Program-made: the position numbers and the translations under genes
The notes under the pieces: model-generated
What the model saw: only the letters and a program-made list of their open reading frames with translations
What the model was told of the DNA's origin: nothing
Database searches by the model: none
Shown: in pieces, positions 1-64,000 of the stretch
How positions within the stretch are numbered: position 1 is the first letter of the stretch
Layout of the letters: each line of letters opens with the position of its first letter
Source of the DNA: an uncultured virus (IMG/VR IMGVR_UViG_3300037962_000140)
Taxonomy: Duplodnaviria > Heunggongvirae > Uroviricota > Caudoviricetes
Length of the DNA stretch: 64,000 nt
IMG/VR virus record: IMGVR_UViG_3300037962_000140
Location: 1 to 64,000 of that record
Strand: one strand, 5' to 3'

Positions 1-62
1 TCTCGAACCATCCTTTTCTTGGCCTTAGCTATTGTACGTTCAGCTATAAATGCATTGTTCAT
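1..62 (-). CDS. N-terminal fragment of a gene running off the window (MNNAFIAERTIAKAKKRMVR...), possibly the VWA/metallopeptidase partner of the AAA ATPase
   Basis: AGGGG RBS then ATG at 62 just after the upstream stop; product guessed from context only. Confidence 0.4.
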   Translation of the reverse strand, partial: MNNAFIAERTIAKAKKRMVR

Positions 63-71
63 ATCGCCCCC

Positions 72-965
72 TTAATCGTAGAAGCCAGAGAGAGAATCGA
101 CGATGTTTTTAGCATCCTTGATTGTCTCTTTGCGTTTGTCTTCAGATTCTCTTAGCTCATCAGGGTTCGCGTTTCTGAGTTTGCTAAGGATCTTGTTGGC
201 GGCAATATCGAGCTGATCGTCACCGAATATATTCAGATCGGGCAGTATGTCGGCCAGCTCTTTAACATTCGCTATCGTGGAGTTGGCAAACTTAGAAGGT
301 TTAGTCGCCCCCTCTTCGATCACGCCGTGACGCTCCAGACCCTCGATCATTGTCTCCAACACGCCCACAACCCTATCTCGGACTTTGTCTTGAGCGACTT
401 TGACCTTTCGAGTGATCTCTTCTTCGGCATCTTCCTTGATCTTTTTGATTTTAGAATTGGGAAGCTTTACTCGAATATCATTTGAGTCGTCTATATTCTT
501 GAGCTTGTATGTGATCGAGTATGCGTCAGCAATGTCATCCACACTGGGGTAGAAGTCTGGATCGAACTTATCGCCCAGCCTACTCTCTAGCTCCTTAAGC
601 TTGGTTGGCCATTCTTGTTTAAGCTCACGCTCAAGATCAATTAGGTGATCCTGATACTCTTCAATTTTCCGCTCGACTTTGTCGAGAATGTCAGCGGTCA
701 CTAAATGCTCCCCCTCAGTCCAAGGTAGAAGCATCTTTCTAACCACGTTGTTTCCGACCCGACCTATCGTTTTGTCGAGGGCCTTGATTACCGGCACGTC
801 AGCCATGTTCTGATGCACAGAAAAAGCCTTGTGATCTGGGTTACCATCCTTGTCGAAAACATTGTGCTGGATAGCGAGTGCAGTTGCAGCTTCCTTGTCG
901 TTCTTGGAATGCTGCCACTTCGTACACTTGATTTTAATGAGCAATGCGCTCTCTTGTATTGTCAC
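72..965 (-). CDS. DUF3150-like helical phage protein
   Basis: 297 aa coiled-coil-rich ORF with AACTAGGAG RBS, directly downstream of a MoxR-type ATPase as is typical for this family. Confidence 0.55.
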   Translation of the reverse strand: MTIQESALLIKIKCTKWQHSKNDKEAATALAIQHNVFDKDGNPDHKAFSVHQNMADVPVIKALDKTIGRVGNNVVRKMLLPWTEGEHLVTADILDKVERKIEEYQDHLIDLERELKQEWPTKLKELESRLGDKFDPDFYPSVDDIADAYSITYKLKNIDDSNDIRVKLPNSKIKKIKEDAEEEITRKVKVAQDKVRDRVVGVLETMIEGLERHGVIEEGATKPSKFANSTIANVKELADILPDLNIFGDDQLDIAANKILSKLRNANPDELRESEDKRKETIKDAKNIVDSLSGFYD

Positions 966-968
966 TTC

Positions 969-2034
969 TTATTCTCCTAGTTGGTTATCAATTTTGAACT
1001 GTATGTACTCCTGGGTTTCTTTGAAATCAGGATCACGGCCTATCGCAAGGGCAAACAGAACCGCTATCAGCTCATCGTCATATTTGGCAAGCCACTTGAT
1101 AGCATTGCCGATGTTGGATCTCTCGCACTTTGCTGCAAGCTGAGCGCAAACCGCATAGATCGTGTTGATCTGGGATGGCACTGGCACACTGTCAGGATCG
1201 TCCAAAATCTGAGCAAAGCTTGGAATATCCCTCATTACCTTCAGGAAAGATGAGAACTCTGAGCCTNNNNNNNNNNATCGAGTCGGCCTCGATCTTCTTA
1301 GGTAGACCACACTTGATGATCTCAGAAACGAACTCCCACGAGCGTGGAGTAGCTACTGCTATGTGTCCCTTAGGGGCACCCCCGTCGAGGTACTCGTGGA
1401 GCAGTCCTCCATTCTCAGAGCTTGGTGCCCCTCGAAACTGAATGAATGCGATCACCTCGTGAGCCACGCCATTTTGGTATGCCCACTCAGTCCACTCAGA
1501 CACACTAGGCACCACGTTAAAGTGCGGAGCAAAGCGATTCATCAGGGCTGGATCCACGCGACCATGTACCCCAGCACCATCTTCAGGACGATTAGAGGCG
1601 GCTACTATGTGCCAGCCTTTGGGGTGTATGTACGAGCCTAATCTACCGTCAGTCATTAGCTGGTAGAGACTAGCCTGTACTGAAGCCATCCCCAGCAATA
1701 TCTCATCAATGAAGGTGATACCGAACTCACCGTCCCTCTCGACGTTAGGTAGCCAGCGTGGGGGAGCAAAATCGGTCTCATGGTCAATGATCTCTGGAAC
1801 CCCTCGTGTATCGACTGCGTCGATCTGTGAGGTTCTAAGGTCTAGAAGGCCCCATTGGTTGCCAGTGGTCTCAGAGAGAGAAGCCACTATCGACTTAACG
1901 ATAGCGGATTTTGCCACTCCATAGGCACCCCACAAAAAAGGATGCAGTTTTGTCCTCGGATCTTCTCTTAAGACAAATGTCTCAATAGCCGTGGCCGCTG
2001 ACTGTGTTGTTACTGTGCTTATGTTAAAAGCCAT
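969..2034 (-). CDS. MoxR-type AAA+ ATPase, interrupted by scaffold gap 1267-1276
   Basis: Walker A variant GAYGVAKS, Walker B FIDE, AASNR sensor, DPALMNRF, TPRSW; ORFs 1192..2040 and 969..1310 join across the N gap; ATG at 2034 follows AGGAG. Confidence 0.8.
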
Positions 2035-2061
2035 ATTCAAACTCCTAGTTATAGTTAGTTA

Positions 2062-2121
2062 TCCAAGACCCCCGATAGGGGGTTTCGAGGCGGGAACTAC
2101 CCGCCCAGCTCATCAGTTGGA
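2062..2121 (-). ncRNA. hammerhead ribozyme, type I
   Basis: UCCAA CUGAUGA G-CU-GGGCGGG UAGUU CCCGCCU-C GAAA CCCCC UAUC GGGGG UC UUGGA: full core, three stems, GUC cleavage triplet. Confidence 0.93.
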
Positions 2122-2128
2122 ATGTCTG

Positions 2129-2377
2129 CTAATCCTCCTTTTTGAAAAAATTATCAATAGTTTCTTCAGTCTTATCGGCCATTACTAACTCTAATTTCAA
2201 CATCAGTTTGATATCGTCGAAAACTTCTTCGCTTATGAACTTGTGTTCAAGAGCCATATTAAGAAGCCTAAGGTCATGGTTAATTTTACTTTTCCAAGTA
2301 GAAAAATCTGATTTGATCTGACCTTCTCGCGATAAAGCGTTTCGGCTAAACACTTCGATATATTCTTCTTCAGTCAT
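2129..2377 (-). CDS. hypothetical early protein
   Basis: 82 aa ORF abutting the upstream gene in the operon. Confidence 0.6.
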   Translation of the reverse strand: MTEEEYIEVFSRNALSREGQIKSDFSTWKSKINHDLRLLNMALEHKFISEEVFDDIKLMLKLELVMADKTEETIDNFFKKED

Positions 2378-2932
2378 CTACTGATCCTCCTTTAGTTCTT
2401 CAATTTGCCTAATCACTGAGTCGATACAATCGATACAGTAGTAGCGGTCACCGATCTCTTCGCCTTGATCGTCGAAAGGCACGTTGCCCTCGAATGAATA
2501 GACCCCACACCGAGCGCAGGGATCACGAGTGGTTTTGTACTCATCATTCGCCCTCTCGATCTCAGACAACAGGTCATCGCCTGGGCCTGGGTTTTTCTGG
2601 ATCTGATCGTGGAGCCTTTCATGCTCGACTATGAACTTAGCCGCTGGATAGTTGCGCTGCTTGAGCAGTTTGCCGATCTGCTCCCCGATGGGAGTCATAG
2701 CGTGAACTTCATCTTCATCATTCAATCTCTTGAATCCGATTCTCTCCATGATGCTCGTGGCCTCATCGCAATAACTGTTAAACCGATCCTGAGAAGCCTC
2801 GGTGTACCGCTCATCGCCGTTCTCTGCGACCTCGGTTATCAGGGGGCCATCCCCGTATTCTTCAGCCAGAATGACTGCCAGATCGGAATAGATCTCTATC
2901 CACTGTTCATCCGACACTATTAAATCGTTCAT
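2378..2932 (-). CDS. hypothetical acidic protein with C-terminal CxxC...CxxC zinc finger
   Basis: CARC and CIDC motifs; GGAGG RBS. Confidence 0.65.
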   Translation of the reverse strand: MNDLIVSDEQWIEIYSDLAVILAEEYGDGPLITEVAENGDERYTEASQDRFNSYCDEATSIMERIGFKRLNDEDEVHAMTPIGEQIGKLLKQRNYPAAKFIVEHERLHDQIQKNPGPGDDLLSEIERANDEYKTTRDPCARCGVYSFEGNVPFDDQGEEIGDRYYCIDCIDSVIRQIEELKEDQ

Positions 2933-2934
2933 AG

Positions 2935-3147
2935 TTAAATGTCCTCCCTGAGTGTGTTGTATGGGCTGACCGCCTCAAGAGCTGCTCTCTTGGGATCTTT
3001 GCCTGTGTTGAATAGATAGATGGCACTATCCCAATTGATGAACTCAGAACGGTAGTCGGCCCTCTGGGCTGCGTCCTGATAGTCGTCTCTGGTCTTGAGT
3101 GCATCGTGATAGCTGGCCATCCATTTGGCCCGATCTCGTTTTCTCAT
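2935..3147 (-). CDS. hypothetical early protein
   Basis: 70 aa ORF with AACTAGGAG RBS. Confidence 0.65.
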   Translation of the reverse strand: MRKRDRAKWMASYHDALKTRDDYQDAAQRADYRSEFINWDSAIYLFNTGKDPKRAALEAVSPYNTLREDI

Positions 3148-3166
3148 TATCCAATTCTCCTAGTTA

Positions 3167-3233
3167 GCGGGTTGTCATCTTCAAGGTGCAAGGTTCCCAG
3201 CCTACGCACGACCCCCAGAGGGGGTTTCGACTA
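3167..3233 (-). ncRNA. hammerhead ribozyme, type II, variant core
   Basis: GUC GAAA CCCCC UCU GGGGG UC GUGCG-U-AGG CUGGGAA CCU UGCAC CUUGAAGAU GAC AACCC; stems intact, core CUUGAAGAU instead of CUGANGA, GGG/CCC loop-tail pseudoknot. Confidence 0.7.
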
Positions 3234-3461
3234 TGCTGCGCGGGTAGCTGGCCCCCTTAGATCAAAACTGATCGAGTATTGATGGTCTCCCAGATCTCTC
3301 TTGAGTATGTACTGCTCGATCACTTCCTGACCCCTAAAGAAACTGTCAGCAAAGTAAGAAAACACCAAGTGATCATTGTGAGAATCTCTGACAGTGATCT
3401 CGCAGAGGTTGTCATCTAGCAGCACGAGTTTGATAAAGAAAAAACGGTAAGGTAATGGCAT
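3231..3461 (-). CDS. hypothetical early protein (MPLPYRFF...)
   Basis: ATG at 3461 overlaps upstream TAA (TAATG) with GGAGG RBS; the listed 3581 start is too long. Confidence 0.6.
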   Translation of the reverse strand: MPLPYRFFFIKLVLLDDNLCEITVRDSHNDHLVFSYFADSFFRGQEVIEQYILKRDLGDHQYSISFDLRGPATRAA

Positions 3462-3673
3462 TAGATGTGTCCTCCAGATATTTTCAGACCCGCTGCGAAG
3501 GAGGCAAAATAAGCTCCCCAGAGGCCCCAGTTGATCGCTGCGATCTCTAGAGTGCTTAGGTCGGTGTTTGCCTCCAGCCATAGGTCAATGACCCCCAGAC
3601 CGGCGGCAGTGACTACGATGCTCATGACTACAAATAGAGTGATAAACGTGAGTGATAAGATTAGAAATTTCAT
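3461..3673 (-). CDS. small membrane protein, two hydrophobic segments
   Basis: 70 aa hydrophobic ORF with AACTAGGAG RBS. Confidence 0.65.
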   Translation of the reverse strand: MKFLILSLTFITLFVVMSIVVTAAGLGVIDLWLEANTDLSTLEIAAINWGLWGAYFASFAAGLKISGGHI

Positions 3674-3696
3674 TTTCAGTTCTCCTAGTTTTAGTT

Positions 3697-3754
3697 TTCC
3701 AAGACCCCCATAAGGGGGTTTCGATCAATCACCAATTGATCTCATCAGTTGGAA
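3697..3754 (-). ncRNA. hammerhead ribozyme, type I
   Basis: UUCCAA CUGAUGA GAUCAAU UGGUG AUUGAUC GAAA CCCCC UUAU GGGGG UC UUGGAA: perfect core and stems. Confidence 0.96.
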
Positions 3755-3755
3755 T

Positions 3756-4109
3756 CTACAAGGCCCTCCTAAATGTGATTAGGCCGTGTTCGTAGTACTT
3801 GACCTCTATCTGGTCTCCCTCGTTAAAGATCTCACCAATGCGCTTCTCGTGGAGATCTATGATGGGCCTGCTTGCAGTCACCGCTCGATCACCGCCCAAG
3901 CTAGGACAAAGCTCAATCGACTCAGGGCCGTAGTAGACCTTGTATGTCTCCCCAGCGTGGAACTGAGCAGCCTCAAGCTTTTTGCCCTCGATCCATATTC
4001 GGTATGCCCTCTTGGTCTTCTTGACCTTGGTTTTTCCAGAGGCTACTGGCTCTACAAAATTAACCACTTCCGACCTTCTATCTTCTAGCTCTTGTTTTAT
4101 CTGATCCAT
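3756..4109 (-). CDS. hypothetical protein, possibly AbrB-like DNA-binding fold
   Basis: ATG at 4109 after AACTAGGAG; RIWIEG..L..A.F..G..Y.V pattern. Confidence 0.6.
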   Translation of the reverse strand: MDQIKQELEDRRSEVVNFVEPVASGKTKVKKTKRAYRIWIEGKKLEAAQFHAGETYKVYYGPESIELCPSLGGDRAVTASRPIIDLHEKRIGEIFNEGDQIEVKYYEHGLITFRRAL

Positions 4110-4127
4110 TTTCAATTCTCCTAGTTG

Positions 4128-4191
4128 TGACTTGTCTCATCAGCGATCAAGTAGTCATCTTGGCCGGACTCCCCGAAGGGAGTTTCGACTA
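4128..4191 (-). ncRNA. hammerhead ribozyme, type II, with pseudoknot
   Basis: GUC GAAA CUCCC UUCG GGGAG UC CGGCCAAG AUGACUA CUUGAUCG CUGAUGA GAC AAGUCA; loop UGACU pairs with 3' tail AGUCA. Confidence 0.93.
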
Positions 4192-5142
4192 TTGGTACTG
4201 ACTCTCTAATAACTGACCCAGTGAGGGCCTCTGAGGTGCGCTCTCAGAGTCGATCTTCTTCTCCCACTCATCTATCGAGAGAAGCTCACCGTCTACCTTG
4301 GCGGTGAATAGACGCGCTCCCTTGGCCCATGAGTCGTGTTGCCATTGGCCGTCAGGTGCCCTCCATCCGATCTTACAATGATCGCCTACATCACCTTTGC
4401 CCTCGGTCACTACTGCACTCCCAGTTTTCCATTCTTTGGGTCTGGTCAAGCTGAGTGGCTTGCCTGCATCTATCCAAGCCTGATGCTTTCGAGGTGACTC
4501 CTCTTGGAACCGCTCCTCGACCAGCTTTATGAGATCCCATCTCTGAGGATCCTGTCTGGCCTCGTAGATCTCTTCTTTACTCAGGAAAGGACAGAATACG
4601 CATGATGACTTAGGCACATCAAAGTCATATGACTTGAGAAGCTCGATACAGCTCTCTCTGGTCTCATCCAAATCGATAAGCGGGTACTCATACTTGGCCT
4701 TGTCATTCTTAGGCTTGGTAAATCGCTTCTTACGGTAAAGCTCATTCGCCTCTATGCCGATTAGGTAGGTGATCTCTGAGTCTGGGTATGTCTGCTTGGC
4801 CCACTTGGCGATCACCTCACCTTTAAACTTGGCTGAGCAAACATGGGAGCCGCCGATCATCACTGGGACGATCCCAAGTCTGGTGACCCACTGGGTTATG
4901 GTCTCGCCTTCTTTGCTGACGATATCGAAGGGTAGATCGTGTTCTTCGCAGAGCTTCTGAAAACGCCTGACATTAGCGTATGTCTCGGCAGATTCAGCTC
5001 CAGTATCACTAAAGACAACATGGTCTATAGCTAGATCCTCATGGTACAAATGTATCAGTAGGATCGCGCTTGAATCCACGCCTCCCCCGAAAGACAAGAT
5101 CCTCTTTCGAGAGAAGTAGTGGTGGTCTATTTGTTCGTTCAT
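4189..5142 (-). CDS. PAPS reductase-like (PP-loop) protein
   Basis: ILSFGGGVDSSA PP-loop, FSDTGAE, IGIEANE, YPL, SSCVFCPF cysteine motif; ATG at 5142 after AACTAGGAG. Confidence 0.8.
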   Translation of the reverse strand: MNEQIDHHYFSRKRILSFGGGVDSSAILLIHLYHEDLAIDHVVFSDTGAESAETYANVRRFQKLCEEHDLPFDIVSKEGETITQWVTRLGIVPVMIGGSHVCSAKFKGEVIAKWAKQTYPDSEITYLIGIEANELYRKKRFTKPKNDKAKYEYPLIDLDETRESCIELLKSYDFDVPKSSCVFCPFLSKEEIYEARQDPQRWDLIKLVEERFQEESPRKHQAWIDAGKPLSLTRPKEWKTGSAVVTEGKGDVGDHCKIGWRAPDGQWQHDSWAKGARLFTAKVDGELLSIDEWEKKIDSESAPQRPSLGQLLESQYQ

Positions 5143-5207
5143 AATCAGTCTCCTAGTTTGTGTTGGCCTGCTTGTTAGTGAAATCACTTTGCCTTGGGCC
5201 TGAGCGG

Positions 5208-5235
5208 ATTATACTCAATTACGCATTACGGTCAA
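5208..5235 (-). promoter_or_regulatory. sigma70 promoter of the left early operon
   Basis: TTGACC-N16-TATAAT on the minus strand, upstream of the first gene. Confidence 0.7.
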
Positions 5236-5253
5236 CACTATACGCATTACGGT
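5220..5253. repeat. 13-bp direct repeat TACGCATTACGGT x2, operator-like
   Basis: copies at 5220-5232 and 5241-5253; the first overlaps the -35 box. Confidence 0.75.
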
Positions 5254-5325
5254 GTACGGTGCATTCCAGCGGGGATCCTGAGATCGTAGAATCAAAGTCA
5301 GTTAATTATTGATCAGGGAATAGTA

Positions 5326-5802
5326 ATGGCAGGCAAACAAATGAGTCCGAAACGTCTTCATTTCGCAAGGTGCGTTGCCTCAGGGATGACCTATGCAGAT
5401 TCCTATCGTGAGGCTTTTGAGCCTGCTGACTCAACTACCTCTGCAAGCATCCATACACTAGCTTCGAGGCTCATGGCAGAGGTTGAGATTAGGTCAAGGG
5501 TAGACCTGCTGATCAAAGCCAGAGAGCGGGCAGTAGTAGATAAAGCGGTCACAGATCGTGAGAAGGTCACTGATCACTTAAGGGAGGCTCTAGCCGGAGG
5601 AGAGACTGATCAACTAAGGCTAAGGGCTGCTGAGTTGCTAGGTAAAGCTAGTGGTCTATTCAGTACAGAAGTCAACGTGACTACTCAAGAGAGAGACTCC
5701 TCCCAAGTAGCTAGTGAGATCCAAGAGAAGTTAGCTGGATTGCTAGGATCCAAGGAGATCGATCAAGAAGAAGCAGAGTCCGACCACGAGAATGTTCACT
5801 GA
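5326..5802 (+). CDS. terS: terminase small subunit (first copy)
   Basis: N-terminal helical motif (SPKRLHFARCVASG..YADSYREAF), RLRAAELLGK; upstream of TerL. Confidence 0.7.
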   Translation: MAGKQMSPKRLHFARCVASGMTYADSYREAFEPADSTTSASIHTLASRLMAEVEIRSRVDLLIKARERAVVDKAVTDREKVTDHLREALAGGETDQLRLRAAELLGKASGLFSTEVNVTTQERDSSQVASEIQEKLAGLLGSKEIDQEEAESDHENVH

Positions 5803-6203
5803 GGCGTAAACCAGGATGAAAATCCAAGAGGATTTTCACCTGGGGGGCACCCCCCTGAACGCATACGCGCACACATATACATATACATAGTAATCCACTC
5901 AAATAATTACAACTTTTTCTAAAATTACACCTGGGTTTACTTAAGCTCTCCCTTTTTTTCTCAGAAAACACCCTAGGAGTCCCATATGCCCAAAAATTTT
6001 TTTTAAAATTTTCGAGTTATTCTGTTGCTTTCCTTGTCAATACCCTTAATATGCTAAACTGTTAGTTTCAAGTTATGACTTAGTAGTCTACTTAGCTCAG
6101 TCATAACTTATTCTTAGTAGAACAATTAATGCCCTGACGGGCATATAGTTAAATGAACATAACCTAGTGATCACTTAGCTTAGTAGACTACTTAGGGGAA
6201 CCT

Positions 6204-7719
6204 ATGCCCTTAAAAGACCGTATAGATCCAAACCTTTTAAAGAACGTAGAAAACCTTCCTGTATCAGATCAGGAGGAACTTCTTAAGTTAATAGAAGAGC
6301 TGGAGGAGGCTGAAAGAAAAGAAGCCGCCCAAGACTCCTTTATGAACTTTGTGAAGTATGCGTGGCCTGCGTTTATTGAAGGCAGGCACCACAAGATCAT
6401 GGGTAACGCCTTTGATCGTGTTGCATCAGGTGAGTTGAAGCGTTTAATCGTTAATATGCCGCCAAGGCATACTAAATCAGAGTTTGCATCGTATTTATTA
6501 CCGGCATGGTTTTTGGGCAGATTCCCAGAAAAAAAGATNNNNNNNNNNGACCGCCCATACCGCAGAACTCTCCGTTGGATTTGGTAGAAAGGTTCGTAAC
6601 CTAGTAGATAGTGATGATTTCAAGAAGGTATTTTCTAAAGTTGCCTTAAGGGCCGACTCCAAGGCAGCAGGCCGTTGGAGTACCAATGAAGGTGGTGAAT
6701 ACTTCGCTATCGGTGTTGGTGGTGCTGTAACAGGAAAAGGTGCAGATCTCCTAATTATCGACGACCCTCACAGCGAGCAAGAAGGTCAAAGCGCAGACCC
6801 GTCAGTTTTTGACAAGGTCTATGAATGGTACACATCCGGCCCTAGGCAGCGTTTACAGCCAGGTGGAGCTATCGTTGTGGTGATGACACGATGGCATAAG
6901 CGTGATTTGACGGGACAGATACTTAAATCATCACTACAAAGATCCGGCACAGATGAGTGGGAGCTGATCGAGTTTCCGGCAATTATGCCCTCAGGGAACC
7001 CCTTGTGGCCTGAGTTCTGGCCAAAAGAGGAATTGGAGTCGTTGAGAAACGAACTTCCTTCCCCTAAATGGAATGCCCAGTACCAGCAGAATCCTACCTC
7101 AGAAGAGGGCGCACTGGTTAAAAGGGAATGGTGGCGTGAATGGGAGGAGGATCGGCCACCCCCTTGTGAGTTCATTATACAGTCCTGGGATACAGCATTT
7201 TTAAAGACCCAGCGTTCAGACTACTCAGCCTGTACAACGTGGGGTGTGTTCTACAAGACAGATGATGAGGGCCTTCAACAGCCTAATATCATACTAATGG
7301 ATTCATTTAAGGAGCGTCTTGAGTTCCCAGAACTTAAGAAAAAAGCCTATGAATACTGGTCTGAGTGGCAACCTGATGCCTTTGTGGTGGAGGCTAAAGC
7401 CGCTGGGACACCGTTGATATTTGAATTAAGGGCGATGGGTATCCCTGTAAGCGAATACACGCCTTCGAGGGGAAACGACAAAATAGCCCGTGTGAATGCC
7501 GTTGCAGATCTATTTGCATCAGGGATAGTATGGGCACCCAAACTGCGCTATGCAGAGGAAGTGATCGAGGAATTTGCGGCATTTCCTGCCGGAGAGCATG
7601 ACGATCTGGTGGATTCATCCACACAGGCGCTGCTTAGATTCAGGCAGGGAGGCTTTTTGAAGCTAAACTCTGACGAAGAGGACGAGCCTTTTTACCAGAG
7701 AAAAGCAAACTACTACTAG
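6204..7719 (+). CDS. terL: terminase large subunit, split by scaffold gap 6539-6548
   Basis: MPPRHTKSE Walker A variant, LLIIDDP Walker B, QSWDTA and HDDLVDS nuclease motifs. Confidence 0.95.
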
Positions 7720-7726
7720 GATTATT

Positions 7727-8071
7727 ATGTCTGACAAGAAAAAACCCGCCTACTTCAGGCTAATGAAGCTTAGAGAAGAAAAAGAAGCAAAGAGACGCAA
7801 GCCTACAAGCGGCTTAAAAGGCACAAAGCTGGATCGTGAAAGGGGTGATTCCTCTAAGTCATTGGATCCTAAATCGTTAACAGCGTCAGGAAGAAAGGCC
7901 GCTGGCAGAACAAAACAGAGTAGACGAGGTACAGCCAAGGTAAAAAAGGCTAGACCAGCGTATACCGAGGTCGAAAGACCACCTACAACAACTGTTGCCC
8001 ATGAAAAAAGGCACCGTAGTATGAAAACGGGCGGCAGGGTCAGGATGGACGGTACAGCAAAACCCAGATAA
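7727..8071 (+). CDS. basic hypothetical protein with C-terminal MKTGGRV motif
   Basis: 114 aa Lys/Arg-rich ORF in the late operon. Confidence 0.6.
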   Translation: MSDKKKPAYFRLMKLREEKEAKRRKPTSGLKGTKLDRERGDSSKSLDPKSLTASGRKAAGRTKQSRRGTAKVKKARPAYTEVERPPTTTVAHEKRHRSMKTGGRVRMDGTAKPR

Positions 8072-8079
8072 GGAGCCTG

Positions 8080-8769
8080 ATGGCTTTCCTGCAAAGCAAT
8101 ATCCCGCATTTTAAATGCTGGGTTAGGAAAGAATACACCCACAACCACCAGAAATATCATGGTGAGTTTATTCATGCGATGGCTATCGCGGTTACCTCGA
8201 TGCCTTGTAGATGCCTGAGTTTCCAGTTGATATTCACTGGAGCAGAGACCTATGACACCGATGAACCGAATATTCATGGTGGCGCGATGTGGGCCAGGAT
8301 GCCGATTACAGCTTTAGTGGCAGATACCCCATTTGAGGAATGGCCTGAACCGATGGAGGTGTGGGCAGCACAACCCTGGGATTGCTCGTCAAGGACACAC
8401 AGTGTCTATGTCTTGGACAGGGCAACCCCGTGTCCTTGGCTTGCAAAGATCGATAACAAGCTTTATCCGGCAAAATACTACTTTACGGTAGATTATACGG
8501 ACTCAGAGATAGCGGATGACCCAGCGCAACACAAGCAGTCTCATGTCATGGAGTTGCTGGATGCCGGCAAATGGACAGGGAATATTGTGGCATTACCCAA
8601 CAATCGTGTGAGGGTGACACACCCCGCATGGTTTGAGACAGGAGAAGGTGCGCCGGATTTCAGGCCATCACAGCATATTCATTACAGTAAGTCAGATCTA
8701 GACTACACGCTGGATGTAAATAAGGTTTTTAACAACTTATACGCAGAGGATTTAGATGAAGAAATCTAA
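8080..8769 (+). CDS. phage hypothetical protein
   Basis: 229 aa, AAGGAG RBS, between TerL and portal. Confidence 0.75.
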   Translation: MAFLQSNIPHFKCWVRKEYTHNHQKYHGEFIHAMAIAVTSMPCRCLSFQLIFTGAETYDTDEPNIHGGAMWARMPITALVADTPFEEWPEPMEVWAAQPWDCSSRTHSVYVLDRATPCPWLAKIDNKLYPAKYYFTVDYTDSEIADDPAQHKQSHVMELLDAGKWTGNIVALPNNRVRVTHPAWFETGEGAPDFRPSQHIHYSKSDLDYTLDVNKVFNNLYAEDLDEEI

Positions 8770-9046
8770 AGGTTACATGAGAGGCGGCAAGACAAAAGGA
8801 ATGGCCGCTGGCGGAAAGCTTAAGATGGTTGAAAAGGACGGGAAACAGGTTCCGTTTTTTGCTGCCGATGGTAAAGGTAAAATGGCTGGGGGTGGATCTG
8901 TGCCCTCTACAAAAGGTTATTTTAAAGGTGGAAAGACAAAAGGTATGGCTGCTGGCGGCAAGATGAAATCTAAAGGCACCGCTGGCGGAGGAGTCGCCAG
9001 AGGCAGTGGCGCAGCCAGACCCCAAGCATTTAGGAAGAATGGCTAA
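8756..9046 (+). CDS. basic repeat protein (KGMAAGGK repeats)
   Basis: six xxGGx units; abuts the portal start. Confidence 0.7.
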   Translation: MKKSKGYMRGGKTKGMAAGGKLKMVEKDGKQVPFFAADGKGKMAGGGSVPSTKGYFKGGKTKGMAAGGKMKSKGTAGGGVARGSGAARPQAFRKNG

Positions 9047-11497
9047 ATGGCTGTAGATAAGTCAATGACAGGAAACCCTCTAGGCTACCTAGATCAGGAG
9101 CAAGATGCCTTGGAGATAGAGATCGAGAACCCTGAGTCGGTATCTATTGAGACCGAAGATGGAGGGGTAATCCTTGACTTTGATCCAGATGCTTCCACGC
9201 TCTATGAGCTTGGCAGGCTTCCCCATGATGCAAATCTGGCAGAGGTTATTGACGATAACGAACTACACTCAATTGCCTCAGAGCTAATTGGGTTATTTCA
9301 GTCAGACAAGGAAAGCAGATCGGATTGGGAAAGATCCTATGTGGATGGCCTAGATTTGCTTGGTTTAAAGCATGAAGACAGGACAACCCCTTGGGATGGC
9401 GCTTGTGGCGTATTTCACCCCCTTCTTTCTGAGTCGGTAATTAAGTTTCAGTCTCAGGCGATACAGGAGATATTCCCAGCGGGAGGCCCTGTAAAAACAT
9501 CAATAGTCGGCAAGATGACCGATGAAAAGGAAAAGCAGGCTCTTAGGGTTCAGGACTACCTAAACTATCTGTTAACAGAACAGATGACTGAGTATCGATC
9601 AGAGACAGAGAAAATGTTGTTTTCTTTGCCTTTGGCGGGTAGCGCCTTTAGAAAAGTTTACTACGATCCCAACATGGAAAGACCGTGTAGTATGTTTGTG
9701 CCCTCAGAAGACTTTGTAGTGAGCTATGGGGCCTCTGATCTTAGTACCTGTGAAAGATCCACCCACATCATGAAACGCAGCCCTAACGATGTCAGGAAGC
9801 TTCAGGTGTCGGGTTTTTACAAAGACATAGAAATACAGACAGCTTCACCTGATATTGATCGGGTAGAAGAAAAATACAATACCCTAACTGGCGACAACAC
9901 CAGCTATGAATACGACTCAAGGCACACGATCCTTGAGATGCACGTTAATTTGGATCTTGTTGGCTTTGAAGATTCAGACAAAGGTGAGCCTACAGGCATT
10001 CAATTGCCTTATGTAGTCTCTATTGATCAAGGTTCTCGTGAGATTTTATCGATTAGACGCAACTGGTACGAGGGTGATCCCTTAAAAGCGAAGAGAGAAC
10101 ACTTCGTTCACTACCAGTATATCCCTGGATTAGGGTTTTATGGGTTTGGCTTGATCCACATGATAGGTGGTCTGGCCAAATCAGCGACCTCATTGCTTCG
10201 TCAGTTGGTTGATGCAGGCACATTATCCAATTTACCTGGTGGATTAAAGGCCAGAGGGCTAAGAATCAAGGGCGATGACACCCCGATTATGCCTGGGGAG
10301 TTCAGAGATGTAGACGTTCCCAGTGGTGCAATCAGGGATAACATCAGTTTTCTTCCATACAAAGAGCCAAGCAATGTTTTATATCAGTTGTTAGGCGATA
10401 TTGTAGAAGAAGGACGCAGATTTGCCTCTGCTGCTGACGTAAAAGCGGCAGATATGAACGCTGAAGCGCCAGTTGGCACGACTTTGGCGATACTAGAACG
10501 CTCTATGAAGGTAATGAGCGCCATTCAGGCCCGTTTACACGCCTCTATGAGGATAGAATTACGCCTTTTAAGTCACTGTGTAAGGGACTTTGGGCCAAAA
10601 CAGTACCCATATCTGGAAGATAAAGACCCAATCGTCTCTGAAGACTTTGATGATCGCGTAGATATCATCCCAGTTAGCGATCCTAACGCTGGAACCATGT
10701 CTCAGCGCATTATGCAGTACCAAGCGGCCCTTCAATTGGCTGCACAGGCTCCAGAAATGTACGATATGCCGCTATTACACCGTCAAATGCTGGATGTTTT
10801 GGGCATTCAGGACGCAGATCAGATAGTACCCACCGAAAAAGACATGAAGCCTACCGATCCTGTTAGTGAAAACATGGATATCATCAACGGTAAGCCAGTT
10901 AAGGCGTTTATCTATCAAGATCACGAGGCCCACATACAAACTCACATGGCATTAACCAAAGATCCCCAAGTTATGGAGATTATGGGCAAGAGTCCCAACG
11001 CACAAAAGGCAATAGCAGAGATGGCCGCACACGTTCAAGAGCATTTGGCGTTCCAGTACAGGCTTGAGATTGAAAAAGAGCTTGGCGTTGAGCTTCCGAC
11101 CCCAGAAGAAAGCCTTCCTGAGGATATTGAGTTCAGAATATCAAGACTTGTTGCCCCAGCGGCGGCACAGTTGTCTGGCAAGTCTCAGAAAGAACAGCAA
11201 ATGAAGCAGGCAGAGGAGCAGTTAAAAGATCCTGTTATTCAAATGCAGATGCAAGAGCTTAAGATCAAAGAGCAGGACGTTCAAAGAAAAGCCCAAGCTG
11301 ATATGGCTAAAATACAGCTAGATATGCAGAAGCTTGAACAGGATGGAAGGATAAAAACTGCGGAAATTGGTGCAAAAATAGCTGAAACCAATAGCAAAGA
11401 AGAGCTAGAATCCGCAAAGATTGCCTCAGAAGAACAGATTGAAGGCGTTAAGCTTGGCATTGAAATAGCCAAACAGACGATGGGAGATGACAAATAA
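9047..11497 (+). CDS. portal protein
   Basis: 816 aa, P22-like portal features (GSAFRKVYYD, PGLGFYGFG, C-terminal coiled coil); follows TerL. Confidence 0.9.
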   Translation: MAVDKSMTGNPLGYLDQEQDALEIEIENPESVSIETEDGGVILDFDPDASTLYELGRLPHDANLAEVIDDNELHSIASELIGLFQSDKESRSDWERSYVDGLDLLGLKHEDRTTPWDGACGVFHPLLSESVIKFQSQAIQEIFPAGGPVKTSIVGKMTDEKEKQALRVQDYLNYLLTEQMTEYRSETEKMLFSLPLAGSAFRKVYYDPNMERPCSMFVPSEDFVVSYGASDLSTCERSTHIMKRSPNDVRKLQVSGFYKDIEIQTASPDIDRVEEKYNTLTGDNTSYEYDSRHTILEMHVNLDLVGFEDSDKGEPTGIQLPYVVSIDQGSREILSIRRNWYEGDPLKAKREHFVHYQYIPGLGFYGFGLIHMIGGLAKSATSLLRQLVDAGTLSNLPGGLKARGLRIKGDDTPIMPGEFRDVDVPSGAIRDNISFLPYKEPSNVLYQLLGDIVEEGRRFASAADVKAADMNAEAPVGTTLAILERSMKVMSAIQARLHASMRIELRLLSHCVRDFGPKQYPYLEDKDPIVSEDFDDRVDIIPVSDPNAGTMSQRIMQYQAALQLAAQAPEMYDMPLLHRQMLDVLGIQDADQIVPTEKDMKPTDPVSENMDIINGKPVKAFIYQDHEAHIQTHMALTKDPQVMEIMGKSPNAQKAIAEMAAHVQEHLAFQYRLEIEKELGVELPTPEESLPEDIEFRISRLVAPAAAQLSGKSQKEQQMKQAEEQLKDPVIQMQMQELKIKEQDVQRKAQADMAKIQLDMQKLEQDGRIKTAEIGAKIAETNSKEELESAKIASEEQIEGVKLGIEIAKQTMGDDK

Positions 11498-11688
11498 AAG
11501 AACTGGACATATTTGATTATTTACGATCAAATATTAAAGAGCAGATAGAGAGTGTAGCCGATCACCTAAGTGCAGGCTCATGCAAGGACTTTGCAGACTA
11601 CTCTAAATGCTGCGGAATCATACAGGGCTTACGCGAAGCTGAGCGTGAAATCCTGGATGCAAAGGCCCGTTACGAGCAGGCCCAATAA
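11494..11688 (+). CDS. 64 aa hypothetical protein with apparent ATA start
   Basis: open frame IKELDIFDYLRSNIKEQ...YEQAQ*; GGAG 7 nt upstream; ATAA overlap with the portal stop. Confidence 0.55.
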   Translation: MKELDIFDYLRSNIKEQIESVADHLSAGSCKDFADYSKCCGIIQGLREAEREILDAKARYEQAQ

Positions 11689-11783
11689 CGACTCTAGGCG
11701 TTTTCCTAGTGCAGCGACTTCAGACGCTAATCTGATGCAACGACTTTGGGCGTTTACCCNNNNNNNNNNGTTTACCCAATGCA
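11688..11783 (+). repeat. tandem array of 26-nt covarying hairpin units upstream of groES
   Basis: RCGACT-stem5-CGYTWW-stem5-TGCA x3, stems CTAGG/CCTAG, TCAGA/TCTGA, TTGGG/CCCAA. Confidence 0.8.
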
Positions 11784-11793
11784 AGGAGAAGGT

Positions 11794-12174
11794 ATGAGCA
11801 AGGTTGCTCAAATAGAAACCGAGTCAGATAAGACTCGAACTGCCAATCAACTCCCAGATCCGACAGGATATAAAATATTGATTGCATTGCCAGAGCCTGA
11901 TAAGGAATTTGAAGGCGGCATCCTGAAGGCAAATAAAACATTACAGGATGAAGAGATAGGATCAATAATAGGTATGGTTCTCAAGGTAGGGCCTGACTGT
12001 TATAAAGATCCTCAACGATTCCCTAGTGGGCCTTACTGCAAGGAAGGAGATTGGATCATCATGAGATCTTACTCTGGAACAAGGTTCAAGGTTCATAATC
12101 AAGAGTTTCGGTTTATCAATGATGATAGCGTTGAAGCTGTTGTAGAAGACCCAAGGGGGATTGTAAAAGCATGA
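11794..12174 (+). CDS. groES: GroES-like co-chaperonin
   Basis: PTGYKILI, GGIL, VLKVGPDCY, CKEGDWI, YSGTRF, INDDSVEAVV; AAGGAG RBS before ATG 11794. Confidence 0.88.
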   Translation: MSKVAQIETESDKTRTANQLPDPTGYKILIALPEPDKEFEGGILKANKTLQDEEIGSIIGMVLKVGPDCYKDPQRFPSGPYCKEGDWIIMRSYSGTRFKVHNQEFRFINDDSVEAVVEDPRGIVKA

Positions 12175-13214
12175 GTGAAAATCAATTAATTGCAGAAACC
12201 GAGCAAGTTGAAGATCCTTCTAGCGCCGAAGATAAATTTTTTGGCGTTAAAACGACCTTTGAAAAAAAGCAAAAAACAAACCCAGAACCTGAGTCATCAG
12301 AGTATGAGTTTGAAATTGTTGATGATAGACCGAAAGAGGACAGAAGACCTCCAAGGACTAATGAGCCTACAGATTTATCTGATGAAGAGCTTAGCCAGTA
12401 TGACGGCAATGTTCAGAAAAGATTAAAAGGTTTAAAGTACGATTTTCACGAAGAACGTCGAAGAAAAGAAGAAGCCCAAAGAACTCGTGATGAGGCGATA
12501 AAAATTGCCCAGCAATTATCAAGCAGAGTTCAGGAACAGGAATCTTTAATATCTAGAGGCGAAAGTGCTTTAGTTGAGCAAATAAAACAAAGAGCAACAG
12601 CTTTTCTTGAAAAATCAAAAAATGATTACAGAAAAGCTTATGAGGAAGGCGACACTGATGGCGTTGTTGAAACTCAAAGTCAAATGCTCAAAGCTCAAAC
12701 TGAGTTAAATGATATTCATAAATATGAAAACAATTTAACCAGAAATCAGAACCTACAGCAACAGCCCTATCAACAGGATGTTGCATTGCAGGCCGCTCAA
12801 AATGCTGCCTCTCAGGAACCCCAGATTCAGCTAACTCCAGAAGCTAAAGAGTGGGGTGATAAAAATACATGGTTTATGGCTCCAGACCAAAAGGTTATGA
12901 CTGCAACCGCCTATGGGTTTCACGAAGAAGCTATAGATCTTGGGATCGGTGTAAATACAAAAGAATATTTTGATTACATAGATCAAGGGATGAGGAAAAC
13001 TCATCCAGATTTTGGTTGGTCGGATAAAGGCGACACAGATGGCGGTGACGCAACCGTGACGACCAATCAGCCTTCGACGGTGGTGGCACCTTCCGCAAGG
13101 AACAATGGTGCTAAACCGCGCAAAGTACGGATGACCGCCACTCAGGTAGCACTCGCTAAGCGACTTGGGTTAACAAATGAACAGTATGCCAGACACGCTG
13201 AAATGATAAAATGA
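12171..13214 (+). CDS. putative capsid scaffolding protein
   Basis: acidic coiled coil with C-terminal AKRLGLTNEQYA helix; position before the capsid genes. Confidence 0.65.
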   Translation: MSENQLIAETEQVEDPSSAEDKFFGVKTTFEKKQKTNPEPESSEYEFEIVDDRPKEDRRPPRTNEPTDLSDEELSQYDGNVQKRLKGLKYDFHEERRRKEEAQRTRDEAIKIAQQLSSRVQEQESLISRGESALVEQIKQRATAFLEKSKNDYRKAYEEGDTDGVVETQSQMLKAQTELNDIHKYENNLTRNQNLQQQPYQQDVALQAAQNAASQEPQIQLTPEAKEWGDKNTWFMAPDQKVMTATAYGFHEEAIDLGIGVNTKEYFDYIDQGMRKTHPDFGWSDKGDTDGGDATVTTNQPSTVVAPSARNNGAKPRKVRMTATQVALAKRLGLTNEQYARHAEMIK

Positions 13215-13224
13215 GGAGTCAATA

Positions 13225-13680
13225 ATGGCAGAAGAGCGCACCCCTAGAGAAAACGAAACGCGAGAAAACGATTCTTATCGTCCATCTGATGATTGGGTTC
13301 CGGCATCTATTTTGCCTAGTCCAACTCCCCAACCTGGTTGGGTGTTTAGGTGGGTAAGAACAGATGTTCTTGGACAGTCAGATAATACAAATGTATCCAG
13401 ATCTTTTAGAGAAGGATGGCAACCTTGTAAAATTGACGACCATCCTGAGTTACAGATTATGTCTGATATAGGCTCAAGGTTTGAGGGTAATGTACATTTT
13501 GGTGGTTTGCTTTTGTGTAAAGCTCCTGAGGAGAAAATGCAAGCAAGAACCAAACACTATCAAGAAGTAGCAAACACTCAAATGGAATCTGTTGATAATA
13601 ATTACTTGCGTGAAAACGACCCTCGTATGCCTATGATGAAACCTGAAAGGAATACGAGAACAACTTTTGGTAGAAGTTAA
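13225..13680 (+). CDS. head-region protein
   Basis: 151 aa, GAGGAG RBS. Confidence 0.75.
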   Translation: MAEERTPRENETRENDSYRPSDDWVPASILPSPTPQPGWVFRWVRTDVLGQSDNTNVSRSFREGWQPCKIDDHPELQIMSDIGSRFEGNVHFGGLLLCKAPEEKMQARTKHYQEVANTQMESVDNNYLRENDPRMPMMKPERNTRTTFGRS

Positions 13681-13723
13681 CCCTTTGTTGCTGGGTTGCT
13701 TCTATAATTAAAGGAGGTCATTT

Positions 13724-14311
13724 ATGGCTACCAGCGCAACCCCAATGGGTGCTGAACCGACTGATACTCTTAGTGCGAGTGGCTCTTTCACAGGAAAAGT
13801 CAGGCACATGAAGATTGCAAGCGGTTACGGCACAGCTATTTTTTATGGCGATTTTGTTAAACTAGTTGCTGCCGGAACGGTAGAAAAATCTGCAATCACA
13901 ACGGCTGTCGTCGCAGGCACAGTTGGAATTTTTGTAGGATGTTCTTACACCGATCCAAGCACCAACCAGCTTACCTTTAACCAGCAATTCCCTGCTTCTA
14001 CAGCGGCATCTGATATTATGGCATATGTTGTTGATGATCCTGATCTTGTTTTCAGGATGCAAGGAGATGGATCTATTGCCCAGACAGGACTTGGAAACAA
14101 TGTTTCATTAGTCAGTACGGCTGGCTCGACCTCGATAGGTCGAAGCAAGAACGCAGTAGATGCTTCAACAATTGCTACCACCAACAGCTTACCAATGCGT
14201 ATTGTTGAGTTTGTAGAAGGCCCATCCAGCACGGTTGGTGATACTTATACAGACGTTTTAGTGACATATTTGCCACTAAGCCATGCATACGAAACCGCAC
14301 TAGGCGTATAA
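13724..14311 (+). CDS. putative capsid decoration/minor capsid protein
   Basis: 195 aa beta-rich ORF immediately before the MCP. Confidence 0.65.
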   Translation: MATSATPMGAEPTDTLSASGSFTGKVRHMKIASGYGTAIFYGDFVKLVAAGTVEKSAITTAVVAGTVGIFVGCSYTDPSTNQLTFNQQFPASTAASDIMAYVVDDPDLVFRMQGDGSIAQTGLGNNVSLVSTAGSTSIGRSKNAVDASTIATTNSLPMRIVEFVEGPSSTVGDTYTDVLVTYLPLSHAYETALGV

Positions 14312-14324
14312 AGGAGATTAAAGA

Positions 14325-15263
14325 ATGGCTATTTCTAGAGCGCAAATGCTTAAAGAACTCCTGCCTGGGCTTAATGCCTTGTTTGGTTTGGAGTATGAAA
14401 AATACGAAGACGAGCATGATCTCATTTATGAGACCGAAAGCTCCGAGCGTAGCTTTGAAGAGGAAGTAAAGTTGAGTGGCTTTGGTGCTGCTCCTGTAAA
14501 AAACGAAGGTTCTGCAATCTCTTATGATTCAGCGCAAGAGTCTTTTACTGCACGATACAACCACGAAACTATTGCTATGGGATTCTCAATCACGGAAGAA
14601 GCGATGGAAGATAATTTGTATGACTCACTGTCTGCACGTTATACCAAGGCTCTTGCCCGTGCTATGGCGTATACCAAGCAAGTTAAGGCGGTTAATCCTC
14701 TTAACAACGGTTTCACTAATTCATTTCAGTCTGGTGATGGGGTTAACCTGTTTACCGCTTCTGGTGATGGTGTTACTGGTGGTGACGGTCACCCGCTAGT
14801 TAATGGCGGCAAAAATAGTAACCGTCCTTCTACAGCGGCAGACCTGAACGAAACATCTTTAGAGAATGCAATTATTGATATTGCTGCATTTACTGATGAG
14901 CGTGGTTTGTTGATCGCTGCTAGACCTCGACGCTTAATTGTTCCTCCCGCTTTAATGTTTACAGCAGATCGTCTGCTTGAAACAGCGCAGCGTGTGGGCA
15001 CAGCAGACAATGATCTTAACGCAATACGCAATATGGGAGCGATCCCTGAGGGTTATGCTGTTAATCACTATCTGACTGACAGCAATGCGTTTTTCATCAT
15101 TACTGATGTTCCTAACGGTATGAAGCACTTCAACCGTACACCATTGGAAACATCAATGGATGGAGACTTTGATACTGGTAACGTGAGATACAAATCAAGG
15201 GAGCGATACTCTTTTGGAGTAAGTGACCCACTTGGAATTTACGGATCACCAGGATCTAGCTAA
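14325..15263 (+). CDS. major capsid protein
   Basis: MAISRAQMLKELLPGLNALFGLEY N-terminus, LIVPPAL, RERYSFG; followed by a terminator. Confidence 0.9.
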   Translation: MAISRAQMLKELLPGLNALFGLEYEKYEDEHDLIYETESSERSFEEEVKLSGFGAAPVKNEGSAISYDSAQESFTARYNHETIAMGFSITEEAMEDNLYDSLSARYTKALARAMAYTKQVKAVNPLNNGFTNSFQSGDGVNLFTASGDGVTGGDGHPLVNGGKNSNRPSTAADLNETSLENAIIDIAAFTDERGLLIAARPRRLIVPPALMFTADRLLETAQRVGTADNDLNAIRNMGAIPEGYAVNHYLTDSNAFFIITDVPNGMKHFNRTPLETSMDGDFDTGNVRYKSRERYSFGVSDPLGIYGSPGSS

Positions 15264-15270
15264 CGGATTT

Positions 15271-15298
15271 GGGGGCGCTTTGCGCCCCCTTTTCTTTT
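15271..15298 (+). terminator. rho-independent terminator
   Basis: GGGGGCGC TTT GCGCCCCC followed by TTTTCTTTT. Confidence 0.9.
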
Positions 15299-15353
15299 CC
15301 TGACTAATTGTTTCACATGGAACATTAGACACTAGCCAAGACAGGAGACATAC

Positions 15354-15863
15354 ATGGCTAATACTACTTTCACAGGTGCTGTGCGATCTGAAAGCACCTT
15401 TAAAACTGTAAGCAAGAATTCAACTACTGGCGCTATTACTGAGGTTACTACTGTTGGTGACGGCCCTGTCAGCCTTTCTGACGGAGATGTAACGCTTACC
15501 AATGCAACTCATAGCGGCAGAATCTTACTTGTCCCAGATGGTAGTCAAGATAACACCTACACTTTACCAGCGCCTATTGCTGGATCTGTATTTAGGTTTA
15601 TTTATGCTGGCGCAGCCGCTGATGCTACTGATGCAATTATTGTTACTCCCGGCAATAGCAATTTTTATATTGGCGGTGTGACCTTATTGGATACAGATGG
15701 TGACTCAATCAGTAGTGTTTTTTCTAATGGAAGCTCAAACAGCAGTATTCAATTAAATGTTCCTGCGGGATTTGATGTGACTATAGTTGGTTTAAATACT
15801 ACCAATTATCAAATCTTTGGAAATGTTACGAGTACCACTGCTCCTGCATTTGCTGATCAATAA
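15354..15863 (+). CDS. virion structural protein
   Basis: 169 aa Thr/Ser/Gly-rich, AGGAG RBS. Confidence 0.7.
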   Translation: MANTTFTGAVRSESTFKTVSKNSTTGAITEVTTVGDGPVSLSDGDVTLTNATHSGRILLVPDGSQDNTYTLPAPIAGSVFRFIYAGAAADATDAIIVTPGNSNFYIGGVTLLDTDGDSISSVFSNGSSNSSIQLNVPAGFDVTIVGLNTTNYQIFGNVTSTTAPAFADQ

Positions 15864-15875
15864 TAGGAGTCAATT

Positions 15876-16280
15876 ATGGCTGATGCGGTAGCGACTCAAA
15901 CGATACAGGATGGCGCTAAGACCGCCATCTTTCGTTTTACAAATGTAAGTGATGGAACTGGCGAGTCTGCTGTTACCAAGATAGATGTATCTTCTTTGTC
16001 TAATGATCCAATGACAGACAAAGCTTGCTCATCTGTTGTTATTGAAAAGATTTATTACCAAACCATTGGGATGGGGGTAAAGATATTTTTTGATGCATCA
16101 ACAGATGTCTTGGCATGGCAGTTGGCTGCGGATTGGTCAGATACATTAGACTTTTCAGATTTTGGCATACCAGATACAAAAGCCTCTGGAACAACAGGTG
16201 ATATTCAATTTACAACTGTTGGCCATTCTAGCGGTGATGTATATGTAATCGTTATGCAAGTGAGGAAACGATATGGCTAA
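15876..16280 (+). CDS. virion structural protein
   Basis: 134 aa beta-rich, AGGAG RBS. Confidence 0.7.
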   Translation: MADAVATQTIQDGAKTAIFRFTNVSDGTGESAVTKIDVSSLSNDPMTDKACSSVVIEKIYYQTIGMGVKIFFDASTDVLAWQLAADWSDTLDFSDFGIPDTKASGTTGDIQFTTVGHSSGDVYVIVMQVRKRYG

Positions 16281-16557
16281 ACTTGAAATGTTTGTTAATG
16301 GTAACTTTGCTGATGGCGAAGAGGTTTACCAGATCGGAACGAAAAACAAAGACGGCAGCGGCCAAACCGCTGACGGTCAATATGATATTGTTGTTTTTGA
16401 TCCAATGCGTAAACCTGAAGCAAAAGCTAAGCTAAAGGAGCTTTTAAAAAGTGCTGACAAGCCTGCAAAGAAAGAAGCGGAAAAGAAGGCGACTAAGAAA
16501 GATCCAGAGACTAAATCGGCTCCGAAAAAAAGAAAGAGTCCATCAAAGTCAAAGTAA
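16273..16557 (+). CDS. hypothetical protein with Lys-rich tail
   Basis: overlaps both neighbours. Confidence 0.6.
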   Translation: MAKLEMFVNGNFADGEEVYQIGTKNKDGSGQTADGQYDIVVFDPMRKPEAKAKLKELLKSADKPAKKEAEKKATKKDPETKSAPKKRKSPSKSK

Positions 16558-16655
16558 TGGCAATAGCTCGTCCTCAGACAGGTAAGCAAGTAAAAAACTC
16601 TCCATCTAAAAAGAAACGATCAAAAGTTTCTAATACAAAGAAAAGGAAAAGGTAA
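16557..16655 (+). CDS. 32 aa basic peptide (MAIARPQTGKQV...KKRKR)
   Basis: TAATG coupling; fills the gap exactly; below the ORF-track cutoff. Confidence 0.55.
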   Translation: MAIARPQTGKQVKNSPSKKKRSKVSNTKKRKR

Positions 16656-16656
16656 T

Positions 16657-16941
16657 ATGCCAGATAAAATACTCTCGGCAATAAGTCCCGCCTATGGGAT
16701 AGCAACTGGGACAGGGCCTTATAGAAATCTATTAGGTGTTGTTGGCAGAGGTATATATGATCGTGCCGCCTCTAAACGTGAAGATAAAAAAAGAAAAGAA
16801 GAAAAAAAACAGGAGCTTGATGCTTTAAAAAAAGAAGTAGAGGCTGGCGCTTATAAACCTCAAGCAATGATGAGAGGAGGCAGGGTAAAACCTGTTGATG
16901 GTTGCGCTATTAGAGGCAAAACAAAGCCCCCAGTATTTTAA
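16657..16941 (+). CDS. hypothetical protein with MMRGGRV motif
   Basis: 94 aa ORF in the late operon. Confidence 0.6.
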   Translation: MPDKILSAISPAYGIATGTGPYRNLLGVVGRGIYDRAASKREDKKRKEEKKQELDALKKEVEAGAYKPQAMMRGGRVKPVDGCAIRGKTKPPVF

Positions 16942-17634
16942 ATGGCTACCAGCGGAACATTTGCTTTTAATCTGGATATTGGAGAGGCGATAGAAGAAGC
17001 CTTTGAAAATATTGGGATGGAGCTTAGAACTGGTTATGATTACAAAACTGCCAGAAGAAGTATTGATCTTTTAATGCTTGAATGGCAAAACCGTGGTCTT
17101 AACTTGTGGACAGTTAAATTTGGAACTCAAGCATTAACTGCCGGAACAAGTTCTTATACTTTAGATGGCAAGATATTTGACATTGTTGAAGCATTTATAA
17201 GAACAGACTCTGGTGATGTAGATAATCAGTTTGATCAGAATTTAACCAGAATATCTATTAGTCAGTATTCTCATTTATCCAACAAGCTTAGCAAATCAAA
17301 ACCTCTTCAGTATTTTGTTGAAAGAACTCCAACAGGTATTGTTGTCAATCTATGGCCTTCCCCAGACGATCAAAAAACATATACCTTAGGGTATTACTAC
17401 ATGGAAAGAATTGAAGATTCAGGAAAGCCTGCAAGCAACAATATGGATATCCCATCAAGATATCTTCCTTGTTTGATTTCTGGTCTTTCTTACAGGCTTT
17501 CTTTGAAATATCCGCCTGCAAATGATCGATCTGCAATACTAAAAACAGAATACGAGTCTCAATGGGAACTAGCTTCTAGCGGGGGAAGAGACAAGGCTTC
17601 TTTATTTATAGCTCCAGGAGGTTATAGATTTTGA
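16942..17634 (+). CDS. putative head-tail adaptor / tail tubular protein
   Basis: 230 aa, EWQNRGLNLW, LWPSPD; position. Confidence 0.65.
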   Translation: MATSGTFAFNLDIGEAIEEAFENIGMELRTGYDYKTARRSIDLLMLEWQNRGLNLWTVKFGTQALTAGTSSYTLDGKIFDIVEAFIRTDSGDVDNQFDQNLTRISISQYSHLSNKLSKSKPLQYFVERTPTGIVVNLWPSPDDQKTYTLGYYYMERIEDSGKPASNNMDIPSRYLPCLISGLSYRLSLKYPPANDRSAILKTEYESQWELASSGGRDKASLFIAPGGYRF

Positions 17635-17972
17635 GTTATGCTGCCGGAAAATATGCATTTGGGTACTGCGATCTAACTGGATTTAGATATCCAATCAAAG
17701 ATCTTGTGCCTCAAATAAAAAATGGCAGACCAACTGGTTTGAGGGTAGGTAAGGATGTTGTAAGTCCAGATCAACCTCAATTGCAACTTGGTAGATTAAG
17801 ACTCGATGATCCTCAGGCGTTGAGGAATCCAAGACCAGATCAGAGCTTAGAGGAAAGCAGAAAGTTTTTTGCATTTGATCCTGTTGGTGGAGGAGTTACT
17901 TCTTTGGGCAGTAGGACAGTGGGTCTAAATATAGAGGCAAAAGTTGGACAAGTTACGGTGACTACAAGCTAA
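17631..17972 (+). CDS. hypothetical protein
   Basis: AFGYCDLTGFRY, DPQALRNPRPD; coupled to neighbours. Confidence 0.7.
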   Translation: MSYAAGKYAFGYCDLTGFRYPIKDLVPQIKNGRPTGLRVGKDVVSPDQPQLQLGRLRLDDPQALRNPRPDQSLEESRKFFAFDPVGGGVTSLGSRTVGLNIEAKVGQVTVTTS

Positions 17973-18613
17973 TGGCGTGGACATATACAACATTAAAGAA
18001 TGCGATTCAGGATTATCTTGAAACAACAGAAACTACGTTTGTTAACAATTTGCCAGTTATTATTAAACAGGCAGAAGATAGAATTCTTAAAAGCATTCAG
18101 TTACCTGACTTTAGAAAAAACGTAACTGGATCCACAACAGATGGAACTCCATATCTTACTATGCCCTCTGATTTTTTAGCCCCTTACTCTCTTGCTGTAG
18201 ATAATAGTGGTTATGAATTTTTAATATTTAAAGAAGTTAGTTTTATTAGGGAGTCGTATCCTGTAGCAACAACGGAAGGCATTCCTAAATATTACGCAAT
18301 TTTTGACGAAAACACTTTTATATTAGGGCCAACTCCTAATGCTAATTTAACAGCAGAGCTTCATTATTTTTATAAACCAGAATCTATTACGGCATCTAGC
18401 GATGGAACTAGTTGGCTGGGCACTAACTCTGAAAGCACATTGCTTTATGGATCTCTTGTTGAAGCGTATACATTTCTTAAAGGTGACGCTGATATGTTGA
18501 ATTTATATACAGCAAGATATGAAGATGCTTTAGGTAAATTAAAAGCTTTGGGTGAAGGATATGATACAACCGATAGTTATAGATCGGGAAGCGTCAGACA
18601 GGCGAGGCGTTAA
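17972..18613 (+). CDS. putative adaptor/connector protein
   Basis: 213 aa, GIPKYYA, LGPTP, LLYGSLVEA. Confidence 0.65.
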   Translation: MAWTYTTLKNAIQDYLETTETTFVNNLPVIIKQAEDRILKSIQLPDFRKNVTGSTTDGTPYLTMPSDFLAPYSLAVDNSGYEFLIFKEVSFIRESYPVATTEGIPKYYAIFDENTFILGPTPNANLTAELHYFYKPESITASSDGTSWLGTNSESTLLYGSLVEAYTFLKGDADMLNLYTARYEDALGKLKALGEGYDTTDSYRSGSVRQARR

Positions 18614-18900
18614 TGATCGAAGTTAGTACTAGTGGTGTTGGGAGCGTTAATGTTGTTACCACTAACAATGCAGGGTTACCCGTTGAGCATTGGGCAGAAA
18701 GAGCAACAAATACTATTGTTTCTGTTGGAGGCAATAGTCACCCGATAATACAAGAACAAGCAGAAGCTTTTAAAGAGCAAGTATTTCATGCTGTTAAGTA
18801 CTACATGGATGAAGCTGTAAAAAGCGATAGAACAACTTTAATTGCTCAACTTGAGTTAAACGGTCATAAAGACATGGCTGACATTCTAAGGAGACTATAA
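18613..18900 (+). CDS. hypothetical protein
   Basis: TAATG-coupled ORF. Confidence 0.65.
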   Translation: MIEVSTSGVGSVNVVTTNNAGLPVEHWAERATNTIVSVGGNSHPIIQEQAEAFKEQVFHAVKYYMDEAVKSDRTTLIAQLELNGHKDMADILRRL

Positions 18901-19376
18901 TGGCGATTACCCAGGCTGTGACTACCTCGTTTAAATCCGAGTTGTTACAAGGAATACATAACTTTCACAATGGATCTGGTGGCGGTACTACAACTACTAC
19001 AGGAACAGGCAATACGTTTAAGATTGCTTTGTTTACCAGTGATGCAACCATGTCAGCGTCTACTACAGCTTACGCAACAACTAACGAAGTATCTGCGACA
19101 GGCACAGGTTATACGGCTGGTGGTAATACGCTAACTAATGTAGATCCAACTACATCAGGAACTACAGCACTTACAGATTTTGCTGATACTACTTGGTCTA
19201 GTAGTTCAATTACTGCAAGAGGAGCGTTAATTTATAACTCTTCTACCACCGCAGGAACAGCTAACAGGGCAGTTGTTGTACTGGACTTTGGCGCAGACAA
19301 AACATCTACAAGTGGCGACTTTACTGTTGCTTTCCCAACGGCAGATGCGAGTAACGCAATAATTAGGATTGCATAA
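18900..19376 (+). CDS. virion structural (tail-associated) protein
   Basis: FKIALF, GYTAGG, ARGALIYN, VLDFGADK. Confidence 0.7.
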   Translation: MAITQAVTTSFKSELLQGIHNFHNGSGGGTTTTTGTGNTFKIALFTSDATMSASTTAYATTNEVSATGTGYTAGGNTLTNVDPTTSGTTALTDFADTTWSSSSITARGALIYNSSTTAGTANRAVVVLDFGADKTSTSGDFTVAFPTADASNAIIRIA

Positions 19377-19384
19377 GGTCTGAT

Positions 19385-20086
19385 GTGGCAGATGTCAAAG
19401 TTGCATTTGATGGATGGAATTCCTCGTCTCATGGATGGGGTGAGGGAACGTGGGGTAATGGGTCTGCTTTCCCAGCAAGCACAGCGTCTGTTGGATCTGT
19501 TTCAGTTAGTGCGGATGCGAATGTCGCAGCAACAGGAAATTCGGCAACAGTCTCTGTCGGATCGGTATCTGTATCCGCTAGTGCGAGTGTGTCTGTATCT
19601 GGCAATGCTGCTACTGCAAGCGTTGGTTCGGTTAGTGTCACAGGTACGGCAAATGTATCGCCATCAGGTAACGCAGCTACCGCATCGGTTGGATCGGTAT
19701 CGGTCTCTGCCGATGCAAACGTATCGCCAAGTGGAAACTCGTCTACAGTCAGTCTGGGATCGGTTACGGTTACTGGTACAGCAACGGTATCCCCGACAGG
19801 AAACTCTGCGACAGCATCTGTTGGCAGCGTTACAGCGATTACAAGCAATACGATTCCTGTCACTAGCACAGAGCTTGTCGCGTCTACGTCAAGCGTTAGC
19901 ATCAATGGTGACGCAATTGTTGGGGTATCGGGTAATTCGGTTACAGTATCAACAACTACACCGCTTGTTTGGAGCCTGGTTGATGACAGCCAAACAGCAA
20001 GTTGGTCTGGGGTTAGTACAAGTCAAACACCAAATTGGACGGCTATTGACGATAGCCAGACACCTAATTGGAAAGAGGTAGCATAA
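19385..20086 (+). CDS. Ser/Val/Thr-rich repeat virion protein
   Basis: about 22-aa GNxATASVGSVSV repeats, Trp-repeat termini. Confidence 0.75.
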   Translation: MADVKVAFDGWNSSSHGWGEGTWGNGSAFPASTASVGSVSVSADANVAATGNSATVSVGSVSVSASASVSVSGNAATASVGSVSVTGTANVSPSGNAATASVGSVSVSADANVSPSGNSSTVSLGSVTVTGTATVSPTGNSATASVGSVTAITSNTIPVTSTELVASTSSVSINGDAIVGVSGNSVTVSTTTPLVWSLVDDSQTASWSGVSTSQTPNWTAIDDSQTPNWKEVA

Positions 20087-22804
20087 ATGGCAACTTACGT
20101 TAATGACCTAAGATTAAAAGAGATCGCCACTGGCGATGAATCGGGAACTTGGGGTACGAGTACAAATACGAATTTAGAGCTGATCGCAGAAAAATTTGGA
20201 ACAGGATCGGAAGCTCTTTCAGACGCTAGTACAGCAACCATTACGATGGCTGACGGTGCTAGTGATGCATTTCGCTCTTTAGCCCTTACTCTCACAGGCT
20301 CTCTTTCCCAGGCTTGTACAGTCACGTTAGCTCCAAATACTCTTTCTAACGTATGGGTAGTTCAGAACTCCGCTGGTGACACGGTTACACTAAGCCAAGG
20401 AACAGGCGCAAATGTGGTCATACCAAACGGCGGTATCCGAATGGTTGCCACTGATGGTGCTGGTTCAGGTGCAGCGGTTACAGATGTACTCGACGTACTA
20501 GGCGGCACAGGCAACGTAGGTTTGGGTAGCGGTGCGTTTGGTACAGGGCTTACCACAGGCACAGATAATGTAGCTATAGGCGAGAATGCTGGCGATGCCC
20601 TAACCACTGGGTCTGATAATACTTTGATTGGAGACAATGCGNNNNNNNNNNAAGCACTTAAAGTATTAAATGCTGGTACGGATGGTTATAACGTAGCTAT
20701 TGGTTACCAAGCTGGCGCATCAATGACTACGGGTACGTCAAATACTTTGATCGGTGGAGTTTCTGGAGACGTTATAACAACAGGATCGAACAATGTTGGT
20801 ATCGGAATTAATACGTTAGGCGTTCTTACAACTGGGAGCGAAAATATAGCCATCGGCACTGCTGCTTTAGATGCAGCTACTACCGCAGATGCTAACATAG
20901 CTATTGGACATGGTGCTTTAGGTGCTAACACTTCAGGCACTAAAAATACTTCAGTTGGGCATAGTGCATTAGATGCCAACACCACCGCAGATAACAACAC
21001 AGCAGTTGGGCATAGTGCTTTAGGGGCCAACACTACAGGCGCGGGATCAACCGCTGTTGGAATGAGGGCATTAACTGCTAACAGCACCGGAAGTAATAAT
21101 GTTGCCGTGGGTAAAGACTCTTTGTACGCTAATACCACTGGGTCTAATAATGTTGCAGTAGGGCTTAGTGCATTACAAAACAATACTACAGGTGAAGTTA
21201 ATTCGGCTTTTGGTACAACCGCGTTATTTACAAACACCACTGGCTATGGAAACACAGCAGTGGGCAAAAATGCTTTATATACCAACAATGGAAACAACAA
21301 CACGGCTGTTGGACATGAAGCACTAGAATTAACTTCTACTGGTAGTGAGAATACCGCAGTAGGTAGAGAAGCATTAGAAGAAAACACTACAGGAAATTAC
21401 AACACGGCTGTTGGCTATAGAGCGGCAGATTCTGTCACTACTGGAACCTACAATATAGCTATGGGCCGAAGAGCACTAGATTCTGTAACAACAAGCTCTT
21501 TTAGCGTTGCAGTCGGAGCAAGTGCTTTAGAAAACAGTACAGCGGCGGGAGCAACAGCTGTTGGACACGCAGCTTTGGCCGCGAATACTTCTGGCCTTTA
21601 TCCAACGGCTTTCGGCTTTGAAGCATTAAAGGCAAATACTACGGGCGAAGGCAACTTGGCCTTCGGATACGAGGCCGGTCACGATATAACTACAGGGAGT
21701 ACGAATCTAGCCATCGGATTCAGGGCGTTGGATGGAAACAGTACAGGTGGTTCTAATATAGCCATCGGAAACAATGCTCTAGGAAGCGCGAATAATTTTA
21801 ATCACAACATGGGAATTGGACTCCAAGCGGGTATTTCGATGGCAACTGGCACACAGAACATTTTCATCGGAAATTACGCAGGTGATGGAGCTACGGCTGG
21901 AAATAACTCAGTCGCTATCGGATATGAAGCGTTTACTGGAGCATCCACGACAGGCGGCGAACACGTTGCGATTGGGGTAGGGGCATCTTCAGCTATAACC
22001 ACGGCTACTCAAACAGTGGTCATAGGAAAATCTGCGGGTGACGCAATAACCACATCAAGTTCTTGTACAATTGTTGGCGCACTTGCTGGAAGCTCTCACG
22101 CAACTGGCGGGGGTGTAACTGCAATTGGTTTCGAGGCTGGTGCAGTTAATACGAACAGTGGCAACACGTTTATTGGATCAGAGGCGGGAGAATTAAATTC
22201 TACAGGGTATAACAACACGTTTCTTGGAAACGATGCAGGAGACATCGTAACTACTGGTTATCTTAATACCACGCTTGGAATAAATTGTAATCCAAGTGCG
22301 GCTGACGGTTATGGTCAAATTGTTGTTGGCGCAGATTTAGATGGAATAGGTAATAATTATTTTACTTTAGGGCGCAATCCTGAAGGTCAAGTTTATAACC
22401 AATATTCTGCTAATGCTTCTTGGACTAGGGCTTCTGATGTCAGGCTTAAAAAAGAAATAGCTGATAACACAGATTGTGGACTAGACTTTATTAACGATTT
22501 GCGTCCAGTAACTTTTAAGTGGAAAGCTCCCTCAGAAGTTGATTCGGATATGCCAACTTATGATCCTGATAAAACTGAACATAGTTACACATCAAAGATG
22601 TATGGGCTGATTGCTCAAGAAGTTAAAGCTGCTTTGGATAAACATAACATTACAGATTTTGGAGGATGGCATGAAACTCCAACTGACAAAGTTCAAGGCG
22701 TATCGCAAGAGATGTTTATTCATCCTTTAATTAAAGCGGTGCAAGAACTTTCTGCTGAAGTTAATACATTGAAGTCGGAAATAGCTGCACTCAAAGGAGG
22801 CTAG
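20087..22804 (+). CDS. tail fibre with NTAVGxxAL repeats and C-terminal peptidase S74 chaperone domain (contains gap 20642-20651)
   Basis: many N.A.G..AL repeats; SDVRLKKEI, LRPVTFKW, GLIAQEV, LIKAVQEL. Confidence 0.88.
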   Translation: MATYVNDLRLKEIATGDESGTWGTSTNTNLELIAEKFGTGSEALSDASTATITMADGASDAFRSLALTLTGSLSQACTVTLAPNTLSNVWVVQNSAGDTVTLSQGTGANVVIPNGGIRMVATDGAGSGAAVTDVLDVLGGTGNVGLGSGAFGTGLTTGTDNVAIGENAGDALTTGSDNTLIGDNAXXXXALKVLNAGTDGYNVAIGYQAGASMTTGTSNTLIGGVSGDVITTGSNNVGIGINTLGVLTTGSENIAIGTAALDAATTADANIAIGHGALGANTSGTKNTSVGHSALDANTTADNNTAVGHSALGANTTGAGSTAVGMRALTANSTGSNNVAVGKDSLYANTTGSNNVAVGLSALQNNTTGEVNSAFGTTALFTNTTGYGNTAVGKNALYTNNGNNNTAVGHEALELTSTGSENTAVGREALEENTTGNYNTAVGYRAADSVTTGTYNIAMGRRALDSVTTSSFSVAVGASALENSTAAGATAVGHAALAANTSGLYPTAFGFEALKANTTGEGNLAFGYEAGHDITTGSTNLAIGFRALDGNSTGGSNIAIGNNALGSANNFNHNMGIGLQAGISMATGTQNIFIGNYAGDGATAGNNSVAIGYEAFTGASTTGGEHVAIGVGASSAITTATQTVVIGKSAGDAITTSSSCTIVGALAGSSHATGGGVTAIGFEAGAVNTNSGNTFIGSEAGELNSTGYNNTFLGNDAGDIVTTGYLNTTLGINCNPSAADGYGQIVVGADLDGIGNNYFTLGRNPEGQVYNQYSANASWTRASDVRLKKEIADNTDCGLDFINDLRPVTFKWKAPSEVDSDMPTYDPDKTEHSYTSKMYGLIAQEVKAALDKHNITDFGGWHETPTDKVQGVSQEMFIHPLIKAVQELSAEVNTLKSEIAALKGG

Positions 22805-22806
22805 AA

Positions 22807-23145
22807 ATGTCGGTTACTAAAACACTAATCAAAGCAATTCCTACTAATGAAGAAGGAAAGGTGGTTAGCTGGTACATAGACTTTAAGTATGAAAAAGGCA
22901 CTGAAGGCGAAGCTGACTACCACTCTAATGTTTTTCATAAAAACATCCCTGCGGTTAGACAAAAACCTAGCAAAACTATCAACAACTTTACTCCGAAGGC
23001 AGAGGCTGATTGGTCTAAAGCAGACATAATCGCAATTTGCCCAATCGAACTTTGGGATCAGGTTTTTGACGCTCAATACGATCAGGTTATTACAAACCCA
23101 GAGAAAGAACGAACTGAAAATACTAGTTACGTTATTCCAGATTAG
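22807..23145 (+). CDS. tail-fibre-associated protein, paralog 1
   Basis: shares YExGTEGEADY and QYDxVITNP with the next gene. Confidence 0.7.
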   Translation: MSVTKTLIKAIPTNEEGKVVSWYIDFKYEKGTEGEADYHSNVFHKNIPAVRQKPSKTINNFTPKAEADWSKADIIAICPIELWDQVFDAQYDQVITNPEKERTENTSYVIPD

Positions 23146-23154
23146 GAGACTTAA

Positions 23155-23496
23155 ATGGCTATTAAGAAAACATTAACTGATGCAGTACCTTTTGTTTTGG
23201 ACGGAAAAGTAGTTCGTTGGAGTCTTACAATGAAGTACGAGCAAGGTACTGAAGGCGAAGCGGATTATTACACGAATGATAAAAACGAAACAGTTGAGGC
23301 TAGTGAAGTAAACCCAGACGGTTCAACCACTACTAACTTTACAGCCAAAGCTGAAGGTGATTGGACTAAAAAAGAACTGGAAGACCTTTGCCCAACAGCA
23401 AAGTGGGATGCAGTGTTTGCAAGTCAATACGATTCGGTAATTACTAACCCACCTAAAGAACCTGTAGCTAATAACGAGTTTGTGATACCTAGCTAA
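23155..23496 (+). CDS. tail-fibre-associated protein, paralog 2
   Basis: tandem paralog of 22807..23145. Confidence 0.7.
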   Translation: MAIKKTLTDAVPFVLDGKVVRWSLTMKYEQGTEGEADYYTNDKNETVEASEVNPDGSTTTNFTAKAEGDWTKKELEDLCPTAKWDAVFASQYDSVITNPPKEPVANNEFVIPS

Positions 23497-24200
23497 TGGA
23501 GCCGCAACACTTTACATTTCATACGCTACCAGCAGTATTTATGCTGGAGGCACAACTATCTGAAAACATGGTAGGGACTCTTAACGACTACCTAGATAAG
23601 CTAATGGTAGATCAGGAACGTAAAAGTCATGCGGGTACGCTAGTGGGTCAGATAGCCCATGGACAGCAGCTTACAATGGATCATCATTGTGAAGAGCTGA
23701 AAGATTTTAACTGGACGATTCAGGGCTTGGCAATGGATTACGTCAAGCAGTTCTGCGCTCAGTCTGGCAACCCATTGAAAGGCAAAAGAGAAGTATTAAC
23801 TGATGAGCTTTGGTCTGTTCATTCTTACGCTGGCGATTACAATCCCATACATGATCATGGTACTAAAACTATTATGGGAGTCTCCTGCACAACATGGACA
23901 AAAGTACCACAACAAATCCTAGACCAGCCTACGGCGGGGAGTGCAGAGTACAGCTTATATAACTCCTCTGGCAATGCAGACGGTTGCCTTGCGTTTAGCT
24001 ATGGCCGAAACAGTTTATTAGATACGGAGCGATTAGCTCCCCCACAAAGTTTTGTAATCAAGCCAGAAGTCGGAAAGTTCTTGATGTTTCCTAGCTGGTT
24101 GACGCATATGGTTTACCCTTTCGAGGGTGAAGGAGAACGGCGTACTGTCGCTGCAAATTTAAACGTATGGAAGGTAGATGATGACGGAACAAGACACTAA
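23496..24200 (+). CDS. 2OG-Fe(II) oxygenase
   Basis: YNPIHDH, FPSWLTHMVYPF, ERRTVAAN. Confidence 0.85.
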   Translation: MEPQHFTFHTLPAVFMLEAQLSENMVGTLNDYLDKLMVDQERKSHAGTLVGQIAHGQQLTMDHHCEELKDFNWTIQGLAMDYVKQFCAQSGNPLKGKREVLTDELWSVHSYAGDYNPIHDHGTKTIMGVSCTTWTKVPQQILDQPTAGSAEYSLYNSSGNADGCLAFSYGRNSLLDTERLAPPQSFVIKPEVGKFLMFPSWLTHMVYPFEGEGERRTVAANLNVWKVDDDGTRH

Positions 24201-24414
24201 AGAAGTTGTAGATGAAGAAGTTGTAGAAGAAGCTGAAGTTGCTCAACTACCTCCTAATCCTGAGATGTTAAATACCAGGATGGACGAGCTTAGAGAACAG
24301 ATTGCTCAAATAACGCAGGTTATTAACTCTAATCAAAAACAACTCGACACACATATGGCAGCGTTTAACTGGTATGCGCAACAACTAGAAGCGGTTACTC
24401 CGGAGCAAGAATAA
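24178..24414 (+). CDS. acidic coiled-coil hypothetical protein
   Basis: 78 aa coupled ORF. Confidence 0.6.
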   Translation: MMTEQDTKEVVDEEVVEEAEVAQLPPNPEMLNTRMDELREQIAQITQVINSNQKQLDTHMAAFNWYAQQLEAVTPEQE

Positions 24415-24617
24415 TGGATTTTGTTCTTAATATAATATCTGTAGTAACGGGTATTGTGTGTGCAGCATCGATTATATGCAGCCTTACTCCTACACCTAAA
24501 GATGATGCGTTGATTGGACGTCTATATAAAATTGTTGAGATCGCAGCGTTAAACATTGGTAAGGCAAAAGAAGGAGCTACAGCCAATCCAATTAAATTTG
24601 TCAAAAGGTCTGATTAA
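24414..24617 (+). CDS. small membrane protein, holin-like
   Basis: N-terminal TM followed by TPTPKDD. Confidence 0.55.
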   Translation: MDFVLNIISVVTGIVCAASIICSLTPTPKDDALIGRLYKIVEIAALNIGKAKEGATANPIKFVKRSD

Positions 24618-24862
24618 TGCCGGCAAAAAAGACGACAAGTAAGTCTAAAACACCCAGGAAAAAACCAATTCCTGCTTCAGACGCACAAGCAGCTCTGAAC
24701 GAAATAAGAACTCATGAAAGAGAATGTGCTTTAAGGTATGAACGTATCGAAGAGCGATTAGCTGAAGGGTCTAATAAATTTCAAAAATTAGAAAGAATGA
24801 TCTGGGGCGTATATATATTAATTGTGGGAAGTATTCTAATTCCACAGTTTTTAGGAGCATAA
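24617..24862 (+). CDS. membrane protein (HERECALRY, C-terminal TM)
   Basis: coiled coil plus TM, lysis region. Confidence 0.65.
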   Translation: MPAKKTTSKSKTPRKKPIPASDAQAALNEIRTHERECALRYERIEERLAEGSNKFQKLERMIWGVYILIVGSILIPQFLGA

Positions 24863-24863
24863 C

Positions 24864-25154
24864 ATGAGCGAAGGAAACAGTATAAAAATCCCAACGTGGG
24901 CGTTACCTATCGGTGCTGCTCTTTTATCTGGTGCAATAGCGTGGGGATCTATGCAAGCGCAGGCGCAGGCTACTGCAGACGAAGTAGCCGAGATAAAGGT
25001 TAAGGTGGAAGAAGCCGATACAACGGGAAAGTTAAACGCACAAGCGATAGAACAGATAACTCAGTCGCTTGCACAGATGAACGAGACAGCTCGAGACTCG
25101 GATGCGAAACTTCAGACGTTAATAGAGTTGATGATCAAACAAGCCGCGAATTAG
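24864..25154 (+). CDS. membrane-anchored coiled-coil protein; possible -1 frameshift extension to 25432
   Basis: N-terminal TM, AGGAG RBS, in-frame G GGA AAG at 25025-25031. Confidence 0.7.
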   Translation: MSEGNSIKIPTWALPIGAALLSGAIAWGSMQAQAQATADEVAEIKVKVEEADTTGKLNAQAIEQITQSLAQMNETARDSDAKLQTLIELMIKQAAN

Positions 25155-25428
25155 TAAATTACGATCCAAAAAATCCGAACTTAGATTGTGATTTACGAGA
25201 ATGGAGGCTCTTAGAAACGATTCAACCGCCATCTAAACGTCATGAGGTTGCTATTGACTGGTTAAGGTGGAACAAACAAAAATGTGAATACGGAGGGCAG
25301 ATATATATTCGGAATACAATGCCTCGTGTCTTAGGGACAGCGCATAGTGTTAGGGTAGAAATGTTGACATGGGAGTTGGTAAGACCTGAAGCAGAAGTAA
25401 CACAAGCAATTTTAAAAAAGAGAAGATT

Positions 25429-25683
25429 GTGAGAACAATGATGATTTTTGTGTTAATTATCCTGAAGCAGGGAGAACCTAACCTTGAATTGTATTTTACT
25501 GAATTAACAAGTTGCTTAGAGTACCGTGATGCTTTAATTCATCAGAGTGTTGGAACTCATAATTGGATACATAGTAAAACTAAACATTTTGATGGATATT
25601 GTGAAGTTAGAGAGATCTTAACGAGTGAGGCGGGAGTTAAATATATATTTAGAGACCCGAAAGTTAAAAAAGACGATGGATAG
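25429..25683 (+). CDS. hypothetical protein
   Basis: 84 aa, hydrophobic N-terminus, two Cys. Confidence 0.55.
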   Translation: MRTMMIFVLIILKQGEPNLELYFTELTSCLEYRDALIHQSVGTHNWIHSKTKHFDGYCEVREILTSEAGVKYIFRDPKVKKDDG

Positions 25684-25686
25684 ATT

Positions 25687-26007
25687 ATGAACGCAAAAAA
25701 ACTTGAACCAAGGTCTCGTTATGCAGAGTACGACACAGACGGAGACGGGATAGTAAGCGATGAAGAACTCGCAAGACATCAAGAAATGTTGCAATTGGAA
25801 TTACAAGAAGAAAAAGCTGATAGCCAAAGAAAAATGGCATGGGTGGCCATGGTCAGTATGTGTGTCTTTGCCTTGCTTCCTCTTGCTCCTTTCGTTCCTG
25901 CCGATCGCTTGTCTACATTAGCTTCTCTAAGTGATATGTTGTTTCTTTCTCAAGCTAGTGTAGTTGGGCTGTATTTCGGAGCTACTGCTTATATGGCAAG
26001 GAAATAA
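25687..26007 (+). CDS. EF-hand-loop two-TM membrane protein, candidate holin
   Basis: DTDGDGIVSDEE loop, two hydrophobic segments, directly before the spanins. Confidence 0.6.
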   Translation: MNAKKLEPRSRYAEYDTDGDGIVSDEELARHQEMLQLELQEEKADSQRKMAWVAMVSMCVFALLPLAPFVPADRLSTLASLSDMLFLSQASVVGLYFGATAYMARK

Positions 26008-26008
26008 A

Positions 26009-26413
26009 ATGGGATTTAAACTCAGCATAGGGCTAGGGTTAGCACTGGCTGTTACAGCAGCAGCATTTAAGCTGTACTATGATAAATCACAAGCGGAACT
26101 TGAATCTTTTCACATACAGCTAGAACGTGCGTTGCAGAACGAAAAAATCCTGGAAGGAACAATCCAGCAACAAAATGAAAACTTAAAACAGACTGTCGAA
26201 AAACACACACTGATGTTAGCAAAAGTAGAAACACTAACTGAAGAGAATCAAAAGGCACAGGAAGAGGTTAAAAACATTAGAGAGAAATTTGCTAAACACG
26301 ACCTCACTGTTCTATCGCTCAAAAAACCTAAGTTGATTGAAAAAATCATCAATAAAGGAACTAAGGATGTATTGAATGAATTGGAAAGTATTACTACTGT
26401 GTCTAATTCTTAA
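26009..26413 (+). CDS. i-spanin-like protein
   Basis: N-terminal TM plus coiled coil; overlaps a lipoprotein gene. Confidence 0.7.
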   Translation: MGFKLSIGLGLALAVTAAAFKLYYDKSQAELESFHIQLERALQNEKILEGTIQQQNENLKQTVEKHTLMLAKVETLTEENQKAQEEVKNIREKFAKHDLTVLSLKKPKLIEKIINKGTKDVLNELESITTVSNS

Positions 26414-26762
26414 CGGTTGTTCAGTACTTGACCGTAAACCGTCTTTGCCAGAAACCAAACAAGTAGAGGTGGTTACTGTTGTAGAGCCTGCTCCACAATA
26501 TCATCCTCCTCTTCCGAATAAAGTTAACACTCTTCCTGTTGAATGGACTGTTCTAACTCCTTCAACGATGGAAGAATACTTAATTGACTTACAGGAAGGC
26601 AATGCGCCCACTAACGCATTTTATGGGCTTTCTACAAAAGGATATGAAAACTTGTCGCACAATATGGCTGAAATTAAGCGATACATTAGACAAGTTTTAT
26701 CTATAATTGACTATTATAAAGAATCCGATAACAAGGAGGAAGTCAGTGAACGAATTGATTGA
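26376..26762 (+). CDS. o-spanin-like lipoprotein
   Basis: signal peptide with LNGC lipobox, Pro-rich. Confidence 0.72.
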   Translation: MNWKVLLLCLILNGCSVLDRKPSLPETKQVEVVTVVEPAPQYHPPLPNKVNTLPVEWTVLTPSTMEEYLIDLQEGNAPTNAFYGLSTKGYENLSHNMAEIKRYIRQVLSIIDYYKESDNKEEVSERID

Positions 26763-27165
26763 GATGCTAAGAAGACATGAAGGCGTTCGAGATAAAGTTT
26801 ATTTGTGTAGCGCAGGCTACGAAACGATAGGTGTTGGTCGCAATATAAGTGAAGATGGACTAGGGCTTTCTGAAGATGAGATTGACTATCTTCTAAATAA
26901 CGATATTAAAAGAGTTCGAGAAGAGCTTACAGAAGAATACTACTGGTTTGCAGGTTTAAATGACGCTAGACAAGACGCCATGATAGACCTTAGTTTCAAT
27001 CTTGGTCAAACAAGGCTAAGAGGTTTTGTAAAGGCTTTAGAGGCGATGTCTCGCGAAGAATTTGAAAACGCTGCTGATGAATTTATGGACAGCAGATGGA
27101 GTGAACAAGTTGGAGATCGTGCTGTAGAAGTTACAGAGATTATACGAACAGGAGAGTACCAGTAA
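26746..27165 (+). CDS. lysozyme-family endolysin
   Basis: HEG.R...Y.C..G..TIGVG, FNLG, DSRW..QVG.RA; GTG start after AAGGAG. Confidence 0.9.
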   Translation: MNELIEMLRRHEGVRDKVYLCSAGYETIGVGRNISEDGLGLSEDEIDYLLNNDIKRVREELTEEYYWFAGLNDARQDAMIDLSFNLGQTRLRGFVKALEAMSREEFENAADEFMDSRWSEQVGDRAVEVTEIIRTGEYQ

Positions 27166-29048
27166 TGCCTCTTCAGAAATTTATTTTTAATCCTGGAATA
27201 AATAAGGAAGGTACAGCATACACTGCTGAAAACGGGTGGTTTGACGGTAATTTAGTTCGATTTAGAAAAGGATTTCCAGAAAAGATAGGGGGCTGGGCTA
27301 AAAACTCTCTTAATGCGTATAAGGGAACAGGACGTAAACTTCATGCTTGGGTTAATCTTCAAGGCACAAGATTCTTAGGTATTGGAACTCGTCTAAAGCT
27401 GTATATTCAAGAGGGTGATGCTTTTTATGACGTGACTCCTCTTCGTTTAACTACGAGCGCGGGAGATGTTACTTTTTCAGCCAGTAATGGTTCTTCTACT
27501 ATTACAGCAACAGATACGAACCACGGAGCAGTAGCAGGGGATTTTGTTACGTTCAGCGGAGCTGCGAGTTTAGGTGGTAATGTAACCGCTGCTGTTCTTA
27601 ATCAAGAATATGAAGTTCTTGCGGTTACTTCAGCTAACGCATATACGTTTACCGCTAAAGACACAGATGGAGCTACAGTCACAGCAAATGCTAGCGACAG
27701 TGGTAATGGAGGAAGTAGTGTTGTCGGCGCGTATCAGATTAATATTGGACTCGATACGTTCGTGTCTGGTTCTGGTTGGGGTTCTGGTACATGGGGTAGC
27801 GGCACGTTTGGATCAGTTAGTGCATTAAGTGCGTCTAGCCAGTTACGGTTATGGTCTATTGATAATTTTGGCGAGGATATGGTTTCTTGCGTAAGAGCGG
27901 GAGGTATTTTTCTCTGGGATAATTCAGATACCGTTTCAGTTAGGGCAAAAGCCTTAGAAGATGTAACAGACGCTAACCTTCCCCCTACACTAGGTCTTCA
28001 GATTTTAGTTTCTGCGGTAGATCGTCATGTGTTAGTACTTGGCTCTGACCCAATCTCAGGCCCAACTCGTTCCAATGTTCTTGATCCGTTGTTAATCAGC
28101 TGGTGTGATCAAGAAAATATTTTAGAGTGGGAGCCGAAAAGTACGAATACTGCAGGAAACTTACGGCTTTCTTCAGGGTCACAAATCATAGGCGGGTTAC
28201 GAGCTAGACAAGAAACTCTGATCTGGACAGACACCGCGCTATATAGTTTACAGTTTATAGGCGCACCGCTCACTTTTGGCGTTAATCTAGTTAACGAGGG
28301 CGTGGGATTAATTGGCCCGAATGCAGCAGTTAATTCACCTGCAGGTGTTTTCTGGATGGATCGTAAAGGGTTCTACGTTTATAACGGATCTGTTCAACCT
28401 GTAGAGTGTAGTGTACATAGTTATGTATTTGACGATATTAATGAATCTCAGAACTTCCAGTTTTTTGCACTTCTTAATCGTCAATTTAATGAAGTAGGCT
28501 GGTTTTATAATTCTAGCGACTCTGACTTACCTGATAGATATGTAACGTATAACTACGTTGATAAAGTGTGGGCTATTGGTAAATTAGCTCGTACCGCGTG
28601 GCTTGATGAAGGAGTTGAGAATAATCCTAGAGCAGCAGGAGAAGCAAGCAGTAGCTATTATATTTATGATCATGAATCTGGGAACGATGCAGACGGTTCT
28701 CCTATGACTGACGTTTATATAGAGTCTGCTGATTTCGATATTGGAGAAGGCGAAAACTTCCAGTTTGTTCGTCGCATGATTCCAGATGTAAGTTTTACGG
28801 GTACAGGAGGGTCTGGACAACAAATTAACACTGTGTTAAAAACCCGTAATTATCCTGGTGATTCCTTAGCTACGGATAGTACAACAGCGTTTACAGCGAC
28901 CACTACTAAAATAGATATGCGAGCACGTGCAAGACAAGCCGTAGTCCGTTTTGAATCTGATGACGATGCTGATGAAGGCATACAACTAGGTGTTGGTTTT
29001 AGAATCGGTGGTACTCGTTTAGATATTCGTCCTAACGGAAGAAGATGA
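27165..29048 (+). CDS. tail hub/nozzle (P22 gp10-like) protein
   Basis: 627 aa beta-rich, VRFRKGFPEKIGGW, WCDQEN...W. Confidence 0.7.
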   Translation: MPLQKFIFNPGINKEGTAYTAENGWFDGNLVRFRKGFPEKIGGWAKNSLNAYKGTGRKLHAWVNLQGTRFLGIGTRLKLYIQEGDAFYDVTPLRLTTSAGDVTFSASNGSSTITATDTNHGAVAGDFVTFSGAASLGGNVTAAVLNQEYEVLAVTSANAYTFTAKDTDGATVTANASDSGNGGSSVVGAYQINIGLDTFVSGSGWGSGTWGSGTFGSVSALSASSQLRLWSIDNFGEDMVSCVRAGGIFLWDNSDTVSVRAKALEDVTDANLPPTLGLQILVSAVDRHVLVLGSDPISGPTRSNVLDPLLISWCDQENILEWEPKSTNTAGNLRLSSGSQIIGGLRARQETLIWTDTALYSLQFIGAPLTFGVNLVNEGVGLIGPNAAVNSPAGVFWMDRKGFYVYNGSVQPVECSVHSYVFDDINESQNFQFFALLNRQFNEVGWFYNSSDSDLPDRYVTYNYVDKVWAIGKLARTAWLDEGVENNPRAAGEASSSYYIYDHESGNDADGSPMTDVYIESADFDIGEGENFQFVRRMIPDVSFTGTGGSGQQINTVLKTRNYPGDSLATDSTTAFTATTTKIDMRARARQAVVRFESDDDADEGIQLGVGFRIGGTRLDIRPNGRR

Positions 29049-29374
29049 CTAAACTTTTACAGGGAAGATTACCTATTGAATTAGAACCCACGGTTCGTGG
29101 TGATACGTTCAATAGAGCTGTTAGAGTCTTAGAATTAAGCCTAGATAGGGTTGACCCAGATAGAACTCCTGTCTTTACAAGTGACGAAAGAGATGAGCTA
29201 AAATTCGAAGCTGGGAGTATTATTTGGAATACAACTGAAAGTGTTCTTCAGGTATATTTAGGAGATTCGTGGCAGAATATTTCCACGCCCACCACCTCTG
29301 GACTCAGTGCTACAGCCGGTTTAGGGGAAATACAGGTGATTGCAAGCGGATCAATAGTTGTAGAGGTTGGGTAA
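29045..29374 (+). CDS. virion protein
   Basis: GSIIWNTT..LQVY; ATGA coupling. Confidence 0.65.
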   Translation: MTKLLQGRLPIELEPTVRGDTFNRAVRVLELSLDRVDPDRTPVFTSDERDELKFEAGSIIWNTTESVLQVYLGDSWQNISTPTTSGLSATAGLGEIQVIASGSIVVEVG

Positions 29375-29377
29375 TTT

Positions 29378-30478
29378 ATGACGAGTATATTTAGCGACGA
29401 ACAACGAGCATCTTTAATGGATTCGATGACTAATCCTGAATCTAACGCTCGTAAGATGATTAAGCAAAATGCCGAGATAGGCATCTCTCCTGACGTAACT
29501 ACTGAAATACTTAATAAATACGCTACTTACGGAGCCAATACTGGTATTGGAAATCTTGGCGGTGGTAAACTTGTTGATGCTCTAAATGAACATTACCGTA
29601 ATCAGGTAGATGCTCCTCTGCAACAAGATCCTCCTGAAATGTTTATAGGCGGTCTTTTAGAAGGAATTAGAAACGCTGGGGCTAATGTAGGAACGTATCT
29701 AAAAGATGTGTTTACCCAAGGCGGGGAAGCTACAGGTGAGTTAGTAAAAGAAGCACCAGACGCAATTAATAGTCCTGTTGGTGTCGAAGGAGATGCAGTA
29801 GACGCAGCTGTTCAAACAGCAGATACAGCCACAGACACACCTGTTTCGACTGATGAAAAAACCCGAATGCAACGATTTAAAGATTACATGGAAGATAATC
29901 CTATACTTGCTAGGGAACTAATTGGTACGGGAGGTACTATAGCAGGGATTTTAGCTAAAGCTGCTATAGGGGAAGATGATACCCCTGCTTCAATTCGCGC
30001 TCCACGTCCTAGATTTCAACCAGGAAAAGTTCGTACTCAGCGAATAGGTATGGAAGAAGGGGGTTCTGTAGAAAGTGAAAACATTTATCAAAATGATCCA
30101 GTTTATCAAACATTATCTCTTTTAGGGTTAAGTGACGAAGCTATAGATAAATTTATTAAAACTACGGGAGACATTCCTGAAAGCGTAGTGGACGCTTCTA
30201 TTTATATTGGACAAAAATTAAGAGACGCTGGAATATTAGAAGAACCACGAGCAAAGAAAAAAGAAGATGGCGGTACAGTCCTTAACCGCAAAATGTTTCT
30301 AGGAGGCGGTGAGGTTGATGGTCCTGGGGGTGAGAAAGAAGATTTAGTTCCAATTTGGGCTAGTCCTAACGAATACGTTGTTTCCGCTAAAGGCGTGAGA
30401 CGAATGGGTGGCGGCGACCTTCAACAAGGAATCGCGGCTCTTGATAGAATAAATTTTGGTGATGAACGATATGGCTGA
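29378..30478 (+). CDS. putative internal virion protein
   Basis: GGEVDGPGGEKEDLVP...SPNEYVV motif, several xxGGx motifs. Confidence 0.65.
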   Translation: MTSIFSDEQRASLMDSMTNPESNARKMIKQNAEIGISPDVTTEILNKYATYGANTGIGNLGGGKLVDALNEHYRNQVDAPLQQDPPEMFIGGLLEGIRNAGANVGTYLKDVFTQGGEATGELVKEAPDAINSPVGVEGDAVDAAVQTADTATDTPVSTDEKTRMQRFKDYMEDNPILARELIGTGGTIAGILAKAAIGEDDTPASIRAPRPRFQPGKVRTQRIGMEEGGSVESENIYQNDPVYQTLSLLGLSDEAIDKFIKTTGDIPESVVDASIYIGQKLRDAGILEEPRAKKKEDGGTVLNRKMFLGGGEVDGPGGEKEDLVPIWASPNEYVVSAKGVRRMGGGDLQQGIAALDRINFGDERYG

Positions 30479-32201
30479 GAATCAAACTGCATATAGTTAT
30501 CAGGCTCCTGACCAGTATATATACAACCTTTTAACAGGGGGCGGGGGTCGTTTTGGTCTACTTCCAGGAGTAGAACAGTATTACGCAAGTCAGTTCCAAA
30601 ACCTAGGAGCTGCCGATAGTAGTCCGTTTACTTATACAGGTGAACGTATTGCAGATTTCTCTCCTAGAGAAAAACTTGCAATGCAAATGGCTGACACAGG
30701 TATTGGTGCATTTCAACCGTATTTCAATCGTGCTGCAGGACTAAGCGAAGAAGCTCTCGCTACGTTAGCAGGAGGAACTTCTGAGGCAAAAGCACAGCTT
30801 TTGCGTTCTCTACAACAAGGAGAAGACTACACTCGTACAGGGTTAGATAGAGCCGTAGGTGCAGAAGGCGAGTTTCGTGGTCAGTTATCAGAAGCTGAAC
30901 GTCTAGCTAGAGAAGGCCAGACCATGTCTGACCCGTATTTAACAGAAGGTATTGCAGGAATTAGATCAGGTCGAGCTGATGAATTAGCAGGATTAACTGA
31001 AGCAGCTCAAATAGGACGAGGCGCAGTTACTGCTCAAGACCCGTATATACAAGAAGCGTTACAACAAACACGGGCCAGCACGGCAGGATTCGACCCCTCC
31101 TCAGTAAGTCAGTATATGGATCCTTACGAGGATGCTGTTGTACAACAAGCGATGAAAGATATTCGTGAATCACAAGCTAAAAGCGATATTGGACGACGAG
31201 CGGGAGAAGTAGGACAAGGAGCATTCGGAGGTGCAAGATCTCGTCTTACACAAGAAGAGTCTGACCGTGTAACAGGTCGTGGATTGATGGACGCTGTAGC
31301 AGGAATCAGGAGTCGTGGCTATGAAGGCGCACGATCAGCGGCTATGGGTGAATTTGGAAGACAGCGTGGAGCTGAAGCAGCTGCTGCTGGAACTACTGCA
31401 GGATTAGGTGCTCAAGCAGGAAGCGCAAGAACAGGATTAGCTTCTTTACTTTCTGGTGTAGCAGGCCAACGTGGAGCTGCTAGACGTGGAGCTGCTGGTG
31501 AAATTGCCGGACTAGGCTCACAAAGAGGAGCAGGACTAGAACGACTAGCTTCGACCGTTGCTAATTTTGGATCACAAGGTTACGGAGCGGGAATGGGCAC
31601 TTCGGGTGCACTTACGTCAGGAGGGCAACAGCTCTACGGCATGGGGACTGGGGCTTCTTCTGCGTTAAGTGGACTTGCAGGAACACTAGCAGGAGGACAA
31701 GAAAGAGGAGCAGGAGCAATGTCTGGTTATGCTGGAATGCTTCCTGGACTAATGCAAGGTGATGTGTCTAATATGATGAACGTAGGCGCAATGAACCGAG
31801 CTAGAAACCAAGCTCTAATGGATCTAAATTACCAGAATTTCGTAGGTCAGTACAATTTACCACAACAACTTATGTCTGGTTACGCAAACTTCTTAACTGG
31901 TGCAGGGCCGCTGGCTGGTGGAACAGGATACTCAGGAACTACACAACAAAGTCCGTACTCTATGACTGGAGGTACAGCAGGAGCGTTTAATCCTTACGCT
32001 AACATAGGAGGATACTACAACGAAGGCGGTTCAGTAGAGAAAGGCGGTAAGCCGATTCCTGAGGGAAATAAAGGACTCGCGGCTCTTTCTAAGAAAGCCC
32101 CTGATGTAGTACGAAAGATGGGATTTAGCCCCGCCAAAGCAATGCATGGAGGAATCGCGTCTCGTTTTCCAATGACTTCTCGTAAAATGAGGACTGGCTA
32201 G
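30471..32201 (+). CDS. putative internal virion / DNA ejection protein
   Basis: Gly/Ala/Gln-rich, YMDPY, GAFGGAR. Confidence 0.7.
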   Translation: MAENQTAYSYQAPDQYIYNLLTGGGGRFGLLPGVEQYYASQFQNLGAADSSPFTYTGERIADFSPREKLAMQMADTGIGAFQPYFNRAAGLSEEALATLAGGTSEAKAQLLRSLQQGEDYTRTGLDRAVGAEGEFRGQLSEAERLAREGQTMSDPYLTEGIAGIRSGRADELAGLTEAAQIGRGAVTAQDPYIQEALQQTRASTAGFDPSSVSQYMDPYEDAVVQQAMKDIRESQAKSDIGRRAGEVGQGAFGGARSRLTQEESDRVTGRGLMDAVAGIRSRGYEGARSAAMGEFGRQRGAEAAAAGTTAGLGAQAGSARTGLASLLSGVAGQRGAARRGAAGEIAGLGSQRGAGLERLASTVANFGSQGYGAGMGTSGALTSGGQQLYGMGTGASSALSGLAGTLAGGQERGAGAMSGYAGMLPGLMQGDVSNMMNVGAMNRARNQALMDLNYQNFVGQYNLPQQLMSGYANFLTGAGPLAGGTGYSGTTQQSPYSMTGGTAGAFNPYANIGGYYNEGGSVEKGGKPIPEGNKGLAALSKKAPDVVRKMGFSPAKAMHGGIASRFPMTSRKMRTG

Positions 32202-34393
32202 TGGCTACGAATTTCGGTTTTAATATCGGCGGGGGAGGACTCGCGGATCTTGTTCAGACGCCTAAAGTAACGCCCGTAAGAGGGATGCAATTCGCTCCTA
32301 CCCCAGCACTCCGCACTACCCCGCAAAAAGAGCCTAAGAAAGCGTTACAGGGAGCCTTATTAGGTGCTATTTCTCCGTTACTCGGGGAAGCTGCAGTAAA
32401 AGGATTAGGAAGTCTTCCTGGATTAGAAAATATTCTGTATCAAAAAGATCAAAAAACTCTTGAAGAGTTAGGAGTTAAAAAGCCTACACTAGGACTAGAA
32501 AAGTCTAAAGTAGGAATAGATCCTTTTTTAGAGGAAGCCAAAAGACGAAGAGACTTGGTTGATGCAGCACTTCCAGCAGGAGATGTTCCCAGACAAAAAA
32601 CTCTGTTAGGTAAAGCTTTGACCGAAGCTCTTACTTATGCTCCTGCTGCATTTTTAGACGATGAAGGAGAAGGTGGAGTTGCTGAATTTATTTCTACAGC
32701 GGGTGCGGGTAGAAAAGTTAGAGGAGCTTTAGACGAAGCTCGATTAGAAGCCTATCTTGACCGTCAAACTGAACGTGGTAAAAAACTTGCCGATGTAGGT
32801 GATTTTGACCGTAAAGTTAGTTATAGCGCAGAGCTTATGAAAGATGGATCGTTTTCCCCTGTAAAACGAACTGTTTTGATCTCTCCTGATAAAACTACTC
32901 GCTATGTTCTTAGTGCGGGCAACCCGCAAGTTGATTTCATATTAGATTCTAACGGTAAACGAACACCTGTTCCTAAAGGTCAATACTTTGTTCGTGAGTC
33001 GTTAACCTTAGACGATAACGATCCTGGAAAACCAAAAGATGTAAAACTTTACAACACAACTAATGGAGATATTGCTTACGGAACTGTACAGTTTATGCAA
33101 ACTCCTCAAGGCCGTGATTCACGAGTAATGTTATTAGACCCTCGTAACCGTGATGGTAAAAGACAAAAACGATCTGCAGCTTCTTTGGCTAGTGACTATA
33201 ACGATAACTGGGTTCCCTATGATCAAGAACTAGCTGACCTAGATGCACGTGAAAAAGGCGATCCACAAATCGTAGGCAGATACGAGGGCCGTAGAGATCG
33301 AGAAATATCGATTTTAGAAGTGGCAAATATTGCGGCTGATCTTCTACCTATTACTATAGAGGGTGAGACAAATCCAGAGTTATTAGCAGACGCTGGTGCA
33401 ATTGCAGGAACACTGGACACGGTTGGTAAAAATATTAATGCGTTATTCCACCTATTTGAACGAAGCGGCAGGTCAGTAGGGGATATTCTTTATGACCAAT
33501 CACGAAGCGCACAAGCAGCAGTAAGTATGAATAAGTTATTGATCGCTAGTAACGACTACAACGCAGTAATGACTGATTCTTCAGCAAGCGCACAGGATAA
33601 AGTAGCTGCTAGAGCTGCGCTTACTACAGCGTTAAAACAAGTACAGGCGAATTCAATAGATGAAGGATACAGTAACGATTTCACTTCTTTAGACTTGGAA
33701 AGCGATGAGTTTCAAGATATTCTTGAAAAACGAGGAATGTTAGCGGCAGGACAATTACGACTAGCGTATGCCGCTGCTGCTGCAGATGGCCAAACAGGTA
33801 CAGCTCTTTCAGATAAGGACGTTGCAAACTTCCTAGAGCAAGTAGGTTTTGGTCAACAAAATGCTAGAGCAGTAGGAAAGAAAATCGCCAGCTTTGTAAA
33901 AGGACGCTTGCAAACATTCGATTCAGGAGAGTTTAGAAAACTTTCTAACAATGCTCGAGTTCATGATGAAATAGGTGTTACAGAGACGAATAACGAGCTA
34001 ATGGGGACTTTCGGCGTTAATCAATCAGATCTAGACGCATTGAAAGATCCTCAAAAAACTGAAGAAGAAAAACAAGCAGCAGCAAATAGAATACAACAAA
34101 GAATTTCTATGGTAAGTCGAGGCACGGCCTATGCTGATTTTACTTACGATAAAGAAAATCAACGATATCGCTATGTTCCTGTATTAGAACGACTAGGGGA
34201 ATATCAGCAGTTGTACAATAAATACTTGCGAACTGAAATAACTGGGCCGAAAGGCAAGAAATACAATGGCTTTTTCGAATATTACGGTATCAGTGAAGAC
34301 GATATAAATTTTGAAGGACCAGGAGAAATTCCTACAGGCAGAGGAAGGTTAACTCGTCCTACCACTCGCAGAACATTGAGAATTAGAAACTAA
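32201..34393 (+). CDS. putative internal virion protein
   Basis: 730 aa ORF in the ejection-protein position. Confidence 0.65.
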   Translation: MATNFGFNIGGGGLADLVQTPKVTPVRGMQFAPTPALRTTPQKEPKKALQGALLGAISPLLGEAAVKGLGSLPGLENILYQKDQKTLEELGVKKPTLGLEKSKVGIDPFLEEAKRRRDLVDAALPAGDVPRQKTLLGKALTEALTYAPAAFLDDEGEGGVAEFISTAGAGRKVRGALDEARLEAYLDRQTERGKKLADVGDFDRKVSYSAELMKDGSFSPVKRTVLISPDKTTRYVLSAGNPQVDFILDSNGKRTPVPKGQYFVRESLTLDDNDPGKPKDVKLYNTTNGDIAYGTVQFMQTPQGRDSRVMLLDPRNRDGKRQKRSAASLASDYNDNWVPYDQELADLDAREKGDPQIVGRYEGRRDREISILEVANIAADLLPITIEGETNPELLADAGAIAGTLDTVGKNINALFHLFERSGRSVGDILYDQSRSAQAAVSMNKLLIASNDYNAVMTDSSASAQDKVAARAALTTALKQVQANSIDEGYSNDFTSLDLESDEFQDILEKRGMLAAGQLRLAYAAAAADGQTGTALSDKDVANFLEQVGFGQQNARAVGKKIASFVKGRLQTFDSGEFRKLSNNARVHDEIGVTETNNELMGTFGVNQSDLDALKDPQKTEEEKQAAANRIQQRISMVSRGTAYADFTYDKENQRYRYVPVLERLGEYQQLYNKYLRTEITGPKGKKYNGFFEYYGISEDDINFEGPGEIPTGRGRLTRPTTRRTLRIRN

Positions 34394-34395
34394 TT

Positions 34396-37300
34396 ATGGC
34401 AACCCAATCTAATATAGAACTGTTAGATGAGTACCTACAAACCCCTGATTTTTATAAATGGAGTGAAGAGGTTACTGGTTCTCTAGCAGGGGATTCAGAC
34501 TACACTATTGGCGAGATTCTAAGTAATGATTCTTTGCGTCTTAATAGTTATTTACAATCCGAGTACTTATTAGAACGGGCTGAAGCAGGAGATCAAAGAG
34601 CTTTAGAACTAGTAGACGATAGAGATAAAGAAATCGCTAACGCGATGAATCAATATCTAATGATGTACGCTCCTAGTGAGGTCAATGTTCCTCCCTCTAT
34701 TGACCCTGTTGACCCACAACCGCGACGACCAATAATTCCGATTCCTGGACGTTCGAGTTTACCTGCAATTCCTGTTGTAGAAGATGTAACAGAGTACTCC
34801 GGACTTACAGAGTCTTTGATGAATCAAGAAGATCGTCAAGAATTAATTGACGCACAGGTTAATCCTGATCGTATTTTCGAAGGAGACAGTTCTTTCTATC
34901 AAAAGTGGTTAAGAGGTTCAGACCCTATTGATGCAGATTCTCCTTGGAGAGTAAAAGCGTCTTTCTTTCCTGTTAATATGACCCCTTTCGAAGCTGAAAA
35001 ACTCTTACGAAACGAGTATCCGGATGCAGAATTAAGATACATTAACCCTAACGACAAAAGTATGGGTCTCGCGATTCGTGTTCCTAGAAAAGATGGAGCT
35101 GAAGGAGAACAGGGAGAATGGGTAGCTCTGAGACCTCAGTTCGGTTACGAAATGCTTACCGAAGAAACACTGACCATGCTGGGTCAAGAGATAACACCTA
35201 TTCTTGTTGAGATGGGGTTGTACGGAGGCTATAGAAAACTTGTAAAAGATAGTGTTAAAGAAGCCGGTGAGCTGCTAAGAAAAGAGTCTACTGTTGGGGG
35301 CAAGATAAAGAAAGGCGCAGCTACCGCAACCATTGCTGGGGTATCTGCAGGAATGGGACGGTTCCTTCAGCTTGCTTACGGTAATACCTTGTTCAGAGAT
35401 GAAGAACAAGCAAATGCGATTCTTGCTCAAATTGAAAAAATAGAAGCTGATACTTCTTTAGAAGAAGCTGAACGAGAAGCTGCAGTAAGTGAGAAACAAA
35501 AAGAACTTCTGAGTTTAAACAATATTTCAATAGAACGAGCTTTTGAAGATGCTGGATTAGCTGCGGCACTGGCTGGGGCAGGCACTCTTGTGATAGGAGG
35601 AGTTTTAGGTGCGCTTTCTACAGGTTGGAAAGCAGTTACAGGTTCAAATATTCCTAATGAAATACTAGCAAGACTACAAGCTAAAATCTCAACGAAAGGC
35701 AAAACCCCTGAGTTTTCTTCAGGAGAGTTAGCTGAAAGAACTAAAAAAGCTGCAAAAGCAGTGGCTGACGAAGCAGGAACATTTTATAGACCTCCTGCAG
35801 GAGAACTTACTCAAGATGATTTCTTTAAAGCATTAGAACTAGAACTTTTTGCTCAACTGTCTCCTACTGCTAAAGGTCGAGAAGTATACCAATCAATACT
35901 TGATAACAATGAAAAGGCCGCAGAAAATTTCTGGCAAGAATTAACAGAAAACGCTCCTGAGCTTGAGGGTATTTCTTATAATGATTTTAGAGATTACCTT
36001 GTTAGACAACAAGAAGAATATGCTGAAAGAGCTGCTCAGGCATCTAAGCTCCGTCAACGAGAAATAGAGGAACAAACCGACTTAGAAACAGTATTGCCTG
36101 ACCAAGATCCTGAAGCGATGCTTACTGTCGATGAACTAGGGTCAACTTTTACAAGAGACGTAGAGTCAGGTGGACTGGTCTATAAAAGAAACAGTCCTGA
36201 GTTTTTATATCAATATGATGAACAGTATCAAGCAGCTAAAGATGCAGTAAACGCTGAGGTCAGTAATTTAGCAGATTTAAAATACGACAGAAAACTAGAC
36301 TCTACCGCTTTGATTCGTGATGAATTTACAGAAGCTCTGGGCGGTGGTGAGAGCAAAGATAAAATAATGCGTACATTAGGAGAAGTTGAAGCTTCTGATG
36401 TTATAAAAAGCATGATTCCCATGAGAGACGGAGTAAGTATTCTTAAACAGCTTATGGGAGTTGGAGTAGACGAAAAAGGTCAATTCTTAAAACAAGCTGA
36501 TCTTACCTTCGGGCAATTGAACGGTATGTATCACGCTTTAAACAACCTGTTTATGACTAGTTCTGACCGAGAAGTTAGACAAATCGCTACAGGTCTTAGA
36601 GATGCTGTCGAAGCGCAAATGGATGATTTGATTACATTTCAAGCGCGAAAAGAACTATCTGCTGGGGGTATAGATTCTCCGACCCCAGATGCATTAAGAG
36701 AAAAAATTCAAGAAATAGCTGGGCCTCTAATGAAAGCTCAAGAGGATCTCTATAAATTAAACACGTCTATTGAGCGTAGATTTATTCGAGAGCTAGTAGA
36801 TAAAGAACCCTCTCAAATAGCTGATTTTGTACTGTCAGCTTCGCCTAAACAAATAGAAGATTTATTAGGTCAGATTTATAAATCTCCTGACTCTATTGTA
36901 CGACTAGGAAACCTTAGACAACTGGTCGTTGAAAATATTCGTAAGTCTATGGGAGGATTACCTTTAGCTGAGCAAAATAAAGCATGGAGTAAGTTTTTAG
37001 ATAAAAATGAAGAGCAGCTACAAGCTCTGTTTCCTGAAGCTGACTTTTTAAAATTAAAAGAATTTAAAAATGTACAAGAACAAGCATTAGCTGAAATTGC
37101 TCAAGTTACCGAATCTTTGACACAACTAGAGAAAGAACTAGGTAAGCCTCCAGCTGATTTCGTTAAAGATTTTCTACTTGCTGGTAAAAGTGCAAGACTT
37201 GCCGGAAAAGCAGATATGAGTCTTGCTGAGTTCAATAAAGTCTTACAAGAAACACCTGAGCTTCAACCTTATGTGACTGCGCTCGTAAGAGACTTTATGC

Positions 37301-37920
37301 GCGATAACTTTGAAAAACAACAGCTTGACGAGGGAGGACTTTTCCAAACAGATAACTTCGATGTTAGTGGTTTTATTAGCTTTATAAACCAGGGTTTGAG
37401 AGCAGGACCACAAGGAACAGCTCGTTTAGGGTCATTGTTCAGCCAATTACTAGGTAAAGATGTTGGCAATCAATACGCTAAAGATTTAAGAGCTTTTGGA
37501 AAACTGCTTGACCGAGGTACTCGTCGCGGCCCGAAAAGCCCAATTCCTCAGGGAGCTGCCGCAACAGGTACTATTGAAGATTTTCTCGAAGAAACAAGTT
37601 TCGCGATTCGAATGTTTGTTCCTCCTTTAACTCAAAAAGGTAGAAGAATAACAGCTTTCCTGATGGGTTATCGTGACAAAGCTAGAAGTGATCTGTTACA
37701 AATACTAACTGATCCAACTAAATTAAATAAACTCTTAGAGGCTCGAGATCGTTCAATGAGTCGTCGGGAGTTTTTCAAGTTTATTGGTGCTTTGGCTATT
37801 TCTCGAGGAGTCAACATAGGTTCTGAAGAAAGAGAAACTGCTGAACAAAGAGCATTAAAAGCTATTGAAGGCCCGACTACAGGAATCATGGACCTGTATT
37901 CGAGAGTCATGTCGATATAG
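34396..37920 (+). CDS. large internal virion protein
   Basis: 1174 aa helical ORF with central hydrophobic segments. Confidence 0.65.
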   Translation: MATQSNIELLDEYLQTPDFYKWSEEVTGSLAGDSDYTIGEILSNDSLRLNSYLQSEYLLERAEAGDQRALELVDDRDKEIANAMNQYLMMYAPSEVNVPPSIDPVDPQPRRPIIPIPGRSSLPAIPVVEDVTEYSGLTESLMNQEDRQELIDAQVNPDRIFEGDSSFYQKWLRGSDPIDADSPWRVKASFFPVNMTPFEAEKLLRNEYPDAELRYINPNDKSMGLAIRVPRKDGAEGEQGEWVALRPQFGYEMLTEETLTMLGQEITPILVEMGLYGGYRKLVKDSVKEAGELLRKESTVGGKIKKGAATATIAGVSAGMGRFLQLAYGNTLFRDEEQANAILAQIEKIEADTSLEEAEREAAVSEKQKELLSLNNISIERAFEDAGLAAALAGAGTLVIGGVLGALSTGWKAVTGSNIPNEILARLQAKISTKGKTPEFSSGELAERTKKAAKAVADEAGTFYRPPAGELTQDDFFKALELELFAQLSPTAKGREVYQSILDNNEKAAENFWQELTENAPELEGISYNDFRDYLVRQQEEYAERAAQASKLRQREIEEQTDLETVLPDQDPEAMLTVDELGSTFTRDVESGGLVYKRNSPEFLYQYDEQYQAAKDAVNAEVSNLADLKYDRKLDSTALIRDEFTEALGGGESKDKIMRTLGEVEASDVIKSMIPMRDGVSILKQLMGVGVDEKGQFLKQADLTFGQLNGMYHALNNLFMTSSDREVRQIATGLRDAVEAQMDDLITFQARKELSAGGIDSPTPDALREKIQEIAGPLMKAQEDLYKLNTSIERRFIRELVDKEPSQIADFVLSASPKQIEDLLGQIYKSPDSIVRLGNLRQLVVENIRKSMGGLPLAEQNKAWSKFLDKNEEQLQALFPEADFLKLKEFKNVQEQALAEIAQVTESLTQLEKELGKPPADFVKDFLLAGKSARLAGKADMSLAEFNKVLQETPELQPYVTALVRDFMRDNFEKQQLDEGGLFQTDNFDVSGFISFINQGLRAGPQGTARLGSLFSQLLGKDVGNQYAKDLRAFGKLLDRGTRRGPKSPIPQGAAATGTIEDFLEETSFAIRMFVPPLTQKGRRITAFLMGYRDKARSDLLQILTDPTKLNKLLEARDRSMSRREFFKFIGALAISRGVNIGSEERETAEQRALKAIEGPTTGIMDLYSRVMSI

Positions 37921-37931
37921 GTGAGTTATAA

Positions 37932-39380
37932 ATGAGAATAGAAATTTTCGAAGCCCCATTACCTGATTTTAATCAAGCAGAAGAAATGCAAGACGGTGGC
38001 AGTGTTAAACCTCGCAAGATGTTTAGAGGAGGTGTCGGTGGTTTTGAACTTCCTGAAAATTTACAAGAACTTATTGGGTATGCTTCTCAAAACCGTGTAG
38101 AAGATGCCGCTGAAGAAGAAACAGCCCCCGCTACGGTGGACGAGCTTGTTTCTCAATTTGATGCATCAACCCCTGTTACTGTGAATGAAAACCTTCTTAG
38201 TCTTACCCCTGCTCAATTAGCAAGACAACGAGAAGACCTTGCGATTAGACCAGAGCAAGGGATTTATGGAATGTTCCCTACCACAGAAGGTGCAGCAGAA
38301 TTTCTTTACGGATTTGACGATCCGTATATTGATCCTAGACAAGATACTGGAACACAAACAGAGACTACTACTGAGACAGTTCCTACAGAAGAAGTAACTG
38401 TACAAACAATCCAGGAGATGATAGAGGAAGGAAGCCTTACTCCTGAGTATATTCAAGAACTAATTAATGCTGAAGGTCTTACAAGAGACGATGTCTACAG
38501 TATTCTTGAAACAGGATTCTCGTTCAGCGAAGAACAAATGGCCCAGCTGTTTGATCAAGGAGTCTTGACAAGAGATGAAATTGCAGCTTTAGTTGATGAA
38601 GCGGTTGCAGCCGCTGAAGCTGGAGAAGAAACAGGAGAAGCATTAACGGAAGAAGAGGTCGCTGAGATAGCCGCTTCTTCGGGCATGACTGAAGATCAAA
38701 TAAACGAGCTTATTGCTCAACAAATTGGCGGTCAAGATATGAGCCAGTTTGTAACACAACCTCAGTTGCAAGAACAGATTGCAGGACTAGAAGGACTGTT
38801 TCAAAATTATCTAACGCCTGAACAGCTACAAGGTTACTTAGACGAGCAAAGCACTGGTTATGATCAAACGATTCAAGAACTTACGAACAAACTAGGTTCC
38901 TTGGAACAACAGTACCAAGACGTACAGTCACAATACGAAGCGGATGCGGTGCAGAATCAAATTGATCAAACTAAAGATGATCTCAATACTTATTTTGCTA
39001 GTGCCGCTCCTACTGGTCCACGAACAGGGTCTACGTCGCAGTTTAAATCTGGATCTTCGTTCCTTCCTGGAGGTAGCCCGATGGCTAACCTAATAGGAAT
39101 GCAGAGAGAAGGACAAGGACAAGACCCGTTTAGCACATACTTAAAAACATTTACTCCAAGTTATTCGGATTATAATGCACCGTTTACTGCAGAAGAGTAT
39201 GGTAGTCGAAACCAGCCACTTCTAGGAACCCAATACTCTAATCCGTTTACTGGTGGAGCTTCTTACAGAGGAGCTGACGGTGGTCAAATTTCTTCTAATG
39301 GGATTATGGATCTCACGAACTTCGATACGAATGTTCAGCCTTTTCAAAACGCTTTTAGACCGAATAAACCAAGGACATAA
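37932..39380 (+). CDS. acidic virion-associated protein
   Basis: 482 aa, Glu/Gln-rich, xxGGx motifs at both ends. Confidence 0.6.
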   Translation: MRIEIFEAPLPDFNQAEEMQDGGSVKPRKMFRGGVGGFELPENLQELIGYASQNRVEDAAEEETAPATVDELVSQFDASTPVTVNENLLSLTPAQLARQREDLAIRPEQGIYGMFPTTEGAAEFLYGFDDPYIDPRQDTGTQTETTTETVPTEEVTVQTIQEMIEEGSLTPEYIQELINAEGLTRDDVYSILETGFSFSEEQMAQLFDQGVLTRDEIAALVDEAVAAAEAGEETGEALTEEEVAEIAASSGMTEDQINELIAQQIGGQDMSQFVTQPQLQEQIAGLEGLFQNYLTPEQLQGYLDEQSTGYDQTIQELTNKLGSLEQQYQDVQSQYEADAVQNQIDQTKDDLNTYFASAAPTGPRTGSTSQFKSGSSFLPGGSPMANLIGMQREGQGQDPFSTYLKTFTPSYSDYNAPFTAEEYGSRNQPLLGTQYSNPFTGGASYRGADGGQISSNGIMDLTNFDTNVQPFQNAFRPNKPRT

Positions 39381-39385
39381 TTATT

Positions 39386-39790
39386 ATGATGCCGATTAAC
39401 GAACAGCCGAACCGATTAGATCAAATGAGAACCGCTATGTCTCAGAACACGGCCCCTATGCCTATGGGAGGCAACCTAACTCCCTTGAATGCTCCCCCCG
39501 TAGGCTCTATGCCTCCTCCCCCACCTGCAGGGGGAGGCGGTCCTCAAACGGCTTCAGCTGCACCCATGGATCCTGCGCCAGCAGAGGACAACGCTCGTTT
39601 AGATGAGCTGTTAAACGCTGTTGCAGGCGAAGAAGGGATGATGCCTGAGGAGGGTATGATGGAAGAGGCTCCTATAGAAATAGCTAGTGGGTTAGCCGAT
39701 GCTGCAGTTAGTCTTGCAGGTTCTATTCCTGCTGCTAGAGCAGAATTAGAAGCAGCGTTAGCTCAACTAGATGCGATGGAGATGGTATAG
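39386..39790 (+). CDS. Pro/Met-rich hypothetical protein
   Basis: last gene of the late block. Confidence 0.6.
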   Translation: MMPINEQPNRLDQMRTAMSQNTAPMPMGGNLTPLNAPPVGSMPPPPPAGGGGPQTASAAPMDPAPAEDNARLDELLNAVAGEEGMMPEEGMMEEAPIEIASGLADAAVSLAGSIPAARAELEAALAQLDAMEMV

Positions 39791-39793
39791 GGA

Positions 39794-41236
39794 CTAGCGT
39801 AACCAGTCCTGCCACTTATCATCTCCTAGGACTTCCTGAGCAAGATCTAGTTTATTTCTGAGGGCGTCGACAATTTTTTCATCTACTGTATCTTTGGCTA
39901 CAAGATCAACGTAGGTAACTTTATTAGTCTGCCCAATACGGTGCGCTCTATCTTCAGACTGTAAGCGTTTCTCTAAGTCAAAATTGTTAGAGTAGTAAAT
40001 TACATTCTTAGCTTCGGTCAACGTAATCCCATACCCCCCTGTTTGTGTGTTTCCTACGAAAAACCGTAACGGGGATTCAGGGTCTTGAAAATCTCTAATA
40101 ACACGCTCACGCTCATCAGGATGAGTATCTCCGAAATAAGAAGATACTGCCTGTGTACCAAACACTTCGTGTAAGCTGTTTACTATTTCTACAATGTTCT
40201 GTCGATAGTTCGCCCAGATTATTACCTTGCCTTGCATCTCTGATATTACTTCGAACATTGAGTCAATACGATTATTGTCTATAGGGATGTCTTTGTCATC
40301 ATCACTTTTAACATGGCCACATACTATCTGATGAAGTCTTAATAACTGTGTGAGTATGTTCGTAACAGAAATCTGTTCCTGATCTTCTAGGATCGTGATT
40401 GCGTATTCTTTTAACTCGTTATAGAGCTTCTTCTGTTCAGCTGTCAGTTCTACGTCTCTGCGCTGATAGACTTTATCAGGTAAGTCTAAGCAGTCTTTCT
40501 TCAATACCCTGAAGGAAAACTTATCTAGTTTCGTGGTTAGTTCATCTAGGTTTCTAAACCCTACAACCTGTTTCACTGTTCTCCCTCCGAAGTACCGATT
40601 AACAACCTCACCGTAATGATTCTGAAAAGAATAGAAAGAACTAAACCCTAGCAGATTTCTCTCTAAGGTCTCTGTCTGGCTATACAGGTCTAGTGGTGAT
40701 TGAGTTATTGGAAACCCTGTCAGTATTCTTCTAAACTTAGCGTCTTTACTAAGTTTTATGATTGCCTTAGTTCTAGCAGCTTTCGGATTCTTAATTGTCG
40801 TTGATTCATCAACCGCGAACATTGTTAAGTGACTGAAGATAAACTTCTCAGTGAACGTCACTCCTTTCTTTGAGCTAAACGCCTCTACGTTTATGACCAG
40901 GATCTTCAGCTTATCCATTACATCAAACAACGCGGTTAGATCTTCTTTCTCCTTCTTACGAGGATTAGGCGACCAAACGGCTATGTGGTGATCTATGTAG
41001 TCAGGGAGGTGTGTAGGTATCTCCCTAGAAGCCCAGTTTTTGTAGACTCCTTTAGGGGCGATAATAACAGCTGCGTTGATAGCTCCTTTACCGTAAAGTA
41101 TGCCAATAGTATCAATTAAGACTTTCGACTTCCCCGTACCCATCTCCATGAACAGCGCATACTTCTCTTTTTTCCATGAGCGAAGCAACGCAGTGCGTTG
41201 ATGTTCAAACGGTTCAGTCTTGAATTCGTATTTCAA
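39794..41236 (-). CDS. SNF2-family (SF2) helicase
   Basis: MEMGTGKS, DEST, LTGFP, GGYGITL, QSEDRAHRIGQ. Confidence 0.92.
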   Translation of the reverse strand: MKYEFKTEPFEHQRTALLRSWKKEKYALFMEMGTGKSKVLIDTIGILYGKGAINAAVIIAPKGVYKNWASREIPTHLPDYIDHHIAVWSPNPRKKEKEDLTALFDVMDKLKILVINVEAFSSKKGVTFTEKFIFSHLTMFAVDESTTIKNPKAARTKAIIKLSKDAKFRRILTGFPITQSPLDLYSQTETLERNLLGFSSFYSFQNHYGEVVNRYFGGRTVKQVVGFRNLDELTTKLDKFSFRVLKKDCLDLPDKVYQRRDVELTAEQKKLYNELKEYAITILEDQEQISVTNILTQLLRLHQIVCGHVKSDDDKDIPIDNNRIDSMFEVISEMQGKVIIWANYRQNIVEIVNSLHEVFGTQAVSSYFGDTHPDERERVIRDFQDPESPLRFFVGNTQTGGYGITLTEAKNVIYYSNNFDLEKRLQSEDRAHRIGQTNKVTYVDLVAKDTVDEKIVDALRNKLDLAQEVLGDDKWQDWLR

Positions 41237-41340
41237 GACTCTATTTCCTTTCTAAGTTCTAATAGAGATTATAGTAAAAAATAATAAAAATAGAAAATTT
41301 ATTTCTTGAGAAAAAGCCCCTTACTAATACAACTAATATA

Positions 41341-41456
41341 TTCTATTACTTTCTTCTCTCTGTTTTTCCCTTACGTCTCAACTGCTTAGGACTGAATTAT
41401 TACTTCTATTACTCTATTGCTCTTCTTTTACAAAATTTTTAAAAAAGTTTTTATTT
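41341..41456. repeat. AT-rich element, inverted copy of 60478-60594
   Basis: three exact reverse-complement blocks (12, 21, 16 bp) in conserved register. Confidence 0.8.
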
Positions 41457-41482
41457 TAAAATCAAGTAATACAATAAATACC

Positions 41483-41514
41483 GCTTTACTTTCCAGCGAG
41501 TCCTCTAGTAAAGT
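41483..41514 (+). promoter_or_regulatory. phage promoter motif
   Basis: GC-TTTACT-N18-TAAAGT. Confidence 0.6.
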
Positions 41515-41540
41515 TTTTACTTATAAAGGAGAAATTAGAA

Positions 41541-41876
41541 ATGACAGTGTATATTGTGCAAGAATCTCCTGGAAAAAACTTAGTCCCTGCTCAAAAGTAC
41601 GGTGAACTAGAGTTACTACTTCCAGCGAGAACAAACCTGATGCTTTCTACAGGACCAGAGGTTTTAAAACTAAAGAGAAAGCTAAGTGATTTCAATGATG
41701 AAGATTACCTGTTACTGGTGGGAGACCCAGCAGCAATAGGTTTATGTTGTGCTATCGCAGCATCCGTAAACGGACGGTTTTCAGTTTTGAAGTGGGATAG
41801 ACAGGAGATGGCTTACTATCCTGTTACATTCGATATAAGAAGAACTCCAACAGAATTAGGGGAATTATATGTCTGA
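41541..41876 (+). CDS. hypothetical protein
   Basis: DYLLLVGDP, LKWDRQ; AAGGAG RBS. Confidence 0.75.
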   Translation: MTVYIVQESPGKNLVPAQKYGELELLLPARTNLMLSTGPEVLKLKRKLSDFNDEDYLLLVGDPAAIGLCCAIAASVNGRFSVLKWDRQEMAYYPVTFDIRRTPTELGELYV

Positions 41877-42450
41877 GACAGAAGACGCAGGGTTGACTTT
41901 CGAGGAGTTGACTGGTGGAGAAACCACAGAAGAGTGGAGCGACACCACTACTGATAATGAATACTCTAAGATTTCTGCAACAGCGCAGAGACTACTACAT
42001 CAAGATAGACTAGTAGAAAGTTTAGAAGCTGACTTGAAAGCGGCTAAAGAACTAGCCAGAACAATACGGGAACAAGAGCTTCCTGAAGCAATGCAGTCTG
42101 CTAACTTGATGGAAATAAAATTAACAGACGGCTCTAAGATATCCATAGAGCAGTTCTATAAAGGTCACATCTCCGAAGCTAACAGAGATAAAGCACACGA
42201 CTGGTTAATGGCTAACGGTCACGGTGGAATTATTAAACATGAGATTACTGTTAAGTTCGGTAAGGACGAAGACGAAAAGGCTTCGAACACATTAGAGAGA
42301 TTAAAGCAGCAGGGACTAGACCCTGCGGTTAAGCAAGGAGTTCATTCACAGACGTTAAATGCGTTTGTGAAGGAGCAGCTCACGGGTGGGAAGGATATTC
42401 CTGCTGATTTATTCGGGATATACGTGGGATCCCGCGCCAAAATAAAGTAG
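41869..42450 (+). CDS. replication-region protein
   Basis: LPEAM, WL..NGHG.IIK, VH.QTL.AFVKE. Confidence 0.75.
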   Translation: MSETEDAGLTFEELTGGETTEEWSDTTTDNEYSKISATAQRLLHQDRLVESLEADLKAAKELARTIREQELPEAMQSANLMEIKLTDGSKISIEQFYKGHISEANRDKAHDWLMANGHGGIIKHEITVKFGKDEDEKASNTLERLKQQGLDPAVKQGVHSQTLNAFVKEQLTGGKDIPADLFGIYVGSRAKIK

Positions 42451-42460
42451 AGGAAAAACT

Positions 42461-43252
42461 ATGGCTAGTAAGAAAGTAGCAGAGCAGCAAGCCTCTGACC
42501 TCATACCTTTCGATGACGATTTGTTATCTGCGGGTACAGGGCTAGAGGACGCGGAGGCTTCAGATTATGCAATTCCGTTTCTACGGATTCTGCAATCAAT
42601 GTCGCCTCAATTAAAAAAGAGTGACGGTAAATATATCGCTGAGGCAGAAGAAGGTAACTTCTTCAATACGGTTACTGAGGCGGTGTACGACGGGTCAGAC
42701 GGAGTATTGATTATTCCATGCGCCTATAAAAAGAAGTATATAGAGTGGGTGACTCGGGAAAACGGTGGTGGTTTCGTAAGTGACCAACATAATATACAGA
42801 CATTAGCATCTTGTAAAAAAGATGACAGTGGACGTTTTATCATGCCTAATGGTAATCAACTTGCTGAAACGGCAGAGTATTACTGTATTTTTGCGCAAGA
42901 TGAAAATGCTCCTGAGCAAGTTCTATTGAGCTTGACTTCTTCACAGCTAGGCTTTTCGAGACGTTGGAATACAATGTTGAACAATGCTCGAGTGGTAAAT
43001 AAGGCAGGAGAAGCTGTACCAGCTCCTATGTTTGCACATACATATCGACTAACTACAATTCCGCAATCTAATGATCAATATAGTTGGATGGGACTTTCTG
43101 TTGAAAAAGAAGGGCCAACTTCGTTGCCATTAGCAACAGCGGCATTAGAGTTTATGAAGGCGGCTAGACAAGGCACTGTTCAAGTACAACAAGAACAAGA
43201 ATCAGTGGTAACAACTACGGAGGAAGAGAACGAGGACGACGTTCCATTTTAG
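42461..43252 (+). CDS. putative single-stranded DNA-binding protein
   Basis: IPFLRILQSMSPQ; acidic C-terminus ending EDDVPF. Confidence 0.7.
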   Translation: MASKKVAEQQASDLIPFDDDLLSAGTGLEDAEASDYAIPFLRILQSMSPQLKKSDGKYIAEAEEGNFFNTVTEAVYDGSDGVLIIPCAYKKKYIEWVTRENGGGFVSDQHNIQTLASCKKDDSGRFIMPNGNQLAETAEYYCIFAQDENAPEQVLLSLTSSQLGFSRRWNTMLNNARVVNKAGEAVPAPMFAHTYRLTTIPQSNDQYSWMGLSVEKEGPTSLPLATAALEFMKAARQGTVQVQQEQESVVTTTEEENEDDVPF

Positions 43253-43267
43253 TGTTAAGGGTGAGCA

Positions 43268-44791
43268 ATGTCATTACAGGAAGAGTTTGCCCACCGTTTT
43301 GCGGGGTTAAGGCACGGTCATAGTGTCTTTACCCCGACAAAAGAAACACGGGAAGATGGGAAAGCAAAGGGTAAGTATGTAACTATATCTAAAACTCTGA
43401 GCAAAAAAGAACTTGAGGATATTTGGTTACAACACCTAAAAGGTGAAAGAGGTCTCGGTATAGTACCGATTGACGAAGATAACAACTGCATTTGGGGATC
43501 TATTGACATCGATGAGTTTTCAGTAGATCTGAAGGCTTTAGCCAAGAAGCTAAAGAAATTTAAATTACCTTTGGTCGTGTGTCGATCAAAGAGTGGAGGG
43601 GCGCACTTATTTCTATTTGTGTTTGACCCCGTCCCTGCGTCTACGATGCAACGAAAACTTAGACAAGTAGCGTCTGCTATTGGGTTTGGCCAGTCTGAGA
43701 TATTTCCTAAGCAAACTAAGCTCTTATTAGAGCGAGGGGATAGAGGAAGTTCTCTGAACATGCCTTATTTTGGCGGGGAGAACTCTACTGGTTACGGCTT
43801 CGGCCCGACTGGTAAAGTTCTCAGTCCGAAAGAATTCCTAGAGTATGTAGAGACACTCGTTCTAACTGAAGAAGAGTTAGAGAAACTAGAAGTGGTTCCT
43901 ATACTAGAGGACGCTGAGTGGCTAGATCAGGCTCCTCCTTGTTTAGAGCATCTAATAGCTCAAGGGTTTCCGAAAGGAATGCGAAACTCAGGACTGTTTA
44001 ACGTAGGAGTTTTTCTACGAAAGAAGTTCCCAGATGATTGGGAAAGCCGAGTAGAGCAGGCTAACCATAAGCACTTCTCTCCTCCTTTGAGTGCACAAGA
44101 AGTGTTAACGGTTACGAAACAGGTTCAGAAGAAAGATTATTTCTATAAGTGTAACGATCAGCCGATAGCGGGACACTGTAACAGTCCTCTATGTAGAACT
44201 CGTAAATTCGGTATAGGAGCTTCGGGCGGCACTCCTCTGTTCAGTAATCTAACTAAACAGAATAGTGATCCACCTATCTGGTTCTTAGACGTAGAAGGTG
44301 GACGACTAGAGTTAGAAACTGAAGAACTGCTGAACCAGAATAGGTTTCAGAGAAAGTGTATGGATAGCCTCAATATTATTCCTCAGAAGGTAAGGGATAA
44401 TGTCTGGCGTCAGATTATACAACAGCTCCTGGATACTTTAACTATCATCGAAGTTCCTAAAGACGCATCAACTGAGGGGCATTTCAACGAATTATTAGAG
44501 ACGTTTTGTACTGAACGTCCTGCTAGAGAACGTGACGAGTTACTATTAGGAAAGCCGTGGTCAGATAAGGATAGAACATATTTTAGACTAGGCGATCTGA
44601 TGGACTACTTACATCGCAAGAACTTTAGAGAGTACCCTAGAAATAAACTTACAGCTAAATTGAGGAACATGGGAGGAGATTCTTATTTCTTCAATATAAA
44701 AGGGAAAGGTGCGAATGTGTGGCACATACCACAGTTTGAAGCTCAGACAGAATCACACGATTTACCTGATTTCGACGACAGCGTACTGTAG
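43268..44791 (+). CDS. AEP-type primase (prim-pol)
   Basis: IDID, RSKSGGAHLF, PPCL, G.RN..LFN PriCT-like region. Confidence 0.8.
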   Translation: MSLQEEFAHRFAGLRHGHSVFTPTKETREDGKAKGKYVTISKTLSKKELEDIWLQHLKGERGLGIVPIDEDNNCIWGSIDIDEFSVDLKALAKKLKKFKLPLVVCRSKSGGAHLFLFVFDPVPASTMQRKLRQVASAIGFGQSEIFPKQTKLLLERGDRGSSLNMPYFGGENSTGYGFGPTGKVLSPKEFLEYVETLVLTEEELEKLEVVPILEDAEWLDQAPPCLEHLIAQGFPKGMRNSGLFNVGVFLRKKFPDDWESRVEQANHKHFSPPLSAQEVLTVTKQVQKKDYFYKCNDQPIAGHCNSPLCRTRKFGIGASGGTPLFSNLTKQNSDPPIWFLDVEGGRLELETEELLNQNRFQRKCMDSLNIIPQKVRDNVWRQIIQQLLDTLTIIEVPKDASTEGHFNELLETFCTERPARERDELLLGKPWSDKDRTYFRLGDLMDYLHRKNFREYPRNKLTAKLRNMGGDSYFFNIKGKGANVWHIPQFEAQTESHDLPDFDDSVL

Positions 44792-46285
44792 ATGCTAACA
44801 CAACGGGCACAAATAATACTTGGCCCTCCTGGAACTGGTAAAACAAGCACCTTGTTAGGGTTACTCGAAGAGGAACTTGATAAAGGAACAGACCCTGAAG
44901 ACATAGGGTTCTTTACGTTTACGAAACAGGCAGTGCAGGAAGGAAAGAGCAGAGCGATGTCGAAGTTCTCTGTGACTAATAACCAACTGCGGTATTTTAG
45001 AACCCTCCACTCGTTATGTTTTTATCAGTTGAGTCTATCTAAAAGCAGTGTTATGTCTTCTTCGGATATACACGACTTAAATGAAAAGCTGAACCTTAGA
45101 TTGAAAGGAGCAGTAAGTACCGAAGAAGGACACATCTCTGGCATCTCTAAAGATGATCGACTATTGTTCATAGAAAATCTCTCTAGGATGCGACAAGTCA
45201 GTTTAGAAACACAGTGGCACGACGCTGACGATGCTGTGGGTTGGTTCGAGTTAGAAAGGTTTGCTAACGGACTAAAGCTGTTTAAACAGGATCGACTGTT
45301 GATCGACTACACTGATATGCTGCAACTGTTCCTTACCCGAGGAAAGGCTCCGAAGCTAGATGTAATGTTTGTCGATGAAGCTCAAGACCTTTCTCCTCTT
45401 CAATGGGCCGTGGTCAGGAAGTTGTGTGACTCAGCTGATCGTATCTATATCGCAGGCGACGATGATCAAGCTATCTATCGTTGGGCTGGTGCAGATGTCG
45501 ATTACCTCATTCGGAACTCTAAAGATGCGATGGTTCTCAAACAGTCCTATAGAATCCCTAAATCTATCCATAGCCTTGCCGAGCGTTGTATCGGACAAGT
45601 CGGTTCGCGTGTACATAAAGTGTGGAACCCTAGAAAAGAAGAAGGACACGTTTCGTGGGAACCGTCTTATGAAACTATAGACATGGAACACGGTGAGTGG
45701 TTAGTGTTAGCAAGGACAAATTATCTACTCAACAACATCGAACAACACTGTAGGTCTGAAGGTTGGTTCTATAAAAGCAAAAATAAGCCAAGCGTTTCGG
45801 AAAGGAAGATCATGTCAGTGCGATCTTGGGAGAGTTTTAGAAAAGGAGAGGGAATCCCCTTTGTAGATTTTACCAAAGTGCTTAATTATTTAAAGATTCG
45901 TCTACCTAACTCCCTCGAGAATTTCGACTTTGATACTTATATCACACACGAAATAGCCTCAAAACACATTCCCAACCTTCCTAACGAATATTGGTACGAT
46001 GTATTCACGGCAATCTCAGCAGATGAGCGCAGTTACATACGAGCCATGCTTAGGCGGGGTGAAAAGATCACGAAAGAACCACGGATACGCTTATCCACCA
46101 TTCACGCAGCCAAAGGAGGTGAAGCAGATAATGTAATTTTACTAACCGACATATCAAGTCGCGTGTACAAATCTTTCCAGGATAATCCTGACGATGAGTC
46201 GCGTGTGTTTTATGTAGGGCTTACTAGAGCAAAAGAAAATCTTTATTTAATTGAGCCGCAGACGCAAAAGTATTTTCCGCTTTAG
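44792..46285 (+). CDS. UvrD/Rep-like SF1 helicase
   Basis: GPPGTGKT, DEAQD, GDDDQAIY, QSYR, STIHAAKGGE, YVGLTRAK. Confidence 0.93.
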   Translation: MLTQRAQIILGPPGTGKTSTLLGLLEEELDKGTDPEDIGFFTFTKQAVQEGKSRAMSKFSVTNNQLRYFRTLHSLCFYQLSLSKSSVMSSSDIHDLNEKLNLRLKGAVSTEEGHISGISKDDRLLFIENLSRMRQVSLETQWHDADDAVGWFELERFANGLKLFKQDRLLIDYTDMLQLFLTRGKAPKLDVMFVDEAQDLSPLQWAVVRKLCDSADRIYIAGDDDQAIYRWAGADVDYLIRNSKDAMVLKQSYRIPKSIHSLAERCIGQVGSRVHKVWNPRKEEGHVSWEPSYETIDMEHGEWLVLARTNYLLNNIEQHCRSEGWFYKSKNKPSVSERKIMSVRSWESFRKGEGIPFVDFTKVLNYLKIRLPNSLENFDFDTYITHEIASKHIPNLPNEYWYDVFTAISADERSYIRAMLRRGEKITKEPRIRLSTIHAAKGGEADNVILLTDISSRVYKSFQDNPDDESRVFYVGLTRAKENLYLIEPQTQKYFPL

Positions 46286-46317
46286 TGCTTTACCTTCTAA
46301 GGGTCTTTAAGTAAACT
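46282..46317 (+). promoter_or_regulatory. phage promoter motif driving the modification cluster
   Basis: TTAGTGC-TTTACC-N17-TAAACT. Confidence 0.75.
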
Positions 46318-46340
46318 AATAAATAAGAAAGGAGAAATAA

Positions 46341-46865
46341 ATGAATATATTTGTTACTGACCCAGATCCAGTAATAAGTGCACAGACGTTGTGTGATAAA
46401 CACGTTGTCAAGATGGTACTTGAATCAGCGCAGATGTTATCTACAGCTTGGCGCGAACCTAACGATCTAAGGTCGAGTGAATTCTCGTCAAAGTACGCAG
46501 ACGAACATGAATTATACAAAACCGCACATCCTAATCACCCCTGTAGTATTTGGGTTAGACAAGCTCGAGAAAACTATAAGTGGTTATACAGACACTTCGT
46601 TGCTTTGTGCGATGAGTACACACACCGCTACGGGAAAAGTCATGCCTCTGCTAGACTCAAGGGGCCATTGATGTGGCGTCCTTTTAGATCTAGTGCCCTA
46701 CTAGATGCGATAGAAGAACCTTACGGGTTCGTACTAGCAATGCCAGATGAATATAAGTCAGACGATGTGTTTGACTCTTATCGAAATTATTTAATAAACG
46801 AAAAACAACATTTTGCTAAATGGGAGAAAGACCCTAGCCGCAAACCAACATGGTGGAGAACATAA
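46341..46865 (+). CDS. pyrimidine-dimer DNA glycosylase-like (DenV family)
   Basis: MNIF, DKHVVKM.LE.AQMLST, H.NHPC..W, EY..RYGK.H, AMPDEY. Confidence 0.8.
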   Translation: MNIFVTDPDPVISAQTLCDKHVVKMVLESAQMLSTAWREPNDLRSSEFSSKYADEHELYKTAHPNHPCSIWVRQARENYKWLYRHFVALCDEYTHRYGKSHASARLKGPLMWRPFRSSALLDAIEEPYGFVLAMPDEYKSDDVFDSYRNYLINEKQHFAKWEKDPSRKPTWWRT

Positions 46866-47728
46866 TGGCTTCTATTAGGAAGAAACTCGAAGAAAACGTA
46901 AACAACAGTAAAAACACTCGAATGGATATTGCTAGTGGAAATATGCTAGGAAACTGGCGACCTGACGAGATCACCCACATGACTCGTTACGATAAGATTT
47001 CCTCGCTCTGTATCGAAGAAGCGAAGAAATTAGGCAGACCTATCAACACGCTAGAGGCAGGATGTGGAGAGATATGGGTTCTTAGAAATCTGTACAAAGC
47101 CTACACCGTTAAGAAGTCTGACATCATCGCCTCTTATCGAGGAGTCGATATAGACCCTGCGTGTCTCAACGAGAAACAAGGGTACAGCAGCCCGACAGGA
47201 CTAGTAGAAGATTCTACTTGGTTTAAGAACTTCAACGGGCAGATCGATATCCAAGACCTTACCGTTAACCCTGTATTCGATTTACCTGATAACTCTATTG
47301 ATTTCTTCTGGACGACAGAAGTTATTGAACACATGAACCGAGAGTTCATTCAAGCGTGGCTTGATGATGCTAACCGTGTTTTGAGACCAGGAGGTTTGAT
47401 TTACGTCTCTACACCTAACCACGACGGCTCCAACGATAAGTTGCCTGAAGACCACATATACGAATGGGGGTTCGAAGAACTCAAGAAAGAGTTGACCCGA
47501 TATACTCGAGGATGGTTTTTACAATCTGTAGTTGGTACGTTCGCTCAGATGCCTAAACTAAAAGCAGCTATGCATAAAGACAACGAAGACGGTGAGTGGC
47601 GGTTGATGGAAGACCAGTTCGAGTTATTACAAGAACGCTACGGTAAACAGTTTCTTAGAGTAGTAGCCGCGACGTACTTCCCAGAAGTATCTAACAACTG
47701 TGCATGGATATTAAGAAAGAAACCATGA
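46865..47728 (+). CDS. class I SAM-dependent methyltransferase
   Basis: LEAGCGE, GVDID, EVIEHM, VLRPGGLIYVSTPN. Confidence 0.88.
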   Translation: MASIRKKLEENVNNSKNTRMDIASGNMLGNWRPDEITHMTRYDKISSLCIEEAKKLGRPINTLEAGCGEIWVLRNLYKAYTVKKSDIIASYRGVDIDPACLNEKQGYSSPTGLVEDSTWFKNFNGQIDIQDLTVNPVFDLPDNSIDFFWTTEVIEHMNREFIQAWLDDANRVLRPGGLIYVSTPNHDGSNDKLPEDHIYEWGFEELKKELTRYTRGWFLQSVVGTFAQMPKLKAAMHKDNEDGEWRLMEDQFELLQERYGKQFLRVVAATYFPEVSNNCAWILRKKP

Positions 47729-48675
47729 GCCAGATGCCTTTTATTTCAGAAGAGCTTGTTCTCTATCTGTATTGGATAGAAGAACGAGAGCGGATTAGAC
47801 GAAAGAAAGAAGATGCTGAAGCTGACCCGCCTTGGACTGAAGATGAGATTTTCAAGAAGTTCAAGTTCTGTCAAGTCTTTCGAGAAGACGATAGAACAAC
47901 TCGTTGGTTCGCTGCTCATATACGCAGACCGTTATCTGCTGAACCTGAAGTAGCGATGGCAACGATCATCTTTAGATTTTTCAACTTGATTGAGACAGGA
48001 AGAACGCTGTTAGACCACAATCTACATCTCGAGTGGGATAGAGAGAAAGCTATCGAAGAGATCAGTAAACAACCTAAATGGGTAACAGGAGCTTATATCG
48101 TTAAGACTCCTAATCGCATGAACAAGGTCAAAGGTGTTGCTGAATGTGTTTCTCATATCTGGTCTAAACGTGAACAGCTACTTGCTGCGCTAGAGAGAAT
48201 GACCACCCTTGAAGAGGCGTGGTCTTTTCTCATGCAGTACCCGTATATCGGTCCTTTCGTTTCGTACGAAATTGTAACTGACTTACGACACACCTATCTG
48301 TTAAACGAAGCAACAGATATCCGTACTTGGGGTAATCCAGGACCAGGAGCCATGAGAGGATTGAACAGACTAACAGGTAGACCACTAGACTTTACTCGTA
48401 AAACACACGACTGGCATACAGAGATGCGAATCCTGTACGACATTTGTCAAGAAGAACTAACAGTTCCTGGAATGACCACAGATAGTCCGTACTACCGAAT
48501 GCCGTTTGAAATGCGAGAGGTAGAGGGAGGATTGTGCGAGTTCGATAAGTACTCTCGAATATATAAAGGAGAAGGCCGTACACGAAGCGTGTATGACTAC
48601 TCTAATAGGGAAATGCCACTAATAGAAGATTTACATAAAGGAGAAAGCAAATGGGTAAACTCAAACAACACGTGA
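47725..48675 (+). CDS. 5-hmdU DNA kinase-like protein (aGPT-Pplase1/HMUDK family)
   Basis: ERE.IR, PPWT.D.I..FKFCQVFREDDRTT, FRFFN, IGPF.SYE.VTDL, GPGA.RGL, E..LCEFDKY. Confidence 0.82.
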   Translation: MSQMPFISEELVLYLYWIEERERIRRKKEDAEADPPWTEDEIFKKFKFCQVFREDDRTTRWFAAHIRRPLSAEPEVAMATIIFRFFNLIETGRTLLDHNLHLEWDREKAIEEISKQPKWVTGAYIVKTPNRMNKVKGVAECVSHIWSKREQLLAALERMTTLEEAWSFLMQYPYIGPFVSYEIVTDLRHTYLLNEATDIRTWGNPGPGAMRGLNRLTGRPLDFTRKTHDWHTEMRILYDICQEELTVPGMTTDSPYYRMPFEMREVEGGLCEFDKYSRIYKGEGRTRSVYDYSNREMPLIEDLHKGESKWVNSNNT

Positions 48676-48887
48676 TGGAAGGGGAAGAAAGCTACGCTGA
48701 AAAAGTGATGTTTTATTACGGTAACTTCCTAGTTGGATGTATGGAAGATAGGACGATGCCTAACACGTGGCAGGACGCTATCAACGCGATACATTGGTCT
48801 ATGTATTTCGAAGGGAAAGAGATTAGTCGATTGCAGATCGAATATATTCTTAAAGAGAACACGGAGAGTTTATATGAAGACGATTAG
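48651..48887 (+). CDS. hypothetical protein in the modification cluster
   Basis: AAGGAG RBS; overlaps both neighbours. Confidence 0.6.
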   Translation: MGKLKQHVMEGEESYAEKVMFYYGNFLVGCMEDRTMPNTWQDAINAIHWSMYFEGKEISRLQIEYILKENTESLYEDD

Positions 48888-49941
48888 AGCTAGGAACGTG
48901 GATGAAGCTCTTTATTTAGGAGTGGACTTTTTTCGAGGCCCAGAAGGGGTCAACTACAGAAAGCAAGAAAGTAGAAATGGAATGACAAGAGAAGCCCTTG
49001 GACCAGTAGTCACTCACTTCACGAGACCTTGGGAACGTGTTTCATTTCAGAAAGAACGCGATGCAAATCCTTTCTTTCATTTGTACGAAGCTATCTGGAT
49101 GTTAGCAGGATCTAAAGAACTAAAGAAGCTGACTTATTTCAACGCAGGCATGGCTAACTTTTCAGACGATGGGGTGACGTTAAACGGTGCTTATGGGTAT
49201 AGATGGACTAAGACCTTTATGTGGAATCAGATCGACATAATTATAAAAATGCTAAAAGAAGACCCAGACTCTAGGCGTTGTGTATTACAAATGTGGGACG
49301 GTGTGCACGACTTGAACAGTTCGAGTATCGACATACCCTGTAACACAAACATCTATTTCAAAATCCGAGATGGAAAATTACAGATGACAGTCTGTAATCG
49401 GTCGAACGATATGATTTGGGGAGCTTACGGAGCCAACGCAGTCCATATGTCAATACTAATGGAATACGTTGCCGTTGCAGTAAACGCCCCGATGGGTTCG
49501 TACTACCAGATCAGCGATAGTTTTCACATCTATGAAAATGAACAATGGGACAAGATAAAGGATTTATCAGGTAGAGGATTCGGCTCTTGGTTTTCTTCCA
49601 CTTACCCTTCACCTCACTATCCCTTGGTCTCAGACCCAGCCACATTTACCGATGAGTGCATGAAGTTTATACAGACTACTCCTCCTACTCGACGGTCTGG
49701 AAACCCAGAAGAAGTGGATGCGTTCTCACCGTCGTTTACTACGGAAACCTATAACAACACGTTCTTTCCTGACGTGATGATACCGATGGTTTCAGCATTT
49801 AGAAGCCACAAAGAAAGAAACTACAAGGAGGCTTATGACTTTCTTAAAGAAATTAAAGCACTGGATTGGCAAGAAGCCGCATTCCATTGGATTAAACGAA
49901 GACAACTTAATTGGGAGAAGAAACATGGGACTGGATCCTAA
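48874..49941 (+). CDS. thymidylate-synthase-family enzyme, probable dUMP hydroxymethylase
   Basis: RDANPFFH, GAYGYRW, DIPCN, RSND..WGAYGAN (Asn at the dUMP-specificity position), HIY. Confidence 0.82.
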   Translation: MKTIRARNVDEALYLGVDFFRGPEGVNYRKQESRNGMTREALGPVVTHFTRPWERVSFQKERDANPFFHLYEAIWMLAGSKELKKLTYFNAGMANFSDDGVTLNGAYGYRWTKTFMWNQIDIIIKMLKEDPDSRRCVLQMWDGVHDLNSSSIDIPCNTNIYFKIRDGKLQMTVCNRSNDMIWGAYGANAVHMSILMEYVAVAVNAPMGSYYQISDSFHIYENEQWDKIKDLSGRGFGSWFSSTYPSPHYPLVSDPATFTDECMKFIQTTPPTRRSGNPEEVDAFSPSFTTETYNNTFFPDVMIPMVSAFRSHKERNYKEAYDFLKEIKALDWQEAAFHWIKRRQLNWEKKHGTGS

Positions 49942-50275
49942 GTGGCAGGATGTTAAGTCTATTGCGCAGGAAGATATACACAGCCTGATTGAGTCTGAGA
50001 AGTCGTACGGAGACTCTTGGAGAAGACGCGGCGGCACTGGGGCGTTTATGATGTTAGCTCGTAAGTTCGACCGTATCGAACAACAGAGTAAAGACTGTAA
50101 CTACGATATTTTCGAAGCGGGAGACAAGTACAACGGCGAGGACGGCCTACTAGACGATATAGGGGATCTTAGACGATACCTCTTACTAGTAGAGCATCAC
50201 ATCAGATACGGCTCTAACGAGCTTATAGAGGAAAAGGTAAGGGATGTCGAGACAGATACCGTTGATTCAGCCTGA
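49925..50275 (+). CDS. DUF1599/Nmad1-like nucleotide-modification-associated protein
   Basis: YGDSW, K.DRI, DDIGDLRRY. Confidence 0.7.
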   Translation: MGLDPKWQDVKSIAQEDIHSLIESEKSYGDSWRRRGGTGAFMMLARKFDRIEQQSKDCNYDIFEAGDKYNGEDGLLDDIGDLRRYLLLVEHHIRYGSNELIEEKVRDVETDTVDSA

Positions 50276-52103
50276 GAGCGAGTGGGCAGCTCCTGAGATA
50301 CTACCCTCGTTTGCACCTACTGAAACGATTGCGGTAGACCTTGAGACATATGATCCTGATCTATCGAAAACAGGACCAGGATGGGCTACGGGAAAAGGAC
50401 ACACGGTAGGTATTGCACTAGCCACTGAAACGTGGTCAGGTTATCTTCCCATACGACACGAGGGCGGTGGTAATTTAGAAGAAGAACTTGTCCTACGTTG
50501 GCTCAAGAACACTCTTGAAAACCATAAAGGCACACTCGTTTTCCACAATGCACTTTACGATGTAGGCTGGCTCAAGCGAGAAGGGATCGACATAAAGTGT
50601 TCTATCAGAGACACGATGTTTGCGGCTCCTTTGCTAGACGAGAACAGAAGATCCTACTCGCTAAACAATCTAGGAAAAGATTACTGCGGAGAAGAGAAAG
50701 ATGAGTCATTATTACATGATGCGGCAACCGCTTGGGGGGTAAGCACTAAGGGAGGACTCTACGCACTTCCCGCCAAGTATGTTGCACCTTACGCAGAGCA
50801 GGACGCTGTCCTGACTTTAAAACTCTGGGCTATCTTCAGCAAGCTGATTGCCTCGGAGGGCTTACAAAAAATCTACGACCTAGAGTGCGATCTCATTCCT
50901 CTGTTAATCGAAATGCGATGGAGAGGAGTGAGGATCGACCTCGACCGAGCACATCAGGTATCAGAAGAACTATCGAAAAAAGAGCAGCAGCTTCTAGTTG
51001 AGTTTAAGAGAAAGTTTGGTTCCAGTGTTGAGATCTGGTCTAACGCCTCGATACAAAAAGCCTTCGATAACAATGACATATGGTATCCACACACAGAAAA
51101 AGGGATGCCTAGTTTCCAAGCTAATTGGCTCGAGAATCACGACCACGAACTACCGAAGATGCTGGTCGCTGCTCGAAAGCTAAACAAAGCTCGGACTACG
51201 TTTATCGACGGAATGATTTTAGAACATTGTTCAGACGGTAGGATTCATGCTGAAGCCCATCCGCTGCGCAACGATGAAGGAGGAACGGTCACAGGTAGAT
51301 TTAGTTACTCGAATCCAAACCTACAGCAAGTTCCTGCTAGAGATCCTGAGATCGGTAAGATGATTCGATCGCTGTTTATTCCTGAAGAAGGAGCACATTG
51401 GGGAGTGTTCGATTACTCTCAGCAAGAACCTAGAATCACGGTGCACTACTCATCATTGCTCGGACTTACAGGAGCAGAGGAGGCAGTAGAAGCCTACTCC
51501 AGCCAAGATGCAGACTTTCATCAGATCGTAGCAGATATGGCTGACATACCTAGAAAGCAAGCTAAGAATATCAATCTCGGCTTGACTTACGGAATGGGCA
51601 AAGACAAGTTAATTCGAGAACTCGGACTCGAGTCAGAAGAAGCGTTTCAGCTGTTGAACAAATATCACGATCGAGTACCTTTTATTAAAGGGATACAATC
51701 GATGTGTACTCGGATGGCAGACCAGCGAGGCTACATTACAACACTCGGCGGTCGAAAATGTCACTTCGATTTGTGGGAGCCTAGCCACGGCGAACGATCG
51801 ACTCCTCTACCTCACGAAGAAGCACTCGATAAATATGGTCAGTCGATCAAACGATCGTTTACCTACAAAGCACTTAACAGATTGATCCAGGGATCAGCAG
51901 CTGACATGACGAAACTTGCAATGCGTGACTTGTGGAAAGAGGGACTTGTTCCACATCTACAAGTTCACGATGAACTCGACTACTCGGTCGAGACAGAAGA
52001 GCAAGCTCAGCTCATTATCGACAAGATGGTGAACTGTGTTGAACTAAAGGTTCCACTAGTAGTGGATTACGAAAAAGGACAAACATGGGGCGAAGCAGAA
52101 TGA
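50244..52103 (+). CDS. polA: DNA polymerase family A
   Basis: DLET and FHNALYD exonuclease motifs, TGRFS..PNLQQ, DYSQQE, KNINLGLTYG, IQGSAAD, VHDEL. Confidence 0.95.
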   Translation: MSRQIPLIQPESEWAAPEILPSFAPTETIAVDLETYDPDLSKTGPGWATGKGHTVGIALATETWSGYLPIRHEGGGNLEEELVLRWLKNTLENHKGTLVFHNALYDVGWLKREGIDIKCSIRDTMFAAPLLDENRRSYSLNNLGKDYCGEEKDESLLHDAATAWGVSTKGGLYALPAKYVAPYAEQDAVLTLKLWAIFSKLIASEGLQKIYDLECDLIPLLIEMRWRGVRIDLDRAHQVSEELSKKEQQLLVEFKRKFGSSVEIWSNASIQKAFDNNDIWYPHTEKGMPSFQANWLENHDHELPKMLVAARKLNKARTTFIDGMILEHCSDGRIHAEAHPLRNDEGGTVTGRFSYSNPNLQQVPARDPEIGKMIRSLFIPEEGAHWGVFDYSQQEPRITVHYSSLLGLTGAEEAVEAYSSQDADFHQIVADMADIPRKQAKNINLGLTYGMGKDKLIRELGLESEEAFQLLNKYHDRVPFIKGIQSMCTRMADQRGYITTLGGRKCHFDLWEPSHGERSTPLPHEEALDKYGQSIKRSFTYKALNRLIQGSAADMTKLAMRDLWKEGLVPHLQVHDELDYSVETEEQAQLIIDKMVNCVELKVPLVVDYEKGQTWGEAE

Positions 52104-52306
52104 GGATACAGAGTCTTACTCAGGAGAAAATATCTAAATTTGAAAAAAGGAATCTTGAAATCTTTCGATTATACTCAGAGGAGGAAAAGACTCTGGAAGA
52201 GATCGGAAAAGATTACGGCTTGACTAAACAGCGAGTCTGGCAAATCGTACAGCGTTGTTCAGATGGTCAGGGAGATTATTATGCACAGCATCGACAGGAG
52301 AACTAA
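52100..52306 (+). CDS. HTH protein, sigma70 region-4-like
   Basis: TLEEIGKDYGLTKQRVWQI. Confidence 0.8.
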   Translation: MRIQSLTQEKISKFEKRNLEIFRLYSEEEKTLEEIGKDYGLTKQRVWQIVQRCSDGQGDYYAQHRQEN

Positions 52307-52695
52307 TGCCACAAGAAGCATCGCTCTGGAAGCTACTGAAAGCTAACCTTCCCAAAGAAGCCCATGTTCAAAGGATCGAGACTGGAGGGACTGCTCGAGG
52401 AGTGCCTGATGTCAATGTCTGCTATGCAGGGAAAGAAGTCTGGATCGAACTGAAATCAATCAAAGGAAATAAACTAACTCTGACTGAGTTTCAGATTGTC
52501 TGGATGCATAACAGAAACATGAGCGGAGGGAACTGTTTCATCCTAGTGAAAAAAGACAAAGAGCTACGAGCGTTTGACATTTCCGAGTATGAACTAGAAG
52601 AGTTTTTAGAGGGAAAAGTGAATTGGAACAGTGACTTACACGTTAGTCTTAGCCCTCCTTACGAATGGGAGAAGCTGTTTAAATTCATTTTTTAG
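52306..52695 (+). CDS. PD-(D/E)xK nuclease (VRR-NUC/resolvase-like)
   Basis: RIE, GVPD, WIELK, Q..W. Confidence 0.8.
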   Translation: MPQEASLWKLLKANLPKEAHVQRIETGGTARGVPDVNVCYAGKEVWIELKSIKGNKLTLTEFQIVWMHNRNMSGGNCFILVKKDKELRAFDISEYELEEFLEGKVNWNSDLHVSLSPPYEWEKLFKFIF

Positions 52696-52727
52696 TGCTT
52701 TACTTTCTAAACGTCGGCGGTTAAGGT
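52692..52727 (+). promoter_or_regulatory. phage promoter motif
   Basis: TTAGTGC-TTTACT-N17-TAAGGT. Confidence 0.75.
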
Positions 52728-52789
52728 ATAAAAAGTAGCGCGGCATACCGCCTACCAAAGAAAGTAGAACTGAAATAAGGAGGCCAATT

Positions 52790-53839
52790 ATGGCAGCAGC
52801 AGTAGAAACGATGGCGTACTCAGGAGAAGTACCATGGCACCGCGAGGGTGTTGCAGTACAACCTGACCTAACGCCATATGAAATGATGGAAGCCGCAGGG
52901 CTTGACTGGACTGTTACTAAACGTAACACTTGGACGTCAGCGATTCCTATGAATCAATACGAACCTGACGAAGATGGCAACATTGCGTTGCAACTTCTAC
53001 CTAACCCTGATCGCTTTGACCTAGTACGCGACTCAGACAACTCAATACTTGGTTCGTGCGGTAGCGATTACCAACCCATACAAAACGAGCGTATCTTCGA
53101 TTTCTTTCAGAAGTTTTCTAAGCACGCCGACATCACTATGGAAACGGCGGGTAGCTTAAAGAACGGCCAGAGCATATGGGGTCTTGCGCGTATTAATGAC
53201 GCGTACGAACTTATCGGCGGCGATGAAATGAACAGTTTTGTATTGTTTCATCAACCGCACCAACCAGGACATTCCATGAACATACGAGGAACGGAAGTTC
53301 GTGTTGTGTGCAACAACACATTGCAGATGGCAATGCGTAGCCAAGCACAAAACGAGTTTCGTATGTCACACCGTTCTGTATTTGACGAAGTACGAGAGGC
53401 CGAAGCTCTTAAAACGATGGGCGTTATACAAGATATGCGTACCGAGTTCAAAGATGCTGTGAAGTTTCTTTCTACCAAGAAAGCTACGGAAGGTCAGGTA
53501 CTTGAGTTTGTCACTAGGGTACAGCAGCCTACATTGTACAAAGAGTACGCTGAGCAACAACGGCTCAAAGAAGAAGGCAAGAAGATTGGCGAGCCTATCC
53601 TCTTACGCGAGCAGTTTAGTAAATACGCTGAACTAACTCGACGTTCACTTGAAGAATCTCCTGGAGCGCAACTGAAATCTGCCAAGGGCACTTGGTGGGG
53701 CGCACTAAACGCGGTTACATTTATTGAAGATCACCAGCGCGGTGGCGACAATAAAGTATACAACGCGATGTTCGGAGATGCTTCTAACCGTAAGACGAAA
53801 GCGTTGAACTTAGCTCTTGAATACGCGAGGGCAGCGTAG
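52790..53839 (+). CDS. DUF932-family phage/plasmid protein
   Basis: PWH, AGLDW.V, Y.PIQN, ETAGSL..G, VRVVC.NTL, GTWWG..NAVT...DH. Confidence 0.85.
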   Translation: MAAAVETMAYSGEVPWHREGVAVQPDLTPYEMMEAAGLDWTVTKRNTWTSAIPMNQYEPDEDGNIALQLLPNPDRFDLVRDSDNSILGSCGSDYQPIQNERIFDFFQKFSKHADITMETAGSLKNGQSIWGLARINDAYELIGGDEMNSFVLFHQPHQPGHSMNIRGTEVRVVCNNTLQMAMRSQAQNEFRMSHRSVFDEVREAEALKTMGVIQDMRTEFKDAVKFLSTKKATEGQVLEFVTRVQQPTLYKEYAEQQRLKEEGKKIGEPILLREQFSKYAELTRRSLEESPGAQLKSAKGTWWGALNAVTFIEDHQRGGDNKVYNAMFGDASNRKTKALNLALEYARAA

Positions 53840-54111
53840 TGGGAAGAGTTCAGAAGTTAAAGAACGCAATCGTTGTAGACGAAGACACCATCAGCAAGGT
53901 CTGGTGGTGTCTCAACCAACTAGCAGATCCTGATCTGCTAGACAACCCACTCTCAGAGTTTGAAGAGCTACAGAACTTTAGTCGAGACCTTTCTCGCAAC
54001 GTAGCTATAAAGATGAAACTACAAGAGTGCGAACTATCCGAAGACACAGTCCGATTCTGTGACGAGCTGTCTCTCGCAGAGTTCAACCAGACAGGAGATG
54101 TGAATGAGTGA
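53839..54111 (+). CDS. hypothetical protein
   Basis: coupled ORF. Confidence 0.55.
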   Translation: MGRVQKLKNAIVVDEDTISKVWWCLNQLADPDLLDNPLSEFEELQNFSRDLSRNVAIKMKLQECELSEDTVRFCDELSLAEFNQTGDVNE

Positions 54112-54403
54112 CGACGACTTCGAGCTAGACTATAGCTACGATATTCCTACAGACATCAGAGGTAAAACCCAAGTTCCTTGGGAAAAATTTGATGCTCCGA
54201 GGGAAGAGAAAGGCAAAAAAGTTTACGCTTCAAAATTTTTCATACCTGACGACAACCCTGACGATAATGCTAAAAAGCTCAAGAATCGTCTAGACCAGTC
54301 GTTTAGAGGATTTTCTAAAAAACAAGACCCCGAATGGAAATTCACGGCGCGTGTTAAGCTCGAGAATGAAGTGAGTGGGGTTAGGATATGGAGGATCGAA
54401 TGA
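54104..54403 (+). CDS. hypothetical protein ending GVRIWR
   Basis: AGGAG RBS. Confidence 0.65.
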   Translation: MSDDDFELDYSYDIPTDIRGKTQVPWEKFDAPREEKGKKVYASKFFIPDDNPDDNAKKLKNRLDQSFRGFSKKQDPEWKFTARVKLENEVSGVRIWRIE

Positions 54404-54648
54404 CCGATAATAAAGATGAAATTGACGTAATCGGCGAGCTTATGGCGATGGCTGTAGAGCTTGGGACTACGGCAGAGCGTTTAGACCACTACTGTGAACA
54501 GTTGAAGGTTCTTGAAAAACGAACGTCAGATCTTCTGGCACTAGTAGCAGAGAATACACTTGCACCTGAGACGGGAAAGTTTTTCGACACTGGTGAACCA
54601 ACAAGTGCTTACGTTAACCAAGACCCTGATCTAAAGAATAGGCACTAG
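54400..54648 (+). CDS. hypothetical coiled-coil protein
   Basis: GGAGG RBS, ATGA overlap. Confidence 0.55.
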   Translation: MTDNKDEIDVIGELMAMAVELGTTAERLDHYCEQLKVLEKRTSDLLALVAENTLAPETGKFFDTGEPTSAYVNQDPDLKNRH

Positions 54649-54653
54649 TGTTC

Positions 54654-54689
54654 TTAGTGCTTTACTTTCGTAACGTCCTGCGTTACGCT
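54654..54689 (+). promoter_or_regulatory. phage promoter motif
   Basis: TTAGTGC-TTTACT-N17-TACGCT. Confidence 0.7.
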
Positions 54690-54745
54690 AGTTGTTCCTA
54701 CTTAGTAGGCAGAAAGAAGAATGGCTAATAGAAAGGAGAACCATT

Positions 54746-55138
54746 ATGGCCGCAGCGAAGAAGGTAGCGAAAGCTACGACGAAGAAACCTACTGTCGCTA
54801 AGACAGTATCGAAAACACCCGCACCTGTTGTGAGTGTGCCTCTACCCGAGGCGTCCACTCGTGGCAGAGCGAGGAAGTTGTACAAGAAAACAACTAAGTC
54901 TATAAAAGATGTCGATAAGAAAACCCCACAGTTTCGTGGCTTGGGGAATGCCTTAGAGGATATCGAAAGCAAGGAATTTGATAGACAATCATTTCCTATA
55001 TCGCAACTTGTTGATCTCGCGGTTGAGGAGGGTCACTTAGATATGGCCCGTACCAAAAACCCCGAGAAACAGAAGAAGCGTATTGCTAACGAGTACACAA
55101 AAGACTTGTTGGCAGAGGGGCTCATAGAGCTTGTATAG
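54746..55138 (+). CDS. basic protein with Lys/Ala-rich N-terminus, possibly DNA-binding
   Basis: MAAAKKVAKATTKKP; AAGGAG RBS. Confidence 0.65.
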   Translation: MAAAKKVAKATTKKPTVAKTVSKTPAPVVSVPLPEASTRGRARKLYKKTTKSIKDVDKKTPQFRGLGNALEDIESKEFDRQSFPISQLVDLAVEEGHLDMARTKNPEKQKKRIANEYTKDLLAEGLIELV

Positions 55139-55145
55139 ACTAAAC

Positions 55146-55170
55146 GGGAGGCTTCGGCCTCCCCAGTTTT
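55146..55170 (+). terminator. probable terminator hairpin
   Basis: GGGAGGC TTCG GCCTCCC, imperfect T tract. Confidence 0.6.
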
Positions 55171-55342
55171 CGGAGAAAAGTATGAGAAAGAGTACAAGTT
55201 ACCGAATTAAATCGGTCAAGGAAGCGGGAAACAGAACGACAGATCCCGACATGAAAAAATACTGGGCAGACGTAGAGTCTTACCTAAGAACAGGATATTG
55301 GAGACGTGATGAAGTGTTAGGAACTCCAATAGCAGGTCGACT

Positions 55343-55717
55343 ATGAAAGCAAGAATAGTTGATGACGGTTCACTCGATACCATAGTCGAGTACAACGGAA
55401 CAAGAAGAAGGTACAGCACAGACTATAGAAACTCCTTCGAATCAGACGGAGATTTTCTACAGAGTACGTTCAATGATTTTTACGACGCAGAAGGCGAGGA
55501 GCTAGACATACTCTACGAATTAATGGAAGGCGATGCAACAATATGTCCTGACCAAAAATGCGGAGAGTGGTTTAGTTTTGATAGACCTGATGAAGAGAAG
55601 TACAACGCGGTACAGTGTGACAAGTGTGGATGGTTCATGTTATTAACCAGGAAACTTCCTGAGATCCCACCGAACTTGCACCGACGAATAGTAGTAGACG
55701 CGGAGACAATGTATTAG
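55343..55717 (+). CDS. hypothetical protein with C-terminal Cys cluster
   Basis: CPDQKC and CDKC. Confidence 0.6.
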   Translation: MKARIVDDGSLDTIVEYNGTRRRYSTDYRNSFESDGDFLQSTFNDFYDAEGEELDILYELMEGDATICPDQKCGEWFSFDRPDEEKYNAVQCDKCGWFMLLTRKLPEIPPNLHRRIVVDAETMY

Positions 55718-55774
55718 ACCGAAGCTACACCTTAGCTTTGTTAGCACGTACCCGTCCGTGTGGTCGAAGACGGG
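55717..55774 (+). ncRNA. candidate pseudoknotted three-way-junction RNA
   Basis: GACC/GGUC, GAAGCUA/UAGCUUU, CACG/CGUG; loop CCCGUC pairs with tail GACGGG. Confidence 0.45.
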
Positions 55775-55800
55775 CCTATCAATTCCAATGCAGGGGAAAT

Positions 55801-56109
55801 ATGGATATAGAAATTAGAAAGAATGTACCGCTTCCAGACTCACGTGAGGGAGGATCGCTTCCTCCAGGACGCAGCAAGTCTAAATTACGAGTCGCTGTTG
55901 AACAATTAGAGGTTGGTGACTCGTTTGAAATGGGACCGTATACCAGCCGTAAAGTTGCGGAAAAAATGAGAGCGAAAGTTATTCGATGTATGGTGCATCA
56001 CAAGCGTCGCCCTGATTCGAAAGACGTCAGACACAAAAAATTAGCCACTCGGCTAAGACAAGATGAAGATAATGGCCAGTTTTATCTAGGGGCATGGAGA
56101 ACTCAATGA
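55801..56109 (+). CDS. hypothetical protein (IEIRKNVPLP...LEVGDSF...WR)
   Basis: ATG 55801 after AGGGG. Confidence 0.65.
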   Translation: MDIEIRKNVPLPDSREGGSLPPGRSKSKLRVAVEQLEVGDSFEMGPYTSRKVAEKMRAKVIRCMVHHKRRPDSKDVRHKKLATRLRQDEDNGQFYLGAWRTQ

Positions 56110-56345
56110 AGAGAACAGAACAGGCGATTCGTGAGTACATCGCTGAGAACGAAGATGTTCTCAAACAACGAGTGGTTAAGATATTTATCGAAGAAATAGC
56201 AACATCTGTGTTCTGTACCGAACATGGAAAGATAGGATTAGGTGAGAGTATTTATCTACAATGGTCGCAAGAAATTCTCGACGACATAGAAGACATAGTA
56301 AAAGAAGTTTTAGACTTTGACGAGGACCCCACGGTCTCGGCTTAG
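56106..56345 (+). CDS. hypothetical protein
   Basis: GGAG RBS, ATGA overlap. Confidence 0.55.
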   Translation: MKRTEQAIREYIAENEDVLKQRVVKIFIEEIATSVFCTEHGKIGLGESIYLQWSQEILDDIEDIVKEVLDFDEDPTVSA

Positions 56346-56377
56346 TGCTTTACTTTCAGGTAGTCCCTAAGTAAAGT
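56342..56377 (+). promoter_or_regulatory. phage promoter motif
   Basis: TTAGTGC-TTTACT-N17-TAAAGT. Confidence 0.75.
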
Positions 56378-56428
56378 ATAAATTGGCGCGGCCTACGGGC
56401 CGTAGACTATAACGAGAAAGGAGAAAGT

Positions 56429-56992
56429 ATGAAAACATTTCTTGCAAGTGAGTTCAAGGATCGCATCCTGCGACCTTATTACCTAGAAGCGTGTAACTTT
56501 TCGACACACCACACCAGTGCGATGTGCGACTACGGTAGACACGCATTCGAAGCAGTAAGCAGTTACATCCTATCGAAAGATCAGGAAGAGTTCCAGCACA
56601 TCATGTCAGGTATGTACATGGAAGCAGTGTTCTACAGTATTGTATCGCCTGCCGATATCCTGCCTGACAACAAGGGTATGTCGCTTGTACGAGAGTACAA
56701 GATCGGCGGTTCGATAGTCGACCGTCTTAAACACTTTAGCGACTGGCTTTACGCGAAGTCTATAGACACTAATGAACATAACCGCGATCAGTTCAGTGTT
56801 TACTACATAGGGTTCAACGAGAAGCTGCAGCAGTCAGGTGTGTTCGACAGTACTTACGATACTCAAGACAAGAGTATCTTCGACCACGAGCCTGAGACCA
56901 GTTTGCTAGAAGACGTTGAGAATATGAAGAACCTAGCTGACGAGTTCATGAAAGATGCAGATAAGTTTGTAGAGGAACAGCGTGCCAAGTAG
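56429..56992 (+). CDS. hypothetical early protein
   Basis: AAGGAG RBS, 187 aa. Confidence 0.7.
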   Translation: MKTFLASEFKDRILRPYYLEACNFSTHHTSAMCDYGRHAFEAVSSYILSKDQEEFQHIMSGMYMEAVFYSIVSPADILPDNKGMSLVREYKIGGSIVDRLKHFSDWLYAKSIDTNEHNRDQFSVYYIGFNEKLQQSGVFDSTYDTQDKSIFDHEPETSLLEDVENMKNLADEFMKDADKFVEEQRAK

Positions 56993-57224
56993 ATACAAGA
57001 TGCTCCCAAACAGAAAAAGGCCGGAACCACCATTCCGGCCACTGCAACGTAAACCACAACCTGAGTGGCAGTCACGAGCCGACTACCCTTCGCGTGAGCC
57101 TACGACTCATGCTACGGGGAAAGTCGAATCACGACCGCTTGCGAATGCGACGATTGCACCTGCGTACAACAAAGGCGCGTATCAGGTTATTCCAGACTCA
57201 GACATTAAATTTATAGGAAGATAA
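56982..57224 (+). CDS. small phage protein (TIAPAYNKGAYQVI)
   Basis: recognisable C-terminal motif of small phage proteins. Confidence 0.65.
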   Translation: MPSRYKMLPNRKRPEPPFRPLQRKPQPEWQSRADYPSREPTTHATGKVESRPLANATIAPAYNKGAYQVIPDSDIKFIGR

Positions 57225-57236
57225 TCAGGAGCAATA

Positions 57237-57521
57237 ATGAAAACTACTAGATTTGACTCAGCAGATAAACTTACGTGGGAGCCTATCGCCGACGACGATA
57301 CCCAACAAGCAATGGACGACTCGAGCGATATAGCCCTAGTTGTGGGAGAAACAATAGAATTTTCGAAACGACAGCATGCAGGTGATGTTCACGGTGCGAT
57401 GGGACCAGTCGGATTATATATCTATACGATGGAAGATGACGATTGGGTATATATAGCTCACTACATCAATGAGGTCGAGCACCAGTGTTTTTTATTTAGA
57501 CATAGAAAAGGAGAAGAATGA
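57237..57521 (+). CDS. hypothetical protein
   Basis: AGGAG RBS. Confidence 0.6.
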   Translation: MKTTRFDSADKLTWEPIADDDTQQAMDDSSDIALVVGETIEFSKRQHAGDVHGAMGPVGLYIYTMEDDDWVYIAHYINEVEHQCFLFRHRKGEE

Positions 57522-57727
57522 AAATGGAAGAAGACCCTAACGGAAGATTCCTGGAACCAGTAAAACTGGAAAACTGTGTAATCTGTAAAGAAGCGATCGA
57601 ACCCCAACGTACTCCGGAAGGTGACATTTTCTGGACTCACGGGCATAATGCTAGACCCGTGGCAGAAGGACAGTGTTGTGACGATTGCAATTACTCGGTG
57701 GTGATACCAGCGAGACTAAGGGCATAA
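57518..57727 (+). CDS. small zinc-finger protein
   Basis: CVIC...GHNARPV..G.CCDDCN...VIPARL. Confidence 0.7.
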   Translation: MKMEEDPNGRFLEPVKLENCVICKEAIEPQRTPEGDIFWTHGHNARPVAEGQCCDDCNYSVVIPARLRA

Positions 57728-57971
57728 AGAAGGATCGATGCATCATTGAAACTGGCGAGTAGTAGCGTCTGTTGGAGATTCCTGCGGTTTATTCATAGCC
57801 GTTCTCGCCACCTGACCATCGCAGTATGTTGGTCAAGGAGAAAAAGGAGCGATGAAGTGCGTCTGCATCGGGGAGTAGTCTTACGGTGCGTTTGCTACTC
57901 TTGAATTTGACGTGAATCGCTCCGACTACTACACTAGAAACCAGTTCTACTCGATAACTAAAGAGGTAAAA

Positions 57972-58154
57972 ATGGATAGCGAGGAGATAAATAAACAAGT
58001 CGAAGAGTTCCTCAAGAAGGGAGGATCGATCGAAAAAGTTCCTGCAGGAGCCAGTGCAGATAGGCCACTGAGCGAGAAGAAAAAGTTATTTGGATTGTCT
58101 AGTAGACGACCAGGATTCGACAGGGAGCGACTAGTATTAACACCGAAAGAATAA
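57972..58154 (+). CDS. small protein (VEEFLKKGGSIEKVP)
   Basis: ATG 57972 after GAGG; motif resembles SutA-like small proteins. Confidence 0.55.
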   Translation: MDSEEINKQVEEFLKKGGSIEKVPAGASADRPLSEKKKLFGLSSRRPGFDRERLVLTPKE

Positions 58155-58195
58155 TAACTACAGGTACTCATAATACAGCTGTTGGGACTCGTCGT

Positions 58196-58231
58196 TTAGT
58201 GCTTTACTATCGGGTAGTCGCGGGTTAACCT
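58196..58231 (+). promoter_or_regulatory. phage promoter motif
   Basis: TTAGTGC-TTTACT-N17-TAACCT. Confidence 0.72.
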
Positions 58232-58288
58232 AAACGTAGCCCCCGCGCCCGTAGGCGGGATTTTAGAAAGATAGAAAGGAAGAAAGAA

Positions 58289-58666
58289 ATGAGAAATGCG
58301 TATGGACAACTCTTTATAGAGGGAACAGAGCTTATCGAACATTACTTGAGTGACGAGTTCTGGGTGTTGAGTGACCCTGAAGATTGGGGGGTTATTGAAA
58401 GACCTAAAGAAAAAGAGATTAGCGACCTTAACCTACACGAACTAAGCCCGACCATAGAAGAGTTTATAGTTGATTTAACTAAGCACGAAAACATCACAGA
58501 TGTTGATCACAAAAACTTCGGCCCCATCGAAGTAGTTACATTCCACTGGCAAGACCCACGAGGAGAAGAATATCCAGGAATGTATTATAAATTCGACGTG
58601 TGGACGAACGGCCCCGCCACATACTATGAACCAACACGTTGGTACGATACACCTTATTCAGGATAG
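58289..58666 (+). CDS. hypothetical acidic protein
   Basis: AAGGA RBS. Confidence 0.65.
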   Translation: MRNAYGQLFIEGTELIEHYLSDEFWVLSDPEDWGVIERPKEKEISDLNLHELSPTIEEFIVDLTKHENITDVDHKNFGPIEVVTFHWQDPRGEEYPGMYYKFDVWTNGPATYYEPTRWYDTPYSG

Positions 58667-58680
58667 AAAGGAGAAAGAAT

Positions 58681-58965
58681 ATGCCTAGAGAAGAAATCGA
58701 ATGGGAATGGGAAGAAGCGTTCGACAAGTTCGGATTCGGGGACGGTGACGGTTGGAACGGAACCGATATCGTAGCCGACTTTATTCAGGACAAGGGGTAC
58801 GAGGTCGAGTGCGACCATTGGGGGATTCATAATTATATGATCTTCGACATCAAACTAAGAGGCGAGTCGATCTACACCAAAGACGTTGATAAGGGTTACG
58901 ATAACCCGCACGACTACTTACCTCGAGGCTTGGTCAAGAATTTGGAGGAGAAGTTTAGTGAATAA
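58681..58965 (+). CDS. hypothetical acidic protein
   Basis: AAGGAG RBS before MPREE. Confidence 0.65.
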   Translation: MPREEIEWEWEEAFDKFGFGDGDGWNGTDIVADFIQDKGYEVECDHWGIHNYMIFDIKLRGESIYTKDVDKGYDNPHDYLPRGLVKNLEEKFSE

Positions 58966-59167
58966 AAGACACGGATCCCCCCACGATCGAGGATCAGCCG
59001 ATGCGTATTACCATCGGCCCCCCGACCCTCATTATTACAAAGGCGATAGTTATGCGTCGGATCGAGTTGAGAAGAAAGACATGAGCGACGAACAGAGAGC
59101 TGAATACTATCTCGGTTACAACGAAACGACCGCCCGTAAGGATTGGGGAGACTTTGATGAAGAATAG
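58958..59167 (+). CDS. small phage protein (RHGSPHDRGSADAYY)
   Basis: GGAGG RBS, GTG start. Confidence 0.65.
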   Translation: MNKRHGSPHDRGSADAYYHRPPDPHYYKGDSYASDRVEKKDMSDEQRAEYYLGYNETTARKDWGDFDEE

Positions 59168-59178
59168 GAGCAACGCAT

Positions 59179-59203
59179 AAAAAAGCCCGCTCAGTGGCGG
59201 GCT
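59179..59203 (-). terminator. terminator between convergent early units
   Basis: AGCCCGC N6 GCGGGCT with an A tract on the left (U tract on minus strand). Confidence 0.8.
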
Positions 59204-59222
59204 AATCTAGAACCGTGGTTCG

Positions 59223-59510
59223 TTAACAAATCTCTTTGTCTAGTTCTGCAAACCGTGGACATTTCTCACGTAGCTCTTCTCGTTCGAAGTCACTAACTTT
59301 CCAGCGTATCCCTGCTAACTTATCGCGAGGCGGGTGGACACTGTAAATGTCTCCGTTTCCACAAAAAGCGTAAAGTTCCGCATGATACCTGTCTTGTCTT
59401 CCTTCATATCCTGGTACGTTGATGTAGGTCAAACATACGTCTCGAGTCACTTTAAGAAACCCGTCGTACCCTTGACCACCTTCGAGTATTTCGATGTTAA
59501 CCGTTCGCAT
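59223..59510 (-). CDS. hypothetical protein
   Basis: AAGGAGG RBS. Confidence 0.6.
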   Translation of the reverse strand: MRTVNIEILEGGQGYDGFLKVTRDVCLTYINVPGYEGRQDRYHAELYAFCGNGDIYSVHPPRDKLAGIRWKVSDFEREELREKCPRFAELDKEIC

Positions 59511-59633
59511 GAAGTGCCTCCTTCTCAGCTTCTAGTGCAGCACGTCTCTTGGCTGCGCGTCGCTTTCTTAGAAGTTCCATACCAACCGTTTTTCGGAAGG
59601 CGTTTTCGTTTCGCTTTTGTCTTTTCTTACTCA

Positions 59634-59828
59634 CTATATTTCTCCCCATCCTGCAGATCGTAACCACGCATTATCTGCTTCGGCTAATGACTCGCGATGC
59701 TCTCGCTGTGATTCGCATTTCTCACACAGGATCATCTGACCGTATATTCCGGTCGATCCGCAACGGTACTCAACAATCTTATAGTCGTAGCCTTTTGGTA
59801 CTGTAACCTCTATTCTGTTATCGCACAT
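59634..59828 (-). CDS. small Cys-containing protein
   Basis: CGSTG, CEKC. Confidence 0.55.
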   Translation of the reverse strand: MCDNRIEVTVPKGYDYKIVEYRCGSTGIYGQMILCEKCESQREHRESLAEADNAWLRSAGWGEI

Positions 59829-59906
59829 ATCTTTTCCTTTTTGTTAGTTAATGAAACGTAGTGTTTCCAAGAACGACCTCTTTTCAGAAGTCGCTCGGAG
59901 AACCAC

Positions 59907-60335
59907 TCAGATAATTTTAACTAGGTATGGATTACAGTGAGTGTCGTGAATTATTCCTGTCATTCGAGTACTACCCGTATCAGGATCGCTCCACATAACA
60001 GTCTCCCACGTTCCTGGTTCCCCGTAGTCAGTTTCAAACCATCGCGTAACTGTTACCGTTTCCGTAGGCGGTATCATTTTATACAGTGGCTTAAAGTTCA
60101 TTTCAGCAAGGTCAGCGGCCTCGCCCCAATGATCTATTCTAGTACCGTAAGCAGGCGCGTCAGCGGGATAGTCTAATTCTATCAACCTTAACGACATAGT
60201 CTCGGAACGCAGTGGGTTCATTTCGTTAATCGTATTTTCGGGGTTAGCCAAAATATCAATCAACTCCCTACTAAACTTAGTAGTCGTAGTAGGTCTTTCG
60301 GAAAACATTTCCATGGTTATATCTTTTAGATCCAT
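59907..60335 (-). CDS. hypothetical early protein
   Basis: first gene after the minus-strand promoter. Confidence 0.6.
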   Translation of the reverse strand: MDLKDITMEMFSERPTTTTKFSRELIDILANPENTINEMNPLRSETMSLRLIELDYPADAPAYGTRIDHWGEAADLAEMNFKPLYKMIPPTETVTVTRWFETDYGEPGTWETVMWSDPDTGSTRMTGIIHDTHCNPYLVKII

Positions 60336-60393
60336 TTTTTCTACCTTTCTATCTTTCTAAAATCCCGCCCGTGTAAAAGCGGGGCTAGCGTAT

Positions 60394-60430
60394 AGTATAA
60401 AGTACCAAAACGCGCATAGTAAAGGACTAA
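60394..60430 (-). promoter_or_regulatory. phage promoter motif
   Basis: TTAGTCC-TTTACT-N18-TATACT. Confidence 0.7.
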
Positions 60431-60477
60431 AGTGCTATTGGAAATGGCCGATTTATTACGGTTATTGTTCTATTTAG

Positions 60478-60594
60478 AAATAAAAACTTTTTTTATTTTT
60501 TCAACAGAATTGACTAATAGAGTAATAGAAGTAATAGAATCACGTTGAAAGTCTCGAGAACAGTGGATCTTGGTGAGTGTCAAAAGTAATAGAA
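60478..60594. repeat. AT-rich element, inverted copy of 41341-41456
   Basis: AATAGAGTAATAGAAGTAATA plus two further exact blocks. Confidence 0.8.
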
Positions 60595-60722
60595 AATCTA
60601 TGAGTTATTAGAAATGAAACAGAGAATAAGTAAGAGAGGGCGTGAGCAAAACATTTCGTTTTTTATATTTTATTTTCATTCTAATATATAGTTCACCCAT
60701 CGAAACACCTCGGAAGCGTTGG

Positions 60723-61310
60723 ATGAAACACTTACAGTACACTCCCATGACACCTGCTGATGACGGAAACGGTTACGTCGACCCTGATGGTAAGAAGTGG
60801 CAACCGCTGAATCCTAAGCAGAAGAAGTTCGCACGAGAGTATCTGAAAGGCCAAAACGCTACAGAAGCAGCGGTGAAAGCGGGTTACACGAAGAACCGCA
60901 ACGCCGCTAAGAGACAGGGCAGCGTATTACTCAATCACAACCCACTTCTCCGAAATTACCTAATAGAGCAGGAAATGAAAGAGGCAGAAAGAGATAGAGT
61001 TTCTATGGAAGGTCATCTTTCCGCTCTTCATGATTTGAGGGAGGAGGCGAGGGGGCAGGGCCAAATCAACGCGGCTATCACAGCCGAGATCCACCGAGGG
61101 AAGGTCGGTGGGCTTTACATCGATCGACGCGAGGTCTTGACCGCACAGATCGACGCACTGAGCAAGGACCAGATCCTGGATCGACTGACGCAGCTCATCA
61201 CGAAACGAGTTCCCCAAACCATCGAGGGAGAGGTCACGAACCGACTCGGTTCGAGTGAAGGATCGATCGACGGATCGACTGATCGATCGACTATAATGGT
61301 GGAGCGATAG
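60723..61310 (+). CDS. terS: terminase small subunit (second copy)
   Basis: LNPKQKKFAREYL..NATEAAVKAGY, AAI.AE..RGK..GLY. Confidence 0.88.
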   Translation: MKHLQYTPMTPADDGNGYVDPDGKKWQPLNPKQKKFAREYLKGQNATEAAVKAGYTKNRNAAKRQGSVLLNHNPLLRNYLIEQEMKEAERDRVSMEGHLSALHDLREEARGQGQINAAITAEIHRGKVGGLYIDRREVLTAQIDALSKDQILDRLTQLITKRVPQTIEGEVTNRLGSSEGSIDGSTDRSTIMVER

Positions 61311-61520
61311 ACCCGCCGCCACCCTCCCACCCACCCTTATTACTGACAGACGGATCGACGATCGGACTCGGGATCGATCGATCGATCGACTTAGATTGAT
61401 TGACGGATCGCGCGACCGCGACCCACCCACCCACCACACTTGACGCCACGGCCAGCGAGCGACGGACGGACGGACGCCGACGGGGAGCCACTAACAAGCG
61501 ACTAGACGGGACGGGACTAG
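61261..61520. repeat. low-complexity GATC/GACG/CCCA tetranucleotide tract
   Basis: GATCGATCGATCGATCGA, GACGGACGGACGGACG, CCCACCCACCCA. Confidence 0.8.
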
Positions 61521-61635
61521 CTAACAAGGAATTTATTTATTTACTTTATCGCTTGACTTATTAGCCGCCAGACCTCATTATAATAACCAGCTAGACAATA
61601 ACGCCTAGCTAATTAACTAAATAAGGATTCATTAA

Positions 61636-62100
61636 ATGAATAAGAACTTAAAGAAAGAAGATCAACAGTCAGTCAAAGATGCGATAACTAACATCGAAGC
61701 TAAGAAAGAAGTTATCGCTAACCCTAACTTAGCTATTGCTAAGAATTTAGTGGTTAAGGGTTCCGCGTCTGCTGATCTAGTAGGTACGTTTAAGTTAACT
61801 AGTGACCCAAGGCTAGAGGCGGTACTTAATGCTTACCCTCCTCAAGGTCAACGCATGAATCGTGAAATGGCTCAAGGTCTTAACGATAAAGGCTTAGTCA
61901 CTATTGATGCTGATCGCGCCGCTGAGATAGAAGAGGCTTGCATAAACAAGTCTACTGTTAACGATGTGGTTGGAACTTATCTTCCCTTAGCATTAGGTAA
62001 GTCTTGGATATCCGATGGTGAGAAAAAATCTAAGCGTGGTAGTCAAGCCTTGTTTGCTGCGATGGGCGGTAATTCCTTCGCTGTCTGGACTCGCGTATAG
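61636..62100 (+). CDS. stand-alone hypothetical protein
   Basis: TAAGG RBS, own terminator. Confidence 0.7.
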   Translation: MNKNLKKEDQQSVKDAITNIEAKKEVIANPNLAIAKNLVVKGSASADLVGTFKLTSDPRLEAVLNAYPPQGQRMNREMAQGLNDKGLVTIDADRAAEIEEACINKSTVNDVVGTYLPLALGKSWISDGEKKSKRGSQALFAAMGGNSFAVWTRV

Positions 62101-62124
62101 TTAACTAATTAGTTAGCTAACACT

Positions 62125-62148
62125 AAGCCCACTTCGGTGGGCTTTTTT
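62125..62148 (+). terminator. rho-independent terminator
   Basis: AAGCCCAC TTCG GTGGGCTT TTTT. Confidence 0.9.
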
Positions 62149-62415
62149 ATGTCTAAAATTAGTGCTTGACTAGCCTAGCTAAATATGATATTGGGGCGGC
62201 CCGCTAAATTAGGGGTATACCCCCTATTGACTTTCCCGCTCCCGCCCACCCACCACTACCTTATTCCCGACTCTTTTTCCGCTGTACTTTTGCTATAGGT
62301 TCCCTACTCAAAAATTTTTCGCAATGTGTATTGGGACTCCGGCCTTGAAAATTTTCGCCAAATTTTTTTAGGCTGTTGCGTGGTATGCTATCTGGGAGTT
62401 ACGATTGGCCCCACT

Positions 62416-62880
62416 ATGATAATCGAATCAGTCGCCGCCGCCGGTGCAATTCTATCCACGATCTCCACTGCCATTAACAAACTGAACGAAGTTGGCGACG
62501 GAGCAGCTAAAGCCGTTGAGTTAATGCAAGGGTTCTCTGACGCCTTGGATTCGTTTGAGCGCGAGAAGAAAGATTCGGTTATCAACAACCTCAGCTCACA
62601 GGAGCTTCTGAAATTGGAATCAATAAAACACAGACGCGATCAGTGGGAGAAGTCACTCCACGATATGCTCGTGATTCACGATCCGGCATTGTTGCAACGC
62701 TGGGACGAGGCTAAGGCAAGACAGAAAGCGAATCACAAACGGCAGATGGAAGCTATCAAAGCTAGGGCCGCTGCCCGAAAGAAAATGATTCGTCAGATTT
62801 GGATAATTATGGGGGTAACAGCAATAGGGTTACTTTGTTCATTTATATTAATTGGAGGGGTCATACTGATCTTTAAATAA
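62416..62880 (+). CDS. coiled-coil protein with C-terminal TM
   Basis: MIIESVAAAG...; hydrophobic C-terminus. Confidence 0.6.
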   Translation: MIIESVAAAGAILSTISTAINKLNEVGDGAAKAVELMQGFSDALDSFEREKKDSVINNLSSQELLKLESIKHRRDQWEKSLHDMLVIHDPALLQRWDEAKARQKANHKRQMEAIKARAAARKKMIRQIWIIMGVTAIGLLCSFILIGGVILIFK

Positions 62881-63086
62881 TGGATGTAGGAGCACTTACA
62901 CCAGCTAACCAAATAGCGTGGCGGCAGGTAGCCGAAGAGCGGTATCAGAAGTTGATGGAAAATACCCAGCGCGAGGAACGACGGCAGGCGGTACAAAATC
63001 TGCAGTCAAAGTTATATATCGCCAAGAATGGTAAGGTAGAAGTACAGATTGCCAGTACCAGACAGAATATTGACCTACTAGCGTAG
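62880..63086 (+). CDS. hypothetical protein
   Basis: TAATG coupling. Confidence 0.55.
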   Translation: MDVGALTPANQIAWRQVAEERYQKLMENTQREERRQAVQNLQSKLYIAKNGKVEVQIASTRQNIDLLA

Positions 63087-63113
63087 TAAAATTTTTCCAG
63101 TTACGATTCGCAC

Positions 63114-63410
63114 ATGGCACACGAAACTCGTAAAGCGAATTTAATTAAGAAGCATAATTTAAAGGGTGTAAACAAACCAAAGCGCACACCTAACCATCCG
63201 AAGAAATCGCATATGGTATTAGCGCAGGAAGGCCACAAGTTAAAACTCATTCGTTTTGGGCAACAGGGTGTAAAAACTGCGGGTAAGCCTAAGAAGGGTG
63301 AGTCAGCAAAACAAAAGGCGCGGCGTAAGAGTTTCAAGGCTCGCCATGGAAAGAACATCGCAAAAGGAAAAATGTCAGCGGCTTATTGGGCCGATAAGGT
63401 GAAATGGTAA
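63114..63410 (+). CDS. basic phage protein (NKPKRTP.HPKKSH...SAAYWADKVKW)
   Basis: recognisable marine-phage late protein motif. Confidence 0.75.
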   Translation: MAHETRKANLIKKHNLKGVNKPKRTPNHPKKSHMVLAQEGHKLKLIRFGQQGVKTAGKPKKGESAKQKARRKSFKARHGKNIAKGKMSAAYWADKVKW

Positions 63411-64000
63411 TGGCAGACATGCAAGCAATCTACGACGAAGAAGCGGGGCTTAACGACGGAGGCGGCTTGATGTCCCTGTTACGCGGAGGCGGTGAAATGC
63501 TCCTTGGTCCAGAGATCATGGACAACTTACCAATGTTATTGCGAGCACTGCAAAACACGAACAAAGATACGCTGACCATGGAACAGATGCGAGATATGTC
63601 TGGGCCGCTGGATGAGTCCAGTTTATCTGTACGATTAAGTAATACCCCTGGATTGGAAGAGTCTATTGGGCCTGAGTTAGCTTTGATGCTTGGAATGGCT
63701 GGTGGTCCTGGAGGAAAAGGAAAGGGTCTAGGAAGTTTATTTGACATGTTAGGCGATTCGCTGGATCCCTCAAAGATTAAACGATATGACGATAAAGAAT
63801 TTATGGATTTCCAGAAAGCGTCTAGGGAAGTTGATGAGCAGATAGGTCTTCCCCGAGAAGGCCGCGAAGGGTTCGATGACCTAGTACAAGAGATGCGTGA
63901 TGAATATATGGATTCAGATGAAGCGTTAGAAAAGGCCCAACGAGCGCAGAGAATAATAATGCGTAAAGCCAGACGTGATGGCGATATGATGGCCACGGGT
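63410..64000 (+). CDS. partial late gene running off the window (MADMQAIYDEEAGLNDGGGLM...)
   Basis: TAATG coupling; frame open to the window end; absent from the ORF track because it has no stop. Confidence 0.65.
   Translation, partial: MADMQAIYDEEAGLNDGGGLMSLLRGGGEMLLGPEIMDNLPMLLRALQNTNKDTLTMEQMRDMSGPLDESSLSVRLSNTPGLEESIGPELALMLGMAGGPGGKGKGLGSLFDMLGDSLDPSKIKRYDDKEFMDFQKASREVDEQIGLPREGREGFDDLVQEMRDEYMDSDEALEKAQRAQRIIMRKARRDGDMMATG

Follow-up and report, generated by a model that had tools for sequence, protein, structure and literature searches.

The window analysed here, a stretch of 64,000 nucleotides from an uncultured marine phage record of 81,920 bases that also contains terminase and capsid genes, carries near its start an operon that occupies the minus strand from about position 5142 to 72. 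Its first gene (4189..5142) encodes a PAPS-reductase-like protein of 317 aa that matches phrog_424 (E 2.3e-26) and scores 17.1 bits against the Pfam family PAPS_reduct, under the cut-off of 22.5. This is followed, on the same strand, by a 117-aa gene (3756..4109), a 70-aa membrane-like protein (3461-3673), a 76-aa protein (3231-3461) whose start overlaps the stop of the preceding gene, and three tightly packed genes (2129..3147) of 70 aa (2935-3147), 184 aa (2378-2932) and 82 aa (2129-2377), all of them without a family match. A MoxR-like AAA_5 ATPase (969..2034, minus strand; phrog_1297, E 6.8e-43) and a 297-aa gene (72..965, minus strand) complete the operon within the window. The ATPase frame is seemingly broken here only because of a masked run of N at 1267-1276; in L017, an identical contig without masking, it is a continuous open reading frame of 361 aa, and a search of viral contigs with the ATPase protein gave no match besides this identical contig. 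In L017 the operon runs on past the point where the record starts; this continuation encodes a 404-aa DUF2201 protein, contains small genes as well and gave no additional hammerheads.

Four sizeable intergenic gaps interrupt the operon, no others of more than 2 bases being present between 5142 and 72, and all four (4/4) hold a hammerhead-type element on the minus strand, which places four copies within 2.1 kb of one strand and divides the operon into five gene blocks. Upstream lies one strong sigma-70-like promoter, TTGACC-16-TATAAT (5208..5235, minus strand), with 11 of 12 consensus matches. In consensus scans the minus strand showed no promoter-like site from this promoter down to position 253, and the operon's intergenic gaps were free of terminator-like sites; the number of promoter-like sites in 1-6300 was three, against 7.3 expected from shuffles. 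The ribosome-binding site AACUAGGAG occurs six times on the minus strand (6/6) and never on the plus strand: downstream of every ribozyme copy, at 4126 (4126-4118, ahead of the 117-aa gene), 3690, 3165 and 2050, and ahead of two genes that have no ribozyme, at 5158 before the first gene and at 982, inside the end of the ATPase gene, before the 297-aa gene. The original prediction that the same ribosome-binding site follows each copy is accordingly correct for all four, but the site is not specific to the ribozymes. Its proposal that stop codon, ribozyme and ribosome-binding site form a cassette was rejected: no ribozyme accompanies the ribosome-binding site at 5158 or 982, and a related phage, L006, keeps the site where hammerhead 1 is absent. 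The three are not a single unit.

The four elements share the arrangement CGAAAC-NCCC-loop-GGGN-GUC. Over the full 81,920 bases of the record it was counted four times on the reverse strand and not once on the forward one, the backwards control giving 0 and 0. Covariance models for type I (R1) and type II (R2) were built from other viral contigs, with no sequence of this phage, and returned E-values of 2e-15, 2e-19, 6e-8 and 7e-12 for copies 1 to 4 in operon order (64 kb searched); no other separate full-length model match with E < 1e-3 was present in the 64 kb. One low-scoring match at 3724-3672 (20.3 bits, E 0.0008) merely overlaps hammerhead 2 (3754-3697). Three helices around the core, with the A15.1-U16.1 and 10.1-11.1 pairs, are formed in 4/4 copies, a tertiary contact between stems I and II in the form of a pseudoknot was found in type I and type II copies alike, and the hammerhead core (CUGANGA, GAAA and a cleavage triplet ending in H after U16.1) is present in three of the four. 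A first strict descriptor had recovered two of the four, because hammerhead 4 has an internal loop in stem II and hammerhead 3 a variant core. Terminators were considered and rejected, the hairpins having no U-tract behind them.

Thus the placing of hammerheads in all four gaps was right as to position and minus strand, but hammerhead 3 lacks CUGAUGA, which is disrupted by two insertions; the predicted cuts at 4167/4166, 3703/3702, 3210/3209 and 2067/2066 all coincide with C17 positions, and a stop codon lies at or a few nucleotides before each copy, as claimed. In a check against the Rfam hammerhead models none of the four (0/4) reached the gathering score, only Mu-gpT-DE being reported in the window; this threshold is a property of curated models and not a biological criterion. 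Since the scores fall below the Rfam thresholds, standard annotation would miss all four copies.

Hammerheads 2 and 4 are of type I. Hammerhead 2 (3692..3754 including the pseudoknot tail, element 3754-3697, minus strand; model R1, 65.4 bits, E 1.9e-19) starts 1 base past the stop UAG at 3758-3756 and is canonical, with UUCCAA/UUGGAA as stem I, GAUCAAU/AUUGAUC as stem II, CUGAUGA at 3748-3742, C17 at 3703 and a pseudoknot between UGGU in loop II and the tail ACUA (3695-3692). At minimum energy it folds into the three-way junction (z -3.4), and it scores 27.0 bits against Rfam Hammerhead_1 (RF00163), which has a gathering score of 34. Hammerhead 4 (2056..2122 including the pseudoknot tail, element 2122-2061, minus strand; model R1, 43.1 bits, E 7.1e-12) starts 6 bases past the stop UAG at 2131-2129 and has a canonical core, with CUGAUGA at 2116-2110, C17 at 2067, UCCAA/UUGGA as stem I, the internal loop in stem II already mentioned and a pseudoknot between UAGUU in loop II and the tail AACUA (2060-2056). 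Its folding z is -2.1, and against Rfam Hammerhead_1 it gave no match with E up to 10.

Hammerheads 1 and 3 are of type II, and in both, as had been predicted, the G of the upstream stop UAG is part of stem II. In hammerhead 1 (4126..4191, element 4189-4126, minus strand; model R2, 59 bits, E 1.8e-15) this G belongs to the UAG at 4191-4189 and opens a stem II of GUC (4189-4187) with GAC (4136-4134); the core is canonical (GAAA 4186-4183, CUGAUGA 4143-4137, C17 at 4167), and by inspection UGACU in loop I (4157-4153) pairs with the tail AGUCA (4132-4128). Rfam Hammerhead_II (RF02276; gathering score 37) gives it 24.7 bits. Hammerhead 3 (3166..3233, element 3231-3166, minus strand; model R2, 34 bits, E 6e-8) likewise pairs GUC (3231-3229) with GAC (3176-3174), the G coming from the UAG at 3233-3231, and retains GAAA, GUC, C17 at 3210 and, by inspection, a pseudoknot of UGGG (3199-3196) with CCCG (3171-3168). 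In place of CUGAUGA, however, it has CUUGAAGAU (3185-3177), C-U-U-G-A-A-G-A-U, so that its CUGANGA strand contains two single-base insertions; it scores 16.1 bits (E 0.39) against Hammerhead_II with its gathering score of 37, and is probably a weakened or dead ribozyme. An alternative description of this core as a four-base bulge, CU[UGAA]GAUGA, was rejected, as position 10.1 then becomes C opposite C. Stem II comprises only 3 pairs in the type II copies, which is common among phage type II copies and was noted by Perreault et al. (PMC3088659). By thermodynamic folding alone, neither type II copy came out in its hammerhead fold (z +0.37 and -0.78).

The relative L006, 88% identical over the aligned region, has no hammerhead 1 after its first gene, owing to a 68-base absence that falls exactly between the stop codon and the retained ribosome-binding site. 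Orthologues of hammerheads 2 and 3 are present there. In the orthologue of hammerhead 2 stem II has been exchanged with its pairing kept, that of hammerhead 3, at L006:7840-7904, has a canonical CUGAUGA, and the orthologous copies show a compensatory C-G to U-A change in stem III. When 12 related copies of type I were compared, pairing held in 91% of cells, against 33-50% with partners slid, and both sides changed in 14 of 24 pairs, figures that for stems I and III are partly circular because the descriptor picking the sets requires these two stems; the type I pseudoknot, loop II with AACUA past stem I, was paired in 85% of cells, one of its pairs being GC in 7 copies, GU in 3 and AU in 2. These comparisons with relatives support the three canonical hammerheads. 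Copies in other contigs pass the Rfam gathering scores, namely a type II copy of L016 at the first-gene junction, with a similar loop I-tail pairing (44.7 bits against 37), and a type I copy of L011 at a syntenic gene junction (35.6 bits against 34). The GenBank phage collection gave weak terminase matches only (65-74% identity), and a relative of the operon was not found in it.

Taken together, the motifs, their conservation and their covariation as observed in the DNA point to a scheme in which co-transcription, cleavage in vivo and an effect on expression are what we infer. We consider it fairly likely that the four elements are hammerheads of the phage and prophage intergenic kind and that they segment one long operon transcript by self-cleavage. 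Host RNA polymerase would start at the 5235-5208 promoter and produce a single long minus-strand transcript, in which each ribozyme would fold and the 2'-OH of C17 would attack the next phosphate, cutting the RNA after GUC at 4167, 3703 and 2067; the cut at 3210 may be weak or absent because of the two bases inserted in the core of hammerhead 3. Both types would adopt three stems around a CUGAUGA/GAAA core, to which type I would add a pseudoknot of loop II with AACUA behind stem I, and type II one of loop I with the tail behind stem II. The upstream message would keep its stop codon, and its last part would be a G+C-rich hairpin bearing a 2',3'-cyclic phosphate, 21-22 bases past the stop for type II and 53-62 bases for type I. 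The downstream message would carry a 5'-OH at its start and contain the operon's usual AACUAGGAG in a 29-62-base leader; overlapping or abutting genes within one segment would remain joined.

The operon's long message is thus probably cut by the hammerheads into shorter pieces, the likely effect being that stability and translation are uncoupled between segments, and a polycistronic phage mRNA processed by ribozymes is a plausible reading of the locus. The anatomy of a self-processed transcript set out in the original prediction agrees with the sigma-70-like promoter and the three canonical cores, but four rather than five RNAs may result because the core of hammerhead 3 is disrupted.

Other readings of the same elements were weighed. 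That they are repeats of a hairpin, for example a terminator or a protein-binding site, whose likeness to hammerheads is due to chance has next to no probability: their best-conserved part is a simple G+C hairpin and none of the four (0/4) reaches the Rfam gathering score, yet full cores stand in the right order and spacing in three of the four, the E-values of the independent models extend down to 1e-19, compensatory changes affect all stems and the pseudoknot, and no U-tract follows the hairpins. Alternatively, the ribozymes could be genuine and able to cleave, yet serve as selfish or almost neutral punctuation: small modules that are gained, lost and swapped in the space between stop codon and ribosome-binding site and hardly affect expression of the neighbouring genes. 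In favour of this, 68 bases present in the window and absent from the closely similar L006 fit exactly between a stop codon and a ribosome-binding site that is itself conserved; behind the first gene the window and L016 have a type II copy, L014 has a type I and L006 has nothing; 7 of the 11 non-identical relatives of the first gene show no hammerhead within the DNA fetched; and the core of hammerhead 3 is decayed. From these comparisons the ribozymes look dispensable. Strong purifying and compensatory evolution on stems and pseudoknots pulls the other way, together with L014, in which nearly all sizeable gaps among the genes after the first hold hammerheads, and with the many viral contigs whose arrays, of as many as 7 copies in 6 kb, would be hard to maintain without benefit. 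We regard near-neutral punctuation as unlikely, although not negligibly so.

Cleavage might also be coupled to translation, such that cutting reports translation of the upstream gene and the core of hammerhead 3 represents a slow, tunable version: since stem II of the type II copies includes the stop codon, a terminating ribosome would hide stems II and III. The G of UAG within stem II of both type II copies fits this idea, as does a crude any-frame count, blind to reading frame, in which 100 of 174 type II rows from other contigs have a stop-like triplet ending no more than 1 base from stem II; Perreault et al. (PMC3088659) also suggest that phage variants might be regulated or slow. However, no ligand or protein partner is evident, stop-adjacent placement may be mere compact packing, and the type I copies begin 1-6 bases past the stop and are predicted to cut 53-62 bases downstream, so that we judge translational coupling improbable. 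A further possibility is that cleavage is followed by ligation, closing into a circle the stretch of RNA that runs from the hammerhead 2 cut to the hammerhead 4 cut (3702 to 2067, about 1.6 kb and five genes). The 5' end of the hammerhead 2 product (UUGGAAAACUAAAAC) has UUGGAA-AACUA, which would fit UUCCAA in stem I and UAGUU in loop II of hammerhead 4, so that it would be joined to ...GGGGGUC of the latter; by inspection the chimeric stem I would have 6 pairs, against 5 in the native hammerhead 4, the AACUA/UAGUU pseudoknot would have 5, and a weak hammerhead 3 core in the middle of the piece would keep the RNA intact. A 5'-OH and a cyclic phosphate are the ends used by hammerhead reversal or by an RtcB-type ligase, but the hammerhead equilibrium favours cleavage. 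Common descent moreover explains a shared stem I, since an alignment of 10 related type I copies taken from other contigs has UCCAA/UUGGA in 9 of them, and Perreault et al. sought spliced or circular products in their arrays and, in the part of the paper accessible here, describe none found (PMC3088659). A literature search without full texts returned nothing specific on phage hammerhead circular RNAs or newer phage-array surveys. A circle is on this evidence highly improbable, and we give very little credence to the broader notion that the array is more than scissors, providing a translatable, exonuclease-proof circular five-gene mRNA (3702 to 2067), with ribozymes that their gain, loss and change of topology at a single gene junction in close relatives would make exchangeable, quickly tuned RNA-level punctuation.

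The finding leaves current understanding as it was. A 2019 review states that the purpose of such ribozymes still needs work (PMC6765202). The locus is a clean, well-delimited addition to the phage hammerheads, a large class most of which standard annotation overlooks. Window and close relative together supply matched pairs, i.e. a junction with and without a ribozyme, a canonical and a doubly inserted core, and type I and type II behind the same gene, that are convenient for asking whether cleavage alters mRNA stability or protein ratios.

Known systems offer several points of comparison. The early polycistronic mRNA of T7 is cut between genes by RNase III, and RiboJ is a synthetic ribozyme insulator. 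By analogy, the array would work like T7 RNase III processing or RiboJ, while being a member of neither: a long phage transcript would be cut between genes and each gene given a standardised 5' leader, but, unlike with RNase III, no host enzyme would be needed and the ends would be 5'-OH and cyclic phosphate, not 5'-phosphate and 3'-OH. With Rfam Hammerhead_II and Hammerhead_1 the elements share the core, the three stems and a full-length model alignment. Both type I copies also align end to end with the RAGATH-1 hammerhead (RF03152), a type I with an AGGAG-containing stretch before it, but hammerheads 2 and 4 score 29.9 and 26.8 bits against 56.3; the model's upstream hairpin is unformed, with non-standard pairs, and the matched AGGAG belongs to the coding region of the gene upstream.

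Type II hammerheads of the same topology occur in Desulfovibrio vulgaris, where three were reported to be cleaved in vivo, one of them adjoining genes of phage origin, 2',3'-cyclic phosphate and 5'-OH fragments being detected by cyPhyRNA-seq; these are, as far as the accessible text describes them, single loci at three chromosomal places and not an array in one operon (PMC8782182). The arrangement itself was first described in phages in 2011, when Perreault et al. (PMC3088659) reported clustered hammerheads flanking genes in prophages, with in vitro cleavage for three clustered arrays and in vivo activity for one, and proposed that long phage transcripts are processed to mRNAs the length of an operon or a gene. 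The processing idea is therefore not new, and the present case is clean but fairly ordinary. Like those arrays, in so far as the accessible text describes them, it comprises several hammerheads per few kb on one strand between genes or gene blocks of phage origin, with mixed types, pseudoknots, a short stem II and occasional core variants (PMC3088659). Unlike them it comes from an uncultured marine phage, known here from sequence alone, and not from a prophage of a cultured bacterium, and it lies in an operon of PAPS-reductase-like, MoxR-like ATPase and DUF2201 genes; beyond the work of 2011, so far as its accessible text goes, a comparison of presence, absence and topology between close relatives is added here.

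The 81,920-base IMG/VR record, whose first 64,000 bases make up the window, is rated 100% complete by CheckV and has no end repeats, and the window carries small and large terminase genes together with a Mu gpT-like capsid gene (14325-15263; Pfam Phage_capsid_4, Mu-like_gpT). Between this capsid gene and the next, and ending in the latter's ATG, lies a Mu-gpT-DE RNA (15298-15356, plus strand, 49.3 bits); no other Rfam match in the window exceeds its gathering score. The operon of interest runs on the minus strand from about 5142 down to the record start and comprises a PAPS-reductase-like first gene (4189-5142), a 117-aa gene (3756-4109), two small overlapping genes (3461-3673 and 3231-3461), three abutting genes (2935-3147, 2378-2932 and 2129-2377), a MoxR-like ATPase (969-2034) and a 297-aa gene (72-965). 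Four runs of 10 N each mask the sequence (1267-1276, 6539-6548, 11760-11769 and 20642-20651), and the ATPase and large terminase genes seem split because of those at 1267 and 6539; in L017, a viral contig identical to the window and unmasked, the ATPase is a single 361-aa ORF. The operon leaves the record at window positions 1-72 (minus strand) and continues at L017:8987-11216, where a 404-aa DUF2201 protein (metallopeptidase plus VWA-like), which with the MoxR-like ATPase makes a familiar gene pair, precedes a few small genes; no further hammerheads were found in this continuation.

Only four gaps in the operon exceed 2 bases, i.e. spacers of 79, 82, 83 and 94 bases, and, as the original prediction held, each contains a minus-strand element resembling a hammerhead. 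Numbered in transcription order, copies 1 (4189-4126) and 3 (3231-3166) are of type II and copies 2 (3754-3697) and 4 (2122-2061) of type I, with cuts predicted at 4167/4166, 3210/3209, 3703/3702 and 2067/2066, respectively. A stem III module of the form CGAAAC-NCCC-loop-GGGN-GUC is common to all four. A search of the whole record found this pattern four times, always on the reverse strand; the forward strand and a backwards control gave no match. These cut sites, the positions of the stop codons, and the use of the G of UAG as a stem II base in both type II copies had all been correctly identified on the sequence reading. Copies 1, 2 and 4 have the canonical CUGAUGA core; copy 3 instead has CUUGAAGAU, with one extra base within CU-GA and another between A9 and G10.1 when aligned to a type II model (R2, below). 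The ribosome-binding site AACUAGGAG follows every copy, again as predicted, but it also precedes two genes without a ribozyme, at 5158 for the first gene and at 982 for the 297-aa gene. All six of its occurrences are on the minus strand, and the plus strand has none. The sequence thus belongs to the operon as its ribosome-binding site and not to a stop-ribozyme-RBS cassette. Apart from this cassette idea and the third core, the original description is accurate.

All four copies escape the curated models. Rfam, which had been proposed as a check, returns no hammerhead in the window at gathering thresholds, but below threshold it matches every copy: Hammerhead_1 finds copy 2 at 27.0 bits (threshold 34; E-value-threshold search), RAGATH-1-hammerhead the two type I copies at 29.9 and 26.8 bits (threshold 56.3), and Hammerhead_II copies 1 and 3 at 24.7 and 16.1 bits (threshold 37). 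Models built from other viral contigs with this phage left out, R1 for type I (29 sequences) and R2 for type II (53 sequences), gave E-values, computed over 64 kb and both strands, of 1.9e-19 for copy 2 (R1, 65.4 bits), 7.1e-12 for copy 4 (R1, 43.1 bits), 1.8e-15 for copy 1 (R2, 59.0 bits) and 6.1e-08 for copy 3 (R2, 34.0 bits); the remaining matches in the 64 kb were fragments or low-scoring overlaps of these loci, or had E above 0.01. The four motifs are real. For the type I copies, minimum-energy folding arrived at the three-way junction (z -2.1 and -3.4). For the type II copies it missed the fold (z +0.37 and -0.78) and added no support, a failure to be expected since stem II has three pairs and the pseudoknot is beyond the program.

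Covariation among 12 related type I copies gives the proposed structure good support: 91% of cells were paired, compared with 33-50% when the partners were slid, both sides changed in 14 of 24 pairs, and none of 500 shuffles reached the observed score. Since most of these copies were picked by a descriptor that already demands stems I and III, the independent evidence lies in stem II, the pseudoknot and the comparison with the relative L006. The same count supports a putative type I pseudoknot of loop II with AAC(U/C)A immediately past stem I, one pair of which is GC in seven sequences, GU in three and AU in two. In the type II copies, as in those of other phages, the pairing joins loop I to the tail that follows stem II (UGACU with AGUCA in copy 1, UGGG with CCCG in copy 3).

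With the first gene's protein as query, 12 loci were retrieved from viral contigs, one of them, L005, matching the window exactly. Among the 11 others, hammerheads (E up to 0.01) are present in four, namely L006 (one type I, one type II), L011 (one type I), L014 (four type I, one type II) and L016 (one type II), and absent from seven; L016 (44.7 bits) and L011 (35.6 bits) pass Rfam's own thresholds. The most telling relative is L006, 88% identical to the window across an aligned 1.1 kb, in which copy 1 is missing entirely, through a 68-base difference that falls exactly between the first-gene end and the conserved AACUAGGAG. Its copy 2 ortholog agrees fully with copy 2 in the core and in stems I and III, and its stem II is exchanged with pairing kept; its copy 3 ortholog has canonical CUGAUGA and a double change in stem III, C-G to U-A, which makes the cleavage triplet AUC. 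The junction after the first gene holds a type II element in the window and L016, a type I element in L014 and nothing in L006, and in L014 hammerheads fill nearly every sizeable gap among the genes after the first.

Upstream of the first gene lies a sigma-70-like site (TTGACC-16-TATAAT, 5235-5208, minus strand, 11/12 matches). A consensus scan of the minus strand from there down to position 253 found no second promoter-like site, and the few terminator-like matches all lie within genes and have poor U-tracts, a picture that fits a single transcript. Ribozyme processing is the standard hypothesis for such arrays: the nascent transcript would be cut by three ribozymes, and perhaps weakly by a fourth, giving upstream RNAs in which the stop codon would be retained and the 3' end would be a G+C hairpin carrying a cyclic phosphate, and downstream RNAs with 5'-OH ends and leaders of 57, 29, 62 and 32 bases bearing the ribosome-binding site. 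3' tailing, exonucleases and the 5'-monophosphate-dependent RNases of bacterial mRNA decay should all act poorly on ends of this kind, and the segments could therefore differ in stability. The boldest reading, that the stretch of RNA from hammerhead 2 to hammerhead 4 becomes circular, draws on the interchangeability of their stem I and pseudoknot partners and is unlikely; in the arrays of Perreault et al. 2011 (PMC3088659), spliced or circular products were sought and none found.

The stem III module is widespread, its exact pattern occurring in more than 130 viral-contig stretches among the matches listed. Among the loci listed, a simple descriptor gave 175 type II and 32 type I rows, not deduplicated and with some loci overlapping, and up to seven hammerheads per locus and strand; of 231 strong stem III modules, 193 have a canonical CUGANGA nearby, and the 38 without are mostly coding or unrelated hairpins. 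Five contigs (L048, L082, L018, L040 and L076) carry six or seven type II hammerheads in about 6 kb, each right behind a stop-like triplet and ahead of a ribosome-binding site. L018 (minus strand, script positions 962-1025 and 1037-1090) has two type II hammerheads head to tail, separated by only some 10 bases that hold no gene, as have L040, L109 and L135. Two hammerhead-like type II elements in L073 (minus strand), with UUGAUGA or AUGAGGA as the core strand after stem I, are perhaps naturally occurring variants of the core (U3 or shortened) in another phage.

As the mechanism is the standard hypothesis, the array adds an example to an already known kind; its added value lies in the matched differences from L006, in a junction whose ribozyme topology varies between relatives, in the two insertions within the core of copy 3 and in the escape of every copy from curated models. 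A 2019 review considers the purpose of such hammerheads still open (PMC6765202), and cyPhyRNA-seq found three Desulfovibrio vulgaris type II hammerheads cleaved in vivo, one adjoining phage-origin genes (PMC8782182). Perreault et al. 2011 (PMC3088659) describe multiple hammerheads around genes or short gene blocks in prophages, three arrays of which were cleaved in in vitro transcripts of about 2 kb and one of which was active in vivo, and propose processing into operon- or gene-length mRNAs; they also describe type II elements with pseudoknots, two-pair stems II and natural core variants of low activity. Their arrays and that of this phage are alike in having several hammerheads around gene blocks, type II elements with pseudoknots, and core variants.

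Follow-up and report, generated by a model that had tools for sequence, protein, structure and literature searches.

Which base would an uncultured marine phage build into its DNA with a run of genes that recalls the thymidine hypermodification clusters of phages M6 and PaMx11 (Lee et al., 2018, PMC5889632; 2021, PMC8989533; gp46 structure, PMC11472151)? As an earlier preliminary description had claimed, the genes in question are co-directional and overlapping; they lie at 46341..52103 on the + strand of the window, that is, the whole stretch of 64,000 nucleotides that was analysed, and are part of a longer + strand module of ~41.5 to 57.5 kb. Our best reading, to which we give a probability of roughly 45%, is that they form a DNA-base-modification cassette of a roughly 60-kb phage in which 5-hydroxymethyl-dU (hmdU) in DNA is O-methylated to 5-methoxymethyl-dU. 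In other words, judging from gene linkage and sequence motifs, the phage probably swaps thymine for hydroxymethyluracil and then caps the hydroxymethyluracil with a methyl group. Since this capping would take place without the enzymes of the described pathways, the phage DNA may, if the reading is true, hold a base not previously described, and literature searches turned up no description of one. The preliminary interpretation was partly supported. The tests bore out a thymidine-modification-type cassette in which a dUMP-hydroxymethylase-type thymidylate synthase (TS) homologue is combined with a SAM methyltransferase, while an amino acid:DNA transferase (ADDT) is lacking, and O-methylated hmdU is the product that they favour; the assignment of the HMUDK protein as a kinase was not upheld.

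The first step is well supported. The TS homologue (48874..49941, +, 355 aa from the ATG at 48874) matches PF00303 (E 5e-21) and phrog_5131 (E 3e-105), and at E. coli positions 143/146/147/169/177 it carries D/C/N/D/N, a combination common to the enzymes of M6, PaMx11, PhiJL001, SPO1-like JL and ViI-like GG32, whereas true TS has L/C/H/D/N. The Asn previously reported at the dUMP-specificity position is indeed present, at E. coli N177, and D143, D169 and N177 make up the hydroxymethylase/dUMP signature by the criteria set out in PMC13326640. In the tree, the protein groups with its counterparts from M6, PaMx11 and PhiJL001 at 99/99 support, SPO1-like and ViI-like enzymes join them in a 95/93 clade, and true TS (E. 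coli ThyA, T4-like td) stands apart with 100/100 support. DNA of M6, PaMx11 and ViI-type phages is described as containing hmdU-derived bases (PMC8989533). It is very improbable that the TS homologue simply makes dTMP amid unrelated neighbours, with no base replacement at all. Public records do label its family thymidylate synthase; however, residues D143 and N147 and the split from ThyA and td speak against this, the protein falls far short of all NCBIfam TS equivalog cut-offs (88.3 vs 174.55 at best), and among the full-length relatives nearest to it, at 38-41% identity, are the PhiJL001 enzyme and M6/YuA-type enzymes from phages with hmdU-derived DNA. The TS homologue would turn dUMP into 5-hydroxymethyl-dUMP, host kinases would phosphorylate this further to the triphosphate, and PolA, encoded nearby, would insert 5-hmdU in phage DNA, replacing some or all thymidine. 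This PolA (50244..52103, +, 619 aa), correctly recognised in the preliminary description, belongs to DNA polymerase family A and includes a 3'-5' exonuclease domain (PF00476, E 5.8e-62; PF01612, E 6.6e-14); its best NCBIfam match is phage_DpoZ_1 (357 bits, under the cut-off of 500), and the modified dNTP would have to be among its substrates. As the contig has no recognisable enzyme that depletes dTTP, T may be replaced only in part.

Comparison with M6 and PaMx11 shows what is kept and what is missing. The order of HMUDK_hel, TS-family dUMP hydroxymethylase, small genes and PolA is alike, with 40-41% identity over 99% of the length to M6/YuA-type hydroxymethylases and 41-43% identity between the HMUDK_hel protein and PaMx11-type gp50. 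Unlike those phages, the marine phage is without a P-loop 5-hmdU DNA kinase (gp49/gp54), ADDT (gp46/gp51), FAD lyase, acetyltransferase, PLP enzyme or radical SAM enzyme, and a Hen1-like methyltransferase occupies the position of their kinase. Searches of the whole record with PF18748, PF18724, PaMx11 gp49 and gp46 found none of them. The transferase HMM search across the contig that had been suggested came back empty (PF18724, six frames, whole 81,920-b record), and scans of ORFs from the same record (12, 39, 24 and 32 sequences, two repeats included) found no ADDT, PLP or radical-SAM families, in line with what had been remarked from the sequence alone. An N-terminal Walker A motif occurs in the UvrD helicase alone. 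The same searches detected the kinase in 3/4 and ADDT in 3/4 control phages, above or near the cut-off, while neither was found in any of five relatives (97-100% complete). With no P-loop kinase in the contig, methylated 5-phosphomethyl-dU, the other product formerly suggested, is unlikely; the proposed route would run with neither a 5-hmdU DNA kinase nor an ADDT. An uncharacterised cassette of PhiJL001, a phage of Alphaproteobacteria, is similarly kinase-less and comprises gp19 (HMUDK_hel), gp22 (TAGT glycosyltransferase), gp23 (Nmad5) and gp24 (TS homologue). PF18748 was not found in its whole record, ADDT is lacking, the sole PF18724 signal being a weak match inside gp19, and HMUDK_hel is again paired with a hydroxymethylase of D/C/N/D/N signature. 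In PhiJL001, however, the hydroxyl-acting enzyme would be a TET-associated-type glycosyltransferase and not a methyltransferase.

The second step depends on the methyltransferase (46850..47728, +, 292 aa), a virus-specific class I SAM enzyme matching Methyltransf_23/11 in Pfam. It has no DPPY or PC motif, as had been described, and STPN stands at the motif IV position. The protein holds a Hen1-type metal tetrad (E157, E160, H161, H202), of which E160, H161 and H202 are invariant and E157 nearly so in alignment A1, and to which the ligands E796/E799/H800/H860 of Hen1 and E132/E135/H136/H181 of HENMT1 (PMC10781085) align. Profile searches against the PDB ranked Hen1 (4xrp, 1.2e-10) and HENMT1 (4xcx, 3.2e-10) at the top, with alignments covering the EVIEH, STPN and DHxYEW motifs. 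Compared with these RNA 3'-terminal 2'-O-methyltransferases (3htx, 4xrp, 4xcx, 3jwg), the viral enzyme has the same class I fold, the same four ligands and the flanking EVIEH, STPN and DHxxEW motifs, but it lacks the Hen1 N-terminal domain and a Pnkp partner, has N-terminal (about 60 aa) and C-terminal segments of its own, and belongs to a virus-confined family linked to pyrimidine hydroxymethylases. With 59 representatives at E <= 1e-10 among 1.84 billion, this family is a narrow one, and the nearest clusters are 95-100% viral. Searches with the AF2 model (pLDDT 93.1) do not single out Hen1: HEN1 3htx ranked second among 48,161 chains (Z 16.9, rmsd 2.7, 191 aligned), 4htf, a methyltransferase of E. 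coli, stood above it (Z 18.2), over 50 class I enzymes scored Z 14.7-18.2, and the Foldseek top 50 held no Hen1, all being generic small-molecule and sugar methyltransferases. NCBIfam gave no family at cut-off, and none of the five weak matches listed at E <= 0.1 is Hen1. A further point against the reading is that the metal of Hen1 binds a vicinal ribose diol, for which O4 and 5-CH2OH could only conjecturally stand in. We propose that the protein is an O-methyltransferase for the 5-hydroxymethyl group, which, with its Mg/Mn tetrad, would move the SAM methyl onto the hydroxyl to give 5-methoxymethyl-2'-deoxyuridine, a cap that could play a role similar to that of glucose on T4 hydroxymethylcytosine.

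Linkage bears on this proposal and on a competing one regarding the methyltransferase's target, namely that the DNA contains plain 5-hmdU, possibly partial, and that the enzyme acts elsewhere, in RNA 3'-end 2'-O-methylation as Hen1 does or on a small molecule. We consider this quite unlikely, even though, in profile searches, the nearest proteins of solved structure are RNA 3'-end 2'-O-methyltransferases, many small-molecule and sugar O-methyltransferases rank equally high in structure searches, and both the methyltransferase and the HMUDK_hel protein are acidic. All 46 related loci that extend downstream have the genes in the order methyltransferase, HMUDK_hel, TS, as do 28/31 further loci, and among 80 distant loci a TS-family gene lies within 8 kb of the methyltransferase in 74, in several gene orders; such linkage to hydroxymethylase-type TS homologues would be unexpected for an unrelated RNA enzyme. 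In addition, no Pnkp/ligase partner or Hen1 N-terminal domain was found, and some proteins of the family include a fused C5-cytosine DNA methylase-like domain (4/80 distant loci: L058, L086, L093 and, partly, L056), with adjacent genes of the two kinds in one more (L060). The E..EH and His ligands are kept in 79/80 distant methyltransferases. All 74 TS-family neighbours carry D177, indicative of dCMP, and 72 have the full D/C/T/D/D dCMP-hydroxymethylase signature. The methyltransferase therefore travels with hydroxymethylases of either pyrimidine, the hydroxymethyl group being the common element. HMUDK_hel was found in 0/80 distant loci, so the methyltransferase can generally do without it.

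These loci also bear on whether O-methylation would take place on DNA or on the mononucleotide. The distant cassettes, found in AXL3-like and freshwater phages, recall the T4-type 5-hydroxymethylcytosine pathway (methyltransferase, NTP-PPase, dNMP kinase, dCMP hydroxymethylase, dCMP deaminase). They share the methyltransferase family at 26-28% identity, the same tetrad and the linkage to a hydroxymethylase-type TS homologue, but differ in D177, in their nucleotide-pool partners and in the lack of HMUDK_hel, whereas in the marine group dUMP is the substrate, HMUDK_hel is present and there is neither a dedicated dNMP kinase nor an NTP-PPase. As NTP-PPase (42/80), dNMP-kinase-like (36/80) and dCMP deaminase (45/80) genes accompany them, most distant cassettes resemble nucleotide-pool operons, which favours methylation of the mononucleotide. 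The cultured phage AXL3 has such a cassette, and 2/37 restriction enzymes are reported to cut its DNA, both at A/T-only sites (PMC7504290). In the marine phage, the HMUDK_hel gene (47704..48675, +, 323 aa) likely starts with the ATG at 47725, in an ATGA overlap with the stop codon of the methyltransferase, and we infer translational coupling of the two. This overlap and the C5-methylase-like fusions hint at action on DNA, towards which we lean.

The third and least certain step concerns HMUDK_hel itself, a clade-1 aGPT-Pplase protein that matches PF18723 (E 1.3e-42) and is homologous to PaMx11 gp50, PhiJL001 gp19 and M6 gp55. It had earlier been described as aGPT-Pplase1/HMUDK-like. We rejected the protein as a candidate 5-hmdU DNA kinase; it has no P-loop kinase fold, and in Table 1 of PMC8989533 the 5-hmdU kinases are other proteins, gp49 and gp54, of the P-loop type. 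HMUDK_hel is an ADDT paralogue with a helix-hairpin-helix glycosylase fold, and its AF2 model (pLDDT 80.5) matches MjOgg (Z 11.5) and PaMx11 gp46/PUGT (8z2n, Z 10.1, 223 aligned). It would flip the same base from duplex DNA and hand it to the methyltransferase or process it further. The protein retains a Cys/Glu motif, EMREVEGGLCEFDKY (C278, E274), and R271, E274, L277, C278, E279, D281, K282 and Y283 are invariant in the 13 clade-1 proteins of alignment A5, PaMx11 gp50, M6 gp55 and PhiJL001 gp19 included. The retained motif points to a catalytic activity of HMUDK_hel itself, and the final base could differ from 5-methoxymethyl-dU. It could be an ADDT-like transferase whose Cys278 attacks C6 of hmdU or O-methylated hmdU in DNA, upon which the substituent at C5 is expelled and some nucleophile takes its place, with the methyltransferase serving as an activating or tailoring step. 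The invariance of the motif agrees with such a role, as do its alignment with the ADDT motif holding the catalytic Cys247 of PaMx11 gp46 (PMC11472151), the weak PF18724 match to the C-terminal part of PhiJL001 gp19 (E 7.8e-4) and the fit to the gp46/PUGT structure. Moreover, the sole glycosylase-like domain of SP10 in Table 3 of PMC5889632 is fused to the kinase, so the clade-1 domain may do the transfer there. Nonetheless, we regard this alternative as unlikely. In hhalign the Cys motif alone aligns with ADDT, over 20 columns and weakly (E 0.089), M6 gp55 was dispensable in the reconstituted reaction of PMC8989533, phosphate is a better leaving group than a methyl ether or free hydroxyl, the transferases that have been characterised depended on the kinase, and the contig has no gene for making a donor or for tailoring (PLP, radical SAM, FAD).

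The remaining genes lie beside those described above. Upstream, the gene for a T4 endonuclease V-like Pyr_excise protein (46341..46865, +, 174 aa; PF03013, E 2.4e-12, 47.5 bits vs a cut-off of 23; phrog_624, E 2.5e-62) agrees with the DenV-like glycosylase first described. Many related loci have no such gene here (e.g., L015, L016, L018, L020, L022-L024, L026, L028, L031-L036), and it is a variable neighbour that probably lies outside the core of the cassette. The small ORF noted earlier (48651..48887, +, 78 aa, acidic) had no match in Pfam, PHROG or NCBIfam; by tblastn it occurs in closer loci at 49-100% identity and was not found in L028-L035 or L037-L049, its conservation being restricted to closer relatives. 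Two elements of the original observation did not stand. The 146-aa ORF between the hydroxymethylase and PolA (49835..50275, +) could not be confirmed as DUF1599 (no Pfam match at E <= 1, none to PF07659 in six frames at E <= 10), the sole trace being an ESM-Atlas lead, a rank-3 cluster with 11% DUF1599 members; the ORF is kept in most related loci and has no similarity to the same-position genes of PaMx11, M6 and PhiJL001. As for the single promoter, a promoter scan of 46286-46340 came out empty for sigma-70-like sites on the + strand, the region had 15 sites vs 19.3 expected, and the by-eye candidate (TTTACC-17-TAAACT) is an 8/12 match at best. Finally, the methyltransferase and the HMUDK_hel protein have pI values of 5.3 and 5.9, respectively, which are untypical for DNA-binding enzymes.

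A run of seven + strand genes is proposed here to contain a route to a methyl-capped DNA base, in which hmdU would be O-methylated to 5-methoxymethyl-dU, a reasoned reading to which we give a probability of about 0.45. The run begins with a Pyr_excise gene (46341-46865), which matches PF03013 at 47.5 bits against a cut-off of 23 over profile positions 1-75 of 81. It continues with a class I methyltransferase (46850-47728), an HMUDK_hel gene (47704-48675; PF18723), a 78-aa ORF without a family (48651-48887), a TS-family gene (48874-49941), a 146-aa ORF without a library family (49835-50275) and PolA (50244-52103), the methyltransferase, TS-family and PolA assignments coming from the family scan. 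These genes belong to a replication module of + strand genes (~41.5 to 57.5 kb in the window), together with Pam3 gp32-34-like genes, an AEP primase, a UvrD helicase, a sigma-70 region-4-like protein, a DUF932 protein and an Hjc-like ORF (a weak match, under the Pfam cut-off). The preliminary description of the run was largely right, with all seven genes present, but two of its elements fell away. The DUF1599 domain assigned to the 146-aa ORF gave no Pfam match to PF07659 at E ≤ 1 and none in a six-frame search at E ≤ 10, the sole trace being a lead from a feature-based search, to a cluster of which 11% of the members are DUF1599, and a promoter scan detected no promoter-like site above chance ahead of the cassette, where a single promoter had been described. 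The 146-aa ORF is kept across the phage group (E 1e-25 to 1e-36 in 26/31 loci) and fills the position taken in M6 and PaMx11 by an HD-domain nucleotidase; neither it nor the 78-aa ORF matched the neighbors of the PaMx11, M6 and PhiJL001 hydroxymethylases by phmmer at E ≤ 10. DNA searches of cultured phages, near and distant, found no relative of the region apart from short stretches in PolA and Pyr_excise. Against NCBIfam, PolA comes closest to the aminoadenine-incorporating DpoZ_1 model; with its score of 357 bits under the cut-off of 500, and with no PurZ, DatZ or MazZ-like genes among the scanned ORFs of the record, a 2-aminoadenine genome was rejected.

The production of hmdU by the cassette is well supported by the predicted properties of the TS homologue. 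By the position criteria given in PMC13326640 (E. coli ThyA numbering), hydroxymethylases are recognized by D or E in place of L143, 5-hydroxy-dCMP synthases by D169N, and the use of dCMP by N177D. The window enzyme carries D143, C146, N147, D169 and N177, as do the enzymes of M6, PaMx11, PhiJL001, an SPO1-like Bacillus phage and a ViI-like Salmonella phage, and E. coli ThyA and a T4-like td have L, C, H, D and N at the same positions. A maximum-likelihood tree of 38 rows places it in a clade with M6, PaMx11 and PhiJL001 at 99/99, which extends to the SPO1-like and ViI-like enzymes at 95/93, and the two true synthases are set apart from it at 100/100. Among 50,697 phage records, M6/YuA-type enzymes match it best over the full length (40-41% identity), and it scores under every NCBIfam TS cut-off, the best score being 88.3 vs 174.55. 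By every available test, the TS homologue is a predicted dUMP hydroxymethylase. Thymidylate synthase proper (ThyA) was rejected, given D143 and N147 instead of L143 and H147 and the scores under the equivalog cut-offs. A 5-hydroxy-pyrimidine route leading to a 5-methoxy base was likewise set aside with D169 kept, the 5-hydroxy-dCMP synthase signature (D169N with N177D) not being found in an enzyme that has both D169 and N177. That signature was seen in another enzyme, from Klebsiella phage AmPh_EK29 (locus L138, 235-948), which is annotated as a dCMP hydroxymethyltransferase and has E143, N169 and D177; by the D169N criterion given in PMC13326640 it is predicted to be a 5-hydroxy-dCMP synthase and not a hydroxymethylase.

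The genes that tailor hmdU in characterized phages are missing from the record. Six-frame searches of the whole record at E ≤ 10 detected neither the 5-hmdU DNA kinase (PF18748 and PaMx11 gp49) nor, as the preliminary description had correctly stated, an amino acid:DNA transferase (ADDT; PF18724 and PaMx11 gp46). In a motif scan the UvrD helicase was the sole protein with a Walker A motif at its N terminus, the scanned ORFs included no enzyme of the PLP, radical-SAM or FAD type, and both the kinase family and ADDT were absent from all five near-complete relatives (0/5 each). In control searches the kinase was recovered in GG32, M6 and PaMx11 (in PaMx11 under the cut-off) and ADDT in the same three, PhiJL001 being without either. 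One related locus (L036) has a 0.9-kb insertion between the methyltransferase and HMUDK_hel, which holds small ORFs only and, going by ORF length, no kinase-like ORF. The record, at exactly 81,920 b, exceeds one genome. Related records rated 97-100% complete measure 58-68 kb, and the structural module is present twice, in copies 65-90% identical (window 6712-23159 vs record 66428-81920, the latter being 4428-19920 of locus L004). Given this second copy and the size of the relatives, the full phage gene content has been seen, and the absences are therefore meaningful. The record has the look of two related phages assembled together, as a chimera or a concatemer, and was possibly cut at a fixed length. 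With no kinase, methylated 5-phosphomethyl-dU, one of the end products proposed earlier, was discarded.

The HMUDK_hel protein had been taken for a kinase of the HMUDK type, and here the earlier interpretation went astray, although its general direction was right. The protein matches PF18723 at 146.5 bits (cut-off 25; profile positions 5-276 of 281) and is homologous to PaMx11 gp50, PhiJL001 gp19 and M6 gp55, a type that is no P-loop kinase. Table 1 of PMC8989533 gives two P-loop proteins, PaMx11 gp49 and M6 gp54, as the kinases and PaMx11 gp46 and M6 gp51, both of which match Pfam ADDT, as the transferases; M6 gp55 formed part of the lysate mix and was dispensable for the product (PMC8989533). 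The Pfam name stems from SP10, in which the HMUDK_hel domain is fused to the kinase (PMC5889632, Table 3). By these homologies, the “HMUDK-like” protein is not the kinase. A search for fused forms of at least 567 aa found none, which is weak evidence, and the near relatives among the matches listed were close kin only, each with PF18723 alone. A C-terminal motif (R271, E274, L277, C278, E279, D281, K282, Y283) is invariant in 13/13 clade-1 proteins and resembles the ADDT motif around the catalytic Cys247 of gp46, the profile-profile alignment being weak (20 columns, E 0.089). The AF2 model (pLDDT 80.5) has a helix-hairpin-helix DNA glycosylase-like fold. It aligns with MjOgg at Z 11.5 (rmsd 3.5, 186 aligned), a Z near 11 being middling for all-helical models, and with the PaMx11 gp46/PUGT crystal structure at Z 10.1 (rmsd 4.4, 223 aligned), and every Foldseek E-value was above 0.001. 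To our knowledge, no activity has been reported for any clade-1 aGPT-Pplase protein; within the open-access full texts searched, PF18723 or aGPT-Pplase1 appears only in genome notes and the Lee papers. A cassette with neither kinase nor transferase offers a clean setting in which to learn the role of clade-1 aGPT-Pplase proteins of the M6 gp55 type.

We conclude that the methyltransferase is predicted to work like a Hen1-type metal-dependent O-methyltransferase, the Hen1 family being 2'-O-methyltransferases of the terminal 3' ribose in RNA. In an alignment of 42 members G73, E160, H161, H202 and G229 are invariant, and E157, D100, D136, T188-P189-N190 and E205 nearly so. A search of all PDB sequences with the family profile was led by bacterial Hen1 (4xrp, 1.2e-10) and human HENMT1 (4xcx, 3.2e-10), with UbiG and PMT within a factor of ten, and the Hen1/HENMT1 alignments span the EVIEH, STPN and DHxxEW motifs. 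The metal ligands given for HEN1 (E796, E799, H800, H860) and HENMT1 (E132, E135, H136, H181) in PMC10781085 fall, counted along the profile alignment, on E157, E160, H161 and H202, an E-x-x-E-H motif with a downstream His. The AF2 model (pLDDT 93.1) placed HEN1 at rank 2 of 48,161 in a wide structure search (Z 16.9, rmsd 2.7, 191 aligned, 20% identity), with an E. coli methyltransferase above it at Z 18.2 and many class I enzymes tied around it; the best 50 Foldseek matches were generic class I methyltransferases with no Hen1 among them. The Hen1 accessory parts (N-terminal ligase-activating domain, Pnkp partner, dsRNA-binding domains) gave no Pfam or NCBIfam match in the protein or the scanned ORFs of the record, and no NCBIfam family reached its cut-off. 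Because it has neither the accessory domains nor the Pnkp partner, and no NCBIfam family scores over cut-off, the enzyme is predicted not to be a Hen1 orthologue. This is a narrow family: out of 1.84 billion, 445 representatives reach E ≤ 0.001 and 59 reach E ≤ 1e-10; the nearest Atlas clusters are 95-100% viral, and close relatives are contained in Tara, JGI and ENA data.

The gene company of this family provides the main argument for its substrate. All 46 related loci that reach downstream have the methyltransferase, HMUDK_hel and TS homologue in this order (a 47th, L008, stops at the methyltransferase), with methyltransferase identity down to 53% within the 47, and so do 28/31 further loci, the exceptions being a dCMP-type cassette (L165), a locus with nothing recognized (L166) and a contig end (L169). 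As these loci are kin, the counts measure retention and not independent association, the evidence for which is a distant set of 80 methyltransferase relatives (22-32% identity to the query protein P0133; neighbors within 8 kb). A related-locus search with the query P0128 yielded no loci. Among the 80, a TS-family gene lies within 8 kb in 74, and the six without one comprise three at DNA ends (L056, L110, L129), L062, L098 and L122, the last being a generic methyltransferase without the metal-ligand tetrad. E..EH with the downstream His is kept in 79/80. The distant gene orders include methyltransferase, NTP-PPase, dNMP kinase, hydroxymethylase and deaminase; a methyltransferase directly adjoining the TS homologue; and kinase, TS homologue and methyltransferase. 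All 74 distant TS homologues have D177, and 72/74 carry the D/C/T/D/D signature of dCMP hydroxymethylases. HMUDK_hel, the PaMx11-type kinase and ADDT occur in 0/80 of these loci. The cultured phage AXL3 carries a dCMP-type methyltransferase cassette, and its DNA is reported in PMC7504290 to be cut, of 37 enzymes, by TasI and Tru1I only, both with A/T-only sites. Common to all contexts of the methyltransferase is a 5-hydroxymethyl-pyrimidine, and it is mainly for this reason that we propose O-methylation of the 5-hydroxymethyl group.

The methyltransferase could act on nucleotides or on DNA. The likeness of the dCMP-type cassettes to nucleotide-pool operons would favor a mononucleotide as the substrate. 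DNA is what the HMUDK_hel partner, the overlap of its gene with the methyltransferase gene (as ATGA) and a set of gene fusions point to. L058 (6756-8675), L086 (same coordinates), L093 (6168-8699) and, in part, L056 (1-951) carry the methyltransferase as a fusion with a C5-cytosine DNA methylase-like domain (PF00145, E ~1e-21), and in L060 (8813-9922) such a gene adjoins it without fusion. In these hydroxymethylcytosine-type phages the C5-methylase-like domains keep the PC, ESV and QRR motifs, and a C5 methylase has no ordinary substrate where C is fully replaced by hmC. No such domain was found in the window's contig or its 47 + 31 related loci. The HMUDK_hel paralogue gp46 is described in PMC11472151 as flipping its target base from duplex DNA and attacking by a cysteine, and by analogy we infer that both methyltransferase partners may be thiol enzymes that act at C6 of a DNA pyrimidine once it is flipped out. 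Because of this shared feature, we tentatively raise a two-module system on DNA, which we consider possible but rather unlikely and the base of which is 5/80 loci and the inferred likeness of the partners. A base-flipping, C6-attacking thiol enzyme would hand the 5-hydroxymethyl-pyrimidine to the Hen1-type metal-dependent O-methyltransferase; the thiol enzyme would be HMUDK_hel here and, in some hydroxymethylcytosine phages, the C5-methylase-like domain of the fusion proteins. This would yield 5-methoxymethyluracil in this phage and 5-methoxymethylcytosine in the phages with sister cassettes, two natural DNA bases so far undescribed, and the methyltransferase would be the first one known to modify a hydroxyl on a nucleobase within DNA. 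Neither ‘methoxymethylcytosine’ nor ‘methoxymethyluracil’ occurs in the open-access full texts searched. The ‘5-methoxymethyl’ matches examined concerned furan chemistry and similar, and methoxymethyl combined with phage and hydroxymethyluracil gave no methoxymethyl mention among the matches listed.

In its hydroxymethylase, clade-1 protein and polymerase context the cassette agrees with M6 and PaMx11, but it is without the kinase and transferase, the two defining features of their 5-HMUDK/ADDT pathway. PhiJL001 resembles it as a second kinase-less type, in which a TET-associated-type glycosyltransferase and Nmad5 replace the methyltransferase. In that phage (L002, 6920-10769), HMUDK_hel, the glycosyltransferase, Nmad5 and a dUMP-hydroxymethylase-type TS homologue occur with no kinase and no ADDT, a gene content that points to glycosylated hmdU in its DNA; we know of no report of this for cultured PhiJL001. 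If the O-methylation reading is right, an abundant marine phage group has in its DNA a base missing from the catalogues searched, made by a short route of a hydroxymethylase and one O-methyltransferase that avoids the kinase and transferase steps found in all characterized thymidine hypermodifications. The same methyltransferase family would then account for the restriction-resistant DNA of AXL3, and a SAM-dependent methylase of 5-hydroxymethyl-pyrimidines would offer a possible means of tagging 5hmC and 5hmU.

Several other genes of this phage were recorded. A minus-strand ORF block (window 72-5187) shows no family except a weak AAA_5 match (1192-2040, E 3.4e-4), and no canonical Walker A motif was found in it. 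A 2OG-Fe(II) oxygenase (window 23496-24200; PF13759, E 1.5e-13), not of the Tet/JBP type, lies amid tail and lysis genes. Each copy of the structural module contains a Cpn10/GroES-like gene (window 11746-12174, E 9.5e-8; L004 9025-9456, E 3.1e-12). Finally, an 80-aa ORF (window 57912-58154) matches the SutA RNA-polymerase-binding domain (PF20661, E 2.3e-11) and may encode a phage RNAP-binding factor.
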